56,993 bases of DNA from Treponemataceae bacterium (GTDB taxonomy: Bacteria; Spirochaetota; Spirochaetia; Treponematales; Treponemataceae), in NCBI GenBank assembly GCA_051651645.1, contig JBOFSR010000016.1, forward strand, positions 1 through 56,993. Direction: 5' to 3'. The notes beneath the pieces were generated by a model. That model was not told the DNA's origin, searched no databases, and saw nothing but the letters and a program-made list of their open reading frames with translations. The position numbers and the translations under genes are program-made. Shown here piece by piece: positions 1-56,993 of the stretch (position 1 is the stretch's first letter; each line of letters opens with the position of its first letter).

Positions 1-44
1 CGTAAAATATCATTTATAATGACTTTTGATAATGATTCAAACAT
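1..44 (-). CDS. N-terminal fragment of a membrane protein, possibly a PTS EIIC-type permease (runs off the window)
   Basis: ATG at 44..42 overlaps the TAA of the preceding IIB gene (TAATG). Only 14 codons are visible (MFESLSKVIINDIL). The functional guess rests only on its position after a PTS IIB gene. Confidence 0.3.
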   Translation of the reverse strand, partial: MFESLSKVIINDIL

Positions 45-325
45 TATTTTCCTCCTAGTTTGTTGAGAGTTTCTAAAATATCTTCTCTTATTTTGCGCTC
101 ACTCACATAGCTACGAATAAGAGCCACATTTTTGCAGTTTGTTAGCATAGGAGCTATTTCTTTAACGGTGATTGCTAAATCGACATCTGCTGAATTAGCA
201 GAATTAACATCTGCAGACTTCACACTTGCGTCTATACTTTCATCTGCACAAATCTTTTCAACAACACCCTTTGCCATAAGACTACTGCCAATGCCATTTC
301 CGCATACTGTTAATATTTTTAACAT
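44..325 (-). CDS. PTS sugar transporter subunit IIB (ascorbate/galactitol-type PTS_IIB)
   Basis: 93 aa. The N-terminal MLKILTVCGNGIGSS phospho-cysteine loop is typical of SgaB/UlaB-like IIB domains. GGAGG lies 6 nt upstream of the ATG. Confidence 0.7.
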   Translation of the reverse strand: MLKILTVCGNGIGSSLMAKGVVEKICADESIDASVKSADVNSANSADVDLAITVKEIAPMLTNCKNVALIRSYVSERKIREDILETLNKLGGK

Positions 326-348
326 AAAACCTCCTTAAATGACTTTAG

Positions 349-377
349 ATTATAAGTCAAGATTTTCATTCTGTCAA
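349..377 (-). promoter_or_regulatory. Consensus sigma70-type promoter for the PTS IIB gene
   Basis: On the minus strand TTGACA (377..372), a 17-nt spacer and TATAAT (354..349). It sits about 25 nt upstream of the IIB start codon, with GGAGG in between. Confidence 0.6.
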
Positions 378-439
378 ATTTATTTTTTATTTTAATTTTA
401 TGCTGAAAAATTCGCTTGTATATTTTGAAAGAAGCGTTG

Positions 440-997
440 CTAGGAAAGATAGTTTTTTATGATAGGACGAAATCGGTTTACAATAAAAGTCATCACAATT
501 ACTTTTATTAGCGTGCCAAAAATGTATGGCAAAAAAACAATGATTAGCGATGATGTAAAGGACTTGTTTGTTATTCTGCTAAAACCGAATGCTCCGCAGA
601 CAAAAACAATTGCTGTACTAAGGATGACGGCGATGCTTATTATGAGTAGCCTGTAAAGCTGACTTTTGATTTTATCTGATAAAAAAACTCTTAAAAAAAG
701 CCCTCCAATTACAGAAGCGAAAAAGTAGCCGACAAGAAATCCTCCCGTTACTCCTGCAATAATTATGCTTAATCCTGCCTTTCCAGAAAAAACGGGAAGC
801 CCAATTATGCCAAGAGATAAAAAAACTGCAACAGACGCACCGCCTAAAAAAGAGCCGAGCAACAGTCCAGAAAGCATTGCAAGCATGTCTTGTATAACAA
901 TAGGAATTCCCGTTGGTAAGGGAATTTGAATAAAAGAGCCTGCACAAATAAGAGCGGTAAACAACGCCACTAAAATAATTTTTTTTTGTTTGTTCAT
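440..997 (-). CDS. bioY: BioY-family biotin transporter S-component
   Basis: Polytopic protein with BioY-like blocks IQIPLP..IPIVIQDMLAMLSGLLLG and GLPVFSG..GGFLVGYFFAS. I prefer the ATG at 997 (MNKQKK) over the TTG at 1012 given in the ORF track. Confidence 0.75.
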   Translation of the reverse strand: MNKQKKIILVALFTALICAGSFIQIPLPTGIPIVIQDMLAMLSGLLLGSFLGGASVAVFLSLGIIGLPVFSGKAGLSIIIAGVTGGFLVGYFFASVIGGLFLRVFLSDKIKSQLYRLLIISIAVILSTAIVFVCGAFGFSRITNKSFTSSLIIVFLPYIFGTLIKVIVMTFIVNRFRPIIKNYLS

Positions 998-1003
998 GGG
1001 TTC

Positions 1004-1032
1004 ATTATACAAGGTAGAGGCATCTAGTGCAA
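1004..1032 (-). promoter_or_regulatory. Putative promoter placing the TSS at or next to the bioY ATG (leaderless geometry)
   Basis: On the minus strand TTGCAC (1032..1027), 17 nt, TATAAT (1009..1004), then 6 nt (GAACCC) and the ATG at 997. No Shine-Dalgarno sequence is present. Confidence 0.4.
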
Positions 1033-1256
1033 GACGAATTTTAGAGTTATAATAGTTAAATTGAAACAGATTTTTTTTGCTCAGTTGTGATTTTTATTTA
1101 CAGATAAAATTTCTCAAACGCTAAAATTAGATTAAAAATATCCAATTTATTTGACTTTCTTTTGCCAAGAAATTATTTTAAACGTATTCTAATTATGTAT
1201 TTTCCTTTAGCCAATCTTTTTGGAAATGCTCATAAAATAAATATTTAGGAAGTTGT

Positions 1257-1481
1257 ATGAAAAAATTATTTACGGTAGACGGAATGTCTTGTAATCACTG
1301 CGTTAATCACGTTACAGAAGCGGTTTTAGAAATTAATGGCGTTAAAGAAGCTTTGGTCGATTTGGCAAAAAAAGAATTGAGCGTTGAATTTAATGATGAA
1401 AAAATCTGTGCTGATGATATTATAGCGGCCGTTGAAAACGCCGTCGTCAACGCAGGCTATGAATGCTCTGTTAAAGCGTAA
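1257..1481 (+). CDS. copZ: Heavy-metal-associated (HMA) copper chaperone
   Basis: 74 aa with a GMSCNHC metal-binding motif. AGGAAG RBS. It lies immediately upstream of the P-type ATPase gene. Confidence 0.85.
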   Translation: MKKLFTVDGMSCNHCVNHVTEAVLEINGVKEALVDLAKKELSVEFNDEKICADDIIAAVENAVVNAGYECSVKA

Positions 1482-1515
1482 TTTTCTCTATAATAATTCA
1501 AATTAAGGAATAAAA

Positions 1516-3771
1516 ATGGAAGTATCTCTAAAAATTATGGGCATGACGTGTGCAGCCTGTGCTGCCCGTGTGCAAAAAGTCGTATCAAAAAAAGATGGCG
1601 TTCGTGAATGCTCGGTTAATATTGCGACAGAGCGAATGAGTGCGTCATTTGACGAAAAGCTTATTTCCATTGATGATATAAAAAAAGCGGTCGAAAAAAG
1701 CGGGTATGGCTGGCAAGAATTAAAAAAAACAAATGCTGAAAATATTGACACTGATAAAATCGCCAAGGAAAAGGCAATTCGAACGCTAGAGACAAAAACG
1801 CTCGTGGCAATTATTTTTACGCTCCCGCTGCTTTACGTTGCAATGGGACACATGCTCCCTGTTGGCATGACTTTGCCACTTCCTCATATATTCCACCCTG
1901 CCATGTTTCCTCTCAATTTTGCACTTTTGCAATTATTGCTGACAATCCCAATCGTGATTGCAGGACATCAATTTTATACAGTTGGATTTAAGGCTTTGTG
2001 GCTTTTGGCTCCGAACATGGACAGCTTAATTGCCATTGGAACGAGTGCTGCGATTGGCTATAGCGTATATGGCATGAGTGAAATTGCTGGTGGGGACGCA
2101 AGTTTTGCTATGAATCTGTATTTTGAAACCGCTGGCGTCATCATTGCCCTCATTTTGCTTGGAAAAACGTTCGAATCCATTTCAAAAGGTAAAACGAGCG
2201 AAGCGATAAAAAAACTGATGGGGCTTACTCCAAAAACAGCGATTATCATAAAAAACGGCATCGAAACAGAAATCCCCCTTGAGCAGGTGATGATCGGTGA
2301 TGTGATTTTAGTCAAACCGGGGTCAAAAATTCCTGTCGATGGCGTGGTAATTTTTGGGCATACAGCGATTGACGAAGCAATGCTTACAGGCGAGAGCCTT
2401 CCCGTTGAGAAAAACATAGGCGACAAGGTATTTGCCGCAAGCATCAATAAAAATGGCGTTATTCACTTTAGAGCGGAAAAAGTTGGCTCTGATACCGCTC
2501 TTGCACAAATCATCAAGTTGGTGGAAGATGCACAGGATTCCAAAGCGCCGATTGCAAAAATGGCGGATATCGTTTCTGGCTACTTTGTGCCGATTGTTTT
2601 TGGCATTGCGGTCGTTGCAGGCCTTGCGTGGTTTATTTCTGGGCAAACTTTCGTCTTTTCGTTGACTATTTTTATTGCCGTACTTGTCATTGCCTGCCCA
2701 TGTGCATTGGGGCTTGCAACACCGACGGCGATCATGGTTGGGACGGGGAAGGGTGCCGAGAAAGGCATTTTAATAAAGGGTGGCGAGGCTTTGGAAATTG
2801 CTTACTCAATTCAGACCGTCGTGTTTGACAAAACTGGCACAATCACCGAAGGCAAACCAAGCCTTACGGACATTATTCAAAGTGATTTTGCCTCAGATGA
2901 TCAGTTTTTGCAATTGGTTGCAAGCTGCGAAAATGCAAGCGAGCATCCCCTTGCCGAAGCCATCGTCGTGGCGGCAAAAAATAAAAATCTTGCCTTAACT
3001 CCCATTGAGCAAATGCAAAGCTTTGAAAACCTTGAAGGACGGGGAATTAGTGCACAAATTGATTCTGATATTTTCTTTATTGGTAACAAAAAACTCATGG
3101 ATGAAAAAAATATTTCCATTGATAAATTTCTTTTCGATTCAAATCGTCTTGCAGAAGAGGGAAAAACACCGATGTTCGTGGCAAAAAATAATACGCTGAC
3201 AGGAATCATCGCCGTTGCAGATACGGTTAAACAATCGAGTAAGGCTGCCATTGAAAAACTCCATTCGCTCGGCATTGAAGTTGCTATGATTACAGGAGAT
3301 AACGAAAAAACAGCAAAGGCGATTGCACGGCTTGTGGGAATTGATACCGTTTTGGCAGAAGTTCTTCCGCACGATAAGGCAGCTCAAGTGAAAAAATTGC
3401 AAAGCGAGGGCAAAAAAGTTGCTATGGTGGGGGATGGCATTAATGATGCACCAGCCCTTGCGCAGGCAGATATTGGGATTGCCATCGGAAATGGCACCGA
3501 TGTTGCTATGGAATCAGCGGATATAGTACTGATGCGAAGTGATTTAATGGATGTTCCGTCAGCAATTGATTTAAGCAAGCGAACGATCAAAAACATTAAG
3601 CAAAATCTTTTTTGGGCATTCGCATATAACTCAGCAGGAATTCCGCTTGCCGCAGGCGTTTTATACATCTTTGGAGGACCCCTCCTCAACCCAGTTTTTG
3701 CAGCCCTTGCCATGAGTTTTAGCTCTGTAAGCGTCGTCCTCAATGCATTACGACTAAAGCGAATAAAGTAA
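1516..3771 (+). CDS. copA: Copper-translocating P1B-type ATPase
   Basis: 751 aa. It has an N-terminal HMA domain (GMTCAACA), the TM CPC motif ([11 protein letters not shown]), the DKTGT phosphorylation site, and TGDN and GDGINDAP motifs. Confidence 0.95.
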
Positions 3772-3823
3772 TTACAAAGCAACTATAAAGAAAAAAGACG
3801 CTAACAGATAGAACCTTACAATC

Positions 3824-4264
3824 CTATACTTTAGAGGGTATTGCTTTGCTACAAAGACTACATCCAATCACATGAATATGATGCCGATTTGTTTTATGTT
3901 CATACAAGTTAGAAATTAAAAATCCATCATTGGGCAAGTCTTTTTTGCAAACAGGACAAACTCGTTTTACAGAAGATCCAGAGTGATGATAACAATAAGG
4001 GCAGCCAAAAATTTTGCACTTTGAGTCAGTATTTTTTGAGTTTTCATACACAATTGAATGCAATTTTTCATGTTGCGTTAAAACTGACTGGCAAATTGGG
4101 CAGTGCCCTGTAATTTCACCCTTTCCCTGTGAAGAATATATTTTTTTTGCGGTATTAGAAAGAAAAAAAGATCTTTTTTTCAAGTGATAATTATCAAGAT
4201 ACAGCCCTCCTGTGAAGAGCAGGAGAATTATTATCGCAAACAAACTTATTAATAGATAAAACAT
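3824..4264 (-). CDS. Membrane-anchored cysteine-rich protein (two predicted zinc ribbons), function unknown
   Basis: 146 aa. It has an N-terminal hydrophobic helix followed by four CxxC pairs (CPIC, CPYC, CPVC, CSLC). No family recognised. Confidence 0.5.
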   Translation of the reverse strand: MFYLLISLFAIIILLLFTGGLYLDNYHLKKRSFFLSNTAKKIYSSQGKGEITGHCPICQSVLTQHEKLHSIVYENSKNTDSKCKIFGCPYCYHHSGSSVKRVCPVCKKDLPNDGFLISNLYEHKTNRHHIHVIGCSLCSKAIPSKV

Positions 4265-4309
4265 TTACCTAAATAATCGGCGTATTCACTTGATTTAAAC
4301 ACTTAATTA

Positions 4310-5035
4310 TTGTATATTTACTGTGTGTCAACTTTATATATTGTAGCAACTCCAATAGGGAATTTAGGTGATATAACTTTTCGAGCTATTGAAACGCTTA
4401 AACAAGTTGATTATATTGCGTGCGAAGATACTCGCCACACATTACGCCTTTTGACGCATTTTGCTATCCAAAAGCCGCTTTTATCGTGCAGAATGCAAAA
4501 TGAAACAAAGGCAGCAGAAAAAATTATAGGGCTTTTAACAGAAGGAAAAAGGGTTGCATTTGTAAGCGATGCGGGAACGCCAAGTTTAAGCGACCCTGGA
4601 TCCGAACTTGTAGCCCTCGTTCGCCAAGCAGGTTTTGTTGTTAGTCCTATTCCTGGGGCGTCTGCTTTTGCGGCAATTGTGAGTGTTGCAGGTTGTGGTG
4701 GAAAATCTATTCTATTTGATGGATTTTTATCTGTAAAGCCTGGCAAGCGGAGAAAACGCTTAAGCTTTTTGATACAAAGTGGATTTTCTATTGTTTTATA
4801 TGAATCTCCCTTTAGAATCACTAAACTTTTGCAGGATATTGCCGATATTAATGATGAGCGTCTTATTGTTGTTGGCAGAGAGCTTTCTAAATTACACGAA
4901 GAAATTCTTGTAGGATCTGCTAGCAAACTATTAGAAGCCTTTGCTGAACGGACAAAAATTTTGGGAGAGTTTGTCGTCCTTATTCATGGTGAAAAAAATG
5001 TTCATAGGATTGAACAAAATACCGATACTATATAA
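4310..5035 (+). CDS. rsmI: 16S rRNA (cytidine1402-2'-O)-methyltransferase RsmI
   Basis: LYIVATPIGNLGDIT and ACEDTRHT motifs of the tetrapyrrole-methylase-fold RsmI family. The start is uncertain (TTG at 4310 or GTG at 4325). Confidence 0.85.
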   Translation: MYIYCVSTLYIVATPIGNLGDITFRAIETLKQVDYIACEDTRHTLRLLTHFAIQKPLLSCRMQNETKAAEKIIGLLTEGKRVAFVSDAGTPSLSDPGSELVALVRQAGFVVSPIPGASAFAAIVSVAGCGGKSILFDGFLSVKPGKRRKRLSFLIQSGFSIVLYESPFRITKLLQDIADINDERLIVVGRELSKLHEEILVGSASKLLEAFAERTKILGEFVVLIHGEKNVHRIEQNTDTI

Positions 5036-5051
5036 ACAGGATGGTTAAAAT

Positions 5052-5339
5052 ATGGTAATTGATCGATTAGCGGGCATTGATCCTCTAAAAAATGTACAAA
5101 GTTCTCAAAAACCGTACAACAAAACTACAAATAGTGTAGAATCTGATTCTATTTCTGTTTCTTCAGAAGCAAAGTTGATGGCGGAAGCTTATCGTTTAAA
5201 TGAAGTAGCTGCTGCAACTCCAGATGTTAGATTGGATAGAATTGCAGAAGTACGTGAAAAGATAAAAGATCCAAATTATATTACCGATACTGTCCTTAAT
5301 GATGTTGCAGATCGTATTATGAACCAGTTTGGAATTTAG
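5052..5339 (+). CDS. flgM: Flagellar anti-sigma-28 factor FlgM
   Basis: 95 aa. The C-terminal block VRLDRIAEVREKIKDPNYITDT..VADRIM matches the FlgM family pattern. Confidence 0.7.
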   Translation: MVIDRLAGIDPLKNVQSSQKPYNKTTNSVESDSISVSSEAKLMAEAYRLNEVAAATPDVRLDRIAEVREKIKDPNYITDTVLNDVADRIMNQFGI

Positions 5340-5355
5340 GTTTTCCTAGTATTTA

Positions 5356-5847
5356 ATGATAAAAAGTAAATTACAATTCACATTTTTTCAAAAAATCCTT
5401 CTTGGTATTGTAGCTTTTATTTTATTTATAATATTATTCGGTACCATTTTTGTTTTTTTAACAAAGAAAGCTCAAATAGGCTCTGGTCTAAGGAAAACTG
5501 ATCCTTCGCCAGAGCAAATTATAAAAACCCTTAATAAAAATACTTCTATTTATAGTGATATTGGACAATTACGACTTGTAACAGCTGATATGCCGCCAAT
5601 CACCATCATTTTGACTCCTTATTTTCCCTACAGTCTTGAAGATTCTGCCTTTTACGAAGAAATTCTACAAAAAGCAAAGAAACTCAAAACGATTTTTTTT
5701 GAATACTTTGCCCATCGTACAAAAAACGAACTCCTACAGCTGGGCGAGACTGGTATTAAAGAAGAAATCATTGCACTTATTAATATGGAATTTGTTCTTG
5801 GTTCAATTTCTACAATCTATTTTGAAGATTATTTATTTTTAGATTAA
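5356..5847 (+). CDS. Single-pass membrane protein, FliL-like (tentative)
   Basis: 163 aa with one N-terminal TM. The C-terminal region (TILTPYF..., KNELLQLGETGIKEEIIALINMEF..ISTIYFEDY) resembles the FliL pattern, and the gene follows flgM. Confidence 0.4.
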   Translation: MIKSKLQFTFFQKILLGIVAFILFIILFGTIFVFLTKKAQIGSGLRKTDPSPEQIIKTLNKNTSIYSDIGQLRLVTADMPPITIILTPYFPYSLEDSAFYEEILQKAKKLKTIFFEYFAHRTKNELLQLGETGIKEEIIALINMEFVLGSISTIYFEDYLFLD

Positions 5848-5860
5848 TTTTACAAAAAAT

Positions 5861-5886
5861 GCAACTTTTCTTATTTTTATGCGTCT
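5861..5886 (+). promoter_or_regulatory. Putative ECF-type promoter (AAC-N16-CGTC)
   Basis: TGCAAC (5861..5866), a 16-nt T-rich spacer and CGTC (5883..5886). It lies 38 nt upstream of the 5924 ORF that heads the membrane protein/ECF sigma/anti-sigma cluster. Confidence 0.35.
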
Positions 5887-5923
5887 AAAATAATGTAATT
5901 CCTATAAAACTTAAGGAGAAATT

Positions 5924-6253
5924 ATGACAGAAACAATAGCTAGCCCTGCAGCACAAGTAATTATTGCAGTTATTCCAATTGTTGGTATTGTAATCGGTGG
6001 TATTGTAATGTTTTTTTATATTTTGTGGCGACACAAGCAAGTTTCACTTTTGATAAAAAATAATATGTACAACCCCACGCAGTTCAATTTGAAAATGTTT
6101 TCATTATTAGTTGGACTTTTACTTGTTGCAGTTGGCGTCGTGCTAACTCCTCTTTTTTTGATTCTTGAAAAGGTTTCCTACACCTTACTTGGCGGCTTAA
6201 TTCCATTTTCTTTAGGAATAGGAATGATTGTTTTTTACAAGTTGTACAAATAG
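5924..6253 (+). CDS. Small membrane protein (about 3 TM), unknown function
   Basis: 109 aa, hydrophobic. A strong AAGGAG RBS lies 7 nt upstream. It sits directly upstream of the ECF sigma gene. Confidence 0.6.
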   Translation: MTETIASPAAQVIIAVIPIVGIVIGGIVMFFYILWRHKQVSLLIKNNMYNPTQFNLKMFSLLVGLLLVAVGVVLTPLFLILEKVSYTLLGGLIPFSLGIGMIVFYKLYK

Positions 6254-6262
6254 GATCACAGA

Positions 6263-6844
6263 GTGGGTATTCTTCCCTCGTTACTACGAAAAAAAAAACA
6301 AAAAGACGATGATATTTTTTTTATTACTGAAATCAAAAAAGGAAACAATCAATACTTTTCAGAGCTTGTAAGAAAATATGAAAAAAAAGTTAAAATGCTT
6401 GGCTTTAGTTTTTTCAAAAATTATTCGGATGTTGATGATTTTGCCCAAGAAGTTTTTCTCAAACTGTATATGGCCTTATCATCCTTTCGCGGAGACTCTC
6501 TTTTTTCAACATGGCTTTTACGCATTGCGTACAATACCGCTATTAACTCATCAAAGCGAACAAAACAATTCCTTTCTATGAGCGAGCAACTAGAATTAGT
6601 GGATACAAATTTTTCGCCTGAAGAAAATCATTTAAGAAAAGTCAGTGCAAAAACTATTGCAGATTCGATTAAAGATTTACCGAAACACTATGCCCACTGC
6701 GTTGAATTGTATTTTTTTTGCGATGTACCTTATAATGAAATTAGCGAAATTACTGGCCAGCCTGTAAACACAATCAAATCGCATATTTTCCGTGCAAAAA
6801 AATTACTACGCACAAAACTTGCAGATGAATTTATAGAAAATTAA
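6263..6844 (+). CDS. ECF-subfamily RNA polymerase sigma-70 factor
   Basis: Region 2 (DDFAQEVFLKLYMALSSFRGDSLFSTWLLRIAYNTAIN) and region 4 (VELYFFCDVPYNEISEITGQPVNTIKSHIFRAKKLL) are present. GTG start. No in-frame ATG lies upstream of region 2. Confidence 0.85.
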   Translation: MGILPSLLRKKKQKDDDIFFITEIKKGNNQYFSELVRKYEKKVKMLGFSFFKNYSDVDDFAQEVFLKLYMALSSFRGDSLFSTWLLRIAYNTAINSSKRTKQFLSMSEQLELVDTNFSPEENHLRKVSAKTIADSIKDLPKHYAHCVELYFFCDVPYNEISEITGQPVNTIKSHIFRAKKLLRTKLADEFIEN

Positions 6845-6860
6845 ATTTTAGGAGAAGACT

Positions 6861-7331
6861 ATGACGACGTGTGAAAAAATTATGGATATTTTCTTTGCTC
6901 TTGATAAAAATGAGCGACTGCCGCTTGCAGTTACTATGCATTTGCTGTTTTGCAAAAAATGCCGCTCCGAAGTGAGAATTTTAACGTTTGCCGAAAAAAA
7001 ATTATCTGAGCCACTTTATATTGATGTACCTCTGTCTAATTCGGCTGTGTCTTCAATTATGGATAAAATCGGCATCAATGATCAGCCTATACGAACTCAA
7101 ACTGTTTCACTTTTTAATTGGGTACTTGGTGGCATAGCAATGATTTTAGCAATTTTGATTTTTATGATTTTGCAAAAAAACCGATATTTTTCAAGCACTA
7201 CGCTTGTCGCTATTTTCTATACTGTTTTTGGCTGCTACCTTACAGCATATTGCGGGCTTTTCGTTGGCAGCAATCTTGATTTTTTTGTAAAAAAAATCTC
7301 ACTTATTCGATTTGCTCATCATACTGACTAA
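6861..7331 (+). CDS. Membrane anti-sigma factor (zf-HC2-like)
   Basis: 156 aa. It has an N-terminal H-x3-C-x2-C motif (HLLFCKKC) followed by TM segments. GGAG RBS. It lies immediately downstream of the ECF sigma gene. Confidence 0.65.
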   Translation: MTTCEKIMDIFFALDKNERLPLAVTMHLLFCKKCRSEVRILTFAEKKLSEPLYIDVPLSNSAVSSIMDKIGINDQPIRTQTVSLFNWVLGGIAMILAILIFMILQKNRYFSSTTLVAIFYTVFGCYLTAYCGLFVGSNLDFFVKKISLIRFAHHTD

Positions 7332-7380
7332 CAATTGGCTGTGAAAAAAAATTGCAATTAGTAAAAATGAGATAAAATTT

Positions 7381-7429
7381 AGGTTCTTGACTAGTTTAAA
7401 GGAGATTCCCTTAAACTAGTCAAGAACCT
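7381..7429. terminator. 49-nt hairpin (19-bp perfect stem), probable terminator of the ECF cluster or a protein-binding palindrome
   Basis: AGGTTCTTGACTAGTTTAA (7381..7399) is the exact reverse complement of 7411..7429. Three more pairs can form inside the 11-nt spacer. There is no clean U-tract on the plus strand. Confidence 0.45.
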
Positions 7430-7718
7430 ACAAAATGAATACAAGCTATAAAATTATATTTGCAAGCATAACATAGCAAAATTATATTGAAACAACACTT
7501 ATCATTCCACAGGAGAGAATCAATCACAATAAAAAACTTTGCAAAAGGGAAGAATCATATTAAAGGAATTGAAAATACGTACAAATACGTTAACTAAGAG
7601 ACACTTACATAACTTTAACAGAGTTGCAAACCAAATGCAAATAATTTATATTTTTTGCTAGTTCTCTAAAGCACCAAAAGGACTTTTCACTTTTCAAAAA
7701 ATTTACTACACTGATTGA

Positions 7719-9317
7719 ATGGAAAAACAACTATCTCAAATCATACAAAATATATCGACTATAAATGACGTAAAAAACGATTGCAAAATTACTGGACTTG
7801 CCTTTGATTCGCGTGCGGTCAAAAAAGACTTTTTATTTTTTGCCCTTCCTGGCATTCACGTCGATGGCAACGAATACATTCTTCCCGCTATCAAAAACGG
7901 TGCAAATGCCGTTGTTTTTCAAGGCACTATTGACAAAAAAATACAAGAAGAAAACGCAGAAGTAATTTTCATCCACGTTACAGATTCACGGTTTTGCATG
8001 GCACCTATTGCCAATGATTTTTATGACACGCCATCAAAAAACCTTGTTATTTATGGAGTTACAGGAACAGAAGGAAAAAGCACCACCGTTTTTTTAATTT
8101 GGCAATTATTGCAATTTCTTGGAAAAAAAGCAGGTTTTATTTCAACCGTTGAATACTCACTTGGTGGAGAGGCGATAAAAAATCCCGAGCACCAAACAAC
8201 GCCCGAAGCTCCCATTATTCAGGAAAAACTCTACCAAATGATTCAAAACGGTTGCACTCACGCAGTAATTGAAAGCTCTTCCCACGGATTATCACCAAAA
8301 ACAAATCGACTAGGAAATATTTTTTTTGATGCCGTTGCCTTTATGAATGTTACCCATGAACATTTAGAGTTTCACGGCACATTTGAGCAGTATCGAGATG
8401 ACAAGGCAAATCTTTTTCGCTCACTTAACACGGCTATCCCAAAAATGGACAGCGAAACGAGGCTGCCTGTTGGAGCGGTTAATTTAGAAGATGACTCAGC
8501 CGAATATTTTGCAAATGCGACGTCAAAAGAAGTCATCGGATTTTGCATAAAGCCCGTCAAAAAAATTCCAGAAAAAATTGCAATTTATTTTGAGGCTAAA
8601 AATATTGTAAGCAAAATGGGCAACTCACGTTTTAACCTTGAGATAAAACATCGCAATCACGATGGAACATTCACCAGAAGGTTTGAGCAAAAAATGCAAA
8701 TCAATCTTAACGGAGAGTTCAATATTTACAATGCCTTAGCCGCACTCATTTTAGTCAGCAAAACCACCGCAACAAAAATTGAAGATTTAGCTCCCCTTGC
8801 GGAAAAACTTTTACCTGTACATGGACGCATGAGCGTTATCAATCAAGGCCAATCGTTTGAAGTCATTGTAGACTATGCACATACGCCCTCTTCTTTTGAA
8901 GCGATTTTTCCTGCTCTAAAAAAGCGTGCCAAAGGACGAATTATCAGCGTCTTTGGCTCTGGTGGTGAGCGTGATACCCAAAAACGCCCAATTCAAGGAG
9001 GCATTGCAAGCACATACAGCAATATTGTTATCCTGACCGATGAAGATCCGCGTGCAGACAATCCAATAGAAATACTTGAAATGATTGCCAAAGGCTGTAA
9101 ACGAGGAGAAACATTTCTTCAGAGGGAGAAAGAACTTTTTTTGATTCCAGATCGCCCAAGTGCAATTCGAAAAGCATTTTCCCTTGCAAAAAAAGATGAT
9201 ATTGTCCTCCTGCTCGGTAAAGGACATGAAAATTCAATCATTTACAAAGAAAAAACAATTCCCTATGACGAAATTACTGAAGCAAAAAAGGCTTTAAGCG
9301 AATTGGGTTTTAAATAA
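7719..9317 (+). CDS. murE: UDP-N-acetylmuramoyl-L-alanyl-D-glutamate--diamino acid ligase MurE
   Basis: 532 aa. It has the Mur ligase P-loop GVTGTEGKSTT, the central domain and the C-terminal DYAHTP block. Confidence 0.9.
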   Translation: MEKQLSQIIQNISTINDVKNDCKITGLAFDSRAVKKDFLFFALPGIHVDGNEYILPAIKNGANAVVFQGTIDKKIQEENAEVIFIHVTDSRFCMAPIANDFYDTPSKNLVIYGVTGTEGKSTTVFLIWQLLQFLGKKAGFISTVEYSLGGEAIKNPEHQTTPEAPIIQEKLYQMIQNGCTHAVIESSSHGLSPKTNRLGNIFFDAVAFMNVTHEHLEFHGTFEQYRDDKANLFRSLNTAIPKMDSETRLPVGAVNLEDDSAEYFANATSKEVIGFCIKPVKKIPEKIAIYFEAKNIVSKMGNSRFNLEIKHRNHDGTFTRRFEQKMQINLNGEFNIYNALAALILVSKTTATKIEDLAPLAEKLLPVHGRMSVINQGQSFEVIVDYAHTPSSFEAIFPALKKRAKGRIISVFGSGGERDTQKRPIQGGIASTYSNIVILTDEDPRADNPIEILEMIAKGCKRGETFLQREKELFLIPDRPSAIRKAFSLAKKDDIVLLLGKGHENSIIYKEKTIPYDEITEAKKALSELGFK

Positions 9318-9321
9318 TTTT

Positions 9322-10056
9322 CTAATTAAAACGAGGATGAAAACTATCTTTATACTTTACGTACAAGCCTGTTGATTTAAGATCTTTCATTGCCGTGTCA
9401 TTGTTATCACGAATGATAACAGCAAAAAGTTGTGCTTCAACACCAGCCTTTGTCAGTCCAATTTTCCGTGCAACTTTTACATCAAAATTATGATTTTTCA
9501 ACTCTAAAACAGCGTTCAAGGCATTACGGGCATTGCGAAAAGCACCAACTTGTAACCAGCGATTATTCGCAATATCAGTAAAATATTCAAGCAGCGTATC
9601 TTGCGAAGCAGCTTCAGGAGTAAGATCCTCCTTCGGAATCGTCAAAGCAAGATTTTTCAAAATCTCCTCAACTCGCTTCTCATCGGCAAAATCTATCGCA
9701 GTTTCAGTTTCGCTTTCAAGCTGAGTAGAAGGCGTTTCAAGTGTCTCCAAGACATCGTCTTTTTTTGGCAATTTTTCATCACCTTCAAGCTCTTTGGCAG
9801 CAGATATAACCTTCGCAGGATCTAAGTTAGGATCAGGAACATCATAGGTCTGGGCAACTCCAGAATTCTTTTTTGATTCAGAAGTTTTTTTTCTATTTCT
9901 AATAAAAAAAAGACTAGCAGGAGTTTGTGACTCCTCATTTTTATGTATTTCTTTTTGAAGAAGCGGATTATAGACGTCATCTGAAAAAAATATGCTACAA
10001 GAAAAGAGCATTGTAACCATCAAAAGTAGTATTTTTTTACTGAAAGGTTGTTTCAT
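9322..10056 (-). CDS. SPOR-domain protein (secreted or lipoprotein)
   Basis: Signal peptide with LFSC. An acidic low-complexity linker is followed by a C-terminal WLQVGAFRNARNALNAV...FAVII block typical of SPOR domains. Confidence 0.65.
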   Translation of the reverse strand: MKQPFSKKILLLMVTMLFSCSIFFSDDVYNPLLQKEIHKNEESQTPASLFFIRNRKKTSESKKNSGVAQTYDVPDPNLDPAKVISAAKELEGDEKLPKKDDVLETLETPSTQLESETETAIDFADEKRVEEILKNLALTIPKEDLTPEAASQDTLLEYFTDIANNRWLQVGAFRNARNALNAVLELKNHNFDVKVARKIGLTKAGVEAQLFAVIIRDNNDTAMKDLKSTGLYVKYKDSFHPRFN

Positions 10057-10155
10057 ACTATATTATCGACCATTTCTAAAAAAAACGCAATTAAAAAAGA
10101 GAAAGATGCTAAAAACTCCCTAAGCACAACCAATCGATTTGTCGTTAAAAAAGAT

Positions 10156-11277
10156 TTACAAACGAATTATGCGTGATTTTGTTAGTGTTTCGTTGCCGTC
10201 TTTGGTGATGAGAATATCATTTTCAAGGCGGACGCCGCCCAAAAGGGAATCGTAAAGTCCTGGTTCAAGGCTTGCAATCATTCCGTTCAAAAAAAGGATA
10301 TTTTTATCAGCGTCTTTTCGAATAAACGGATGTTCATGTGCCTCAAGTCCAATTCCATGGCCAAGTCCGTGTGGCATCACTCGTTTTTCTTTAGCAAAAC
10401 TTTTTTCTACAATCGTCGCTGCTTCTTTTACTGGCACGTTTGGAGCATAGAGTTTTTCAGCCTTGCTATATGCATGCTCAACAAGATTGATCAATTTTTC
10501 TTGCTCGTCATTAATATTTTTTGCAAAGGTAATCGTTACGTCACTGCCATATCCCTCATAGACCAAGCCAAAATCTAAAATAGAAAGTCCGTCGGTTGCA
10601 AAGGGCTTTGCCGTATAGGAAGGAAAACAGTGAATGCCAAAACTACGCTCGCTACCTGCAGCAAGGGTTTCAAAGCTTGTTCGCTCACAGCCTGCACTGC
10701 GGCACTCTTTTTCTATCAAAAGGGCAGCCTCCATTTCCGTTTTGATCGTGCCCGCAATCACTTTTTGTTCAATGATATCAATTAAATCATTCGTGATATT
10801 TGCAGCCTTCCGATGAAGGGCAATTTCGTGCTCATCCTTAATTGATCGCATTTTCTTTACAAAATCAAAGCAAAGATTTTCACGGCAGTAAATATCAAAC
10901 TGTGGAAGATGATCAACAACGCGTAAAAAACTTGGATACGGCGTTGTCGGAGAGATTTCAATATTCGAACGTGAAGGAATCTTTAATTCTTTGAGCATTC
11001 CCTCGATCGCGAGCAAAACATTTCGCTTGTATTTGGTAAACGGAATAATTTTATCAGCATGAGCCATTTTGTTTGCAAGATTAATATCCCACGGCGATAA
11101 AATTGTTTTGCCGTCAAATCGGATTGCTAAAAGTGCATCATTTGGCTGGCCGCAAAAGTATCGAACAGCGGGATTTCTGCAATGTTCAAAGTCCTCAAAA
11201 AAAACAACCGCAATTTTATTTTCTTGCATAAAGGAAGATAAAGCTTCAATTCGCAATTTGTAAGTAGCCTCAAGCAT
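10156..11277 (-). CDS. M24-family Xaa-Pro peptidase (aminopeptidase P-like)
   Basis: 373 aa with a creatinase-like N-terminal domain and M24 metal-ligand blocks (DFGLVYEGYGSDVT, HGLGHGIGLEAHE, LEPGLY). Confidence 0.85.
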   Translation of the reverse strand: MLEATYKLRIEALSSFMQENKIAVVFFEDFEHCRNPAVRYFCGQPNDALLAIRFDGKTILSPWDINLANKMAHADKIIPFTKYKRNVLLAIEGMLKELKIPSRSNIEISPTTPYPSFLRVVDHLPQFDIYCRENLCFDFVKKMRSIKDEHEIALHRKAANITNDLIDIIEQKVIAGTIKTEMEAALLIEKECRSAGCERTSFETLAAGSERSFGIHCFPSYTAKPFATDGLSILDFGLVYEGYGSDVTITFAKNINDEQEKLINLVEHAYSKAEKLYAPNVPVKEAATIVEKSFAKEKRVMPHGLGHGIGLEAHEHPFIRKDADKNILFLNGMIASLEPGLYDSLLGGVRLENDILITKDGNETLTKSRIIRL

Positions 11278-11300
11278 GAAACTTTTCTCCTTTATATTTT

Positions 11301-12782
11301 TTAGACAAGGTAGCCAAAAATCAAGAATAGCACCGCACTAATTCCCGCAGCAATAAATCCATAGGGGATTTGCGTCAGTGCGTGATCAAAATTATTACAT
11401 CCTGCAGCAGCAGAGGTGATAACGGTCGCGTCAGAATAAAAGCAAATGTGGCTTCCAAAAACGCCTGCAGAAAGAACGGCTGCAACAACAAGCGTCATAT
11501 CAGCGTTTAGTGCAGTCGCAAGCGGAATAACTATTGGCAATGCAATGATATACATTCCCCAGTTTGTTCCTGTGATAAATTCTGTTATGGCAAGAATAAT
11601 AAATACAATCAGTGGCATAAGCTGCGGTTTCATAATTGGGCGAGCGGCATTTATAACATACTCGGTAAATCCAATTTGCTCATTCATTGCAGCAAAAATA
11701 AAGGCAAGCACCATCAGCATCAAAGGCAACATCATGTTTTTCAATCCTTTAAGCGTGGTGTCCGTAAAATCCTCTGCGGTCATGACATTTTGACTCAAGT
11801 AAAGAATGAACATAAACGCCATTGTAAAAAGAACGCCAATAAGCATGTCAACATCAAAATAAATTGTTGAAACGATTAGCACAAGAATCGGCAGGGCAAA
11901 ATTATAAATACTTGGCTTTTTTTTGAAATTCTTTTCTGTTTTTTTTCCACGAATATCAATTTTTGAAGAACCTGGGGGAGCAAGCTCTCCACCATTTGCA
12001 ACACGCTCTTCAGCCTTTTTCATGTAACCAAGGGGAGGAATAACGCCAAAAATAACCAGCGGAACAATCAGAGCGGCTATCCATCCGTAAAAATTATAGG
12101 GAATTGTTTTGATAAAATACATAATTCCCTCTCCTGCAGGAGCCCAGCCATTTGCCTCTAAAATGCGAGAACAAAAAACTGCCCACGTGGAAATAGGAAT
12201 TAAAACACACAGCGGAGCTGCAGTTGAATCAACAACATAGGCAAGCATTTCACGGGGAACTTTATGTTTATCAGTGATAGGAGTCATGCAAGATGCTACC
12301 GTCAAAGAATTTAAGTAATCATCAATAAAAACACAAATCCCTAAAATCCATGTCCAAAGCAATGAGGATTTTCGTGTTTTTGCATATTTTGAAACCCAAT
12401 CGCCAAAAGCAAAGGTTGCACCTGTTTTTTCAATTAATGCAATAATCGACCCCATTAAACCGCAAACGATAATAAGCCAAGCAATGTCCTCAGACATCAT
12501 TGTTTCAAGAACCGTTTCACTAAACGTTTTAAGCAAATCAACTCTTGAAATAAGCATAAAGCCAATAATCGAAGAGAGCGTTAGAGCTTCTAAAATACGG
12601 CGAGTTGCAAAAATGTATACTATTAAAAATATAGCAGGAATGCACACAATAAATCCAAAATCTTCTGGATTCTCAGGCAGAAACGCCGTTACTAAAAAAG
12701 TAAAAGCGACCACTATGATTATTACAAAAAGCGATCTTCTGCCTTTAAAATGATTTTTTTCTTTTTGTAAAAATTCAAACAT
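11301..12782 (-). CDS. nhaC: Na+/H+ antiporter NhaC-family protein
   Basis: 493 aa polytopic protein whose overall pattern matches the NhaC family (DYLNSLTV, VDSTAAPLCVLIPISTW). Confidence 0.8.
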   Translation of the reverse strand: MFEFLQKEKNHFKGRRSLFVIIIVVAFTFLVTAFLPENPEDFGFIVCIPAIFLIVYIFATRRILEALTLSSIIGFMLISRVDLLKTFSETVLETMMSEDIAWLIIVCGLMGSIIALIEKTGATFAFGDWVSKYAKTRKSSLLWTWILGICVFIDDYLNSLTVASCMTPITDKHKVPREMLAYVVDSTAAPLCVLIPISTWAVFCSRILEANGWAPAGEGIMYFIKTIPYNFYGWIAALIVPLVIFGVIPPLGYMKKAEERVANGGELAPPGSSKIDIRGKKTEKNFKKKPSIYNFALPILVLIVSTIYFDVDMLIGVLFTMAFMFILYLSQNVMTAEDFTDTTLKGLKNMMLPLMLMVLAFIFAAMNEQIGFTEYVINAARPIMKPQLMPLIVFIILAITEFITGTNWGMYIIALPIVIPLATALNADMTLVVAAVLSAGVFGSHICFYSDATVITSAAAGCNNFDHALTQIPYGFIAAGISAVLFLIFGYLV

Positions 12783-13043
12783 TAAATAATTATATAAAAA
12801 AAATAAGTTTTGGCAAGACTTTTAGCCACAGAAATTAGAGCTTACAAAAAAGAAGACGTAACATAACGAAAAAACTCATTGAAAAAAACTATAAATCAAC
12901 CTGCACTTGTTAAAAACTCCATACGTATCGAGCATTGCCTAGCCATTAAAAACTAGCGAATGATTTTATGAATCAAGATAAGTACTAACTACTAAAGTTT
13001 TTTTCATTTTTTGCCGATTCTTGAAGAGAAGTATTTTCAAAAC

Positions 13044-13072
13044 TTGACAAAATATACGTTTTACAATATTAT
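13044..13072 (+). promoter_or_regulatory. Near-consensus sigma70 promoter of the LRR lipoprotein gene
   Basis: TTGACA (13044..13049), 17 nt, TATTAT (13067..13072). It lies inside the over-extended track ORF and upstream of AGGAGG (13101) and TTG (13113). Confidence 0.5.
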
Positions 13073-13112
13073 ATTACAGACGTATATTTTTATATTAGCA
13101 AGGAGGCTAACT

Positions 13113-14927
13113 TTGTTAAGGATCTATACATATATTTTAATAATTAGTTCACTTTTTATAATCGCCTGCAAGGACATAAATTATAGTGATGCGTATACTG
13201 TTTCTATTGACAGCTCAATGATAGGCGGAGTGATTGAGATTGCTTCAGCAGAAAATATAATTCGTGCAGGTCAAGCCGTGCGAATTTCTGTTAAACCTGC
13301 TGAAGGCTTTGCACTTGTGGAGGATAGCTTAGCGTATTATGCAAATGGGATTCGTTATAATATAACTAAAAATTACTTTGATATGCCAGAAGCAGATATT
13401 ATCTTAACAGCAAGTTTTGGCTCTGGTTCATCAAAGGTTAGTTTAAAATTTGACAGAGAGCATGTAATTTTTTCAGAAAGCGTAACTATAAAACCTGAAA
13501 TAATATCAAGTGATGAAAATCAAAACTTCAACATACTATGGCATCCTCACGATCCGAGGATACAAGTTAAAGATAATGTTATTACAACAGCTTTTACAGA
13601 AGATCTTATTGAAGATATAACTATTTCTGTTATTGTAGAAGGCCATGCATATAGTGAAAAATCAATAAAGCTAACACACGTGCCAAAAAATTATTTTGAG
13701 GTTGACAGAGATACTATTCTAAAAATTAATGATTATATTGCCCCATTTGCCAATGGAATTTTGTATATTCCTGATGCGATCGATAATATCGAAATAACAA
13801 AAATTTCTGAAAAAGCTTTTTTTTACAATGAAAATTCTTCCGAAGCAACAAAATCAATATTAAGATCTATAAAAAAAATACATATTCCTTATACGATTAA
13901 AGGAATTGGAGCAGCAGCATTTAAAGCTTTGCCATATATTGAACAAATAATAATTTCACCAGCATCACCACCGCAAGGATTGAAAAATGGAGAAGCTTTA
14001 CCTGTCAATGTTTTTCAAGATATTGGAACATTAAGTTCCGTTCCAACAATCTTTGTTGTACCTGATTCATCGGTTGAAGTGTATAGAGTAGCAGCTGGGT
14101 GGAATGAATATGCCAATTTTATGCGCTCTTCAATTGAACGAGGCGTACACACAGAGGGGGCCTTTGTGATAAATGGTGATTACAGATCTTTGGTTTTTGC
14201 AAAACCCGACTCCTTGGTCAAGGCAGCTCCCATACCAAAAGATGGCAAGCAAGTGATATCTCTAAAAATTAATCCCGTCTTGGGTAATAACCGCGGAGCT
14301 ATCAATCGAGTATCAGAACTTTCCTTTATAATGCCTCCGTATGATGTTCAAGTTGTAGCAGACCAATCAAAAACGGCAGAGACCCGTGTTACACTCGATT
14401 GGCAAAATGGAACGATATCAGATACTGTCACTGCACAATACAATAGAGCTATCGGTGCAGCCTTTACTAACCATGACGGAACGGCTATTCCCGCCTTTAA
14501 CAAAAAACCTGAAAAACAGGGATTTGATTTCCAAGGATATTTTACGGAAAAACAAAACGGAACCATGTATTTCGATAAAAATATGGTGGGTAAAACATGG
14601 AACATAAGCGATTATACAAAAACCTTATATGCACAATGGATTATCAAAACAACTATTGTAACCTTTAACCCCAATGCACCCGATGTTATTGGAGGTCCTC
14701 ACCTTGATACAGATCATCCTTACACATTCACATACGGAGAACCTTTTCCATCAATGCAATCAAGTGCACCTACTCGTGAAGGCTATACATTCAAAGGATA
14801 TTGGACTGTTTCTGCTAGTACAGGGGGACGTGAAATTTACTTAGGAAACTCCGTGCAACTTGAGCCTGCATTTTCTAACTGGGATATAGAAAATGATACA
14901 TTAACAGTTTATGCCCGATGGGAGTAG
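13113..14927 (+). CDS. Surface lipoprotein with BspA-type leucine-rich repeats and Listeria-Bacteroides (Flg_new) repeats
   Basis: A TTG start 7 nt after AGGAGG yields the lipoprotein signal MLRIYTYILIISSLFIIAC. LRR_5-like segments are present (ITKISEKAF, IKGIGAAAF). The C-terminal repeats GFDFQGYFT...LYAQW and GYTFKGYWT...VYARW are typical of Flg_new. Confidence 0.7.
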   Translation: MLRIYTYILIISSLFIIACKDINYSDAYTVSIDSSMIGGVIEIASAENIIRAGQAVRISVKPAEGFALVEDSLAYYANGIRYNITKNYFDMPEADIILTASFGSGSSKVSLKFDREHVIFSESVTIKPEIISSDENQNFNILWHPHDPRIQVKDNVITTAFTEDLIEDITISVIVEGHAYSEKSIKLTHVPKNYFEVDRDTILKINDYIAPFANGILYIPDAIDNIEITKISEKAFFYNENSSEATKSILRSIKKIHIPYTIKGIGAAAFKALPYIEQIIISPASPPQGLKNGEALPVNVFQDIGTLSSVPTIFVVPDSSVEVYRVAAGWNEYANFMRSSIERGVHTEGAFVINGDYRSLVFAKPDSLVKAAPIPKDGKQVISLKINPVLGNNRGAINRVSELSFIMPPYDVQVVADQSKTAETRVTLDWQNGTISDTVTAQYNRAIGAAFTNHDGTAIPAFNKKPEKQGFDFQGYFTEKQNGTMYFDKNMVGKTWNISDYTKTLYAQWIIKTTIVTFNPNAPDVIGGPHLDTDHPYTFTYGEPFPSMQSSAPTREGYTFKGYWTVSASTGGREIYLGNSVQLEPAFSNWDIENDTLTVYARWE

Positions 14928-14999
14928 AAATTAAGAAATTGCTTTGCGGCAAAACTTATGATACACCCCATGTAATAGCAATAGCTAAAAAATAAATCC

Positions 15000-15028
15000 T
15001 TGACCTCAGAGAAAAAACGTAGTAAAAT
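15000..15028 (+). promoter_or_regulatory. Putative sigma70 promoter of the phospho-sugar mutase gene
   Basis: TTGACC (15000..15005), 17 nt, TAAAAT (15023..15028), 35 nt upstream of the ATG. Confidence 0.45.
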
Positions 15029-15062
15029 TGTGGCTATAAAATTATAATAATAGGAATATCAC

Positions 15063-16823
15063 ATGACAAATGACGAAATTATCCAACGGGCAAATGAGTA
15101 CATTGCTCAAGAGCAAGATGCGTTTTTTAGATCTGAGGTTGAAGCTTTGCTTTCAAAAAAAGATTTTGCCGAGCTTGAAGACAGGTTTTATCAAAATCTT
15201 GAATTTGGGACAGGCGGATTGCGAGGCATTATTGCAGGTGGATCAAATCGGATGAATACGTCTGTTATAAACAAGGCGACTCAAGGACTTGCAACATATA
15301 TTATTAAAACTTTTCCCCAAAAGGCTCAAAAAGGCGAGCTAAAGGCGGTTGTTGCGTATGATTCACGACGATTTTCTGATGTTTTTGCACAGGCGACTGC
15401 GTTAATTTTTGCCGCAAATGGATTTACCGTTTATTTATTTTCAAGCTTGCGCCCAACTCCAGAGCTTTCTTTTGCCATTCGTGAGCTTTCTTGTGATACA
15501 GGCGTTGTTGTTACGGCTTCTCATAATCCTCCGCAGTACAACGGTTATAAGGCGTATTGGAATGATGGGGCACAAGTTACGCCGCCGCATGATGAGGGCA
15601 TAATTGCAGAGGTCAATATGGTTTCTGCGGTGAAAACTATTTCAAAAGGGGACGCTCTTAGTTCTGGAAAGCTTCATGTAATCGATAAAGAAATTGATGA
15701 AAAATATTGGAATATGGTAAAGGCACAACTTTTTAGACCGCAGTTGATAGCATCAAGCGCAAAGGATATAAAAGTTGTTTTTACGCCCTTGCATGGAACT
15801 GGTGCAATGCATGTTGAAAAAGTTTTGGGTGATTTGGGCTTAAAGGTCATTACTGTTCCCGAGCAAAAAGAGCCGAATGGTGATTTTCCGACGGTGAGTT
15901 ACCCCAATCCTGAGGAAGCTGCTGCCTTAAAAATGGCGATTGAGCTTGCCCAAAAAGAAAAGGCTGACGTCGTTATGGCAACGGATCCTGACGCTGATCG
16001 ATTTGGAAGTGCAGTCCCCGATCAAAATGGAAACTATGTTTTGATTAGCGGCAATCAAATGGGTGTTTTGCTAACTGATTATATCTTGCTTTCACGTAAA
16101 GAGTTAGGAAAAATCCCTTCGAATGCGGGAATTATTCGTTCAATTGTAACCACAACAATGGTTGACAGAATTTGCAAAGCGTATAACGTTCACTTGGAGG
16201 AATGCCTCACAGGTTTTAAATGGATTGCTGCTGCCACTGCTGAGTTTGAGAAAACTGGCAGGGCGTATATTTTTGGGTTTGAGGAAAGTTATGGCTACAC
16301 TGTTGAAAAAGAAATTCGCGATAAAGACGGAGTTTCTGCTGCGGCGATGTGTGCTGAAATGACTTTGTATTGGCGCTCAAAGGGAAAAACGCTTTTGAAT
16401 CGATTAGAAGAGCTTTTTACGGAATTTGGCTACTATGAAGACAGGGCAATTTCAAAAACTTTTACGGGATCCTCTGGAACTCAAACAATGAAAAATATTA
16501 TGGCAAAGTTGCGCTCCGATGGTTTGAAAATGCTTGGCGGAAAAAAAGTTGTGCAAATTCGTGATGTGGGCGAAAGCGTTTGTTTTGATCCGCATAATCC
16601 TGCTAAAAAAGAAAGCATTAGTCTTCCCAAAAGCAATGTTTTGCAATTTTATCTTGAAGACGGAACAACGGTGAGTGCTCGCCCTAGTGGAACAGAGCCA
16701 AAAATTAAATTTTATGTTAATTGCGTTGTGGACGTAAAAACGGATGTGCAAAGTGCAAAAAAAGAGGCGTGCGTATTTTGCGATAAAATTGTGCAAGAAA
16801 TAAATGACGTTTTGAACGTTTAA
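15063..16823 (+). CDS. Phospho-sugar mutase (phosphoglucomutase/phosphomannomutase family)
   Basis: 586 aa with the active-site loop TASHNPPQYNGYK, the Mg site DPDADR and the sugar-binding GFEESYG block. Confidence 0.9.
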   Translation: MTNDEIIQRANEYIAQEQDAFFRSEVEALLSKKDFAELEDRFYQNLEFGTGGLRGIIAGGSNRMNTSVINKATQGLATYIIKTFPQKAQKGELKAVVAYDSRRFSDVFAQATALIFAANGFTVYLFSSLRPTPELSFAIRELSCDTGVVVTASHNPPQYNGYKAYWNDGAQVTPPHDEGIIAEVNMVSAVKTISKGDALSSGKLHVIDKEIDEKYWNMVKAQLFRPQLIASSAKDIKVVFTPLHGTGAMHVEKVLGDLGLKVITVPEQKEPNGDFPTVSYPNPEEAAALKMAIELAQKEKADVVMATDPDADRFGSAVPDQNGNYVLISGNQMGVLLTDYILLSRKELGKIPSNAGIIRSIVTTTMVDRICKAYNVHLEECLTGFKWIAAATAEFEKTGRAYIFGFEESYGYTVEKEIRDKDGVSAAAMCAEMTLYWRSKGKTLLNRLEELFTEFGYYEDRAISKTFTGSSGTQTMKNIMAKLRSDGLKMLGGKKVVQIRDVGESVCFDPHNPAKKESISLPKSNVLQFYLEDGTTVSARPSGTEPKIKFYVNCVVDVKTDVQSAKKEACVFCDKIVQEINDVLNV

Positions 16824-16943
16824 AAATAAAATTATTTTATTTTTACTTTTTTTCGTCAATATAGTATATTTATAAAATAGTAATTGTACCGCTGTTTTTG
16901 ACGGAATTACTAATAACTCATTTGATTTTATAAGGAGACTATT

Positions 16944-17255
16944 ATGGCAATGGCATTTACAAAAGAAAATTTTGATTCCGAGGTATTACAATCAACTTCT
17001 CCTGTATTAGTTGATTTTTGGGCGCCCTGGTGTGGCCCTTGTAGAGCAGTTGGGCCTGTAATTGATGAGCTTGCAACTGAGCTTTCTGGAAAGGTTAAGG
17101 TTGGAAAGGTTAATGTTGATGAGCAGCCAGAACTTGCTTCTCAGTATGGAGTGATGAGTATTCCGACCCTTGCTCTAATTAAAAATGGAAAGGTTGAAAA
17201 ACAGCAAGCTGGTGCTTTGGACAAAGCGGGGCTTTTACAGTTTGTCGGAATGTAA
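16944..17255 (+). CDS. trxA: Thioredoxin
   Basis: 103 aa with the WCGPC active site. AAGGAG RBS. Confidence 0.95.
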
Positions 17256-17262
17256 CGTTCAT

Positions 17263-17291
17263 AGTGAAAAGGATTATTGATCCTTTTCACT
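17263..17291. terminator. Hairpin between convergent genes (12-bp stem), probable bidirectional terminator
   Basis: AGTGAAAAGGAT, loop TATTG, ATCCTTTTCACT. It lies between the trxA stop and the stop of the 17346 gene. There is no U-tract. Confidence 0.4.
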
Positions 17292-17345
17292 GGTGTTGCT
17301 TCAAGTAAAATAATTATAAAAAGTAAGGCAGCTGTCTTAGAATAA

Positions 17346-18425
17346 TTAATTAGCTATATTATACTTTATTTTGTGATATCTTTCAGCAAAATGACTGATG
17401 ACATTGTATTGAGCTGTAATTTTTTGATAATTTTTTTCAATATCAGGATTTTGATATAAAAAAAGCAAAAAAAGATCACTCGAAAGAATTTTTTTCAAAT
17501 ATTGTGCCGATTTTTCTGAAAAGAGAGTCGTCAATGCTATTCCGTATTGCATACAAAAAGCATCTAATCCTTTTAAATACGCGTTAAAGTGGTAAAATTG
17601 AGCAGCCTCATCCCCCATTTGCGTAATATTTTTTTTTGGGATTGTAAACCCTGCAAATGAAGAGTACTTGGCGTATGGCTCGCTTGCATTGCTGTAAACT
17701 GTTTGCTCCTTTTCAGCTTTAACATAGTTTTGAAAGTCTTCTATGAACTTCGATTGATTTTCAAAGTTGAAAGATGCATTGCTGGCGGTGAAAAGCAAAT
17801 ACGGATTTTCAATAAATGTTGTTAGTGGAATAATTCCGTATTGGGGAAAAAGTTCGCTTGCCTGCTCAAATGTACGATAATAATGGATTTTTTTTTCTGT
17901 TTCACTAAGACTCTTGAATGAATCTAAAAATGGAATATCGATTGGTTTTGGAACAAAAGATTCTGGAGGCAAGTTAAAGTCAATTTGCAGAATTTGTCTT
18001 TTTTCGCTTGGAATTTGCGAAATAAAATACAACTCGGCTCCTGTTTTCTTAGGAAAATATGAAATTAAAAAATTTTCAACCTCGCTTTGTATTGCTTTTA
18101 TTTCATTTGAAAATTTTTCAAGGCTTTCTAAATATATCTGGGAATTGTAAATGTGCGTGATAAAAAAAAAGGATTCGCCTAGTGCATACAGTTGCAGTTT
18201 ATCCGCTGCAGAAGAATCTTTGAGACATTTCGAAAACAGAGAAAAATATTCCAATAATTTTTGATGTAACGCTTCTGTTTCTGACTCAGTTTTTTCTAAT
18301 GAGCTAAATTCAGTGTATAGCAAACTTAGTTTATTGTAATCTTCTAGTGTAACAGCACTAAGTGTTTGTGAAATCAATATAAATATAAAAAAAATACTAT
18401 TGAAAAAAAATACTTTTTGGTTCAT
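17346..18425 (-). CDS. Secreted hypothetical protein
   Basis: 359 aa with an N-terminal signal-like segment (FFIFILISQTLSA). No recognisable domain. It lies 30 nt downstream of the sugar transferase gene. Confidence 0.55.
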   Translation of the reverse strand: MNQKVFFFNSIFFIFILISQTLSAVTLEDYNKLSLLYTEFSSLEKTESETEALHQKLLEYFSLFSKCLKDSSAADKLQLYALGESFFFITHIYNSQIYLESLEKFSNEIKAIQSEVENFLISYFPKKTGAELYFISQIPSEKRQILQIDFNLPPESFVPKPIDIPFLDSFKSLSETEKKIHYYRTFEQASELFPQYGIIPLTTFIENPYLLFTASNASFNFENQSKFIEDFQNYVKAEKEQTVYSNASEPYAKYSSFAGFTIPKKNITQMGDEAAQFYHFNAYLKGLDAFCMQYGIALTTLFSEKSAQYLKKILSSDLFLLFLYQNPDIEKNYQKITAQYNVISHFAERYHKIKYNIAN

Positions 18426-18455
18426 ATTACTCCAGTTTTTATTGCAAGGACTTGT

Positions 18456-19115
18456 TTACATTGCACCTTTTCGCTTAATTACGTAGGTGACTGTTTTGAA
18501 TAGAATATCGATATCAAGGGAAAAGCATTTATTGATAGCGTAATACAAATCCATTGCAACGCGTTTTTCATAAGTTGTTTCACTCCTGCCATTCGCTTGC
18601 CAGTAGCCTGTTAAACCAGGGCGCCGCTCAAAAATTGCGTTGAAATATTTGCCGTATCGTTCAATTTCAGCCTTAACTATGGGACGATGCCCCACCAAAC
18701 TCATATCGCCTTTTATGACATTCCATAACTGAGGAAGTTCATCTAAACTAGTTTTTCGTAAAAAATCACCAATTCGAGTAATTCGTGGATCATTTTCTAG
18801 CTTAAATTTTTTTGCAAATTCAGCTTTTTGCACAGGATTGAAATTATTAAAAACCTCATCGGCATTATAAACCATTGTACGAAATTTATAAATTTTAAAT
18901 ACTTTTCCGTTTCTTCCAATGCGATTTTGCGAAAATACAACTTTTCCTTTTGAGTCAAGTTTGATACAAATTGCGAGCAAAATAAATACGGGCAAAAAAA
19001 AATAAAAAGCACAAAATGCTGCAGAAAAATCAAAAGCTCTTTTAAAAAATAAATAGGTTCGGTGATTTTTCTTGTTGATTTCAATGCCGTCGATTGAAGT
19101 AAAATCTTTTTCCAT
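18456..19115 (-). CDS. Small monotopic phosphoglycosyl transferase (bacterial sugar transferase, PglC/WbaP C-terminal type)
   Basis: 219 aa with one re-entrant hydrophobic helix and the motifs KFRTM, DPRIT..G.FLRKTSLDELPQLWNVIKGDMSLVGHRP. Confidence 0.85.
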   Translation of the reverse strand: MEKDFTSIDGIEINKKNHRTYLFFKRAFDFSAAFCAFYFFLPVFILLAICIKLDSKGKVVFSQNRIGRNGKVFKIYKFRTMVYNADEVFNNFNPVQKAEFAKKFKLENDPRITRIGDFLRKTSLDELPQLWNVIKGDMSLVGHRPIVKAEIERYGKYFNAIFERRPGLTGYWQANGRSETTYEKRVAMDLYYAINKCFSLDIDILFKTVTYVIKRKGAM

Positions 19116-19259
19116 AAAAATCCATAAAATGATAATTCCTTTTATAATACTCTAGCTTTTTAATAAAATCAAGTAATTACAATCAACGGCTTGTAAATAA
19201 TAAGATATAAGACCTTAAAAACTGCAATCATTGTAATAATCGACACGCTAATCAGGTTG

Positions 19260-20558
19260 CTATATTTTTCGTGCTTCAAAATAAAATCGTTTTTCGCTTG
19301 CTTCACCCATTGAAAAACTTTTACGGGGAAGATTTCCTGTTTGCTCAATTGTCTTGAAAAATGAATTTTTTGTAATATCAGGCAAGAGCATTCCAACCGT
19401 ATTATCTGCCTTAGCGAGTTTAAATACTTCGTTGCTTCCGTGGATGTAGTCAATTTTAGCCGTTTGATTTTTGTTTAAAAACTCATCCAGAAGCGGTTGT
19501 AAAAGGCTTACTAAGAGATTTTCTGTTGTGGTTTGAATAAAAAAATGCTCACTTGTATTATTAGCGGTAAATGAAAGCGAAAATCCATTAAGGTTGGTTG
19601 AAACTTTTTTTTCAAGCTCGGTGGCGGTCATAACTTTTTCAGCTTTACAATTGAGTTTTTCTTCAAAAAAACTGAGCAAATCTTTGGCGTTCACCTTAAA
19701 TAGGGCTCGGTGGATAGGCTCAAAAGTCAGGCCGTCATCAAAAATATTTACAATCTCAATTAAAGCGTACCGTAAAGGACTTTTTTCAATTTGATTTGGG
19801 TTATTTTTTTTGTATTCTTGCCAAATTGTCTTTGCTGTTGCAAGGGAGTGATTGCCATCTCCGACGGCAAATAAAAATGTGTTGCCATCCTCATGGGTGT
19901 TTTGACAATAAAGCGTTTCTAAGTTGGCATGGATGCTCGAATATAAGCTTTCATCAACAAGAAATCCTTTTAAATGCCCAGAATTCTGTAGTAAATCAGT
20001 TTCATATAAAGGAGAGCTTCTGTCAATTTTTTTTGCAATCATTTCTATGAGGATTTTTTTTTCGTCGTTAATCAATAGCATAATATGTGGTAGCTCAAGA
20101 CTTGCACCGTATCTAATTTTTACTCGCGGCGGAATTCGCTCAATGATAGTTGCTTCTGTTGCCCTAATGAGGGCTTTTTTTGAACAATCCCACTCGTAAT
20201 GCTCTAAATCAATTGCCGTAACAAGGCCTCGTCGCATTCTTCCGTATTCTGTGGTTCGCTCTATATAAATCATTCCATTGACAGCTGAAAAATAGTTTGC
20301 GTTACAATACTCAGTCATTTTTGTATGAATGCTTTGAATGCGTTCGTCTTCGTCGTTATTTTCTAAGTACGCCTCAGGATATATCAAGTGCAGGGTTGAG
20401 GGTGCTAAGCCAATTTCTTTTTCAAGGCTCGCCCAGTATTCTTTGTCTTGCGTAAATTGATCACATGCAATAGTCGCCCATTTTTTTTTGTCAAGCTGCG
20501 GTGCTGGAAGTAAAATTTCGCTAATATGCAATCCATATTTTGAAAAATCGTAATTCAT
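19260..20558 (-). CDS. Conserved hypothetical protein, tentatively DUF1015 family
   Basis: 432 aa soluble protein. The GDGNHS block and overall size resemble my recollection of DUF1015 (xDGHHR). This needs an HMM check. Confidence 0.5.
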   Translation of the reverse strand: MNYDFSKYGLHISEILLPAPQLDKKKWATIACDQFTQDKEYWASLEKEIGLAPSTLHLIYPEAYLENNDEDERIQSIHTKMTEYCNANYFSAVNGMIYIERTTEYGRMRRGLVTAIDLEHYEWDCSKKALIRATEATIIERIPPRVKIRYGASLELPHIMLLINDEKKILIEMIAKKIDRSSPLYETDLLQNSGHLKGFLVDESLYSSIHANLETLYCQNTHEDGNTFLFAVGDGNHSLATAKTIWQEYKKNNPNQIEKSPLRYALIEIVNIFDDGLTFEPIHRALFKVNAKDLLSFFEEKLNCKAEKVMTATELEKKVSTNLNGFSLSFTANNTSEHFFIQTTTENLLVSLLQPLLDEFLNKNQTAKIDYIHGSNEVFKLAKADNTVGMLLPDITKNSFFKTIEQTGNLPRKSFSMGEASEKRFYFEARKI

Positions 20559-20617
20559 AAGTCATTCTATCATAAATACCAAAATAAATCTTAAAGGATT
20601 GTATTTTTTTTAGAAAT

Positions 20618-21724
20618 TTAGTGTTTTTGTAAAATGAACAAGTATTCGCGCACGTGAATATTTCTGTTTGTAAGATTTCTGCTCCCTCGAAAGGTATTGT
20701 ATTTTATATCGATTATGGTAAGTTTGCCGTATTTTTTTAGCATGGTGGTCATTTGCTCAAAGCTGATAAAACCCTCTGAATTATACGAAAGAATTAAAAA
20801 CTTGGCATCAAGTGAGCTGACAATGCTTTCTAATGAATTGAGGGCTTTTTGCTTTTTGTTAAAGTTTGAGCGATTCCAGTCTTGTGTAATGCCGCTTACA
20901 TCGCTTATTGCAACGTCAAGCTTGTTTTTCAAAATTAAATTGAGCATAAAATAGTTTGATCCGTAGGGGTGCTGATTGTAAGGCGGGTCTAAGTACGCAA
21001 TATCGATATTTTTGAGTTTGGAGCAAAGAGATTCAGCGTCATCTTCATATATTTCTAACTCGCTTTCAAAATTGCTAAAAACAGGCTCGCTCAAGGTTAC
21101 AGAGCCAACAATGCGAGAGAGGGCATTTTTGGCAGCGCCACCAAAGCAGCCAATCCCCGTATTTTTGTCCTTATAAAATCCCTTAAATACGCCACTTGTG
21201 TTTACGTGGATAGAGGCCTCAGTGATTAGAGGAGCTAAGAAAAATTTGCGTAAGTCGCTTTCTTGGATAATTTCATCTATTAAATGGCGATAGGTATCAA
21301 TTAAAAGGGCATTTTCTCTTGTGTAAAAAACTCGCTCTTTTTTTTTAATGTGATGATCATCTTTTGGAGCATAATGCGTACAAATTATGCCTTCTTTTTT
21401 GTTATCTTTGCAAAGTTGGATAATTTTTTGTCGATATTCGTTGCAAATATCAGCAGGATAGTCTTTTTTATTAATCAAGTAGCAACTATTTATCATTTTT
21501 GAATAATTTTCTAAATCATTTACAATCAGAATCTTGCTATGTTTTTTTAGCATTCGTGCAACAACGCCAGATCCAGAAAACATGTCAGCACAAATAAGAT
21601 TTTTTGCCTGTAACAGCTTTTTAATTCGCTCAACTTCAGGCTCAATTTTTTCTATTAAAAGCCGTTTGTTGCCTAAGTACGTAATGAGCTGCGTTGTATA
21701 AAATTCTTTGTTTTCAGTGATCAT
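20618..21724 (-). CDS. Site-specific DNA N6-adenine methyltransferase (alpha-type motif order, D12/Dam-like class)
   Basis: 368 aa. YLGNKRLL, then the AdoMet motif I DMFSGSG near the N-terminus, and the catalytic motif IV DPPY (AYLDPPYN) in the C-terminal half. Confidence 0.8.
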   Translation of the reverse strand: MITENKEFYTTQLITYLGNKRLLIEKIEPEVERIKKLLQAKNLICADMFSGSGVVARMLKKHSKILIVNDLENYSKMINSCYLINKKDYPADICNEYRQKIIQLCKDNKKEGIICTHYAPKDDHHIKKKERVFYTRENALLIDTYRHLIDEIIQESDLRKFFLAPLITEASIHVNTSGVFKGFYKDKNTGIGCFGGAAKNALSRIVGSVTLSEPVFSNFESELEIYEDDAESLCSKLKNIDIAYLDPPYNQHPYGSNYFMLNLILKNKLDVAISDVSGITQDWNRSNFNKKQKALNSLESIVSSLDAKFLILSYNSEGFISFEQMTTMLKKYGKLTIIDIKYNTFRGSRNLTNRNIHVREYLFILQKH

Positions 21725-21758
21725 ATTTTTAGATTAACATTATAGTTTATTACAAAGA

Positions 21759-21786
21759 ATTATACCAACATAGAATTAAAAATCAA
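21759..21786 (-). promoter_or_regulatory. Putative extended -10 promoter of the methyltransferase gene
   Basis: On the minus strand TTGATT (21786..21781), 16 nt, TGgTATAAT (-10 hexamer at 21764..21759). Confidence 0.45.
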
Positions 21787-21878
21787 GCAAGGCGGTCTTC
21801 GCAGCGGGTTAAAAAGGCTGTAGTCGTGCAGTTTTTTTTTATTTTACAAAGTACAAGACATCTTGGGGGCAATTTTTA

Positions 21879-21907
21879 TTGAATATAAATTTAGAAGGTG
21901 CTATATT
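21879..21907 (+). promoter_or_regulatory. Putative sigma70 promoter of the outer-membrane protein gene
   Basis: TTGAAT (21879..21884), 17 nt, TATATT (21902..21907), about 75 nt upstream of the ATG. Confidence 0.35.
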
Positions 21908-21981
21908 GAGTGCTATTATTTAACTCTTTGCATTATGTTGATTTTTTAACAAGCAAAGATGTATTTCTATTTTAGGAGATT

Positions 21982-23142
21982 ATGATGAAAAAAAAGATTT
22001 TAAGTCTTTTTGTGTTTTCTTTGGTAACTTTAACGGTTTATGCTCAATTACCAGAGGGAGTTAGTGCCGAAAATACCATTGAAGTTGAATTTGGTACCGA
22101 AGCTACAGGTGGAACAAAGTTTCAGCTTTACCATTTGCGTGAACAATTTGATTTATTTTATCATTCGGAAAAAGTTGACTTTGTTGGTCGCATTCGTTTG
22201 CAAATTGCTACCGACTTTGATGATTATTTTGCATTTGGCTCATCGAGCAATGGCAACTGGGATTATCAAGAAGACCTAAAAGCAACAGCCTTGATTCGTC
22301 CCTTTAAGGGCTTGGAGTTTGGCGTTGGAACAGATATTGATTGGGAAGCAGGTGAGCGCTCTATTTGGGATGATGATGACAATCGTTATGCTGTAACGTA
22401 TGGCACCAGAAAATCTGCAGGGCTTTGGGATGCATACCGTGCTGATTTATACGGAAGTAGCGGCTTTGGAACAAGGTTTATTGCAGGCGGATTTTCGCTT
22501 GGAGCAGGTATTCCCTTTCAGTTTGTTGATGATCCATCAGATTTTAAAATGCAAATGGGAACACGTTTTCACTTGCCAGAAATTTTTAGCGTTGGATTTG
22601 CTTGGGTAGGTGATTTTAATGGAGATAGCAATGCAAAAAATCCGTGGAGCCTCTATCTTGGCGGAAGTATTGATTTTTTAAAGATTGTTAAATTTCAAAT
22701 CTTTGCGAACTATGTTCAGTACCGTGGTGCAAATATAAACAGCTTTGCAAAAAGTGAGTTTAACTTAGGTGCTCGTGTAATATTAGCTTTTGGTGTATTT
22801 TCACTTACCCCAGAGTTTGCAATGACCTTTTATGACAAGTATGATGCTCTAAAAGATTCTTTTCGAAATACTTTCTTCATTGCTGTTCCCCTTGATTTCC
22901 AATTTGGAGAAGCCTTTGGACTTGGTGTTACGGTTGCATACGCAACGGGGCATAAAGCAAAAGATGACTTAGATAAGGATGCTTTTGACTCAAAGTTTAC
23001 CGTTGAGCCACGTGTTTCTATTGGTATCAAAGACAGCTCGCTTGAAATTAGCGTTCCCATTGACTTTCAACAACTTCAGTCTCGTGGAGAAAAATTCCAC
23101 ACGGGATTTGCAGGAAAGTTTGCTTGGATAACACGCTTCTAA
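21982..23142 (+). CDS. Putative outer-membrane beta-barrel protein
   Basis: 386 aa with a signal peptide (LVTLTVYAQ), alternating aromatic/Gly-rich strands and a C-terminal ...FAWITRF ending in Phe (beta-signal-like). The second ATG at 21985 has better spacing to AGGAG. Confidence 0.55.
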   Translation: MMKKKILSLFVFSLVTLTVYAQLPEGVSAENTIEVEFGTEATGGTKFQLYHLREQFDLFYHSEKVDFVGRIRLQIATDFDDYFAFGSSSNGNWDYQEDLKATALIRPFKGLEFGVGTDIDWEAGERSIWDDDDNRYAVTYGTRKSAGLWDAYRADLYGSSGFGTRFIAGGFSLGAGIPFQFVDDPSDFKMQMGTRFHLPEIFSVGFAWVGDFNGDSNAKNPWSLYLGGSIDFLKIVKFQIFANYVQYRGANINSFAKSEFNLGARVILAFGVFSLTPEFAMTFYDKYDALKDSFRNTFFIAVPLDFQFGEAFGLGVTVAYATGHKAKDDLDKDAFDSKFTVEPRVSIGIKDSSLEISVPIDFQQLQSRGEKFHTGFAGKFAWITRF

Positions 23143-23152
23143 ATGCCGTATT

Positions 23153-23187
23153 CTACAGAAACAGTTGATTAATCATTGCTTCTGTAG
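23153..23187. terminator. Imperfect hairpin between convergent genes
   Basis: CTACAGAA...TGATT/AATCA...TTCTGTAG. It lies between the OMP stop and the helicase stop. Confidence 0.35.
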
Positions 23188-23224
23188 GATTTGCTGGAGC
23201 GTATTTTACAGAACAAGCCTAAAA

Positions 23225-25318
23225 TCACATAATAAATTTTTGTTTCATTTTTGCAAGGATTTCAAGTGCTTGCTCTGTGTCGAGTGCTTGCTCTGGTTCA
23301 TGATATTCAACAAGGCCTGCAGGAATTTCGTCTAAAAATGGAGAAGGAGCGCATTCAACTACGGATTGCATTTTTTTTCGTTTGCGACACGATGAAATAA
23401 AAAGTTTATCACGGGCTCGAGTAATTGCTACGTAAAAAAGCCGCCGCTCTTCTTCAACATTGCCGTCGCCTTCTTCCATACTTCGTGCGTGCGGAATAAT
23501 TCCCTCTTCGCAACCCACAATAAACACCACAGGAAACTCCAAGCCTTTTGACGCGTGAATTGTCATTAAATTGACCTTGCCTTTTGATCCGTCATCGTCC
23601 ATATCATCACGTGAAAGAAGCGTAATGCGATTAAGATAATCGTACAGCCCTGTTTTCGAGTTGTCGGGATCATTTTCCCATGTTTCCATAGATTGAAGCA
23701 AACTCTCTATGTTCAAAAACTTATATCGAGCAGCCTTCTCGTTCTTTTGGTATTCTGTGATAAGATAATCAGAATAGTTGATTTCATCAATAAGCGTGCG
23801 AACTTTTTTTGCAAGTCCCTTGCCATGCAACATTGCATGACGATGCTTGAGAATAAAGCTGGCAAAGCCCTCAAGCTCAGTTTTCATTTTATCGCTTAGA
23901 ATATCGCTTGCCCGAATGTGCGTAAAGCGTGAAAAATGCTCATCGTCAAGGAGGGGCACGTCCGCATTTTCATCCTCAAAGAGCGAGATGCTTTTATTTT
24001 TGCGACTTGCAAGAAGCGTTGCATTGATGGCAACCCAAAGCGAACAATTATTTTTTGTCGCCACCGCAGAAATATCCTCAAGGGTTTTTCGCCCAATGCC
24101 ACGACGCGGTGTATTGATGATGCGTAGGAGGTTTATGTCGTCATCGTGATTTGCACAAACACGAAGATAACTAATCACATCTTTGATTTCTTTGCGCTGA
24201 AAAAAGCTCGTTCCGCCGCTCATCGTGTAGGGAATGTTATATTCCAAAAAGGATTCTTCGATTGCACGGCTTAAATTATTTGCTCGCAATAAAACGCCGA
24301 AATCATCATAGCGACGATTTTCGCCCATGCGAATGCTCTGAATCATCTCGCACACAAACTCCGCCTCAGCATTTTCATCATCAGGCATATAAATTTCAAT
24401 CGGCTTGCCACTGCCGTTTCCAGACCATAAAGCCTTGTCTTTTCGGTTGGTATTGTTGGAAATGACGCCATTTGCCGCAGCTAAAATTGTTTCCGTCGAG
24501 CGATAATTTTGCTCGAGGCGAATCTCTTTTACATTGGGAAAATCCCTCTCAAACATGCGGATATTTTCGTAATTTGCCCCACGCCATGAATAAATTGACT
24601 GATCATCATCGCCTACAACGCTCACATTTTTGTCGGCAATTAAATGCATAAACTCATATTGCTGCATACTCGTGTCTTGAAACTCATCAACCATGATGTA
24701 TTTATAGCGGGAGCGATATTTTTCTAAAACCTCAGGATGTTCCTTAAAAAGCTTGATGGGCAAGGTGATTAAATCATCAAAATCAACGGCGTTATAGATT
24801 TTTAAGCCTCGTTGATATTCTTCGTACAGCTGACGATACTGATCATTTGAACTTTCCCAGTTCCAGCGACCAATTTTTATGTTTGAAAACAAACTTCCCA
24901 CCGCATACACATCGAGGGCATCGGAGGTAAAGCCCAGCTCCCTTCCCGTTTCTTTTATCAGTTGATTGCGATCGGTTTCATCATAAATACTAAAGTTTTG
25001 CCGCCAACCAAGCTTATCAATGTCGGCTCGAAGAATTTTTACGCCAAAAGCGTGAAAAGTTGAAATCGTAAGATTTTGCAACTTTTTTTGCGTGAGCTCT
25101 TTAATGCGCTCCTCCATTTCTCGGGCAGCTTTGTTCGTAAAGGTGAGCGAGAGAATTTGACTTTGCGGAATGCCTTGCTCGAGCATGTAGGCAATGCGAA
25201 AAGTGATAACGCGCGTCTTGCCACTGCCTGCTCCTGCAATAATAAGAATCGCACCGTCGATAGTGGTCACAACTTCAAGTTGCTTGTCGTTAAGTTCAGC
25301 TTTGTAATTTATATTCAT
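23225..25318 (-). CDS. ATP-dependent DNA helicase, UvrD/PcrA/Rep family
   Basis: 697 aa. Walker A AGAGSGKTRV, motif II VDEFQDTS, and the QNYRS, VGDDDQSIYSWRGA and C-terminal TIHASKGLEFP blocks. Its ATG overlaps the stop of the upstream gene (ATGA). Confidence 0.9.
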   Translation of the reverse strand: MNINYKAELNDKQLEVVTTIDGAILIIAGAGSGKTRVITFRIAYMLEQGIPQSQILSLTFTNKAAREMEERIKELTQKKLQNLTISTFHAFGVKILRADIDKLGWRQNFSIYDETDRNQLIKETGRELGFTSDALDVYAVGSLFSNIKIGRWNWESSNDQYRQLYEEYQRGLKIYNAVDFDDLITLPIKLFKEHPEVLEKYRSRYKYIMVDEFQDTSMQQYEFMHLIADKNVSVVGDDDQSIYSWRGANYENIRMFERDFPNVKEIRLEQNYRSTETILAAANGVISNNTNRKDKALWSGNGSGKPIEIYMPDDENAEAEFVCEMIQSIRMGENRRYDDFGVLLRANNLSRAIEESFLEYNIPYTMSGGTSFFQRKEIKDVISYLRVCANHDDDINLLRIINTPRRGIGRKTLEDISAVATKNNCSLWVAINATLLASRKNKSISLFEDENADVPLLDDEHFSRFTHIRASDILSDKMKTELEGFASFILKHRHAMLHGKGLAKKVRTLIDEINYSDYLITEYQKNEKAARYKFLNIESLLQSMETWENDPDNSKTGLYDYLNRITLLSRDDMDDDGSKGKVNLMTIHASKGLEFPVVFIVGCEEGIIPHARSMEEGDGNVEEERRLFYVAITRARDKLFISSCRKRKKMQSVVECAPSPFLDEIPAGLVEYHEPEQALDTEQALEILAKMKQKFIM

Positions 25319-28179
25319 TTATTTGTTTGCTTCCAGTTTTTTTCATCCCACATATCTCCTTCAACCTCGTATGTTGTGTATAAGTATTTTTTTCGAGGAT
25401 GACGGGGAAAGCTAGCGTGAACAGAAGATAAATGTTGTCGAATATCTTTATTTGGGACATCTTCTTGTTCAAAAATATCTTTTTTTATTAGATAATAAGC
25501 ATCAGCACTTGTCATTGGATCAGTATTTATATCGAATGATTTTATTGAATTAAAATCCTTAAAAAAAAGAATAGAAAAAGGTTTACCTGGTACGTTAAGA
25601 GGAAAATCATACCCTGCTATTTTTTCTGCAATTCCATCATGATCTGAAGCAATTACAATTTTTGTGTTATCATAAATACCATTATTTTTGAGCCAATCAA
25701 TATATTCTGCAAGATATTTCATTATGTGTTCTGCTGTATAAAGTTGAAGCTGCTCTTGGTCTGTAGTAACCAGTTCATTTTCTTTTAGATTCCAAGGAAA
25801 GTGAGAAAGCATACTATAAAAAAATTTAAAAGTCTGTTTTTCTGCATTTATATTTGCAAATTCGGTATTCATTTTTAGCATGGCAAGATCTTTATACGTG
25901 GTATTATTGGTGTTAATACTTTTTGCACTTCCAAGCCACGTTCCATTTTGATAAATATAAGATCGTAAAAAATGTGGTACAATATTGAAAAGAGAGACTG
26001 ATAAAAAAAAGGGATGATATTTGAGTATTTTTGATTGCTCATTACTGGAACTGAAATCCTTGTAAAAAGATGAGAGTTTAGGGTTTAGGTTAAGTAAAAG
26101 CACATTTTTTTTATCTTTGATTTTGCTATAAAAATAGTTGCTACCCATAAAAGCACCTTGATCAGGATAGTTAAGTGCAACTGAAAAACCTTTTTTGGAG
26201 AATAGGTTAGGCAGTTGAGTGAATGCGTTATTTACTTCGGTGCGAAGAGATTTATTTTTTTTATTTATATTTTGTGGTGTATAATCATATCCACCATATA
26301 TTGAAGGTAATGACAGAACAGTGTTTTCTCCAATTGAAGTTGTGTTTTTATACCATGTAAAACCAGTAAATTTTTCTTTAAGTTCTGGATTTCGATCAAA
26401 AACAACAGGAATATCACGGCTATCAAACATATCAAAAATAAAATACACAATATTCTCTTTTGTTGGATGATACGCAAAGAAGTCGTGGATCTTTTTTTCA
26501 TCATTATTAAGTTGCTCTTGAAGAGCTTTGTCTTGATTAGTGATTACTAGTATGTTAAAGAAAGTAAGAAAAGACAGCGATATAAATAAAATTGATAATC
26601 CTGAAAAAACAAACTGAGTTAATCTGAAGTAAAAAATAGTTGTAAAAAAAATGCTTACAGTAAAAAAAATAAAAATATCGTTTATAAAAGCATTTGGCGA
26701 AAAAAAGTAATTTGTATTTGAAAGAAGAGTAAAATCTAAGGTTCCATAATTCCCTTTGAATATGAATAAGCAAGTTAGGAAAAATATTAAGACTGTGAAT
26801 AAAATAAAGGTCGTTATATTACGAATGAAAGTGCTAGAAAGTTGCCATAATAAGCATATGCACGTAAGGCCTATTATTGCAAAGGGGAAAATTTTTGAGC
26901 AAATTGCCAAAATAGATTCATCAAAATATGAAGGATCAGATTTGTATATAGTTACTGTAGTAAAGAAAAAAAATAAAATGGTCAATAATCCTGTGGTAAG
27001 GAAAAAAGTTTGTGTTGATTTGTTTTGAAAAAAAGATTGGAGAAACTTGTTGAGTTGCTGCTTTCGAAAGATAAAAAATACTGTTGAAAACAGGCCAAAA
27101 AAAATATAAATATATAGAAAAAGGTGGGTAGTTGTTAAAAAAAGAATGCTACGCGTTTCAATTAAATGAATATAAATTATTGCTACAGGGATCCATAAAA
27201 AAAGCAAATATCCTATTTGTATGATTGTTTTTGAAATATTTTGGTTGTTTTTTAAAATAAAAATTAATGATGTAATAATGATTGCAAGTATAAGTGCGAT
27301 AAAAATGCTATCTGGCATGACTACCGATGTTGAAGCTTTTCCCCAGTCGGTAAGGGATTGCTTTAGTAAAAAGGCTGACAAAAAAACTGTGTAAAGGCAG
27401 GTTAATCCACCACTAATTAGAATGATTTTAATGATTTTTTCAGCGATTAAAGGCAGTTTAAAAGGCAGATTTAATATCTTCGTAAGATTCTTTTTTCTAT
27501 CGATGGATTTAATTTCTTTTTCACCTAATTTTACTCTAACAATTAAATTCTGTACAAAAAAGATGAGATTATTTGTTGTCCAAAAGAAGAGTAAGGCACT
27601 GGGGGCGGAATACAAAAGCCATAAAAATCCACCTGCGATGATAAAGGCTTGAGTGCGGTCTTTTATGCTTAGCTTTGGGATGATGAGCGTGGTACAAATA
27701 TTTATTGCCGTCATTAAAAAGGGCAAAAAGTTTACTCCCCCGAGCAAACCATCAGGCTTGCTTAAATCGCTGGTAAATAGAAAGCTTTGTCCTTTAAGGG
27801 CTGTGAAGTTGCTAATCATATAGTAGGCACCGAGCAAGAAGGGGAGTTGCAAAATCACGCCAAAGGCACTGCGAATAGCTAAAAATGGATGGTATCGATA
27901 TTTTTTATACAGATTACTCGTTCGTAGTTGTCGTTTTGAGCCGTCGGTTTCTTCGGCTTTGATTTTGTCAAGCTTTGGTTTGATCAGGGCAGAGAGTTGT
28001 TTTTCTTTATGCTGAGCTTTTACGGCAAGTCGTCCAAGTGGAAGATAGCCAATCGCTGCAAGGCACGAAAGTACAATCAGACCAACGCCGTAATTGCCTG
28101 TAATTGTGTAGCATAGGCTGTAAACAAAATGATATATCAATTCCAACGGATAAATAAACATTGCGTATAACGGATTCAT
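25315..28179 (-). CDS. Fusion protein, copy C: YidC/Oxa1-like 5-TM core + polytopic region + LtaS/EptA-like alkaline-phosphatase-superfamily ectodomain
   Basis: 954 aa. Residues 1-215 align by eye to the YidC core (GNYG...YLPL, QLPFLLGAYYMI, DLSKPD, PSALLFFWTTNNLIFFVQN). Residues ~235-545 contain about 9 hydrophobic segments. The C-terminal domain carries IFDMFDS, the T620 motif NTVLSLPSIYGGY and ASDHDG (25633..25650). Confidence 0.8.
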   Translation of the reverse strand: MNPLYAMFIYPLELIYHFVYSLCYTITGNYGVGLIVLSCLAAIGYLPLGRLAVKAQHKEKQLSALIKPKLDKIKAEETDGSKRQLRTSNLYKKYRYHPFLAIRSAFGVILQLPFLLGAYYMISNFTALKGQSFLFTSDLSKPDGLLGGVNFLPFLMTAINICTTLIIPKLSIKDRTQAFIIAGGFLWLLYSAPSALLFFWTTNNLIFFVQNLIVRVKLGEKEIKSIDRKKNLTKILNLPFKLPLIAEKIIKIILISGGLTCLYTVFLSAFLLKQSLTDWGKASTSVVMPDSIFIALILAIIITSLIFILKNNQNISKTIIQIGYLLFLWIPVAIIYIHLIETRSILFLTTTHLFLYIYIFFGLFSTVFFIFRKQQLNKFLQSFFQNKSTQTFFLTTGLLTILFFFFTTVTIYKSDPSYFDESILAICSKIFPFAIIGLTCICLLWQLSSTFIRNITTFILFTVLIFFLTCLFIFKGNYGTLDFTLLSNTNYFFSPNAFINDIFIFFTVSIFFTTIFYFRLTQFVFSGLSILFISLSFLTFFNILVITNQDKALQEQLNNDEKKIHDFFAYHPTKENIVYFIFDMFDSRDIPVVFDRNPELKEKFTGFTWYKNTTSIGENTVLSLPSIYGGYDYTPQNINKKNKSLRTEVNNAFTQLPNLFSKKGFSVALNYPDQGAFMGSNYFYSKIKDKKNVLLLNLNPKLSSFYKDFSSSNEQSKILKYHPFFLSVSLFNIVPHFLRSYIYQNGTWLGSAKSINTNNTTYKDLAMLKMNTEFANINAEKQTFKFFYSMLSHFPWNLKENELVTTDQEQLQLYTAEHIMKYLAEYIDWLKNNGIYDNTKIVIASDHDGIAEKIAGYDFPLNVPGKPFSILFFKDFNSIKSFDINTDPMTSADAYYLIKKDIFEQEDVPNKDIRQHLSSVHASFPRHPRKKYLYTTYEVEGDMWDEKNWKQTNK

Positions 28180-28220
28180 AACCTAAGACTACCAGCATTA
28201 CTAAAAAAAATCAATGAGTT
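27516..28220 (-). repeat. Conserved head repeat, copy C (promoter + first ~220 codons)
   Basis: About 0.7 kb, nearly identical at nucleotide level to 30456..31161 and 33411..34096. Confidence 0.85.
28186..28214 (-). promoter_or_regulatory. Putative promoter of copy C with leaderless geometry
   Basis: On the minus strand TTGATT, 17 nt (starting with a T-run), TAGTCT, 6 nt, ATG. The same geometry is present in all three copies. Confidence 0.35.
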
Positions 28221-28234
28221 GTCATAAAGCGAAA

Positions 28235-31120
28235 TCACTTCACTTCTTCAACTAATTTCCAATTTTCTTTGGTGAACATGGTGCCTTCAACCTCATATGA
28301 TTTACAATAAGTATTTCCTTGCGTGTGATTTTTGAAATTCCAATCACATAAAAAATGTTGTCGTTTTTCTTTTGAGTTATTGTTGTCCGAAAAAAAATCT
28401 TTTCGTGCCAAGTAATAGGTATCAGCATTTGTCATTAATTCTTGAGAAATTTTTAATTTTCCCAGTTCCTTAAAATCTTTTACCAGAAGTAGAGCATGTG
28501 GCCTTCCTTGAATAGGGCTTTGACTAAAGGTTGTTAATTCTTGGGGGATTTCGTTCCAAAATGTTTTTAATAGCATTTGACTGTCAAAGGAACAATGATC
28601 AGAGGCAATTATTATTCGAGTATTGTCATAAATATTTAAATTTTTTAAGTCTTCAATATAATTAATCATCATATGTAAAATATGCTCTTCGGTAAATAAG
28701 TGTTCAGGGACAATTCCGTTAATCCGCACTTCTTGTCCTTTTGTTTGAGGATAAGGATCTTTGACAATTTTTAAATTATTTTCTTCTAAATGCCAGCTGA
28801 TGTGAGAAAGTTCATTATAGTGAATTTTTAGAGTTGGTGTTTTTGCTGAATCAATTAATTTTTCTTGAAATAGTTTAAATTTTGCAATATTGACAGCTGT
28901 AGTAACGTTTGATACAGCTGATTTAACTAAATCAAGCCAATTTCCATTGTCATATATAAAATAGCGTATTATATGTGGTGTAATGTTGAATAATGAAAGA
29001 ATAAGAAAATATGATTCAAGCTTTTGGGAAAAACTTGTTGATTGAATATAATCTTGGTAAAATGATGAATAAATGGGATTAACTTCTGCTAATAAGATAT
29101 TTTCTTTGTTTTTTATATTTTTATAAAAAAATTCTACCCCCATAAAGTCAGAGGGATTATTTAGTGATACAAAAAAACCTTTTTCTGCAAAGCTTTCGGG
29201 CAATTTTGTATAAGACTGATTTGCTTCCTCAAAAATATTGCCTCGCTCAAGCATTTTGTTATGCGTGTAGTCATACCCAGCGTACATAGAGGGTGCACTT
29301 GATAGAGTTGCTTGACTGGCGGCAAGGGTATCAGGATACCACGTAAAACCATCTAAGCCATCCCAAAAGTTTGGGTTTCTCTCCAATAACTGCTCCATGT
29401 GTCCGCCAGTAAACATATCAAAAATAAAAATGAGAATATTGGGTTCTGTTTTGCTTAATCCGTAATATTGATCAAAGTTGATATCGTTACTCGACGTAAA
29501 ATTTTGGCTTATATTATCTTTTTTTATACCCTTTATTATAGAGTATGTAGTCATGAAGCTTATAGAGACAAAAAAGAATATGAAAACTAAAATTATCTTA
29601 TCAATAATTTTATGGAAAAGCGAATAAATGACTATAATCCATGCAATGGAAAAACAGAGCACATCAAATAAAATATTTTTTGGAATATAAAACTTAGGGT
29701 TTGACAAAAGTATTAAATCCAATGCCCCATAGTTCCCTTTAAAAACAAAGAAATATAATAAGGACGTTGTTGTTACAAAAAAGAATATTGTTAAAAAACA
29801 GTATTTTGCAAGCGGCGGTAAAATAACATATAAGCCGATTAAAAAAAACAAAAAACATACCAAAAAAGGAAGGATTTTTGCAAGAGCAGAAAAAATGCTG
29901 TAGGAAAAATAGCTTGAATCTGACTCGTATAATAACGCAATGTTATAAACAAAAAAAATTGTGATAAAAACAAGCAGGCATGAAATGAATAATTGGTGAG
30001 ATGTTTTTTTGAAAATATCTGTTAATTTGATTTTTAGTTTTTCTAAATCTTGTGTTAATAAAAAAATTAAAGCATTAGTGATAAAAAGTATTGAATAAAA
30101 AAGAAAATTCCAACGACGAAATATAAAAAGACGATTTGTTTTGATAATAAAAATACATAAAAATAAGGCTGGAAGTAATATTAAAAATATTTTAAGTGAC
30201 TTGTGTAGTTGAAGCTTTAAACTTGGATTATTTTTTCGTATTTTTGAAATAGCGTAAGTTATAATCCATACAGAAAATAATAAAATAATAAAATCAGGAA
30301 TAAGAGGGAGGTATCCAAAATCGAAATTATCGCGTTGAAAATAGAAAAAACTTTTTAGTGTTAAAACAAGTATATATATAGAATAAAAAAGAATTCCAAT
30401 TAAAATAGTTTTAATCCCTTGTGTTTGGACAAGCTTAAATTGATAAAAAGAAGACTCTTTTTCACCTAATTTTATTCTAGTAATCAAATTCTGTACCAAA
30501 AAGATGAGATTGTTTGTTGTCCAAAAGAATAGTAAAGCACTGGGGGCAGAATATAAAAGCCATAAAAATCCGCCTGCAATGATAAAGGCTTGGGTGCGGT
30601 CTTTTATGCTTAGTTTTGGGGTGATGAGCGTCGTGCAAATATTTATTGCCGTCATCAAAAAGGGCAAAAAGTTTACGCCCCCTAATAATCCATCAGGCTT
30701 GCTTAAATCGCTGATGAATAGAAAATTTTGTCCCTCAAGGGCTGTAAAGTTGCTAATCATATAGTAGGCTCCGAGCAAGAAGGGGAGCTGCAAAATCACA
30801 CCAAAGGCACTGCGGATAGCTAAAAATGGATGATAGCGATATTTTTTATATAGATTGCTCGTTCGTAATTGTCGCTTTGAGCCGTCGGTTTCTTCGGTTT
30901 TGATTTTGTCAAGCTTTGGTTTGAGTAAGGCGGAGAGTTGTTTTTCTTTGTGTTGAGCTTTTACGGCAAGCCGGCCAAGAGGAAGATAGCCAATCGCTGC
31001 AAGGCAAGAAAGGACAATCAGCCCAACGCCGTAATTGCCTGTAATTGTGTAGCATAGGCTGTAAATAAAATGGTATATCAATTCCAACGGATAAATAAAC
31101 ATTGCGTATAACGGATTCAT
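28235..31120 (-). CDS. Fusion protein, copy B: YidC/Oxa1-like core + polytopic region + LtaS/EptA-like ectodomain
   Basis: 961 aa with the same architecture. The ectodomain motifs are IFDMFTGGH, ATLSSAPSMYAGY and ASDHCS. Confidence 0.8.
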   Translation of the reverse strand: MNPLYAMFIYPLELIYHFIYSLCYTITGNYGVGLIVLSCLAAIGYLPLGRLAVKAQHKEKQLSALLKPKLDKIKTEETDGSKRQLRTSNLYKKYRYHPFLAIRSAFGVILQLPFLLGAYYMISNFTALEGQNFLFISDLSKPDGLLGGVNFLPFLMTAINICTTLITPKLSIKDRTQAFIIAGGFLWLLYSAPSALLFFWTTNNLIFLVQNLITRIKLGEKESSFYQFKLVQTQGIKTILIGILFYSIYILVLTLKSFFYFQRDNFDFGYLPLIPDFIILLFSVWIITYAISKIRKNNPSLKLQLHKSLKIFLILLPALFLCIFIIKTNRLFIFRRWNFLFYSILFITNALIFLLTQDLEKLKIKLTDIFKKTSHQLFISCLLVFITIFFVYNIALLYESDSSYFSYSIFSALAKILPFLVCFLFFLIGLYVILPPLAKYCFLTIFFFVTTTSLLYFFVFKGNYGALDLILLSNPKFYIPKNILFDVLCFSIAWIIVIYSLFHKIIDKIILVFIFFFVSISFMTTYSIIKGIKKDNISQNFTSSNDINFDQYYGLSKTEPNILIFIFDMFTGGHMEQLLERNPNFWDGLDGFTWYPDTLAASQATLSSAPSMYAGYDYTHNKMLERGNIFEEANQSYTKLPESFAEKGFFVSLNNPSDFMGVEFFYKNIKNKENILLAEVNPIYSSFYQDYIQSTSFSQKLESYFLILSLFNITPHIIRYFIYDNGNWLDLVKSAVSNVTTAVNIAKFKLFQEKLIDSAKTPTLKIHYNELSHISWHLEENNLKIVKDPYPQTKGQEVRINGIVPEHLFTEEHILHMMINYIEDLKNLNIYDNTRIIIASDHCSFDSQMLLKTFWNEIPQELTTFSQSPIQGRPHALLLVKDFKELGKLKISQELMTNADTYYLARKDFFSDNNNSKEKRQHFLCDWNFKNHTQGNTYCKSYEVEGTMFTKENWKLVEEVK

Positions 31121-31161
31121 AACGTAAGACTACCAGTATTGCTAAAAAAAATCAATGAGTT
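30456..31161 (-). repeat. Conserved head repeat, copy B
   Basis: Nearly identical to the copy C and copy A heads. Its upstream end overlaps the last codons of copy A. Confidence 0.85.
31127..31155 (-). promoter_or_regulatory. Putative promoter of copy B (leaderless geometry), overlapping the 3' end of copy A
   Basis: TTGATT (31155..31150), 17 nt, TAGTCT (31132..31127), TACGTT, ATG. No AGG or GGAG lies upstream of the ATG. Confidence 0.35.
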
Positions 31162-34061
31162 TTCTTTTTGATACCCTCACTTAAATCCCAGTTTTTTAAA
31201 TTAAACATTGAGCCTTTTACTGCAAACTTTTGATATGAAAATTTTTTTTCATTCCTGCTTGGGGCAATGGTATCTGCGACATAGTGATAGCGGATAGAAT
31301 TATCTTGTTTCTGTTCGGGAAAAATATCTTTTTGAGCCAAGTAATATGTATCTGCTGTTGTCATTAGGTCAGTAGAAATTTCTAATTTACCTTGCGTATT
31401 AAAATCCTTAAATAGTAGAAGCCCATGTGGACGGCCAGGATATACTTGCTCCGTATACAGCTCAGCTACAGGGCTTATATTTCCGCCAAGTTTTTTTTGT
31501 AACATTACACTATCTGCCCAGCAGTGGTCAGAAGTAATAATGATCTTTGTATTATTATAAACGCCAAGCTGTTTTAGTTTTTCAATATATTCTACTGCAA
31601 AGTTTATTATATGCTCTTCTGTATAAAGATGTGATGGCACAATACCATTTATGGTTGTCCAGTCACTCGTTTTTGTAGGATTTTGTACAATTTTTAACTC
31701 TTTTTCTTTCAAATAGAAAGGAACATGGGATAATTCATTATAATGAATTTTTAGAGTTGGCTTTTGTCTTGTTGTGTTAGCTTGCTCTGCAAACATTTTT
31801 ATGGAAGATATTTTTTGTAGTGTTTGAGTGATTGTATTTACATCTTTTGTGATACCAAGCCATTTTCCTTGATTGTATAAATAATGCTTCATTGTATGTG
31901 GTATTATGCTGAATGCTGAGGTCGTTAAAAACAAAGCCGTTGAATTATTACTAATAGTTTCCATAAACAGATATTCTTTGTAAAACTGAGATAAAGATAT
32001 ATCAGGATCTAGCAGCAAAACATTATCTGGTTTAGCAATTTTTTTGTAGAAAAAAGCATCGTCTAAAAAATATGCAGGCGTGTTGAGAGTAACTTCAAAA
32101 TCTATGTCGCTAAATTGATTAGGGAGCTCTGTATATGCGGCATTGATTTCCTTTATGAGAAAATTTTTTCGGCTGTTTATAGCTTCTGGAGTATAATTAT
32201 ATCCACCATAGATAGATGGAAGACTTGTTGCTGTATATTGACTCAGTGCAACGGTATCAGGATACCACGTAAAACCATCTAAGTCATTCCAAAAGTTTGA
32301 GTTTCTCTCTAGCAGTTCTTCCATGTGTCCGCCAGTAAACATGTCAAAAATAAAAATGATTACATTTGGTTCTGTTTTACTAAGTCCATAATACTGTTCG
32401 AGCAATTTCTCTGTTTGTTCATCTGTGACGACTTCTGTTGTTGGAGTGGTTTTCTTTTTTTGCGGTATGCTTACAAACGTCGTTATGACAATCGTTGCTA
32501 CAAGAAATAAAAGAGCTGCATTGTTATATTTTTCTATCATCTTATATTTGTAAAGCAGTACAAGAGTAGTACTTGCTATAAAAAAAGCAATCATATCCAT
32601 TGCAAACTGATTAAGTGTAAAAAATACAGGATTTGATAAGAGGTTTAAATCTAATGCACCATAATTTCCCTTAAAAATAAAGAGATTAAGTAAGCTCAAA
32701 AAAAGGCTAAAAATAACCACGCTAGTTGTAATATATTTCCAGTACTGATTAAGAAAATAATAAATTAAAGTGATGCATCCAAAACACACGAGTGCTAGGG
32801 GGAATATTTTACTGTATGCGGTAAAAAGACTATCGGTAAAGTAGCTTGCATCAGATTTATAAAACATCGCAACATGATAAAAAAAGAATAGAATAAAAAG
32901 TATTGCAAGGCTCGTAAAAAAAGGTTTATGTGTTTTTTTGTGAAAAATAGTATTAAAAAAGGCTGTTATTTTTTTTGTATCAATTGAAATAAGAATGAGA
33001 AAAAAATTTGTCAAAAAAATAAGTGTATAAAGCCCATAGTTTATTGCACCCATGAGTAACAATTTATCATTTTTTACAAGGTGTCTAAAAAAGTAGAAGC
33101 TTGGAGTCCACAGCATCAAGACGGATATAATTTTAACGCTTGCAAAAAAAATCTTATTATGTGATTTTGTTTGTATAATAATTTTCCAAACTGCCCAAAA
33201 GGTTATGCAAATAGATATATAAGCTAAGGCGATTTCGATAGATAGGTTAAGTATAAAAGGCTTTAATACGATTTCTTTGAGCTCCATGTATTTTTTTATA
33301 TAAATAAATGTTGTATACAATCCGTAAATAGACGTAGTCGCTAAAATTGCTTGATTCCATCGTGAGAGTGTTAATTTAACTGGGGGCGTTGTAGGCTCGT
33401 TGTTTTTAGTTTTTATTCTAGCAATTAAATTTTGTACTAAAAAGATGAGATTATTTGTTGTCCAAAAAAATAGTAAGGCACTGGGGGCGGAATACAAAAG
33501 CCACAAAAATCCTCCTGCGATGATAAAGGCTTGTGTGCGGTCTTTTATGCTTAGTTTTGGGGTGGTGAGCGTGGTACAAATATTTATTGCCGTCATTAAA
33601 AACGGTAAAAAGTTTACGCCTCCTAATAATCCATCAGGCTTGTTTAAATCGCTGATGAACAGAAAGCTTTGTCCCTCAAGGGCAGTAAAGTTGCTAATCA
33701 TATAGTAGGCACCGAGTAAGAAGGGGAGTTGTAAAATCACGCCAAAGGCACTACGGATAGCTAAAAATGGATGATAACGATATTTTTTGTATAGATTGCT
33801 CGTTCGTAATTGCCGTTTTGAGCCGTCGGTTTCTTCGGCTTTGATTTTGTCAAGCTTTGGTTTGAGTAAGGCCGAGAGTTGTTTTTCTTTGTGCTGAGCT
33901 TTTAAGGCAAGTCGTCCTAGCGGAAGATAGCCAATTGCGGCAAGGCACGAAAGTACAATCAGACCAACGCCGTAATTGCCTGTAATTGTGTAGCATAGGC
34001 TGTAAACAAAATGATAAACCAATTCCAACGGATAAATAAACATTGCGTATAACGGATTCAT
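31152..34061 (-). CDS. Fusion protein, copy A: YidC/Oxa1-like core + polytopic region + LtaS/EptA-like ectodomain
   Basis: 969 aa with the same architecture. The ectodomain motifs are IFDMFTGGH, YTATSLPSIYGGY and TSDHCW. Confidence 0.8.
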   Translation of the reverse strand: MNPLYAMFIYPLELVYHFVYSLCYTITGNYGVGLIVLSCLAAIGYLPLGRLALKAQHKEKQLSALLKPKLDKIKAEETDGSKRQLRTSNLYKKYRYHPFLAIRSAFGVILQLPFLLGAYYMISNFTALEGQSFLFISDLNKPDGLLGGVNFLPFLMTAINICTTLTTPKLSIKDRTQAFIIAGGFLWLLYSAPSALLFFWTTNNLIFLVQNLIARIKTKNNEPTTPPVKLTLSRWNQAILATTSIYGLYTTFIYIKKYMELKEIVLKPFILNLSIEIALAYISICITFWAVWKIIIQTKSHNKIFFASVKIISVLMLWTPSFYFFRHLVKNDKLLLMGAINYGLYTLIFLTNFFLILISIDTKKITAFFNTIFHKKTHKPFFTSLAILFILFFFYHVAMFYKSDASYFTDSLFTAYSKIFPLALVCFGCITLIYYFLNQYWKYITTSVVIFSLFLSLLNLFIFKGNYGALDLNLLSNPVFFTLNQFAMDMIAFFIASTTLVLLYKYKMIEKYNNAALLFLVATIVITTFVSIPQKKKTTPTTEVVTDEQTEKLLEQYYGLSKTEPNVIIFIFDMFTGGHMEELLERNSNFWNDLDGFTWYPDTVALSQYTATSLPSIYGGYNYTPEAINSRKNFLIKEINAAYTELPNQFSDIDFEVTLNTPAYFLDDAFFYKKIAKPDNVLLLDPDISLSQFYKEYLFMETISNNSTALFLTTSAFSIIPHTMKHYLYNQGKWLGITKDVNTITQTLQKISSIKMFAEQANTTRQKPTLKIHYNELSHVPFYLKEKELKIVQNPTKTSDWTTINGIVPSHLYTEEHIINFAVEYIEKLKQLGVYNNTKIIITSDHCWADSVMLQKKLGGNISPVAELYTEQVYPGRPHGLLLFKDFNTQGKLEISTDLMTTADTYYLAQKDIFPEQKQDNSIRYHYVADTIAPSRNEKKFSYQKFAVKGSMFNLKNWDLSEGIKKKTH

Positions 34062-34096
34062 AGCCTAATACTACCAGCATTATTAAAAAAAATCAA
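33411..34096 (-). repeat. Conserved head repeat, copy A
   Basis: Nearly identical to the heads of copies B and C, up to and including the TTGATT -35 element. Confidence 0.85.
34068..34096 (-). promoter_or_regulatory. Putative promoter of copy A (leaderless geometry)
   Basis: TTGATT (34096..34091), 17 nt, TAGTAT (34073..34068), TAGGCT, ATG. This is the best -10 of the three copies. Confidence 0.4.
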
Positions 34097-34139
34097 CTCA
34101 CGTGGTTTTAGAATAACCTATTTCACTGCTTTTTATAAA

Positions 34140-35246
34140 TCATATAGGATGTGATCCGTAATCGCCACGCTGGCCTGTTAATTCATAGCCGATTGATGAT
34201 ATGTTTTTTTTCTGGAGAGCTACTCCTTCAGCGGACTCGGTTCCTGTAGCAATTTTGTCATTGTAGAGCAGGTATTTTTTGCGGACGCTCAGAGGTGAAA
34301 GATTGGGCATTACAACATTCGCTCCTGCAAGTATTCCTAGTAGCTGTCCCCCTGGGATCAAGGTTCCTAATGCGGTTGTTGCTGGTAGCGGTGATTTTGG
34401 AAAAAGTAATCGGGTTATGCTGAGCATAATCAAGGTGAGCTCCAATGATCCATTTTTTTTATTGGCGAATGGCGTATCCTCATGCGTTAAAAATGGTCCC
34501 ATTCCAATCATTTCAGGCTGAATTTCTTGCATGAACATCAAATCTTCTACGATTGTATCAAGCGTTTGGTGCGGGCTGCCAATCATAATGCCAATTCCCG
34601 TCTGGAAATGTAGCTGCTTAAGTGTGCGAATGCAACGTTTTCGATTTTCTAAGTTCATACTCGACGGATGCAGTTTTGCATAATGCTCATCATTTGCCGT
34701 TTCATGACGGAGTAAAAATCTATCAACTCCAGCTTTTTTAATCGCTTGGTAAAAGGAATCAGACTTCTCTCCAATTGAAAGAGTTAATGCACAGTCAGGA
34801 TATTTTTGCTTTATGGCGGCAATGATTTCAGTCATTTTTTCAGCGGTGTAATAATCCTCCTCGCCACCTTGCATTACAAAACTTCGAAAACCGAGTGTAT
34901 AGCCTTGCTCATAGCAGGAAAGAATTTGTTCAAGTGAGAGGCGGTAGCGCTGTGCCTTTGAATTGGTTGCTCGAAGTCCGCAGTAATAGCAATCATTTTT
35001 GCAATAACTGCTAAACTCAATTAGCCCGCGCATATAAACCTTGTTGCCAAAGATGCTTTGCGAAACTTTTTGAGCAGTGCTGCGTAAATATTCTTTTAAT
35101 TCAGCAATCTTAGCTTGTTCGGTCTGTGTTAAAACTTTTTGATCCAGCGAGTTTTCAAACTCAAACGAAGAAAGCAGGATTTTTGCATCCTGTTTTGAAA
35201 GCATTTGAGTTTTTTTTATGGTGTCAATAATTTGTTTCGCTTGCAT
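34140..35246 (-). CDS. hydE: [FeFe]-hydrogenase H-cluster radical SAM maturase HydE
   Basis: 368 aa. The CKNDCYYCGLR radical-SAM cluster, LLRHETAN, GPFLTHEDTPFA and LPATTALGTLIPGG blocks match my recollection of Thermotoga HydE closely. GGAGAG RBS. Confidence 0.8.
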   Translation of the reverse strand: MQAKQIIDTIKKTQMLSKQDAKILLSSFEFENSLDQKVLTQTEQAKIAELKEYLRSTAQKVSQSIFGNKVYMRGLIEFSSYCKNDCYYCGLRATNSKAQRYRLSLEQILSCYEQGYTLGFRSFVMQGGEEDYYTAEKMTEIIAAIKQKYPDCALTLSIGEKSDSFYQAIKKAGVDRFLLRHETANDEHYAKLHPSSMNLENRKRCIRTLKQLHFQTGIGIMIGSPHQTLDTIVEDLMFMQEIQPEMIGMGPFLTHEDTPFANKKNGSLELTLIMLSITRLLFPKSPLPATTALGTLIPGGQLLGILAGANVVMPNLSPLSVRKKYLLYNDKIATGTESAEGVALQKKNISSIGYELTGQRGDYGSHPI

Positions 35247-35325
35247 AACTCTCCATGCACATCTTTTGCTGTCCTTTTGTTTTGCTCACGTGATGTGCAT
35301 TTTTACAACGGACACACGGCTTAAA

Positions 35326-36663
35326 TTACTTGATTGCTAAAACAGTTTTCAAGGCAGGATTTTTCTCTAAATCTTTTTTAAATCCTTCTGCTCGAGCTTT
35401 ATTCACATAGTCTTTTGATTGAAATGAGTACGTGAATTTTGTGTGAACATCGTATGTTCCTTGCGTCAATGCATAGGTATCTTCTGTCATAACAAGCTCT
35501 TCGTCTGTAGGAATAACAAGGATTTTGATTTTTGAATCATCAGCACTAATGCACATTTCGGCATTTCGAGTACGAGCAATTTTATTTTTTTCAGTGTCGA
35601 TTTTGATACCAAGATGCTCAAGGCCTTTGCATGCTTTTTCACGCACAAAATGAGCAAACTCGCCAACACCTGCGGTGAAAACAATTGCGTCGGGCGTACA
35701 ACCGAGTCCTGCAATATAGCTACCAATGTATTTTTTTAAGCGATAGCATTCGATATCTTGTGCAAGCAAAGCTTTTTTGTCGCCTTTTTCTAAGGCAGCT
35801 TGCACATCGCGGCGGTCAACATATTGGCCTGTAATGCCCAAAAGCCCTGAGTTTTTATTCAAAGCTGAATCAACCTCGCTTGCACTCATTTGTGCTCGAT
35901 TCATAATATACAATGGCAAAGCAGGATCAACATCGCCACATCGAGTGCCCATAACCAACCCCTCAAGCGGAGTTAAGCCCATTGAAGTATCATGACAGCA
36001 GCCATTTTTTACTGCACAGCAAGAAGATCCGTTTCCTATATGCAAAATGACAAGATTTGTTTTTTGAGGATCTTTATCCAAAATAACGCTCGCACGTTTT
36101 GCTGTGTATACGTAAGATGTGCCGTGAAATCCGTAGCGGCGAGCGGCGTATTTTTCATACCATTCGTGCGGAATTGCGTACATAAAAGAAGATGGCGGCA
36201 TTGTTTGATGCCACGCCGTATCCATTATTGCCGCATGAGGAACATTGGGAAGCACTTTTTGTGCAGCCTCTATGCCGAGCAAATTTGCAGGTTCATGGAG
36301 CGGAGCAAGCGGAATAATACTACGGAAAGATTCGATCACTTCTGGCGTTATCAAAACTGATTTTGTGAATTTTTCGCCCCCATGCACAACACGATGTCCA
36401 ACCGCCTTAACCTCGCTCATATTTTTTATCACACCAACGCTCAGATCGGTGATTGTTGTCATAATTTTTTCAATCGCGTTTGTGTGATTTTTGCAATCAA
36501 ATTCCACTTGGTACGTGTCTTTTCCCTTTGCGTTATGCTCAATATTCGCACCAGAGCCACCAATTCGCTCGATTACACCGAACGCCAATACATCCTTATT
36601 TGCCCAATCATACAACTGATATTTTGCAGACGAACTGCCACAATTAAGAGTTAAAATAACCAT
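35326..36663 (-). CDS. ackA: Acetate kinase
   Basis: 445 aa. [17 protein letters not shown]-terminus, [16 protein letters not shown] and VIPTDEEL. It carries a C-terminal extension of about 45 aa compared with the roughly 400-aa E. coli and Methanosarcina enzymes. Confidence 0.9.
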
Positions 36664-36904
36664 TTCGTACCTCGATTTTTAGCTTTAAGCTGATTTGTTT
36701 TATGTGCAACTTTAAAAAAGTTGAGAGAAGCTATTTTGCCACAAATGCTATCAAAAGATTTACAGAAAATAGCAATTTATCATTAAATAGAAATCATCTG
36801 TATTATAGTATAAATCGTTCTATAAAAAATCACAAGGGAAAAATAAAAAAAAAGCGTGCATGATTTTTTGAACGCTCTAGTAGGACGCACTCCGTACAAA
36901 ACTC

Positions 36905-36933
36905 TTTACTTTTTTTGCTTATTTGGATATAAT
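36905..36933 (+). promoter_or_regulatory. Putative sigma70 promoter of pgk
   Basis: TTTACT (36905..36910), 17 nt, TATAAT (36928..36933), 33 nt upstream of the ATG. GGAGG RBS. Confidence 0.35.
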
Positions 36934-36965
36934 TTTATAAATTTCAATTATTTCTTGGAGGAATT

Positions 36966-38225
36966 ATGATTAAAACGGTAAAAGATATAGCACTTGCTGG
37001 TAAGCGTGTTATTATGCGTGTGGATTTCAATGTGCCAATGAAAGATGGCGTGGTACAAGACGACACTCGGATTATGGCAGCTCTTCCCACGATTACATAT
37101 ATTCTTGATCAAAAACCACGAAGCTTGGTTTTAATGAGCCATTTAGGGGATCCAAAAAAGGATTCCAAAAAGGCAAAAGAAAAAGCTGAATCTGCTGGAA
37201 AGGCTTTTGATATGGAATCTTATATTGAAGGTAAGCACCGAATGAAGCCTGTGGCAAAATATCTTGAAGGAAAGCTTGGTAAAACAGTCGCTTTTGCTCC
37301 TTCTTGTAAAGACCAAAAAGCGGTTGTTGACGGCTTGGCTGACGGTGGTGTTTTAATGCTTGAAAACACTCGTTTTCATGAAGAAGAAACTGCAAAAGAC
37401 ATTGCTGTGCAAGAAGTTCTTTCAAAAGAGCTTGCAACGTATGGTGATGTTTATGTCAACGATGCATTTGGCACCGCTCACAGAGCACATGCCTCTACTG
37501 CAACAATTGCAAAGTTTGTTCCCGTTAAAGTTGGGGGATTTTTAATGGAAAAAGAGGTAAAATACCTTGATCCGATGGTGTCAAATCCTGCAAAACCGAT
37601 GATTGCGATTATTGGAGGGGCAAAAGTTTCATCAAAAATTGCTGTGCTTGAAAGCCTTTTGAAAAATGCCTCTGCTCTTATTATTGGCGGTGGAATGGCG
37701 TACACGTTTTTAAAAGCACAGGGTCATACTATTGGTAAATCTTTGGTTGAAGACGACTTTATTCAAACTGCAAAGGATTTATTAAAATCTGCAAGTGAAA
37801 AAAATGTAAAAATTATTTTACCCTTAGATCACTTGTGTTCTGCAGATTTTTCCCCTGAGGCAAAGGCTGTTGCCATTGATGCTTTAGATATTCCTGCTGA
37901 TTTAATGGGAATGGACGTTGGCGAAAAAACGGTTGAAGTTTATACTAAAGAAATCCTTGCTGCAAAATCAATTGTTTGGAATGGCCCTGTTGGCGTTTTT
38001 GAATTTGACGCGTTCTCAAAAGGAACAGAAAAACTTGCATATCTTGTTGCACAAGCAACCGATAAGGGTGCAATTTCTGTTGTTGGCGGTGGCGACTCTG
38101 TTGCAGCTGTCAATAAATTTAAACTTGCAAGCAAAATGAGCCATGTTTCAACAGGTGGAGGAGCCTCCCTTGAATACCTTGAGGGCAAAACGCTCCCTGG
38201 TATTGCTGTTTTAGAGACAAAGTAA
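36966..38225 (+). CDS. pgk: Phosphoglycerate kinase
   Basis: 419 aa. [28 protein letters not shown] and STGGGASLE motifs. Confidence 0.95.
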
Positions 38226-38241
38226 AAATTGTTCATATATG

Positions 38242-38276
38242 TAGGTGATTGGTAGTATATCAATCGCCTGTTTTTT
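38242..38276 (+). terminator. Rho-independent terminator of pgk
   Basis: AGGTGATTG (38242..38250) pairs with CAATCGCCT (38260..38268), giving 9 bp including one G-U. The loop is 9 nt and is followed by GTTTTTTATTT. Confidence 0.7.
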
Positions 38277-38347
38277 ATTTAAAGCATCACAAAAACGTAA
38301 TTTCAAAACATGGTTGCAATTACGCCCTGTATCAAATTGGAGGAAGT

Positions 38348-39676
38348 ATGATTATTGGAAATGGACAATTAATTACGCATAATGCACAAAATGATTTTTT
38401 TAATGACGGATCTGTCGTTGTTGAAAATGGTTTAATTGTTGATTTTGGCAAAACTTTTGACATGCAAACAAAATATCCGCAGCACGAATTTATTGATGCA
38501 AAGGGTAAAATCATTATGCCTGCATTAATTAATACCCATCATCATATTTACAGTGCTTTTGCACGCGGCCTTGTGATGAATAATCCTTGTGCAAAAACGT
38601 TTACGGATATTCTTAAAAATGTGTGGTGGAAAATTGATAAAAATCTCAGCCTTGAGGACACAAAATACAGTGCATACGCAACTCTTGTTGAGTCAATTAA
38701 ATGCGGAGTTGGAACTATTTTTGATCACCATGCAAGTCCCTTTGCTATTGATGGTAGTTTGACAACACTTGCCGAGGCTGCACAAACACTTGGTATTCGG
38801 GGGAGTTTTTGCTATGAATGCTCTGATCGTGACGGCAAGGAAATTTTCCAGCACGGGTTACAAGAAAATATTGATTTTATCAAAAAACATAATGGATCGA
38901 ATCAAACAATGACAAGGGGAATGTTTGGGCTTCATGCCTCGTTTACTTTGAGCAATCAAAGCATGACAGATATTGCGAGTGCCATGAGCTCTAGTGGGGC
39001 AGGCTATCATGTGCATGTAGCAGAGGGCCTTGAAGACGTGCAAGATTGTTTGGATCAGTATAATAAGCGAATTATTAATCGACTCTTTGATTTTAAAATG
39101 CTTGGCGAGAAAACACTAGCGATTCACTGTATTCATGTCACCGAAGAAGAAATGGATTTGCTTAAGCAGACAAAAACGTGCGTGATTAACAACCCTGAGT
39201 CAAATATGGGAAATGCGGTCGGCTGTGCTCCCGTGATTAGAATGATTGAAAAGGGCTTGTGCGTTGGGCTTGGTAGCGATGGCTACACCAGTGATATGTT
39301 TGAGTCAATGAAAGTTGAAAATATTATTCACAAGCATAATTTAGGTAATTCCAATGTTGGCTTTATGGAAACAGGAAAAATGCAATTTGAAAATAATAGT
39401 TTGATTGCAAGTAATCATTTTGGTTTGCCAATTGGCAGGATTGAAAAAAAGGCTAGTGCGGACTTGATTTTGGTTGATTATAATCCGAGTACACCTGTAC
39501 ATGCAAATAATACGCTTGGACATATTTTATTTGGATTTTCTGGCCGATCTATTGATTCAACCATGATTGCAGGTAAATTTGTGATGAAAGACAGAATAAT
39601 TACTACTATTGATGAGCAAGAAGTTTTTGCAAAATCACGTGAAACTGCACAAAAACTATGGAACAAGCTGACATAA
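38348..39676 (+). CDS. ssnA: Amidohydrolase-family protein, SsnA-like putative aminohydrolase
   Basis: The ATG at 38348 is preceded by GGAGGAAG. It has the INTHHHIYS metal-binding HxH and the HVAE and GSDG blocks of the chlorohydrolase/SsnA group. The track start at 38249 lies inside the pgk terminator. Confidence 0.7.
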   Translation: MIIGNGQLITHNAQNDFFNDGSVVVENGLIVDFGKTFDMQTKYPQHEFIDAKGKIIMPALINTHHHIYSAFARGLVMNNPCAKTFTDILKNVWWKIDKNLSLEDTKYSAYATLVESIKCGVGTIFDHHASPFAIDGSLTTLAEAAQTLGIRGSFCYECSDRDGKEIFQHGLQENIDFIKKHNGSNQTMTRGMFGLHASFTLSNQSMTDIASAMSSSGAGYHVHVAEGLEDVQDCLDQYNKRIINRLFDFKMLGEKTLAIHCIHVTEEEMDLLKQTKTCVINNPESNMGNAVGCAPVIRMIEKGLCVGLGSDGYTSDMFESMKVENIIHKHNLGNSNVGFMETGKMQFENNSLIASNHFGLPIGRIEKKASADLILVDYNPSTPVHANNTLGHILFGFSGRSIDSTMIAGKFVMKDRIITTIDEQEVFAKSRETAQKLWNKLT

Positions 39677-39688
39677 TTATTTACAAGT

Positions 39689-40348
39689 TTAAATTCGCAT
39701 TGATTTTTCTTCTTTAATTGAAGTAAACTCATTATGTCCAGGATAAACGATGGTCTTTTCAGGTAATTGAAAAAGCATTTGGAGTGTTTCTCTCATTGTT
39801 CGATAACTTCCACCTGGTAAATCGGTTCTGCCATGAGTGCCCTGAAATAAAGTGTCGCCTGAAAAAAGGCAGTTTTGTTGTGCTGAGTAAAAACAAACAG
39901 AGCCTTGTGTATGCCCTGGCGTATGAATGACTTGTAAGCCTTGTGGAAAATCATCGCAACCGTCAAAAAGAATTTGTTTGTCTTCTAGTAAAAAGTCACT
40001 TTCTGGCAAGGGTGATCCATACTGATCAATAAACGCTGAAGCTCCAATTTTTTCAAAATCGCTTCGATGATTTCGCAGGCCGTCTTTGCCAAGATATTTT
40101 GCATCCCCTTCATGGATATAAATTTTTGCATCCACAAAGTTTTTTTTTAATTCAGGTAGGGCAATTACATGATCTAAGTGCCCATGTGTTAGAATAATTG
40201 CTGAAACGGTTTTATTGGTTTGCTGAGTATGTGCAAGCAATGTATCAAAGTCCCCACCTGGATCAATTAGACAAAGCGAATTGTTTGAAAGAGAAAAACA
40301 GTAGGTGTTGACTTCAAGTGGACCTGTGATAAATCGCTTAAGTTGCAT
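39689..40348 (-). CDS. MBL-fold metallo-hydrolase (glyoxalase II-like)
   Basis: 219 aa with THGHLDH, HTPGHT and a C-terminal GHN block. Confidence 0.8.
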   Translation of the reverse strand: MQLKRFITGPLEVNTYCFSLSNNSLCLIDPGGDFDTLLAHTQQTNKTVSAIILTHGHLDHVIALPELKKNFVDAKIYIHEGDAKYLGKDGLRNHRSDFEKIGASAFIDQYGSPLPESDFLLEDKQILFDGCDDFPQGLQVIHTPGHTQGSVCFYSAQQNCLFSGDTLFQGTHGRTDLPGGSYRTMRETLQMLFQLPEKTIVYPGHNEFTSIKEEKSMRI

Positions 40349-40354
40349 TGTTTT

Positions 40355-40957
40355 CTATATTTGGTCTAAGCTAGACGGCACATCGGTTTGTTCGGTTTCA
40401 GGTGCTTCTGATTCAAGTTCTTCTCGTTTTTTTGAATAACTTACGGGGATCTTTCTTCCACGGTATTCATAGCCGTTGAGTTTTTCAATAACTCTATCTG
40501 CATCTTCTTTAAAAAGTTGTACAAACGAAAAATTTTCAAGTACACGAATAAAGCCTACTCGTTCGCGACCAAGCTCAGCCACGTTCATAACTAAGCCTAA
40601 TAAATCGCGAGGGAACACCCGCCGACTTTTTCCAATTCCAATAAAAATAGTTGCGGCATGCTCTTCTGCGATGTAAACTTTGGGCGATGGCACTCGTTGT
40701 TCTGTTCCTTCATAAGTGCGAGGTCGAGTCCATTTTCCATCAGGCGTATTTCGTCGGCCGTTTTTGCCATGGTGCATTCCATTTTGTGCAAGATACGCCG
40801 CAACATAATTTCGCAAGGCAAATGGTACATTTTTTTTGTATATTTTTTTTAATTTGTCTAAAGCAATAGGATCTTTTGTTGATTTAACCTGATTTACGGT
40901 ATCCTGTAACATAGCAGAAAACTCTGCCTCAAAATTATCGTCGTTTTTAAAACTCAC
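40355..40957 (-). CDS. Stand-alone DbpA-type RNA-binding domain protein (no helicase core)
   Basis: 200 aa. The C-terminal region IFIGIGKSRRVFPRDLLGLV...IRVLENFSFVQL....EKLNGYEYRGRKI resembles the DbpA/CsdA C-terminal RRM-like domain. The N-terminal half is basic. Confidence 0.5.
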   Translation of the reverse strand: MSFKNDDNFEAEFSAMLQDTVNQVKSTKDPIALDKLKKIYKKNVPFALRNYVAAYLAQNGMHHGKNGRRNTPDGKWTRPRTYEGTEQRVPSPKVYIAEEHAATIFIGIGKSRRVFPRDLLGLVMNVAELGRERVGFIRVLENFSFVQLFKEDADRVIEKLNGYEYRGRKIPVSYSKKREELESEAPETEQTDVPSSLDQI

Positions 40958-41034
40958 TATTTTCTCCTAAAATATATATGGTGTGTGAATAAATTTGCTA
41001 GTTTAAAGTTTTCCTAGCAACTAAAATAAACGCA

Positions 41035-41634
41035 TTATGTTAGTTCTGATCTATTAGAAATAACTTTTCCAATTAGGCCATAAGATTTTGATTCTTCTGC
41101 GTTTAACCAATAGTCTCTGTCTGTATCTTGCTCTACTTGAGTAAGAGGTACCCCTGTTTCTTTTGCGATGAGCTCATTTATTTTTGAGCGCAATTTTTCA
41201 ACTTCAAGTGCATGAATTTCAATTTCTGTTGCCACGCCTTTTATTCCGCTCAATGGCTGATGGATTAAGTAATGGCTATTTGGCAAGCCAAGCCGTCGTT
41301 CTTTTGGGCTGCTGAGCAATATTAATGCACCAGCACTTGCTACTAAGCCCATTCCAATCGTATACACAGGTGCAGAAATAAATCGAATCATATCAAAGAT
41401 TGCAAAGCCTGCATCAACATCACCGCCAGGTGAATCTATAAATACATAAATGGGTTCGGAGCTAGCTGCTTCAAGAATTAAAAGCTGTTTGACGACCTTT
41501 TCTGCAAGCGGTTTATCAACTTCTCCTGATAAAATAATTTGGCGAGTTTTTAGAAATTTTTCGACAAATGAATCTGGTGCTGTTTCTTTTTCGTCTTTTT
41601 CGCATGCTAAAAGCTCAATGTTTTCGGTTTTCAT
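41035..41634 (-). CDS. clpP: ATP-dependent Clp protease proteolytic subunit
   Basis: 199 aa. IDSPGGDV, GLVASAGALIL (catalytic Ser context) and IHQP (His). No clpX is adjacent. Confidence 0.85.
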   Translation of the reverse strand: MKTENIELLACEKDEKETAPDSFVEKFLKTRQIILSGEVDKPLAEKVVKQLLILEAASSEPIYVFIDSPGGDVDAGFAIFDMIRFISAPVYTIGMGLVASAGALILLSSPKERRLGLPNSHYLIHQPLSGIKGVATEIEIHALEVEKLRSKINELIAKETGVPLTQVEQDTDRDYWLNAEESKSYGLIGKVISNRSELT

Positions 41635-41737
41635 TTTTATAATATAGGCATTTTTTTTACTTTTGTCTATGACTTTTTTTGTTTTGCTTTAAAGTTTAGC
41701 TTAAACTTTGGACAGTTTTTCAAAGTACTAATTTTCT

Positions 41738-42148
41738 TTAGTTTTCGGTATGTTCGTTAAGGCCATCAACAGAAAATTCTGCAGGAATTTTACTCGGACG
41801 CCCTGTGTCTTTAGAAACACACGCCCATGTAACGGTTGCTTCGACGCATAAAGTGCTGTCTTCTTTGTAAATTTTTTGCTTAAACTCTCCAGAAAAAGCC
41901 TTGCGTTTGGAGGGGTATGTTTCAATAAAAAGTTTATCGTCAAGCAAGGCACTTCCTTTATAGTAGATGTCCACATGCGTAACATACAAGTAAAGTCCTT
42001 GTTTCACAACACTATGATAGTCAAATCCTGCCGCATGCAAAAACTCCATCCTGCCGTATTCAAGGTAGTTAAGGTAAACGGCATTGTTGACATGGGCGTA
42101 GGCGTCGCATTCATACGAACGGACAGTTGTTGTTGCTACGTGTTTCAT
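41738..42148 (-). CDS. Acyl-CoA thioesterase, 4HBT/YbgC family
   Basis: 136 aa. VRSYECDAYAHVNNAVYLNYLEYGRMEFL is the hotdog-fold signature. Confidence 0.75.
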   Translation of the reverse strand: MKHVATTTVRSYECDAYAHVNNAVYLNYLEYGRMEFLHAAGFDYHSVVKQGLYLYVTHVDIYYKGSALLDDKLFIETYPSKRKAFSGEFKQKIYKEDSTLCVEATVTWACVSKDTGRPSKIPAEFSVDGLNEHTEN

Positions 42149-42181
42149 AAATCCTCCCTCCGTAAAAGACGGTACAGTATT

Positions 42182-43669
42182 TTAGCGAATATTAAAGTAA
42201 AATTTTTTCAAGTAGGTCACTCGCTCTTGAGCATCTTTCCACAAAAGGCTTGCAGGATACATTTTCATCAAGGTTTCATAGGAGTTGAGAGCTGAGCGAA
42301 TATTACGTATTTCTGATGGTTGTTCGTAGAGTTGTCCTCTTAAGAACCAAGCTTCATCTAGTTTTGATTCCGCTTGCTGTAAAAAAATATCGAGGTGCTG
42401 TACTGCTTCTGCAATATTACCTGTTTTTTGTGCATTCTTTGCTTTGCTTAAAAGCTCTGCTGTTGAAATAAGAGGTTCGGGGATGGAAGTGAGTGGCTCA
42501 GCGACCGCAACAATTTGTTCAGTAATTAATGGAAGCTCTTCTTGTGTTGAAGAGCGTGCAGTTTGGAGATTTTCAGCGGTTTTGTTTTGAAGAGGATTCT
42601 TTGTTTGTGTCGTTTCATTCTTTTGCTGATCCTGCAGAGGATTTTTCTTTGGTGGTACTGATGCAAGCTCTGTTTGTTGTAAAACCTGTTGCGGTAAGTT
42701 TTCTTGTGTTATGTCCGCTTGTGGGGAATTTATTTTTGGTAGCGGTGTTTTATCATACGCAACAAATTTTTCAAAATCTGGGGCAATTTTTCTATCTTTG
42801 CCAACATGTGAAACAGGCTCGATAATCACCTCAAGAAAATCATCAATATAATTTCCTTTGAGTAGGTCTTGCTTGTAAAAATGCACAATCGTTTTACCAC
42901 TATCGGTGCCACGCAGAGTAAATAATGTATTGTCATTATTAATTTGGCGTTCAATAAAACGCAGGATATTGACAGCTTTTTTTTCGCCTAAAAAGACCCA
43001 GCCACTGCCAGGGTAAACAACATCGAGCATTTGATTTTTTGCAAGGGTTACGCTTCGTGATGGCGTTATGTTGCTCAATTCATCGTCTTTTATAAAGCCT
43101 GTTGAGTTTTCACGAATATATGGCAAGGGCAAGTCATTTTCCCAAATACTATTAGCTGGCTCAGCAACTGCCACTTTTTCGTCCTTCGCTTTTTCACTAT
43201 TTTCAGTAGAAGGTTTTTCCGCCTTTTTTGCTTCCGTTGGCTGATTTTCCACCATTGTTTCGTGTGCGATTTCTTGGGAGTCTTGCTCAAGCGTTTCTGT
43301 CTCCTCTAGTGCGACAGCTCCTTCTTGTTCTACGGTTTCTGCAAGTTTGCCGTCATTTGTTTCAATGGCTTGCTGTTGATTTTGATCTAACGCTAGATCA
43401 GGCTCTGGCGTCATATTTTGCTCTACGGCAAGAGGAGGCTCTTCTCTGATTTTCTCTTCAGCTGTATGATTTTGCGCTATTTCTTTATGAGCATCAATTT
43501 TGCTCGATGAATTTTCTTCGGTATCTTGACTCTCAGAAGGCATCTGGCTAGCAAAGTGTTGATTTGGTACCGCTGGTGTTTGCGGAATTTCTTTTGTCGT
43601 TTTGCATGAAAAAATGGTCACACTGAACAAAGCGAGTAGAGTGCATAAAAAAGAAAGATTTATTTTCAA
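42182..43669 (-). CDS. Acidic lipoprotein with a C-terminal TPR-like helical domain
   Basis: The TTG start overlaps the upstream stop (TTGA). The signal peptide ends in the lipobox IFSC. A long E/Q-rich low-complexity region follows. The C-terminal helical repeat reads AEAVQHLDIFLQQ...WFLRGQLYE. Confidence 0.6.
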   Translation of the reverse strand: MKINLSFLCTLLALFSVTIFSCKTTKEIPQTPAVPNQHFASQMPSESQDTEENSSSKIDAHKEIAQNHTAEEKIREEPPLAVEQNMTPEPDLALDQNQQQAIETNDGKLAETVEQEGAVALEETETLEQDSQEIAHETMVENQPTEAKKAEKPSTENSEKAKDEKVAVAEPANSIWENDLPLPYIRENSTGFIKDDELSNITPSRSVTLAKNQMLDVVYPGSGWVFLGEKKAVNILRFIERQINNDNTLFTLRGTDSGKTIVHFYKQDLLKGNYIDDFLEVIIEPVSHVGKDRKIAPDFEKFVAYDKTPLPKINSPQADITQENLPQQVLQQTELASVPPKKNPLQDQQKNETTQTKNPLQNKTAENLQTARSSTQEELPLITEQIVAVAEPLTSIPEPLISTAELLSKAKNAQKTGNIAEAVQHLDIFLQQAESKLDEAWFLRGQLYEQPSEIRNIRSALNSYETLMKMYPASLLWKDAQERVTYLKKFYFNIR

Positions 43670-44181
43670 GGAACATCTCCTAATATATCATTGATTAACG
43701 TAGCGTTTGCGTTTTTAAGCTCTTCTACCATCGTTCCATTGGGAGGCACAAACCATTCCTTTGCTTCTTTTTCATCCCAGTGAGTTTTTGGCTCAAAGTG
43801 ATAGGCGTATCCCGTGGTAATTCCTGGTTCCTCTGGCGGCATTAAATCATCTACCAATGGTTTAATAGGCTTTTCAGGCACGCTTAGAATTGCTTGCTTT
43901 TGTGGTTGATCAGTCGGGGTGATTATATAGAAAAGCAAGGCGAGGGCGATACTTCCTGCAAAAATACTCATGGCTAAGATTTTATGTTCTTTTATGGCAT
44001 GAGTAAGATTTGTAATCGCTGTGTGAAGAGCATTAAGAAAGGAATGAAAAAATTTTTCAAGCTTTTCCAATAAGGAAGTCATACTATCCATTATTAATAA
44101 TTTATTCTGATTTGTCAATAATGAATAGAATGTTGTACAATCCAGTACAAATGAGGTATTCCAAAAAAGTTTTCCTCTCAT
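43666..44181 (-). CDS. Single-pass membrane protein, unknown function
   Basis: 171 aa with one TM (ILAMSIFAGSIALALLFYII). The start is uncertain (ATG at 44181 or the internal ATG giving MDSMTS). Confidence 0.5.
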   Translation of the reverse strand: MRGKLFWNTSFVLDCTTFYSLLTNQNKLLIMDSMTSLLEKLEKFFHSFLNALHTAITNLTHAIKEHKILAMSIFAGSIALALLFYIITPTDQPQKQAILSVPEKPIKPLVDDLMPPEEPGITTGYAYHFEPKTHWDEKEAKEWFVPPNGTMVEELKNANATLINDILGDVP

Positions 44182-44303
44182 GGTTGTTCACGAGATATTG
44201 AATATTTTTTCTAGTACTATAAAATTAAAATCGCACAATTTTTTACGACATCAGTATTTTAAGTATCAAATAAATTACTATCAATCATTTATACAAGAAA
44301 AGT

Positions 44304-46343
44304 CTACTCCAATGGAGGAAAATATGCCGTCTCAACTCTTCCAGAGCGGTTAAGCAAATACAATTCTACTTCGACAGGCAAAAAAGATCGCCCAAAGTCA
44401 GTGGGAAGATTTGACGTATAGCTAAGTTGATAAACGCCAATTGGTGCACTTATAATATCACTAATAATAGATTTTATGCCTTCTGGACGATAAACAAAAT
44501 ACTGAAAACCCTTTGTTTGCTTGGTCAAATAATCAATTTCTGGTGCAAATTGATCATAATTTAGGCTAATAGTTACAAATCCAATACCATTATTATTCAA
44601 AAAAGAACTGATATCAACTAATCCATATTTTGTGAATGAAAAAGGGGATGTATTATTGTTTGTCAAGAAAATGATCGCACGCTTTTTTTCACCTTGCATT
44701 AAAACATTGCCAGACAATCGAATAGCGTCATCAAGAGCAACTAACTCCGAGTACCGTGTCTTCAAATTATCAACAGTGAAGTTCAAAAGCTGTTGTGGAC
44801 TGCCTGCAATTTCAATGCTAGGAATACTACCTGCAGAGACAACTCGAATTGTGCCTCGTCCATTCATAAGTGAGGCGATTTCCTGTATGGTCGTTCCGAT
44901 TTGGCTTGCATACTGCTCCATTCCCATTGAGCGATCAACTAAAATAGTAATATCACACAGATCGCTATAGTAAGCAGAGGATGCAAGATTTTGATTTGAA
45001 ACAACTTGGCGATTTTCAGTTAATAAAAAATTCTCATTTTGGAGACCAACAATTGGAGTGCCATCTTTGCTTTCAACACGCAAGTCAATCGTCACTTTGG
45101 GGAAAGAATCCGACACAACGCGATCAACTTGCACAAAAAATCCACTAATCAGCTCAGAGACTTTTGACATTACATAGATTTCATTTGACTTGAAATCCGT
45201 CACTACAAGATTGCCGTTAATATCTGCCGTTGCACTTGTTATGCGAGAAATCCCCTTGCCTGTATTTGATATTTCCGTCACCGTCCCTTCATGTACATTG
45301 ACGGCAAAAACCTTATTTGAGTCGGCAACAAGCAAATAATCATTCCATATTTTCATTGATTCAGGCCGATGAAAGGATTTCTCAGGCAACAAACTATCAA
45401 TATAGTTCCCCGCGGTGTCAAAAATAAAAATTGTGCCAAAAACTGCATCAGCAACATAAACAATGTCATCAATTACGGAAATTCCCGTTGGTGCAATAAA
45501 GCCCTCAAAAAAATCCGTTTTTTGACCAAAGGAAAAAAGTGTTTCGCCCATGCTATCAAAAACAACGACGCGAGCATTGCCAAAATCCGTAACAAAAATA
45601 TTATCAGAAGAGTCTTTAGCCAAAAACTGAGGGCCGAGCAACTGGCCATCATCAATTCCACGCATTCCAATATAGCGAAGAAAGTCGCCATCTTTTGTAA
45701 GCAATGAAAGTCTATCTCCTGCAAATTCAGAAATGACGAGCTGTCCGTTTGTTTGCTCTAAAATATCGAGCGGTCGATCAAATCCATTCAAAGGCCCCCG
45801 AGATCGAATACGAATATTGCCATTGACATCAAACTGCAATAGCTCATTTGAGCCGTATGCGAGCACCCAAAAATGCCCGTTTTGCAGTGGCAAGGTAGAA
45901 ATCGGTTGACTAAAATAGAGTTGCTTTTCAATTTTTCCCGCAAAAGTGCCTGCCTCAACAAAGCGAATATCACTCAGCAAATTTGACGATGGGATGCGCC
46001 GTTCACGAAGCAAGTCCGTTTTACTCTGTAAGATTGTTCCACCATAACCATTTTGCAAGGCTAAATCCCAGTACTGCAGTGCCGTTCCTTCAATACCCGA
46101 GCGATAATAGGCGTTGCCAAGCCAATCAAGAATGAGACTTTCGTTGGGCATATACGAAAGAGAGCGCTCAAAAAGCACGATTGCGTCATTAAAAGAGCCA
46201 CGATAAAAGGCCTGAACCCCTCTACGAAACTCTTCTTGCGCCAAGCCACTTTCTGCCGTTGCTGACTGTATTTGCGAGGAAACAGAAACAAACGAAAAGA
46301 AAAATATTATCGCTAAAAAAACTCGCAAAATATTTTTTTCCAT
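44304..46343 (-). CDS. Secreted TPR + NHL-repeat beta-propeller protein with a vWA-like C-terminal region
   Basis: 679 aa with a signal peptide, a TPR-like N-terminus (FYRGSFNDAIVLFERSL) and NHL-type repeats (GPQFLAKDSSDNIFVTDFGNARVVVFDSMG and others). The C-terminal VDRSMG block suggests a degenerate MIDAS motif. Confidence 0.65.
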   Translation of the reverse strand: MEKNILRVFLAIIFFFSFVSVSSQIQSATAESGLAQEEFRRGVQAFYRGSFNDAIVLFERSLSYMPNESLILDWLGNAYYRSGIEGTALQYWDLALQNGYGGTILQSKTDLLRERRIPSSNLLSDIRFVEAGTFAGKIEKQLYFSQPISTLPLQNGHFWVLAYGSNELLQFDVNGNIRIRSRGPLNGFDRPLDILEQTNGQLVISEFAGDRLSLLTKDGDFLRYIGMRGIDDGQLLGPQFLAKDSSDNIFVTDFGNARVVVFDSMGETLFSFGQKTDFFEGFIAPTGISVIDDIVYVADAVFGTIFIFDTAGNYIDSLLPEKSFHRPESMKIWNDYLLVADSNKVFAVNVHEGTVTEISNTGKGISRITSATADINGNLVVTDFKSNEIYVMSKVSELISGFFVQVDRVVSDSFPKVTIDLRVESKDGTPIVGLQNENFLLTENRQVVSNQNLASSAYYSDLCDITILVDRSMGMEQYASQIGTTIQEIASLMNGRGTIRVVSAGSIPSIEIAGSPQQLLNFTVDNLKTRYSELVALDDAIRLSGNVLMQGEKKRAIIFLTNNNTSPFSFTKYGLVDISSFLNNNGIGFVTISLNYDQFAPEIDYLTKQTKGFQYFVYRPEGIKSIISDIISAPIGVYQLSYTSNLPTDFGRSFLPVEVELYLLNRSGRVETAYFPPLE

Positions 46344-47059
46344 TATCGGTTCTCCAATTTTGAGAGTGATTTTTCTTCTCGATTACTTGCTAACTGTTTA
46401 TTAATTTGTGAAAAATGATCTTCGATCTCTTTGTTGCCAGGCAAAGCATTGCGTGCCCTTTTAACAAATTGGTGAGCCTCTTTAGTTAAACCAAGTTTAT
46501 GGTATGCCCAGCCAAGAGAGTCCAAATAGGCAGGGGAATTAGGTTGCTGCTCAAGTGCTTTTTTGATAAGAGAAAAAGCCTTTGTAATTTCTTGCCCCGC
46601 AGAGATTAAAACGTAGCCCAAGCCATTTAATGCGGTGGCATGATTTGCATCAATCGACAAAGCCTTCTCGTAAAGTTTGATAGCCTTATCTAAATCCTTT
46701 TGCGTCCATGCAGAATACGCCATTGTACAAAAAACATTAGCTGTTTGGCAGCCCGTTTCAAGCAACTTACGCAACTCAAAATCAGCAAGCCGAATTCGTC
46801 CTGTCTGTGTGTAAAGCACGGCAAGAATTAGCCTGCACTGATGCACGCGTTGAATGTCATCGCAGGAAGTAACAACTTGCTCATAATATGTCAAAGCATC
46901 CTCAAACTTTTCAAGCTGAGTAAAGCACAAAGCTGAATAGTATGCAATTTCAGCACTTGTTTGCGGAGAATCAGAATGAAGAGCCAAAAGCGTTTTTAAT
47001 GCGTCGTGATAATTGCGAATATGATAAAGTTTTATGCCTTCTTGTAATTTATCAGTCAT
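46343..47059 (-). CDS. Tetratricopeptide-repeat protein
   Basis: 238 aa with several TPR units (YYSALCF..EKFEDALTYYEQV; AWTQKDLDKAIKLYEKALSIDANHATALNGLGYV). Its stop overlaps the next start (TAATG). Confidence 0.75.
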   Translation of the reverse strand: MTDKLQEGIKLYHIRNYHDALKTLLALHSDSPQTSAEIAYYSALCFTQLEKFEDALTYYEQVVTSCDDIQRVHQCRLILAVLYTQTGRIRLADFELRKLLETGCQTANVFCTMAYSAWTQKDLDKAIKLYEKALSIDANHATALNGLGYVLISAGQEITKAFSLIKKALEQQPNSPAYLDSLGWAYHKLGLTKEAHQFVKRARNALPGNKEIEDHFSQINKQLASNREEKSLSKLENR

Positions 47060-47076
47060 AAGCCCTCCCTTTATTG

Positions 47077-47814
47077 TTACACTTTTAAGCTTATATGTTC
47101 AAAGTCGCCATAATGCAAGGCAGAAGGCTGTGCGCGAACAGGCGTAATTGAAACAAATCCTTTTTTGATAGTATTAAAATCAGAAAAATCATCACCCTGC
47201 GTATGAATCTTTCCGCCTTCAAAAAACGTATACGTGTTTTTATTGGGTGCACTGTATGAATGCAAAACATCCGTATATTCTCGATATGAAAGATTTGTAA
47301 ACCGACAGCCTTGAAACTCGCCAGAGGGTGTATTAATATTCAAAAAAACGTCTTTTTGATGCAAGCCCACCAGCTCATCCAAATTATTTTTTATAAATTC
47401 TGCCGTTGGAGTATAATCCCACTCGTTATTTGGACTTGACAAACTAACAGCGATTGAAGGAATGCCATACAGACATGCTTGGCGTGCCCCCGCTGCCGTC
47501 CCTGAAAAAAGCACGTCTGTACCGATATTTCCGCCTTCATTAATTCCTGAAATGACTATATCTGGAGCATTCTCCATAACGGATTTTATGCCAACCATTA
47601 CGCAATCAGCAGGCAAGCCAGAGCAAGAAAAGATTTGCGTATCAATTTTTTTTATTGTAAGCGGATTAAACATGGTAATCCCATGCGAAACAGCCGAACG
47701 ATTTCTATCAGGAGCAATCATCCATACCTCAGCAACTTTTGAAAGTTCCCGTGCCAAAACATGAATGCCATCGCAATCCAACCCATCGTCATTAGTTAAT
47801 AAAATTTTCTTCAT
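47077..47814 (-). CDS. surE: 5'/3'-nucleotidase SurE
   Basis: MKKILLTNDDGLDCDGI N-terminus, then GINEGGN and SGTAAGAR. I prefer the ATG at 47814 over the TTG at 47832. Confidence 0.9.
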   Translation of the reverse strand: MKKILLTNDDGLDCDGIHVLARELSKVAEVWMIAPDRNRSAVSHGITMFNPLTIKKIDTQIFSCSGLPADCVMVGIKSVMENAPDIVISGINEGGNIGTDVLFSGTAAGARQACLYGIPSIAVSLSSPNNEWDYTPTAEFIKNNLDELVGLHQKDVFLNINTPSGEFQGCRFTNLSYREYTDVLHSYSAPNKNTYTFFEGGKIHTQGDDFSDFNTIKKGFVSITPVRAQPSALHYGDFEHISLKV

Positions 47815-47928
47815 ATTATTTATACCAATCAATTTAATTGACTAGCTTTCCTTAAAATGGCATTTTAAATTTTTGTACAATTTGAAATACTTGCTTCTTA
47901 TACAAAAAATCATTACAATAATAACCTA

Positions 47929-49575
47929 ATGAAAAAAAAATTACAAGTTTTTTATGCTTTTTTTTCTGGTATAATGCTTTCAGCAGGCATTGCCAATGAA
48001 ATATTACCCTTTGGCTCCCCTTTTATAGGACTTTTTAGCCTTGTTCCACTGTATTTTGCCCTTCGGAATGCAAAATCCTTTAGAGAATCAGGGCTCGTTG
48101 TTAGCATCCAAGTGATGATTGTACACATTTGCTCAAGTTTTTGGCTGGGATATTTCAGAAATTTTGCAATTTTTACTCTGTGGGCATCGGCGTTTGCATA
48201 CGGACTGTGGGCGTATTTTATTGGCCAATGGATCCATCTTACGTTTAGAAACTACCACGGACAAAAAATATCAGACTTACAAGAATTTGCAGGAATAAAC
48301 GCAAATCACCTAATCAAACGCATTTTTGGCTTTTGTGCAATATGGACTTTATGGGAATTTAGCAAGTCAGTAGGATTTTTAGGCTATCCTTGGGGAACCG
48401 TTCTCATGACAGCGTACAAATGGCCGCTAATCACCCAAATTGTTGATATAACTGGCACGTGGGGACTAAGCTTTTTATTTTCATTATTTTCCGCAATTTT
48501 TGCCGAGGGGCTATATTTACTTCCCAAGCAGTTTTTAAAAAATCGAAATATCGTACTTTCAACGTATGCCAAAATTGCAAGCTTTTGTTTTTTGCTTTTT
48601 ACCGCTAGCCTTTTATACGGCATTTTCCAATATACAAAAAATCGCGTTCCCATTGCAACAATGAACACCGTCATCGTTCAGCACAATGGCGATTCGTGGT
48701 CGTCAAATGGTGCAACACAAAGCATTTTGACCTCGCAAGAATTAACGGAAAAAGCGATTGCAAAGGCAAATATTCAGCCTGATTTAGTTGTGTGGAGCGA
48801 GTCAGTTTTATCAAATGCGTTTCCTTATGCAACAGACACTTACGATGTCTTTCCATTCGAAAGCCCTTTGTTTCCCTTTATACGAAAAATTAATGCACCT
48901 TTCATCATTGGAGGGCCTGTTGTTAGCAATGCCGAAGAAGGACTCGTTCATAATTCAGCAAATTATTTTAACAAAGACAGTGAATGGCTTGGATATTACG
49001 GAAAAATTCAGCTCGTTCCCTTTGCCGAGGCGATCCCTTTTGCCGAAAATAAAATTGTCCAAACAATACTCAAAACCTTGGTGGGATTTTCGCGCGGATG
49101 GACACCAGGAAGCGAATACAAAAACTTTTCTGTGCCACTTCAATCAGGGCAGAGTATTGCAATTTCAACGCCAATTTGCTTTGAAGATGCTTTTCCTGAA
49201 ACGTGCAATCGACTTTTCAGTGCAGGCAGCCAAATTTTTGTCAATATCACAAACGATTCATGGTCAAAAACAAATTCAGCCGAATATCAACACTTTGTCA
49301 TAGCGTCCTTTAGAAGCCTCGAACTGAGAAAAACTATGATTCGTGCAACTAACTCGGGGTACTCCGTTGTTATCGATCCTGTTGGAAAAACTTTAGCCGA
49401 TTTGCCTCTTTTTGTTGAGGACAGTATTTTGGTTCCCATTCCAATTTATGAGCGAGTTTATACTTTTTATTTTATTTTTGGTGATTGGTTACCGCTCATC
49501 CTTGTATGGCTGATTTTTGCAGTTACTCTTTTTGATCAACTAAAAAATGCCCCATTTAAGGGAAGAAAAAATTGA
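47929..49575 (+). CDS. lnt: Apolipoprotein N-acyltransferase
   Basis: 548 aa. An N-terminal polytopic region is followed by a CN-hydrolase domain (VVWSESV, GKIQLVPFAE, catalytic Cys in TPICFED). Confidence 0.85.
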   Translation: MKKKLQVFYAFFSGIMLSAGIANEILPFGSPFIGLFSLVPLYFALRNAKSFRESGLVVSIQVMIVHICSSFWLGYFRNFAIFTLWASAFAYGLWAYFIGQWIHLTFRNYHGQKISDLQEFAGINANHLIKRIFGFCAIWTLWEFSKSVGFLGYPWGTVLMTAYKWPLITQIVDITGTWGLSFLFSLFSAIFAEGLYLLPKQFLKNRNIVLSTYAKIASFCFLLFTASLLYGIFQYTKNRVPIATMNTVIVQHNGDSWSSNGATQSILTSQELTEKAIAKANIQPDLVVWSESVLSNAFPYATDTYDVFPFESPLFPFIRKINAPFIIGGPVVSNAEEGLVHNSANYFNKDSEWLGYYGKIQLVPFAEAIPFAENKIVQTILKTLVGFSRGWTPGSEYKNFSVPLQSGQSIAISTPICFEDAFPETCNRLFSAGSQIFVNITNDSWSKTNSAEYQHFVIASFRSLELRKTMIRATNSGYSVVIDPVGKTLADLPLFVEDSILVPIPIYERVYTFYFIFGDWLPLILVWLIFAVTLFDQLKNAPFKGRKN

Positions 49576-50156
49576 TACACGCTAGTAAATTTCGCTTTAC
49601 CAAGCAATCATTTTTTATTGTAATTTTTGCATGCCTTATTTCGCTAAGCAATTTTCTAACGTTTTCATACGAAGGGATTCAATTTTCTGTGCAACAAATC
49701 TGCATTTTATTAACAGGACTTTTATTAGGCTTTCCGCAAAGCGGTGCGGCAGTTGGTGTTTTTTTTCTTATGGGCATTGCAGGGCTGCCTGTTTTTCCTA
49801 ATTTTAACTCAGGCGTTTATTCACTTTTTTACGGTACACACGCAGGTTATTTAATGGGGTATTTTTTCGCCGCAATTACAGCAAGCTATATGCTACACAA
49901 AAATGAAGCCAAAAAGATACCATTTGTAAAAATATTAACAACAACAATTGCAGCAACGATCATACTTTATGTTTTTGGCATAAATCACATTCAAAAAGAT
50001 CCAAGCAAAACTATTCTTGATGCAATCAATCAAGAACTTAGCGTCGTTCGTCTTATCAGCGAGGGGATACAAACTTTTTTTGTTGCAATCGTGGCCTATT
50101 TTTTGCATCCGCTTTTTCTCCACCACATACACGCTGAAAAAAAACAAGTTCAATAA
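49572..50156 (+). CDS. bioY: BioY-family transporter S-component (second paralogue)
   Basis: The TTG start overlaps the lnt stop (TTGA). The blocks QQICILLTGLLLG, GLPVF and AGYLMGYFFAA are BioY-like. Confidence 0.65.
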   Translation: MIHASKFRFTKQSFFIVIFACLISLSNFLTFSYEGIQFSVQQICILLTGLLLGFPQSGAAVGVFFLMGIAGLPVFPNFNSGVYSLFYGTHAGYLMGYFFAAITASYMLHKNEAKKIPFVKILTTTIAATIILYVFGINHIQKDPSKTILDAINQELSVVRLISEGIQTFFVAIVAYFLHPLFLHHIHAEKKQVQ

Positions 50157-50202
50157 TATTGGCATTCACTGCCTTTTGTGGGTTTGATTGTGCAAAAATC
50201 TC

Positions 50203-51228
50203 TTAAAATAATTCTCCGTTCATTTTTTGCGTCAAAGGGATATTTAAGTGTTCATAAGCCTTTGCCGTTACCATTCGTCCACGTGGCGTGCGTTGAATAA
50301 GCCCTGTTTGAATAAGATATGGCTCGTAGTAATCTTCAAGCGTATCGATAGATTCCCCAATGGAGATAGCCAGAGTTTCTGCACCAACAGGCCCACCGCC
50401 GTAGTTTTCAATTACTGAGCGTAAAATTGTACGATCATGATTTTCAAGACCGAGAGCGTCAATTTGCAATTTATTTAATCCCTGTTTTACAACAGAAAGT
50501 GTAATCGTTCCATCGCCCAACACTTGAGCAAAGTCCCTCATTCGCCGCAAGATACGATTTGCAACGCGAGGCGTTCCTCTTGCACACTGAGCCATAAGGT
50601 TGGCCGCATCGTCTTGTACGACGGTATTCAGTATTTTTGCTGAACGATGAATGACTTGTGAGAGCTCCTGTGCGGAGTAAAACGTAAACCTTTGAACGAT
50701 GCCAAAACGGCTGATAAGGGGGCTTGAAACAGCGCCAGCCTTTGTTGTTGCCCCAACGAGAGTAAACGGAGGAATAGGAATACGCACCGTTCGTGCCGAT
50801 GGGCCTTGTCCAATAATCCAATCAAGCTCAAAATCCTCCATTGCAATATAAAGCATTTCCTCAATTGCAGGTTTTAAGCGGTGAATTTCATCAATAAAAA
50901 AGACGGTACGTTCGGTCACCGTTGAAAGAATTCCCGCAAGATCCTTTGGCTTATCAAGAGCTGGTGCACTCGTTACCTTAAAATCGACGGCAAGCTCATT
51001 TGCGGTAATAAACGCAAGCGTCGTTTTACCAAGCCCTGGAGGGCCAATTAAAAACAAGTGATCAAGGCTCTCGTTTCTGTTCCGTGCTGCCTCAATAAAA
51101 ACAGAAAGATTTTCTTTTATAAGACTTTGCCCAAGAAACTCGCTTAAAAGCTTTGGCCTCAACCCTGGATCGCGCTCATCATCAAACTGAGGAATATCTG
51201 CGTGTAAAAAACTATTTTCGTCTATCAT
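50203..51228 (-). CDS. ruvB: Holliday junction branch migration helicase RuvB
   Basis: 341 aa. [12 protein letters not shown], Walker [17 protein letters not shown] and the sensor blocks. Confidence 0.95.
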
Positions 51229-51243
51229 AATTATTTAAGTTGG

Positions 51244-51858
51244 CTAATTTGCAAGTTCCACGATTGCACGACGAAAAAGGAATTCTTCTTGTGCAGCCTT
51301 GCTATCTTTGGGATTAAGCTCTGCTTCTATTTTATGCAATGCTTCCTCGGCAGATTTTTTATCATAGCCCATTTGAACAAGAGCATCGCACACATCTTGC
51401 CATTTGTCAGTACTTTTTTGCGATTTTGACGTCGCCTCTACTAAAGTGAGTTTTCCTTTTAAAGTGAGCAACATTTTTTGTGCCGTTTTTTTGCCAATAC
51501 CAGAAATTGATTCAAGCCGAGAAAGATCTTCACTTTCAAGGGCATTTACCAGCTGCTGCGTATCAATGCTCGAAAGAATTTTGATTGCAGCCTTTGGCCC
51601 AACGCCATCAACCTTCACTAAATCAAAAAACATCGAACGCTCTGCCTCACTTGCAAAGCCAAAAAGTCGCATGCCATCCTCTTTATGGTACAGCCACACA
51701 TACACCCGAGCCTTCGAGCCAACGCACGGAAATACGTCGAGTGAACAATCCGATACAAGAAAATCCCACTCCACAAAACCGAGCTCCTCAGAGCCCGTCT
51801 CTAAATGAAGTGTTTGCGGATTTTTTTTTGTAATTGTTCCATAAAGACTGTTAAACAT
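51244..51858 (-). CDS. ruvA: Holliday junction DNA-binding protein RuvA
   Basis: 204 aa. MFNSLYGTI N-terminus, helix-hairpin-helix motifs (VDGVGPKAAIKILS; ISGIGKKTAQKM) and a C-terminal domain III. Confidence 0.9.
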   Translation of the reverse strand: MFNSLYGTITKKNPQTLHLETGSEELGFVEWDFLVSDCSLDVFPCVGSKARVYVWLYHKEDGMRLFGFASEAERSMFFDLVKVDGVGPKAAIKILSSIDTQQLVNALESEDLSRLESISGIGKKTAQKMLLTLKGKLTLVEATSKSQKSTDKWQDVCDALVQMGYDKKSAEEALHKIEAELNPKDSKAAQEEFLFRRAIVELAN

Positions 51859-51864
51859 ATCTAA

Positions 51865-53604
51865 TTATTGCTTAGCTGAGTCCGCAGCATTTTGCCCTGC
51901 TATTCGTCCAAAGACAACAATATCTGCAACAGCATTTCCACCTAAGCGATTTGCTCCATGAATTCCACCCGTTACTTCCCCAGCTGCATACAAACTAGGA
52001 ATTACATCGCCATTATTATCAATCACTTGTGCCTCGGTGTTAATTTTAATTCCGCCCATAGTATGATGAACACCAGGAGTAATTTTAATTGCATAGAAAG
52101 GAGCAACAGAAAGCTCATTTTTCATCCCCGTTCTACCAAATTCTGCATCATTATTTGTCGCAACAGCATCATTCCACGTATGCATTGTATCTGCAAAGGT
52201 TTGAGCATTCGAACCGATCGCACGCCCCAAATCATCATAGGAGTCTGCAGAAATTGTAAAGCCCTTTGAAATATACCCTTTTATAACATTCGATTTATCA
52301 GCCATTGCTTGATCAATAATCAAATACGCATAGCCACCAGTTTGAGCAACCTCAGCTAAAGACACAACATCGCGAGTATCAAGCTCATTAACAAAACGCT
52401 TACCTTCAGCATTCACAAGAATTGCCCCATCACCGCGAAGCCCTTCTGTAATTAAAGCACCTGTGGATTCAACCGTGGGATGAATTTGAATCTGATCAAG
52501 ATCAACCGTTGCAGCCCCAATCGCTACAGCCATTTTAATACCATCGCCTGTCATTGCTTTGTTATTTGTTGTAACAAAGCCCTCCAATTCAGGACGATAC
52601 ATTGTATACATTTCTTTATTGGCTCCAAATCCGCCTGTGGCAATAATAACAGACTGTGCATTGATAGTATAATTATTATTTGCAGACTGGGCTTTTACAC
52701 CAGAGACCATGCCATCCTGCATAATAATTTCTGTTGCCGCAGTATCAAAAAGAATTTCGACACCAGCATCTTTAATATTTTTTTCTAAAATTGGCACCAT
52801 GTACGAACCAACGGCAAGAACTTTTCCCTCGCTGTCTATAGGACGGTGAATGCGTTTTTGACTCGCTCCGCCAAAAAGTGCAACATCAGAAAGATTAATG
52901 CCAATAGTTTTTAGCCACTCAATGGCACTACTTGATTTTTCTGCAAGAGTTGTTACTAAATCCCTGTTGTTTCGATTTTTTCCACTTGTCATTGTATCAT
53001 TAACAAATATTTCAACAGAATCATTAATGCCTGCACGCAATTGTTCTTTTGTTTCTGTTGCATTCATTCCGCCTGTTGCTCGCACGGTATTTCCGCCAAG
53101 CATACTTGTTTTTTCTATAATAAGAACACTCTCGCCTGCATTCCGTGCTTCAAGAGCTGCAATCATCCCTGCCCCGCCTCCGCCAATAACTACAACGTCA
53201 ACGCTTCTCGCTTCCTCATTCATCGAAACTTGAGTTTTTTTAGTCGCTTTAACAACTTTCAAATCAGAAGGTTTCACCCCTGCAACCTTTAACGCTGCCC
53301 GTATTGCATTTTTTATCCCATCGCTCGTGTACGTTGCACCGCTAATAGCATCCACATTCAAAGATTGCTTTTCAATAATTTGAGATGGCAATTTATCAAC
53401 AGCGATTGTTCCAATTCCATCCGTTTCTGCATGACTAATTATACGAATTGCTTCCAGACTATCAGATGATAAATCGATTTCTACCTGCACATCACCGTTA
53501 AAACCACGGGCTACACCCTCGTACGTTCCCACTTGAAAACTCTTATTTGTGCAACCGAGCAAAAAAATAATAGCAATGGCAGCACTAAAAAAAAATCGTT
53601 TCAT
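51865..53604 (-). CDS. Lipoprotein flavocytochrome c-type FAD-dependent reductase with an N-terminal FMN_bind domain (fumarate/urocanate reductase family)
   Basis: The ATG at 53604 gives the lipobox signal MKRFFFSAAIAIIFLLGC. The FMN_bind domain carries DAISGAT. The FAD motif is VVVIGGGGAGM, with HHTMGG and AAGEVTGGIHGANRLGGNA blocks. Confidence 0.85.
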   Translation of the reverse strand: MKRFFFSAAIAIIFLLGCTNKSFQVGTYEGVARGFNGDVQVEIDLSSDSLEAIRIISHAETDGIGTIAVDKLPSQIIEKQSLNVDAISGATYTSDGIKNAIRAALKVAGVKPSDLKVVKATKKTQVSMNEEARSVDVVVIGGGGAGMIAALEARNAGESVLIIEKTSMLGGNTVRATGGMNATETKEQLRAGINDSVEIFVNDTMTSGKNRNNRDLVTTLAEKSSSAIEWLKTIGINLSDVALFGGASQKRIHRPIDSEGKVLAVGSYMVPILEKNIKDAGVEILFDTAATEIIMQDGMVSGVKAQSANNNYTINAQSVIIATGGFGANKEMYTMYRPELEGFVTTNNKAMTGDGIKMAVAIGAATVDLDQIQIHPTVESTGALITEGLRGDGAILVNAEGKRFVNELDTRDVVSLAEVAQTGGYAYLIIDQAMADKSNVIKGYISKGFTISADSYDDLGRAIGSNAQTFADTMHTWNDAVATNNDAEFGRTGMKNELSVAPFYAIKITPGVHHTMGGIKINTEAQVIDNNGDVIPSLYAAGEVTGGIHGANRLGGNAVADIVVFGRIAGQNAADSAKQ

Positions 53605-53807
53605 ACAAACTCCTATATTATTGAACATTATAAACTCTTTAGTAAAATTAATTTATAAGCAAATTTAATGTAACAAAAAAACAAAGCGATTACAAGAGAA
53701 AAAACTTTGATTATAAGTCAACAAAGAAGAATCACTCAAGAAAAAAATACATTATTGATTATTAAAGAGTTACAAACAACAAAGCAAGCTAAACGGTGAA
53801 AATCGTA

Positions 53808-55472
53808 CTAGTATTCAAAATCGCTTTCGCCAATAAATTCTCTAAGCAACGACTGACTAGGAACATATTTTTCTGGAATGGGCAAAAAATTATTCAAAAA
53901 CAAAAGCAATCGGCTTGCCTCAGCATATTCATACTCAAGCGGAGAAATGCACCGAAGAAGCGGCTCTGCATATACTTTCAAAATTGCAAGCTCATAGTCC
54001 AAAGCGGTATTAATCATCACATCAGCATTATCCTGAAAAGGAAAAATATGCAAATTCTCCCCTTTTTGAACATTTGACCACATTCGCATTGTCTGAACAG
54101 CAGATTTTCCTCGGGTTCGATAATCACGCACAATCCGCCGAATAAGCCGATTATCCCGTGTGGAAATACGATTATGATCATCCAAATTAAGTTGCGTCAA
54201 AGCTGAAACATAAATTTTAAACTTCACGTCATTTGATATAAGCGGAGTAAGATTATCATTAAGCCCGTGAATTCCTTCCATGATCAAAATATCGTGAGCA
54301 TCAAGTTTGAGCTTTTTATTTGCAGCACCTGAATAAAAACTTACGCCATCAACAAAATCATACGAAGGGATTTCAATCTCCTTCCCGTCAAAAAGGTTTA
54401 CTAAATCCTGATTGAGCTGCGTAATATTTAAAGCTTCGAGACACTCATAATCATAATTACCGTTTTCATCTTTGGGCGTTTTTTCCCTTCCAATATAGTA
54501 ATCATCTAAACTAATCACTTTGGGATTGTATCCGTTGACTTGCAACTGCATTGCAATTTTTTTAGAAGACGTTGTTTTACCAGAACTTGAAGGGCCTGCA
54601 ATAAGCACAACCTTCACATTCCCTCGCTCTTTTATTTTATCTGCAGCATCGGCAAAGCACTTATTTTGCAAGGTTTCTGCAACGTCGATAAAATCCTTAT
54701 ACGTATTTTCATAAATCACCTTATTCAAAGAAGATACTGATGTAATACCAAGGAGTTTTCCCCACGATTTATATCGCTCATATACAGAAAACAGTTGCGG
54801 TTTATTAACAAAAGCGGTCAAAGTATGCGGCTGATGACTTGCAGGAAAACGCAACAAAAACCCCTCGCCAAAAGGCAAAAGTTCAAACGCATCGAGCCTG
54901 CCAGTGGAAGGAAGGAGGGGGCCATAATACAAATCAGAAAAATCATCAATTGTATTAACCGTTACAGATGGCGGGCTCATATAATTGAGCTGATTGCGTG
55001 TTTCAAATAAATTAAGATCCTCAAACAGCTGAATCGCCTGATGATAAGAAATTTTTGTCTGCAAAATAGGCAAATCGTCCTGTATTAGTGATTGTATCTT
55101 TGCTTGCAAGTTAAAAATATCATCCTTGCTCACAGAAACGCCATCAACCGTATAGTAATATCCATGCCCCAAACTATGCCCAACGAGCAAACGAGTTTTT
55201 GGAAAAAGATGATGACTTGCAAGAGCGAGCACAAAGCACAAGGTTCGCCTATAAACATCGGCACCCTCAAGGGAGTTGGCAAAAACGGGTTCTATAAATG
55301 AATCAAACTTTATGGGCTTTGCAAGCGAACAAATCAAATTATTTATTCGCACAGCATATATATCAGAAGGATTTTCAACCTCATGAATTTTGGCTAAATC
55401 GCCGATAAATTCAAGAGCACAGGATGACTTTTCTATCATCTTTTGCTCATTGCGTATTTTTATACAAATCAT
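53808..55472 (-). CDS. Nucleoside (uridine-type) kinase with an N-terminal TGS/ThrRS-like extension
   Basis: The C-terminal PRK/Udk domain has the P-loop GPSSSGKTT, IMEGIHGLN and RRIVRDYRTRG. The ~270-aa N-terminal extension resembles TGS plus second-additional-domain fusions. The start is uncertain (ATG at 55472 or 55439, or TTG at 55508). Confidence 0.7.
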   Translation of the reverse strand: MICIKIRNEQKMIEKSSCALEFIGDLAKIHEVENPSDIYAVRINNLICSLAKPIKFDSFIEPVFANSLEGADVYRRTLCFVLALASHHLFPKTRLLVGHSLGHGYYYTVDGVSVSKDDIFNLQAKIQSLIQDDLPILQTKISYHQAIQLFEDLNLFETRNQLNYMSPPSVTVNTIDDFSDLYYGPLLPSTGRLDAFELLPFGEGFLLRFPASHQPHTLTAFVNKPQLFSVYERYKSWGKLLGITSVSSLNKVIYENTYKDFIDVAETLQNKCFADAADKIKERGNVKVVLIAGPSSSGKTTSSKKIAMQLQVNGYNPKVISLDDYYIGREKTPKDENGNYDYECLEALNITQLNQDLVNLFDGKEIEIPSYDFVDGVSFYSGAANKKLKLDAHDILIMEGIHGLNDNLTPLISNDVKFKIYVSALTQLNLDDHNRISTRDNRLIRRIVRDYRTRGKSAVQTMRMWSNVQKGENLHIFPFQDNADVMINTALDYELAILKVYAEPLLRCISPLEYEYAEASRLLLFLNNFLPIPEKYVPSQSLLREFIGESDFEY

Positions 55473-55541
55473 AAAGTGAATTATATCACAAAACACAAAA
55501 AACCGCAAATATTTTATTAAAATCTTTAGTTGGGAGAACTT

Positions 55542-56267
55542 ATGAAAAAGCTATTTTCATTAACACTCATTTGCTTGCTGACGCAAATTTATTTTGTCCT
55601 TTACGCTCAAACTTTTGAACGTAAACTTGAAAACGGCGGACGATTGCACTGGAAAAACACCTTGCCGATTCCTGTTGATCAAGAGGATGTTGATGAGGTC
55701 GCCAAAATCCTTGAAACGGATGATGATTATTTTGAAATCACCTCTGAAGTTATTGATGCTGATAAATTTAACAGCGAAGGTTACAAGCAAATCAATAGCT
55801 TTACAATACAAGTAAAGGGGCAAAGCCAACTACGCGGTATTTACAACTACCAAAGTAAAAAAATTATACTTGATAAGCAAGTTGAGTTATTTCAAAAAAT
55901 TAATAGTTTTGTGTTAAAAAATGCACGACAGCTGCAAGATAATCAATACAACCGTTTTATAAACAACGCTCGCTCTTATCAAATAAACTACACAACAAAT
56001 ATTGGAGAAATAAGTATTTTCGCAGGAGCATCTCGAGACTCAAGTGATGAAGTAAAAATTTATTACCCAATTAAATTCACGGTGCTTGATCAAGAGGCTC
56101 AAGTATATCCAAACCTTGTTGATAAAACAAATCACCTATCACTTGGCGATCCGTATGATCTATCAAAGAAAGCTCACCTACCTGCATATTTTGTTTACTA
56201 TATGTTTAACGACCACCGAACACTCTTTGAAGTACCCGCGTTTAACAAATCATTTACTCAATACTAA
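55542..56267 (+). CDS. Secreted hypothetical protein
   Basis: The ATG at 55542 follows GGGAGAA. The signal peptide is MKKLFSLTLICLLTQIYFVLYAQ. No family recognised. Confidence 0.55.
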   Translation: MKKLFSLTLICLLTQIYFVLYAQTFERKLENGGRLHWKNTLPIPVDQEDVDEVAKILETDDDYFEITSEVIDADKFNSEGYKQINSFTIQVKGQSQLRGIYNYQSKKIILDKQVELFQKINSFVLKNARQLQDNQYNRFINNARSYQINYTTNIGEISIFAGASRDSSDEVKIYYPIKFTVLDQEAQVYPNLVDKTNHLSLGDPYDLSKKAHLPAYFVYYMFNDHRTLFEVPAFNKSFTQY

Positions 56268-56277
56268 AGTAATTTTC

Positions 56278-56586
56278 CTATACTATAACAACAGAGTTAT
56301 CTGTACTGGAAAAAGGAGCTGGCACATATTTATCAGCTTCCCAATCATTTTCCCAGCGTTTTCCATCAAGTAAATAACGGAATTGATATTCATGCCCTAC
56401 TTTTAACTTGATTTTTATAGAAAAAGAGCCCTCGACCTTCTTCTTCATTGGAGTTTCAATGCTACTCCAACTATTAAAATCACCCGCTAAAAAAACTTTT
56501 TCTGCTCCGTGAGCAGCCTCGGCTGAAATTTCAAACGTAACATTGCACGTTTTTTGATCTTTAAGATAATCCTTAAAAATAGGCAT
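56278..56586 (-). CDS. Stand-alone CBM48/AMPK-beta-like glycogen-binding domain protein
   Basis: About 100 aa. VFLAGDFNSWS...M......F...I.L..G.YQFRYLLDGKRWEND is typical of CBM48 (isoamylase N-terminal domain). The ATG at 56586 is preceded by GGAGGA. Confidence 0.55.
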   Translation of the reverse strand: MPIFKDYLKDQKTCNVTFEISAEAAHGAEKVFLAGDFNSWSSIETPMKKKVEGSFSIKIKLKVGHEYQFRYLLDGKRWENDWEADKYVPAPFSSTDNSVVIV

Positions 56587-56809
56587 AATTTCCTCCATTA
56601 CAAGGTAAAACCCTCGAACTATGTTTGATTTTTAACATCAAACTCCGACAAAAGCTATAAACAGTATAACAGAAATCTACGATTTGTCAAGGCTAGAGAA
56701 ATCACTTATTTGAGAAGGTATTTGCTAAAAAAAGATTTGAAATGCGTGTTTTGATGATTAAAAGAAAGATTAATGCACAAACGAAAAGTTTTTTACAAGC
56801 ATCTTATTA

Positions 56810-56841
56810 GAAGTATTCAACTAATAAGATGACAAGAATTA
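56810..56841. terminator. AT-rich hairpin (11-bp perfect stem) downstream of the partial minus-strand gene
   Basis: CATCTTATTAG, a 10-nt loop, then CTAATAAGATG. It lies about 20 nt after the TAA at 56862..56864. There is no clear U-tract. Confidence 0.3.
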
Positions 56842-56861
56842 CATAGTTTTAAGAAAAAGTC

Positions 56862-56993
56862 TTACTCAGCTCTTTCTAATTCCATTTCCCAAAAATATAT
56901 CTCACGATAATCTGGTGTTCTACATTGATATTGCTCGTTACCAATTTTCAAAATTAATAACTTATCGCCTGTTAGCTTATGAGTTACAAGGTC
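56862..56993 (-). CDS. C-terminal fragment of an unknown protein (enters from beyond the window)
   Basis: An open minus-strand frame runs from the window edge to the TAA at 56864..56862 (...KLLILKIGNEQYQCRTPDYREIYFWEMELERAE). It is too short to classify. Confidence 0.3.
   Translation of the reverse strand, partial: DLVTHKLTGDKLLILKIGNEQYQCRTPDYREIYFWEMELERAE

Follow-up and report, generated by a model that had tools for sequence, protein, structure and literature searches.

The DNA analyzed here, which we call the window, is a ~57-kb stretch from a Treponemataceae bacterium (GCA_051651645.1, contig JBOFSR010000016.1, positions 1-56,993 of the forward strand). Three genes in tandem on its minus strand encode large membrane proteins of a single architecture, in which a YidC-like head is joined to a polytopic middle domain and a C-terminal ectodomain of the alkaline phosphatase (AP) superfamily.

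31152..34061, minus strand: ORF A, 969 aa; YidC-like head, nine transmembrane segments (TMs), and LtaS-like AP-superfamily ectodomain; PF02096 at 72.2 bits
28235..31120, minus strand: ORF B, 961 aa; architecture as in ORF A; PF02096 at 75.3 bits
25315..28179, minus strand: ORF C, 954 aa; architecture as in ORF A; PF02096 at 72.4 bits and PF00884 at 33.9 bits

A preliminary description had reported these three reading frames, and its coordinates and lengths agree exactly with the ORF list. Its domain calls, made by eye, were also correct: profile searches, an AlphaFold2 (AF2) model of ORF C (mean pLDDT 82), and Foldseek all indicate that the fusion is real. Family HMMs for the head, TM domain, and ectodomain score 293, 127, and 318 bits on ORF A, with 294, 107, and 324 bits for the same domains of ORF B. 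An assembly or frameshift artifact at the junctions can be ruled out because ~75 independently assembled, full-length homologs recovered by homology search have the same architecture, and the three copies in the window are intact. By predicted topology, the best explanation is that the product of each gene is an inner-membrane enzyme of 14 TMs with both termini outside (N-out/C-out).

33417..34061, minus strand: head of ORF A, aa 1-215; five-TM YidC/Oxa1 core with a basic cytoplasmic C1 hairpin
30476..31120, minus strand: head of ORF B, aa 1-215; 94-98% amino acid and 89-93% nucleotide identity to the other two heads
27535..28179, minus strand: head of ORF C, aa 1-215; AF2 model matches YidC structures 3wo7_A and 6al2_B

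The expected N-terminal match to PF02096 (60KD_IMP) was found in every ORF. It covers aa 30-214/215 at 72-75 bits (gathering score 35) and spans profile positions 1-161/162 of 163, the whole five-TM core. The head of ORF C is modeled by AF2 at a pLDDT of ~90 and retrieved the YidC fold in Foldseek, matching B. halodurans YidC (3wo7_A; 217 columns, rmsd 4.0, TM-score 0.65 on the target) as well as E. coli YidC (6al2). Family heads share with YidC/Oxa1/Alb3 proteins (3WO6/3WO7, 3WVF/6AL2) the five-TM core in the same helix order, an N-terminal amphipathic helix, and the basic cytoplasmic C1 coiled-coil. Residues T362, Q429, and N521 of E. coli YidC correspond to S38, Q111, and N203 of the head, which show little or no variation in an alignment of 70 family members. 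Unlike YidC, the heads have no P1 domain, TM1, or lipoprotein signal, they are partnered, by fusion or as separate proteins, with an AP-superfamily transferase and a TagF-like enzyme, and they lack the arginine of the hydrophilic groove (R72 in BhYidC2, R366 in EcYidC). This arginine aligns to alanine in the window heads; in ORF A, for example, Ala42 occurs together with S38, R103, and Q111. Across the 70 family members the column is mainly F, S, T, N, A, or Y, with neither R nor K among its common residues, and a near-invariant arginine (R103) is instead found where the second core TM begins on the cytoplasmic side. A canonical YidC among the homology-search matches, P0079, is also without the groove arginine, and E. 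coli YidC tolerates its loss. The window heads reach 68-71 bits on NCBIfam TIGR03592 (yidC_oxa1_cterm; cut-off 84.3) and fall far under the cut-offs of all NCBIfam YidC equivalog models. Family heads score 100-350 bits against one another across phyla and ~50 bits against canonical YidC. The earlier label of a full YidC/Oxa1 insertase core thus stands for the fold and the Pfam assignment, but not for the groove arginine or the TIGR03592 score. A profile scan of the 57-kb window found no 60KD_IMP gene beyond the three ORFs.

32427..33359, minus strand: middle domain of ORF A, aa ~235-545; nine TMs by hydropathy
29516..30418, minus strand: middle domain of ORF B, aa ~235-535; nine TMs by hydropathy
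26539..27450, minus strand: middle domain of ORF C, aa ~244-547; nine TMs by hydropathy and in the AF2 model

The head is followed by what had been described as about nine further hydrophobic segments, and both hydropathy and the AF2 model give nine TMs. The predicted loops carry 25 K+R inside and 5 outside, a charge distribution that fits the N-out/C-out topology. A conserved periplasmic loop, K-G-N-Y-G-x-L-D, occupies aa 475-482 of the ORF C middle domain. When a separate AF2 model of aa 226-575 (pLDDT 78) was used as the Foldseek query, no solved structural relative of the nine-TM domain was found in the PDB below E 0.1, and this TM-only model did not retrieve MCR-1, EptA, or PbgA.

31155..32399, minus strand: ectodomain of ORF A, aa ~555-969; D573, T610, H779, D845-H846
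28238..29470, minus strand: ectodomain of ORF B, aa ~551-961; D568, T605, H773, D841-H842
25318..26484, minus strand: ectodomain of ORF C, aa ~566-954; D583, T620, H793, D846-H847

The AP-superfamily hallmarks first noted by eye (the IFDMF Asp, the T-x-x-S-x-P Thr, and SDH) are kept in all three ORFs, each of which has the complete Asp/Thr/His/Asp-His catalytic set. In alignment with LtaS, H793 of ORF C falls in the N-H-(Y/F)-P motif and D846-H847 in G-D-H-Y-G; codon T620 lies at 26320-26322 and codons D846-H847 at 25639-25644. In the 70-member alignment the catalytic columns hold D in 69/70, T in 60 and S in the other 10, H in 70/70, and DH in 70/70. The ectodomain probably uses a metal-activated Thr (T610, T605, and T620, respectively) as its nucleophile. 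All three ORFs score 318-326 bits on the family ectodomain HMM. The expected match to PF00884 (Sulfatase) rose above threshold in ORF C alone (33.9 bits, gathering score 25); the C-terminal domains of ORFs A and B have no Pfam match at E<=1, and none of the ORFs matches the Pfam EptA N-terminal domain.

Foldseek and PDB profile searches place the ectodomain in the AP superfamily, nearest to LtaS (E 2.5e-12 in the PDB profile search, with a weaker 8e-8 for MCR-1). Of the initial designation as LtaS/EptA-like, the superfamily was borne out, while the EptA likeness is weaker and LtaS is nearer by sequence. The fusions resemble LtaS/LtaP (2W5Q, 4UOO) in having a polytopic anchor followed by an extracytoplasmic AP-superfamily domain with a Thr nucleophile, the His of N-H-(Y/F)-P, a G/S-D-H metal site, and a helix ending in L-K-x-x-G-(L/I)-Y-D-N. 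They differ from LtaS in having 14 TMs (five in the head plus nine) rather than a five-TM anchor, Asp rather than Glu as first metal ligand, and a gene context, described below, that points to cytidylyl-activated phosphonate/phosphoramidate-type groups rather than phosphatidylglycerol. With EptA/MCR-1/BcsG and PbgA/YejM they share the Thr-x-x-S-x-P nucleophile motif and, putatively, the use of a lipid donor for transfer in the periplasm; Foldseek alignments with full-length MCR-1 (9nww) and PbgA (6xlp) extend over 603 and 689 columns, longer than the soluble domain. The anchor of GacH and SccH has many TMs. By description rather than by sequence, these two proteins are similar to the fusions, as an anchor carries an LtaS-like ectodomain that decorates a surface glycan instead of polymerizing. 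GacH and SccH are glycerol-phosphate transferases of streptococcal rhamnose polysaccharides (10.1101/337519); they have neither a YidC-like module nor a TagF-like partner, and their donor is phosphatidylglycerol.

The fusion had been thought to belong to no described family. We likewise found no paper on it in the literature on YidC with sulfatase, LtaS, phosphonate, or the AP superfamily, or on CMP-AEP transferases, but the fusion itself is widespread in public databases, where its members bear only the generic name 'YidC/Oxa1 family membrane protein insertase'. Using a profile built from an 18-sequence alignment, we found 116 confirmed stretches on contigs of GTDB species-representative genomes, and these come from at least ten phyla. 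It occurs in Spirochaetota, Synergistota, Desulfovibrionaceae, Negativicutes, Planctomycetota, Verrucomicrobiota, Cloacimonadota, Vibrio, and others. Tail matches at E<=1e-30 comprise 800 cluster representatives at 50% identity; among the best 148 of the 800, a full head is present in 102 and the tail is headless in 44. Shorter relatives with a five-TM tail also exist among the tail matches.

Head and tail have diverged very differently within the window, where the paralogs share 94-98% identity in their heads and 26-48% in their tails. When two orthologs from other MAGs are included, identities are 95-98% for heads, 26-91% for TM domains, and 38-72% for ectodomains. Head omega is 0.04-0.07, and head dS is 0.33-0.39 between paralogs versus 0.58 between orthologs. 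The lower dS between paralogs together with the low omega points to purifying selection and homogenization of the heads. Recent gene conversion as the sole cause of their identity can be rejected, as the ortholog heads are equally conserved and head dS is 0.33-0.58. At the level of sequence, near-identical heads with divergent tails agree with a model in which three tails confer three specificities.

Many loci of the family share a second gene. A TagF-like gene (PF04464, Glyphos_transf) was found in the flanks of 59/85 family loci, and in 58 members it is directly adjacent to the fusion gene on the same strand. It lies immediately upstream of 44 of the 70 head-bearing genes with enough flank, mostly with -4 to +12 nt between its stop codon and the head start, so that stop and start often overlap. 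An N-terminal hydrophobic segment in 45/47 of the TagF-like partners places them in the membrane. Their N-terminus is made up of two hydrophobic helices flanking a short acidic loop, and a motif between the two hydrophobic segments, A-Y-L-D-P-G-(T/S)-G, is conserved in 35-38 of 39. The association persists in split forms. A head-only gene (219-232 aa) comes right after the TagF-like gene in loci L034, L080, and L089; its counterpart in L088 comes after an upstream ORF that is truncated and unannotated. The tail gene is an immediate neighbor in L080 and L088, whereas in L034 and L089 it lies at a distance of two to five genes, or 1.3-4.5 kb. Head divergence co-varies with that of the TagF-like partner (Spearman 0.76) and less with that of the ectodomain (0.21), a contrast that is not robust, with values of 0.66 versus 0.62 in less saturated pairs and nearest-neighbor agreement of 23/39 versus 22/39.

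The neighborhoods also carry candidate donor cassettes. CTP_transf-PEP_mutase genes occur at 19 loci, Ppd at 17, and Fe-ADH at 11, and the neighboring PEP mutase scores above the TIGR02320 cut-off. Loci L003, L007, L034, and L089 instead encode a PEP-utilizer/GATase/NTP-transferase cassette like the Campylobacter phosphoramidate pathway; its GATase has gamma-glutamyl-CDP-amidate hydrolase as top NCBIfam match, below the cut-off of that model. By domain content, these cassettes match C. jejuni O-methyl-phosphoramidate synthesis (Cj1416-Cj1418) and PntC-Ppm (PMC6697681), but the published pathways have no YidC-like or AP-superfamily component. LicD-like transferases and glycosyltransferases are all that Rice et al. 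name in this connection, and Li and Horsman report 'multiple sulfatases' in Selenomonas phosphonate clusters with no further analysis. Because activated-phosphonate genes are common at these loci, the family probably decorates the cell surface. Partner and donor are seen only in the loci of relatives: neither the 57-kb window nor the locus of the closest ortholog (L004) encodes a TagF-like gene or a phosphonate/phosphoramidate cassette. Envelope-polymer or donor genes do not adjoin the trio in the window, where an isolated Bac_transf and PGM/PMM are accompanied by housekeeping genes. Most other spirochete loci, such as L037 and L080, retain the TagF-like neighbor. In the ten largest neighbor clusters (0-9), no other recurrent flippase family was found, and the ABC genes are importer-type (BPD_transp_1, SBP_bac_6).

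The observations cover the three-part architecture, the topology signals, the conserved catalytic residues, the synteny and overlap of genes, the split forms, and how conservation is distributed; a donor, an acceptor, a role for the head, and an order of steps we infer. Together they would form a three-part surface-decoration pathway, consisting of a cassette with a TagF-like loader, a YidC-like groove path, and a fused outer transferase, to which we give slightly less than even chances. In this pathway, a cytoplasmic cassette would make a cytidylyl-activated group. With CTP-transferase/PEP-mutase, Ppd, and either Fe-ADH or an aminotransferase, this would be a phosphonate; with a PEP-utilizer kinase, class-I GATase, and NTP-transferase, it would be phosphoramidate-like or a phospho-alcohol. 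The TagF-like transferase, anchored by its N-terminal hairpin, would load this group onto a membrane lipid of the inner leaflet. Its partner would be the YidC-like head, which has kept the polar groove residues and lacks the mid-membrane arginine; the groove would most likely be the path of the lipid-linked head group to the outer leaflet, a scramblase-type step that delivers it to the fused transferase. There, the ectodomain Thr may form a covalent intermediate with the phosphoryl- or phosphonyl-linked head group of the lipid-linked donor, then hand this group on to an acceptor in the envelope, for example a glycolipid, glycan, or protein.

The boldest part of this pathway, that an Oxa1-superfamily module was recruited into a hitherto unrecognized pathway as a dedicated trans-bilayer conduit whose arginine-less groove flips TagF-loaded lipid for the fast-evolving ectodomain, we advance only tentatively. 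LtaS- and EptA-type enzymes normally use bulk phospholipids and need no dedicated flippase, which counts against the pathway, as does the retention by the head of the C1 hairpin, the polar groove, and every other insertase hallmark besides the arginine. The nine-TM domain could also be the lipid path itself, which counts against a conduit in the head. Purified E. coli YidC does scramble glycerophospholipids in vitro (PMC11047089). The coupling to TagF-like genes, the cassettes, and the split forms fit a substrate path or partner module better than a self-insertase.

The proposed division of labor is similar in logic to that of known systems. In GtrA/GtrB/GtrX, CsbB/GtcA/YfhO, and ArnC/ArnEF/ArnT, a cytoplasmic-face synthase and a small flipping protein act with a polytopic outward transferase; the synthase and the flipping protein are conserved, whereas the transferase varies and sets the specificity. 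The window trio could analogously draw on one common donor to serve three acceptors, as conserved GtrA/GtrB serve a variable GtrX. There is no homology in any part, and no GtrA/GtrB/GT-C or ArnC/ArnEF/ArnT domains were found in the ORFs or the ten largest neighbor clusters. Those systems transfer glycosyl groups, whereas the proposed pathway would transfer phosphoryl or phosphonyl groups (TagF-like and AP-superfamily enzymes), and in it the presumed flippase is an Oxa1-fold module, in most cases part of the same protein as the transferase.

The head might instead be a built-in insertase or chaperone that inserts or folds the nine-TM tail in cis, the TagF-like hairpin, or both, with no lipid movement. 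A PF02096 score above threshold, the YidC fold match, and the basic C1 hairpin are what such a module would show; the standalone head of L089 even exceeds the TIGR03592 cut-off (92.3 versus 84.3 bits), and a demanding, conserved mechanism would be consistent with the strong purifying selection that the head is under. A hairpin of two hydrophobic helices with a short acidic loop is the classic type of YidC-only substrate, and the TagF-like N-terminus is procoat-like in having just this form. However, acidic-loop substrates depend in Gram-positive YidCs on the groove arginine, which is not among the common residues of its column in the family, and the ~400-aa ectodomain calls for export by Sec rather than YidC. 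As far as is known, the housekeeping YidC present in every bacterium already handles proteins of far greater complexity, which leaves no rationale for an insertase reserved to a single enzyme class across more than ten phyla. Where the context of headless tails (44/148) is readable over sufficient flank, a head-only gene is found nearby (L088, L089), suggestive of stoichiometric partnership rather than insertion catalysis. We regard a built-in insertase as unlikely.

It is improbable, in our estimate, that the head is a passive Oxa1-fold scaffold that docks the TagF-like hairpin to the transferase while the nine-TM domain or a general flippase moves the substrate. TagF-like and head genes do overlap or abut, the pair persists when the tail is separate, the hairpin motif is conserved, and hyper-conservation of the paralog heads is expected if they have one common binding partner, but a scaffold leaves the retention of S38, Q111, and N203 unexplained, and the window trio has no adjacent partner to dock. 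Least probable is that the trio acts alone on bulk phospholipid as LtaS-, OpgB-, or GacH-type transferases of glycerol-phosphate or phosphoethanolamine, decorating or polymerizing an envelope glycolipid with the head as an evolutionary leftover: the best solved relatives of the ectodomain are LtaS enzymes, treponemes carry diacylglycerol-anchored, LTA-like outer-membrane glycolipids, and partner and cassette are missing from the window and L004, but a leftover head would not remain 95-98% identical at such low omega, most other spirochete loci keep the TagF-like neighbor, and the window is only 57 kb of the genome.

Universal protein insertion is the role ascribed to YidC-family proteins. The lipid scrambling that they show in vitro (PMC11047089) has no assigned physiological role, and a widespread arginine-less YidC paralog, fused to a lipid-dependent phosphotransferase and co-transcribed with the gene of a membrane TagF-like enzyme, provides a test case for it. 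If the conduit reading is true, a YidC-family protein would for the first time have a physiological role in flipping a dedicated lipid substrate, and tandem paralogs with homogenized heads would give several acceptor specificities. To our knowledge, the steps beyond CMP-phosphonate formation are still undescribed; the family is a candidate for surface delivery of phosphonate, and possibly phosphoramidate, groups and could be the 'last step' that has been missing from the tailoring of bacterial surfaces with phosphonates. Because the insertase annotation is misleading, counts of YidC paralogs and of AP-superfamily surface enzymes go wrong. Hosts of the family include gut, oral, and rumen bacteria, with Desulfovibrio piger ATCC 29098, Fretibacterium fastidiosum, Treponema sp. 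HNW, and Vibrio sp. HN007 among those in culture.

The three tandem fusion genes, ORFs A, B and C, were found in the ORF list at the positions and lengths that the preliminary description had assigned to them, separated by intergenic gaps of 31 and 55 nt:

31152-34061, minus strand: ORF A, 969 aa
28235-31120, minus strand: ORF B, 961 aa
25315-28179, minus strand: ORF C, 954 aa

In all three, the Pfam profile PF02096 (60KD_IMP) spans residues 30-214/215 and is covered nearly in full at 72-75 bits (gathering score 35). The only NCBIfam matches are to YidC models, each under its curated cut-off (for TIGR03592, 68-71 bits against 84.3). An AlphaFold2 model of ORF C, built from a 70-sequence family alignment, has a mean pLDDT of 82, with about 90 in the YidC-like head, high values over residues 390-954 and low values over residues 222-380. 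Searched against the PDB with Foldseek, the modelled head matches YidC 3wo7_A (217 columns, rmsd 4.0, TM-score 0.65 on target), with 6al2_B as the second YidC match, bearing out the YidC core that had been aligned by eye. Hydropathy and the model agree on five TM helices in the head followed by nine more, in keeping with the roughly nine extra hydrophobic segments noticed earlier. Predicted cytoplasmic loops carry 25 Lys and Arg residues versus 5 on outside loops, which places the N-terminus and the ~400-aa C-terminal domain outside.

This ectodomain belongs with the alkaline phosphatase (AP) superfamily, as its sequence hallmarks had suggested. Foldseek matches of the ORF C domain model include 3lxq, LtaS (2w5r/4uoo), MCR-1, PbgA and sulfatases, and the metal-ligand Asp, the Thr of T-x-x-S-x-P, a His and the Asp-His pair of S-D-H are all kept in ORFs A, B and C. 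Across the 70-member family alignment, these catalytic columns hold Asp in 69/70, Thr or Ser in 70/70 (60 Thr, 10 Ser), His in 70/70 and Asp-His in 70/70; the His aligns to N-H-(Y/F)-P of LtaS and the Asp-His pair to its G-D-H-Y-G. The anticipated PF00884 (Sulfatase) match clears the Pfam threshold in ORF C alone. Likeness to both LtaS and EptA had been proposed; both types were matched, and LtaS is the nearer: a profile search ranks it first among solved relatives (E 2.5e-12 vs 8e-8 for MCR-1). The preliminary description of the three ORFs is correct, and the ectodomain is shown to be an AP-superfamily transferase, outward-facing, conserved and apparently catalytically competent.

The architecture is widespread. 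A word-indexed search with ORF C returned ~75 full-length proteins (750-1080 aa), all with PF02096 and some also with PF00884. Their sources are Treponemataceae, Selenomonadaceae, Clostridiales, Succinivibrio and a Vibrio isolate, and each named protein bears only "YidC/Oxa1 family membrane protein insertase". Canonical YidCs score just ~50 bits with ORF C, far under family members of other phyla, so the heads form a clade of their own. A scan of GTDB species-representative genomes gave 116 confirmed stretches, in Spirochaetota (including the complete genome of Treponema sp. HNW), Synergistota (Fretibacterium fastidiosum, Pyramidobacter), Desulfovibrionaceae (Desulfovibrio piger ATCC 29098), Planctomycetota, Victivallales, Akkermansia, Cloacimonadota, Bacteroidales, Negativicutes, Oscillospiraceae, Gastranaerophilales and Proteobacteria. 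This spread over many phyla, in ~75 relatives and 116 genome stretches, rules out a one-off or artefactual fusion. Cultured carriers (D. piger ATCC 29098, F. fastidiosum, Treponema sp. HNW and Vibrio sp. HN007) give experimental access. A profile made from the three window tails, without the head, was run in an exhaustive HMMER search and found 800 cluster representatives at E<=1e-30; among the best 148 of these 800 matches, the head is complete in 102, absent in 44 and partial in 2.

At several loci in other genomes (L handles), the fusion is split into a 219-232-aa standalone YidC-like gene and head-less TM+Sulfatase genes:

L034, 7989-8657 and 13186-16619: split fusion
L080, 6492-9359: split fusion
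L088, 949-3892: split fusion
L089, 6001-10179: split fusion

In L080 and L088, a 60KD_IMP gene of 229-232 aa is directly followed by a head-less tail gene. In L034 and L089, the head gene (219-222 aa) comes directly after a TagF-like gene, overlapping it in L089, and the distance to the tail genes is 1.3-4.5 kb, or two to five genes. The standalone head of L089 scores over the TIGR03592 cut-off. A TagF-like gene directly precedes the head gene in 3/3 split loci where it was identified (L034, L080, L089). The tail is a partner, in most cases fused but not in all.

Head and tail evolve at very different rates. The window heads (first ~215 residues) share 94-98% protein identity, and the paralogues drop to 16-60% directly past the head-tail junction. 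ORF C and its orthologue P0002 from another Treponemataceae MAG have heads that are 95% identical, TM domains that are 57% identical and ectodomains that are 72% identical; for an unrelated pair, P0006 and P0007, the values are 84%, 35% and 37%. ORF A and P0004, from another Treponemataceae MAG, form a mosaic (head 97%, TM domain 91%, ectodomain 58%), which suggests that the ectodomain was swapped or evolves much faster than the remainder. In the heads, dN is ~0.02, dS 0.33-0.58 and omega 0.04-0.07, and dS is lower among paralogues (0.33-0.39) than for ORF C versus its orthologue (0.58). Such substitution rates indicate strong purifying selection together with some homogenisation among copies; the Oxa1-fold module is under strong constraint. 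In O-antigen glucosylation, conserved GtrA and GtrB contrast with a variable GtrX, a pattern mirrored by the conserved head and variable tails of the fusion family. The pattern supports the earlier idea that the trio may provide three specificities. At the DNA level, the heads form direct repeats of ~645 bp at ~2.9 kb spacing with 89-93% identity, which lend themselves readily to unequal recombination, changes in copy number and the formation of head/tail chimeras:

33417-34061, minus strand: head repeat
30476-31120, minus strand: head repeat
27535-28179, minus strand: head repeat

When all neighbours at 85 non-redundant loci were clustered, a PF04464 gene (Glyphos_transf, the TagB/TagF class of CDP-alcohol phosphotransferases) was found in 59/85, with 58 members as direct same-strand neighbours. 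Of 70 head-bearing genes with enough flank, 44 have it immediately upstream, mostly with -4 to +12 nt between its stop codon and the head start. Classical TagB and TagF are peripheral, not membrane-embedded. The TagF-like proteins here are membrane-embedded, to judge from an N-terminal hydrophobic segment (45/47) and a conserved A-Y-L-D-P-G-(T/S)-G motif between two hydrophobic segments (35-38/39). They form a PF04464 subfamily with an N-terminal two-helix hydrophobic hairpin and the motif at its turn, for example:

L006, 6730-8004: hairpin-bearing TagF-like gene
L014, 3887-5191: hairpin-bearing TagF-like gene
L037, 6757-7998: hairpin-bearing TagF-like gene of Treponema sp. HNW
L023, 6534-7964: hairpin-bearing TagF-like gene

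Other recurrent neighbours among the 85 loci are a CTP-transferase/PEP-mutase fusion (19 loci), a TPP-dependent decarboxylase (17), an Fe-alcohol dehydrogenase (11) and importer-type ABC components (ATPase in 12, BPD_transp_1 permease in 8, SBP_bac_6 binding protein in 5). On TIGR02320 the PEP mutase reaches 417 bits, over the cut-off of that model, and the best model for the dehydrogenase is the phosphonate-cluster Fe-ADH. By domain content, the mutase, decarboxylase and dehydrogenase make up the pathway for tailoring with cytidylyl-activated phosphonates of Rice et al. (PMC6697681), a paper that does not describe the later steps. A second cassette, found in Vibrio sp. HN007 (L003) and at three further loci, comprises a PEP-utiliser protein (~600-1000 aa, NF004508/PRK05849), a class-I glutamine amidotransferase whose top NCBIfam match, under cut-off, is gamma-glutamyl-CDP-amidate hydrolase, and an NTP-transferase:

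L003, 4235-9994: second cassette beside TagF-like/YidC-like pair
L007, 3472-7989: second cassette beside TagF-like/YidC-like pair
L034, 894-7977: second cassette beside TagF-like/YidC-like pair
L089, 8408-14214: second cassette beside TagF-like/YidC-like pair

In Vibrio sp. HN007 the three cassette genes, the TagF-like gene and the fusion gene make up a five-gene operon. The cassette's domain set matches Cj1418, Cj1417 and Cj1416 of the Campylobacter jejuni O-methyl-phosphoramidate pathway, which we treat as a lead rather than a finding; phosphoramidate-type decoration may thus occur in Vibrio, Alphaproteobacteria and other taxa. The family is coupled tightly, operon-wise, to a membrane TagF-like enzyme and to cytidylyl-activated-phosphorus cassettes.

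TagF-type enzymes need nucleotide-activated donors and act only at the cytoplasmic face, and LtaS- and EptA-type domains act outside, taking their group from a lipid. We tentatively favor, at a little under even confidence, a scramblase-type route in which the TagF-like enzyme would put an activated group on a membrane lipid, the lipid-linked group would cross the bilayer, and the ectodomain would pass it to an envelope acceptor via a phospho- or phosphono-Thr intermediate. No simpler scheme makes use of every part. For the bilayer crossing, the head is the obvious choice because phospholipid scrambling by E. coli YidC is seen in vitro (PMC11047089), because the annotated neighbor clusters include no other recurrent candidate flippase family, and because the head has lost its mid-membrane Arg, which we infer would favor passage of anionic head groups. 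The groove Arg (R72 of B. halodurans YidC2, R366 of E. coli) aligns to Ala42, in a column that is mostly F, S, T, N, A or Y across the family. In P0079, a canonical 622-aa YidC with PF14849, the groove position also seems by eye to have no Arg or Lys (…TLIFYSIFFPIRW…), so such loss is not peculiar to the fusion family. S38, Q111 and N203, which align to EcYidC T362, Q429 and N521, are invariant or nearly so in the 70-member alignment, and R103, at the cytoplasmic start of the second core helix, is Arg in 66/70. The head, as aligned, is no textbook YidC but still keeps nearly all insertase hallmarks, and because of this retention we also weigh three other readings. One is that the head works as a dedicated insertase, or as a chaperone, serving either the tail or the procoat-like hairpin of the TagF-like protein, which we consider somewhat unlikely. 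A passive docking scaffold seems improbable. Still more doubtful is that the trio in this genome works alone on bulk phospholipid, a reading favored by the absence of a TagF-like partner from both the window and the closest orthologue locus. As an alternative to the favored crossing through the head, the nine-TM domain, for which a structure search of the model found no recognisable solved relative, might itself be the lipid path. An apparent signal of stronger co-variation of the head with the TagF-like protein than with the ectodomain was lost under controls and was dropped.

Both superfamilies are already known, and the proteins stand in databases under a generic, misleading name. The preliminary description knew of no family with such a fusion; likewise, in the literature searched we found no description of a YidC-like/LtaS-like fusion, of its arginine-less head, of an obligate-looking TagF-like partner or of a link to phosphonate or phosphoramidate cassettes. 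The sole literature trace found is the remark that Selenomonas phosphonate clusters "encode multiple sulfatases" (PMC8942020). There is a substantial, though less than even, chance that the fusion puts the Oxa1 fold to a truly new use.

The gene context in the window is uninformative. Nothing resembling a donor-pathway gene was seen across the 57 kb. Three genes 4-10 kb from the trio have no evident link to it:

18456-19115, minus strand: Bac_transf phosphoglycosyl transferase
15063-16823, plus strand: PGM/PMM-family mutase
20618-21724, minus strand: D12-class N6-adenine DNA methyltransferase

On one side of the trio lie a radical-SAM gene and acetate kinase; on the other is a helicase gene:

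23225-25318, minus strand: UvrD/PcrA-like helicase gene, starting 4 nt inside the end of ORF C (25315-25318)

With this overlap, the short gaps between the fusion genes and the radical-SAM gene 78 nt upstream, the region looks like one long minus-strand operon of envelope and DNA-repair genes.

Follow-up and report, generated by a model that had tools for sequence, protein, structure and literature searches.

In the gtrA-gtrB-gtrC modules of Shigella and Salmonella phages, a conserved and interchangeable flippase and charging part (gtrA and gtrB) works with a polytopic transferase (gtrC) that is highly divergent and type-specific. The tpr genes of Treponema pallidum, which encode outer-membrane proteins, alternate conserved with variable blocks, for which gene conversion is the accepted explanation; tprK draws on donor cassettes dedicated to it. 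In the vlp/vsp genes of Mycoplasma, the conserved part comprises the promoter and signal peptide, and a homopolymer drives phase variation. LtaS-type enzymes usually occur as multiple paralogues with distinct roles per genome (e.g., LtaP and LtaS in Listeria, and four in B. subtilis), and GacH-type glycerol-phosphate transferases belong beside LtaS, LtaP, EptA, and PbgA as comparison enzymes. Here we describe a Treponemataceae locus in which three paralogues (genes A, B, and C) share a constant head and differ in their tails, within a window that is the whole stretch of DNA analysed (56,993 nucleotides; GCA_051651645.1, JBOFSR010000016.1:1-56993).

Organization of the locus

Genes A, B, and C are intact, closely packed paralogues on the same strand and are probably co-transcribed. 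The features of the locus are listed below in window coordinates, with domain assignments as predicted; A2 denotes the copy found in a related MAG.

25315..28179, minus strand: gene A, 954 aa; YidC-fold head, about nine TM helices, and alkaline-phosphatase-superfamily ectodomain (ORF, Pfam, AF2, Foldseek)
28235..31120, minus strand: gene B, 961 aa; architecture as A (ORF, PF02096 at 75 bits, catalytic-residue alignment with A)
31152..34061, minus strand: gene C, 969 aa; architecture as A (ORF, PF02096 at 72 bits)
27529..28226, minus strand: constant module of A; leader 28180-28226 (47 nt) plus codons 1-217
30470..31167, minus strand: constant module of B; leader 31121-31167 (overlapping the end of gene C) plus codons 1-217
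33411..34108, minus strand: constant module of C; leader 34062-34108 plus codons 1-217, with its 5' edge at about -47, as in A2
26455..27528, minus strand: basic cytoplasmic linker and about nine TM helices of A, aa 218-575 (AF2 helices, positive-inside pattern)
25315..26454, minus strand: ectodomain of A, aa 576-954 (AF2 alpha/beta domain, LtaS match at E 5e-6, family column counts)
29265..29473, minus strand: second shared block, B copy; ectodomain start, from beta-1 with the metal-binding Asp through GFTWYPDT
32191..32399, minus strand: second shared block, C copy; counterpart of the B copy
34140..35246, minus strand: upstream neighbour, HydE radical-SAM maturase, 78 nt from gene C (TIGR03956 at 502 bits)
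23225..25318, minus strand: downstream neighbour, UvrD/PcrA-type helicase (ORF, PF00580 and PF13361)

The helicase gene starts with a 4-nt overlap on the stop of gene A, a 55-nt spacer separates genes B and A, and gene C extends with its final codons (KKKTH*) into gene B's conserved leader, having lost its ancestral stop to a deletion of 12 nt as compared with the 3' end of gene B.

The shared head module

The initial annotation had described a constant head and a variable tail in three paralogues, and this was confirmed: a 5' module of 0.70 kb (47-nt leader plus codons 1-217) is common to A, B, and C, and head DNA (codons 1-217) is 91.6% (A-B), 92.2% (A-C), and 92.0% (B-C) identical, compared to 45-59% for tail DNA. 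Direct repeats within it (27529-27828, 30470-30769, and 33411-33710) are 90-92% identical. At the protein level, the heads are 95-96% identical with 8-11 amino-acid differences per pair, and B and C differ at 8, where approximately ten had been counted earlier by eye. Describing the heads as near-identical was slightly generous, as 102 of 651 head sites vary among the four copies (79 of these at third codon positions), and of the segments delimited earlier, the third lay 14 nt off register (33411 instead of 33397).

Identity continues for about 37-47 nt 5' of each ATG (about 40 bp by the earlier estimate) and ends abruptly, with the 5' edge at -47 in four different contexts, and an 82-nt stretch (-40 to +42) that includes the first 42 nt of the head is invariant. 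At the other end, head-tail divergence starts at codon 217-222, directly after ...NNLIF(F/L)VQNLI.R(V/I)K. The heads are richer in GC than the tails, as had been observed (GC 0.40 vs 0.25-0.33; GC3 0.40-0.44 vs 0.20-0.28). The proposal that the module contains a promoter fared less well: a sigma-70 scan of the leader gave no promoter match, with a site number equal to the shuffled expectation. The leader and 5' end had no Rfam match to an RNA element and folded less stably than shuffles, and this region is thus read as an open translation-initiation region. A T8 run is present in every leader, at equal length in all four copies. Repeat search and tblastn (E<=1) detected no additional head or tail copies or fragments in the window or in the related L001. 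The start-to-start spacing of the three repeats is exactly 2941 and 2941 nt, which we considered as a sign of constraint or artefact, but it is probably chance, because C and P0002, a further relative, are also equal in length through compensating indels.

Predicted fold of the head

The head (aa 1-217) is predicted to be a YidC/Oxa1-fold five-helix domain without the canonical groove arginine. PF02096 (60KD_IMP) scored 72.4, 75.3, and 72.2 bits for A, B, and C (cut-off 35) over profile positions 1-162 of 163, and TIGR03592 (NCBIfam yidC_oxa1_cterm) scored 68.3-70.7 bits, which is under its trusted cut-off of 84.3. In the AF2 model of gene A (pLDDT 85; head about 85-96) and by Foldseek, the head is a five-helix core with a basic cytoplasmic helical hairpin, and structural matches included 3wo7_A (TM-score 0.68, rmsd 3.4 A over 218 columns) and 6al2_B (rmsd 4.2 A). 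Besides the PF02096 match and the five-helix core, the head has motifs in common with YidC/Oxa1 insertases such as B. halodurans YidC2 and E. coli YidC, namely QxP in TM2, the DL..PD loop, and N in TM5. It differs from canonical YidC, with which it is only 19-30% identical, in being fused to a 730-aa enzyme, and all three proteins carry Ala42 where B. halodurans YidC2 has the groove arginine R72 and E. coli YidC has R366. Among 97 family members the six commonest residues in this column, which account for 85 of 97, are N, F, S, A, Y, and G and do not include Arg. The public label "membrane protein insertase" for the family is best regarded as a putative annotation.

Membrane helices and ectodomain of the tail

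Among the paralogues, tail protein identity is 26-28% for the TM part and 39-47% for the ectodomain, and the linker plus TM region (aa 218-575 in A) is the most variable part. The predicted topology obeys the positive-inside rule and places the ectodomain outside. Profile and structure comparisons point to an LtaS/EptA-type alkaline-phosphatase-superfamily domain with the catalytic set intact in all three proteins. PF00884 scored 33.9 bits in gene A (cut-off 25) and was not reached by B and C alone, both of which align throughout with A. By Foldseek, the A ectodomain matched LtaS (2w5r), LtaP (4uop), EptA (5fgn), and MCR-1 (9nww) with a probability of 1.00, and also PbgA, and PDB profile matches agree with this superfamily fold. 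The predicted catalytic residues are as follows:

Gene A: D583, T620, H793, D846, H847
Gene B: D568, T605, H773, D841, H842
Gene C: D573, T610, H779, D845, H846

The catalytic Asp, Thr, His, and Asp-His are thus invariant across A, B, and C, and in the 97-member family the corresponding columns hold D583 in 95, T/S620 in 97 (83 T and 14 S), H793 in 84, D846 in 97, and H847 in 96 members. Compared to LtaS, LtaP, EptA (MCR-1), and PbgA, the extracytoplasmic alpha/beta domain is matched in both sequence and fold; the metal-binding Asp, Thr nucleophile, and Asp-His pair of LtaS/EptA-type enzymes are kept, and the N-terminal membrane anchor is likewise polytopic. However, that anchor has five helices in LtaS/EptA-type enzymes, whereas about nine TM helices are predicted here with the five-helix YidC-fold head in front, and the low sequence similarity (E 1e-5 to 1e-9) is no greater for LtaS than for sulfatases. 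A formylglycine sulfatase was considered and rejected, since the C/S-x-P-x-R motif is missing and the nucleophile region reads NT(V/L)xS(L/A)PS, with Thr and no Arg. The Pfam name "Sulfatase" (PF00884) is not to be read literally. Head-less homologues of the tail were also found.

Divergence and recombination of head and tail

Head DNA was compared among four copies (A, B, C, and A2), of which A2 is the one outside DNA sequence; a scan of genome contigs yielded one related locus, and no related loci were found in a scan of metagenome contigs. Among A, B, and C, dS was 0.33-0.39 in the heads and saturated in the tails (1.6-4.3), with dN/dS of 0.04-0.07 and 0.19-0.35, respectively. The same contrast was seen at codons with identical residues, where synonymous differences affected 18-21% of head codons and 42-55% of tail codons, and four-fold sites differed at 21-28% and 51-67%. 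Synonymous divergence in the head is therefore not comparable to that in the tail, and head conservation goes beyond the protein level. The very strong constraint that the initial annotation offered as an alternative to gene conversion also proved real: purifying selection on the head is very strong, and the head contains 34 of the 51 positions conserved family-wide. The tails, on the other hand, are hypervariable both among paralogues and between close genomes (55% amino-acid identity in the TM part and 72% in the ectodomain between relatives), while flank dS and dN between this genome and the related MAG are 0.21 and 0.015.

Head and tail also tell conflicting genealogies. A and A2 are the closest pair in tails (dS 1.1) and the farthest in heads (dS 0.57 vs 0.33-0.37), and the A head is nearer to B and C than to A2 with 98% bootstrap; it has 51-55 differences to B and C vs 71 to A2, although A2-B (55) equals A-B and the comparison includes a single outside sequence. 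The head tree is star-like with near-equal distances, and its conflicting sites are interleaved (4/7/9), which homoplasy could partly explain. P0002 is a mosaic of a C-type TM block, a different ectodomain, and an A-like head end, and its breakpoint relative to C is sharp, at about aa 600, at the 3' edge of the second shared block. This block (B 29265-29473 vs C 32191-32399) has 79% nucleotide identity and 16/50 synonymous differences vs 62/136 in the remaining ectodomain, and its 15-codon core is 93% identical. In L001 and P0002, which were assembled independently, the same head is found on related tails; A2 is a single copy adjoining araA, and copy number and context vary between relatives. 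Overall, the head and its 47-nt leader have a genealogy that is different from and much younger than that of the tails, with breakpoints in the linker between the domains and immediately beyond the first conserved block of the ectodomain, and the conflicting trees together with the P0002 mosaic indicate that recombination acted, rather than protein constraint alone.

The earlier suggestion of ongoing gene conversion or concerted evolution holds as to past recombination but not as to its being ongoing. A GENECONV-like run test gave no significant tract for any of six pairs (permutation p 0.07-1.0), a PHI-like test gave p 0.53, and homogenisation must be old because within-genome head dS exceeds between-genome flank dS. 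Conversion between copies and replacement of tails are not distinguished by these data. GC-biased gene conversion was rejected as the cause of the high head GC3, since the single-copy relatives L008 and L010 show an equal or larger head-tail GC3 contrast, and the GC difference that had been noted is therefore no evidence for conversion. In the L007 tandem pair, which belongs to this family and comes from another organism, the synonymous sites of the head are saturated, with no homogenisation at the DNA level.

Alternative explanations

Constraint alone, in which old duplicates keep a single genealogy and both the head protein and its synonymous sites are selected (e.g., through mRNA features or codon choice) with no recombination, would fit the family-wide conservation of the head, its low dN/dS, and the lack of significant conversion tracts, and some synonymous constraint on the head is possible; the leader and the first 42 nt are invariant, and this region is unusually unstructured. 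We nevertheless regard this explanation as improbable: the reversal of the A-A2 rank between head and tail excludes uniform synonymous constraint as the cause, P0002 is a mosaic with a sharp breakpoint, identity spans the 47-nt non-coding leader and then ends abruptly, and the saturation in the L007 pair argues that the family has no intrinsic synonymous constraint. A scenario in which one gene was recently triplicated and the tails then diverged very quickly by adaptation, for which the star-like head tree with its near-equal distances and the equal length of the tandem units might speak, is hardly credible, because tail synonymous sites are saturated even at unchanged residues, which rules out protein-level selection as the cause of the saturation, and the tail dN/dS is not above 1.

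An assembly or binning artefact, with strain alleles or genes of different loci joined in tandem through the common head, deserved attention given that the source is apparently a metagenome-type assembly, that relatives have single copies in other contexts, that the identical 82-nt stretch could mislead a short-k assembler on gene order, and that the exactly equal spacing is odd. However, nothing is collapsed or duplicated, since the heads are 8% and the tails about 50% different from copy to copy, and the tail-leader junctions (the C stop within the B leader and the B-A spacer) are unique and beyond assembler invention. A mis-join at the 82-nt stretch could alter gene order and not head-tail pairing, and the independent L001 and P0002 also have this head on related tails. 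We consider an artefact highly unlikely. The initial annotation had also likened the locus to constant/variable cassette systems, in which the head would be an expression or recombination site and the tails would be switched by programmed conversion or site-specific recombination, varying the surface. The 0.7-kb direct repeats flanking each tail, the differing copy number and context among relatives, tails that vary far more than housekeeping genes, and the T8 run in every leader are what such a system might display. Yet this likeness did not hold up and active switching is very improbable: A, B, and C are full-length genes, each with its own start, leader, and intact catalytic residues, and their heads are 8% different without identical tracts; no silent or truncated cassettes were found in the window or L001 and no recombinase or invertase among the window ORFs; inverted repeats in the window were AT-rich chance matches only, with no shufflon; and the T8 length is constant. 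The locus is a product of ordinary recombination and selection, with no programmed switching device.

Proposed explanation and family context

With a probability of roughly 70%, we interpret A, B, and C as three intact paralogues of a two-module inner-membrane enzyme, whose mosaic arose by past recombination and strong selection, and in which the tail would confer specificity and the head a common service. Past homologous recombination would have made the mosaic through gene conversion between copies, tail replacement at domain boundaries, or both, and the diverged tails may have limited the length of conversion tracts. The tail would move a phospho-alcohol or phosphonate group onto a glycolipid or glycan of the surface. 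The head would serve all copies alike, and our preferred guess is membrane thinning with scrambling or flipping of a lipid-linked donor; alternatively, it might assist the insertion or folding of the large tail.

The wider family is consistent with such a role. The fusion occurs in hundreds of representative clusters from anaerobes of several phyla, and we found no literature on YidC-sulfatase/LtaS fusions. A TagF-like PF04464 gene directly adjoins the family gene in 6 of 7 loci outside this lineage, which also hold cytidylyl/nucleotidyl transferases and, in two cases, both PEP mutase and phosphonopyruvate decarboxylase. Neither a TagF-like nor a nucleotidyl-transferase gene was found in the window or beside A2, and the window ORFs included no cytidylyltransferase or PEP mutase. 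Adjacency to a TagF-like phosphotransferase suggests that the family modifies surface glycopolymers, and the partner points to a nucleotide-activated donor pathway rather than plain phosphatidylglycerol as in LtaS. Family members are more likely surface-glycopolymer phosphotransferases with a recruited YidC fold than "YidC insertases", and genes A, B, and C probably encode enzymes that decorate the cell surface.

Lipid scrambling has been shown for YidC and other insertases of the Oxa1 family in purified form (PMC11047089). A more specific and tentative proposal, which we think possible though rather unlikely, is that the head is a dedicated scramblase or flippase, not an insertase, for a lipid-linked phospho-alcohol or phosphonate donor made at the cytoplasmic face by the TagF-like partner, fused to a type-specific extracytoplasmic transferase. 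If so, the family would be a one-polypeptide analogue of three-component GtrA/B/C-like surface-modification systems, with one donor-delivery module serving three different acceptors in this Treponemataceae genome. A head that moves lipid-linked substrates would provide the first example in nature of an Oxa1-fold domain given over to translocating lipids instead of proteins, and would tie the scramblase activity of insertases to a physiological pathway.

Comparison with known systems

As segmental recombination plus purifying selection, the mosaic is evolutionarily ordinary, and what makes it valuable is the clean functional boundary that it reveals within a little-known protein family. Hypervariable tails in genomes whose housekeeping genes differ by about 5% point to a strain-typing surface determinant in treponemes, which would be relevant to phage or host recognition. 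Like the Mycoplasma vlp/vsp genes, the locus has tandem genes with a conserved 5' non-coding region and N-terminus, divergent bodies, and a leader homopolymer; here, however, no promoter was detected, the T8 run does not vary, and what is conserved is a domain of 217 aa. The block-wise conflicting genealogies among paralogues resemble those of the tpr genes, from the same bacterial family, but the constant block here is a whole folded enzyme domain, and neither donor cassettes nor recent tracts were seen. With the gtr O-antigen glucosylation modules, the locus has in common a constant service module and a variable specificity module, and in the gene neighbourhoods of the family, too, a cytoplasmic loader accompanies a periplasmic transferase. 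In contrast to gtr, a flippase role is only proposed for the head, the modules are fused in one polypeptide that would perform phosphotransfer instead of glycosyl transfer, and the context is not that of a phage.

Locus layout and extent of the constant module

The three tandem paralogues A, B and C each join a YidC-fold head (codons 1–217) to a tail made up of a transmembrane (TM) part and an ectodomain.

Features of the locus (coordinates, strand, description)
25315–28179, minus, gene A, full-length ORF of 954 aa
28235–31120, minus, gene B, full-length ORF of 961 aa
31152–34061, minus, gene C, full-length ORF of 969 aa
78 nt upstream of the C/B/A array, minus (as A, B and C), HydE
25315–25318 (ATGA), 4-nt overlap of the A stop with the start of a UvrD/PcrA-type helicase gene
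28138–28226, 31079–31167 and 34020–34108, invariant leader/CDS-start regions; 9099–9187 in L001, the locus of a related MAG

The intergenic spacers of the array are 55 and 31 nt long, a spacing that suggests a single operon, and no sigma-70-like promoter or terminator is prominent in them, so the promoter that the initial annotation included in the module is not supported. The ATGA overlap points to coupled translation of a DNA helicase and an envelope enzyme. Gene C lost its ancestral stop by a 12-nt deletion (the stop is still present at the equivalent place in B) and now terminates (KKKTH*) within the conserved leader of B (31152–31167), which therefore contains the final codons of C. The ATGs at 28179, 31120 and 34061 are spaced by exactly 2941 nt twice, despite gene lengths of 2886 and 2910 nt, spacers of 55 and 31 nt and many tail indels. 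This equal spacing is probably chance, since C and P0002 (a relative available as protein sequence) also match in length through compensating indels. Antisense (plus-strand) ORFs lie within the heads of B (30504–30764, 86 aa) and C (33400–33705, 101 aa), with no equivalent of at least 80 aa in the A head, and most likely arise as a side effect of the conserved head sequence. Two BioY-family genes (440–1012 and 49572–50156) lie 49 kb apart in the window.

Repeat finding recovered three direct repeats, 90–92% identical and 2941 + 2941 nt from start to start. In a protein-guided codon alignment of codons 1–217, head nucleotide identity was 91.6% (A–B), 92.2% (A–C) and 92.0% (B–C), and the head proteins were 95–96% identical, with 8–11 substitutions per pair. 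Past ...NNLIF(F/L)VQNLI.R(V/I)K, identity is lost within five codons, and the paralogues share 26–28% protein identity in the TM part and 39–47% in the ectodomain. The head/tail pattern first described by eye is thus correct, as is its GC contrast (G+C of 0.40 in the heads vs 0.25–0.33; GC3 of 0.40–0.44 vs 0.20–0.28); the term "near-identical" was slightly generous, as 102 of 651 head sites vary among the four copies (A, B, C and A2, the tail-orthologue of A in L001). The identity reported upstream of the ATG is also borne out, extending ~37–47 nt before an abrupt end, and the module has its 5' edge at about −47 whichever of the four contexts precedes it (HydE, araA or either of two paralogue tails). 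All four copies are invariant over the first 42 CDS nucleotides and over most of the 47-nt leader, its T8 run included; this stretch is conserved above the rest of the head, which could reflect either selection on translation initiation or a more recent conversion tract. The leader plus the first 60 nt folds less stably than shuffles, as would fit an open initiation region, and no Rfam element was matched.

Synonymous divergence and genealogies of heads and tails

Divergence among A, B and C (measure; head; tails)
Nei–Gojobori dS; 0.33–0.39; 1.6–4.3 (saturated)
dN/dS; 0.04–0.07; 0.19–0.35
Codons differing at identical amino acids; 18–21%; 42–55%
Four-fold sites differing; 21–28%; 51–67%

Head dS is far below that of the saturated tails, and conservation is therefore not solely at the protein level; limiting the comparison to identical amino acids removes alignment error as an explanation. 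A control speaks against synonymous constraint being intrinsic to the head: in another organism (L007), two tandem members of this fusion family have a head that is more conserved as protein only. Of the codons for identical residues in that head, about half differ, like those of the tail, and no DNA-level homogenisation of the head is seen.

The related MAG, Treponemataceae WFFMC_MAG_639, has flanking DNA 94.6–96% identical to the window (dS 0.21, dN 0.015) and a single copy, A2, with a clearly A-type tail (55% aa identity in the TM part and 72% in the ectodomain; dS ~1.1). The A head differs from that of A2 at 71 sites (dS 0.57), from B at 55 (dS 0.37) and from C at 51 (dS 0.33), and is nearer B and C than A2 with 98% bootstrap. 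Uniform constraint fails here because A and A2 are closest by tail type yet farthest by head; recombination would account for such a reversal of distance order between two parts of one gene, as uniform constraint cannot. P0002 points the same way. It is 92–95% identical to C over the head, TM part and first ectodomain block, falls to ~50% at residue 600, and has an A-like head end (F208, V214, V216) and a B-like C-terminus. B and C share a second block (29265–29473 and 32191–32399; 79% nucleotide identity) with a 15-codon core at 93%, immediately preceding the P0002 breakpoint. The interior of A is far more diverged from A2 than the flanks are, with 91% identity regained in the last 30 codons, which looks like allele replacement inside conserved flanks, a process usual for surface-polysaccharide genes.

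The surroundings of the two loci differ as well. The helicase gene is absent from the related MAG (L001 12060–13825 vs window 23153–25318), where only its last ~50 nt are left (96% identical) and an ORF for a membrane protein of 532 aa, weakly matching PMT_2 (GT-C glycosyltransferase), is inserted at the equivalent of window ~23215. Window 3771–23153 (19.4 kb) has no L001 counterpart between the 3' end of a P-type ATPase gene and the helicase remnant, reflecting either rearrangement or a MAG contig chimera; it encodes an ECF-type sigma factor, Mur ligase, M24 peptidase, Na+/H+ antiporter, PGM/PMM, Bac_transf sugar transferase, DUF1015 and D12 adenine methyltransferase.

Origin of the mosaic

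The head tree of the four copies is star-like, and 20 informative head sites split 4/7/9 over the three topologies, interleaved, a conflict that parallel third-position changes could explain in part. The initial annotation proposed ongoing conversion; homogenisation is instead old, because a GENECONV-type check found no significantly long concordant run in any head pair and within-genome head dS (0.33–0.39) exceeds between-genome flank dS (0.21). Gene conversion among the copies and replacement of tails by foreign alleles could each lie behind the mosaic, and the data do not separate them. The GC3 contrast was rejected as evidence of conversion, as single-copy relatives have it too. A collapsed or duplicated assembly is probably not the cause of the repeats, as the copies are too different and each tail-to-leader junction consists of unique sequence; at most, a wrong join at an 82-nt identical stretch would alter gene order. 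The suggested likeness to constant/variable cassettes is not upheld and we reject a programmed cassette system: further head or tail fragments were absent from the window and L001, the window contains no recombinase, and inverted repeats were AT-rich chance matches only. From the original interpretation, recombination plus constraint is retained, and ongoing conversion, the promoter and the cassette system are dropped.

Protein architecture and the fusion family

The heads of A, B and C match Pfam 60KD_IMP (YidC/Oxa1) at 72–75 bits and score under the cut-off set by NCBIfam for the YidC domain. Modelled with AlphaFold2 on 97 homologues (mean pLDDT 85, pTM 0.70), A has a head of five helices with a basic cytoplasmic hairpin, similar to B. 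halodurans YidC 3wo7 (Foldseek TM-score 0.68, rmsd 3.4 Å), a low-confidence basic linker (aa 217–243), ~nine TM helices and, starting at aa 576, an alpha/beta ectodomain. The model shows two folded modules that meet at the cytoplasmic linker, and the charge distribution obeys the positive-inside rule, which places the ectodomain on the outside. The ectodomain matched LtaS, LtaP, EptA, MCR-1, PbgA and sulfatases in Foldseek, and PDB sequence searches agreed. An alkaline-phosphatase-type catalytic set is invariant across A, B and C.

Catalytic residues (A numbering) among 97 family members
D583; 95 D
T620; 83 T and 14 S
H793; 84 H
D846; 97 D
H847; 96 H

Since the nucleophile is Thr and no C/S-x-P-x-R motif is present, a sulfatase identity was rejected, and A, B and C are predicted to be LtaS/EptA-like phosphotransferases. 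The canonical YidC groove arginine (R72 of YidC2), which serves protein substrates, is Ala42 in all three, and Arg is outside the six commonest residues of this column in the 97 family members.

A search with B returned ~100 clusters of proteins (750–1240 aa) that likewise join such a head to such a tail, found in Treponemataceae, Selenomonadaceae, Clostridiales, Butyrivibrio, Cloacimonadota and one Vibrio, called "YidC/Oxa1 family membrane protein insertase" where the source gives a name; we found no paper on this fusion. The head is the best conserved part (34 of 51 positions conserved at ≥85%; mean column conservation 0.54, vs 0.31 in the TM part and 0.40 in the ectodomain). Searching 1.84 billion representatives with the tail alone gave 2673 clusters (169 at E≤1e-30), including head-less homologues of ~700–770 aa with the sulfatase-type domain only; the head therefore appears to be an add-on to an autonomous enzyme.

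At six of seven loci outside this lineage, a TagF-like Glyphos_transf gene (PF04464) directly adjoins the fusion gene; these loci also carry cytidylyl or nucleotidyl transferases, and those of Butyrivibrio and Selenomonadaceae add PEP mutase and phosphonopyruvate decarboxylase. This partner set probably marks pathways that decorate surface glycans in a teichoic-acid-like manner or with phosphonate; within the 57-kb window, none of these partner types was found. The L007 pair (5130–10577, Logan SRR17023465; 900 and 898 aa), which adjoins Glyphos_transf, aminotransferase, CTP-transferase and UbiA, indicates that tandem duplication recurs in the family. A metagenome contig (L008, 5472–13249) and the Vibrio sp. 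HN007 chromosome (L009, 4280–12385) share a five-gene cassette (PPDK_N/PEP-utilizers enzyme, GATase, NTP_transferase, Glyphos_transf and YidC fusion), suggesting that the pathway behind an unusual activated substituent is mobile.

Proposed function

The head is strongly constrained with a younger genealogy, and the tails are hypervariable with their predicted catalytic residues intact. The tails may act as specificity modules, with a phospho-alcohol or phosphonate group passed to a surface glycolipid or glycan, and the head would provide a service common to all copies. Treponemes have lipooligosaccharide without lipid A (PMC3285142), and phospholipid scrambling is an activity of E. coli YidC and other Oxa1-family proteins in purified form (PMC11047089). 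Because of this scrambling and the loss of the groove arginine, we hypothesize that the head delivers donor lipid by scrambling or flipping, which we favor over insertase activity. The full fused-Gtr-like model is unlikely as a whole, with roughly one chance in five. The interest of the locus lies in an uncharacterised YidC-fold/phosphotransferase fusion exposed by the mosaic, and the evolutionary pattern itself is of a known kind. The three paralogues might serve three acceptors or steps; LtaS-type paralogues in Firmicutes serve different acceptors or steps.
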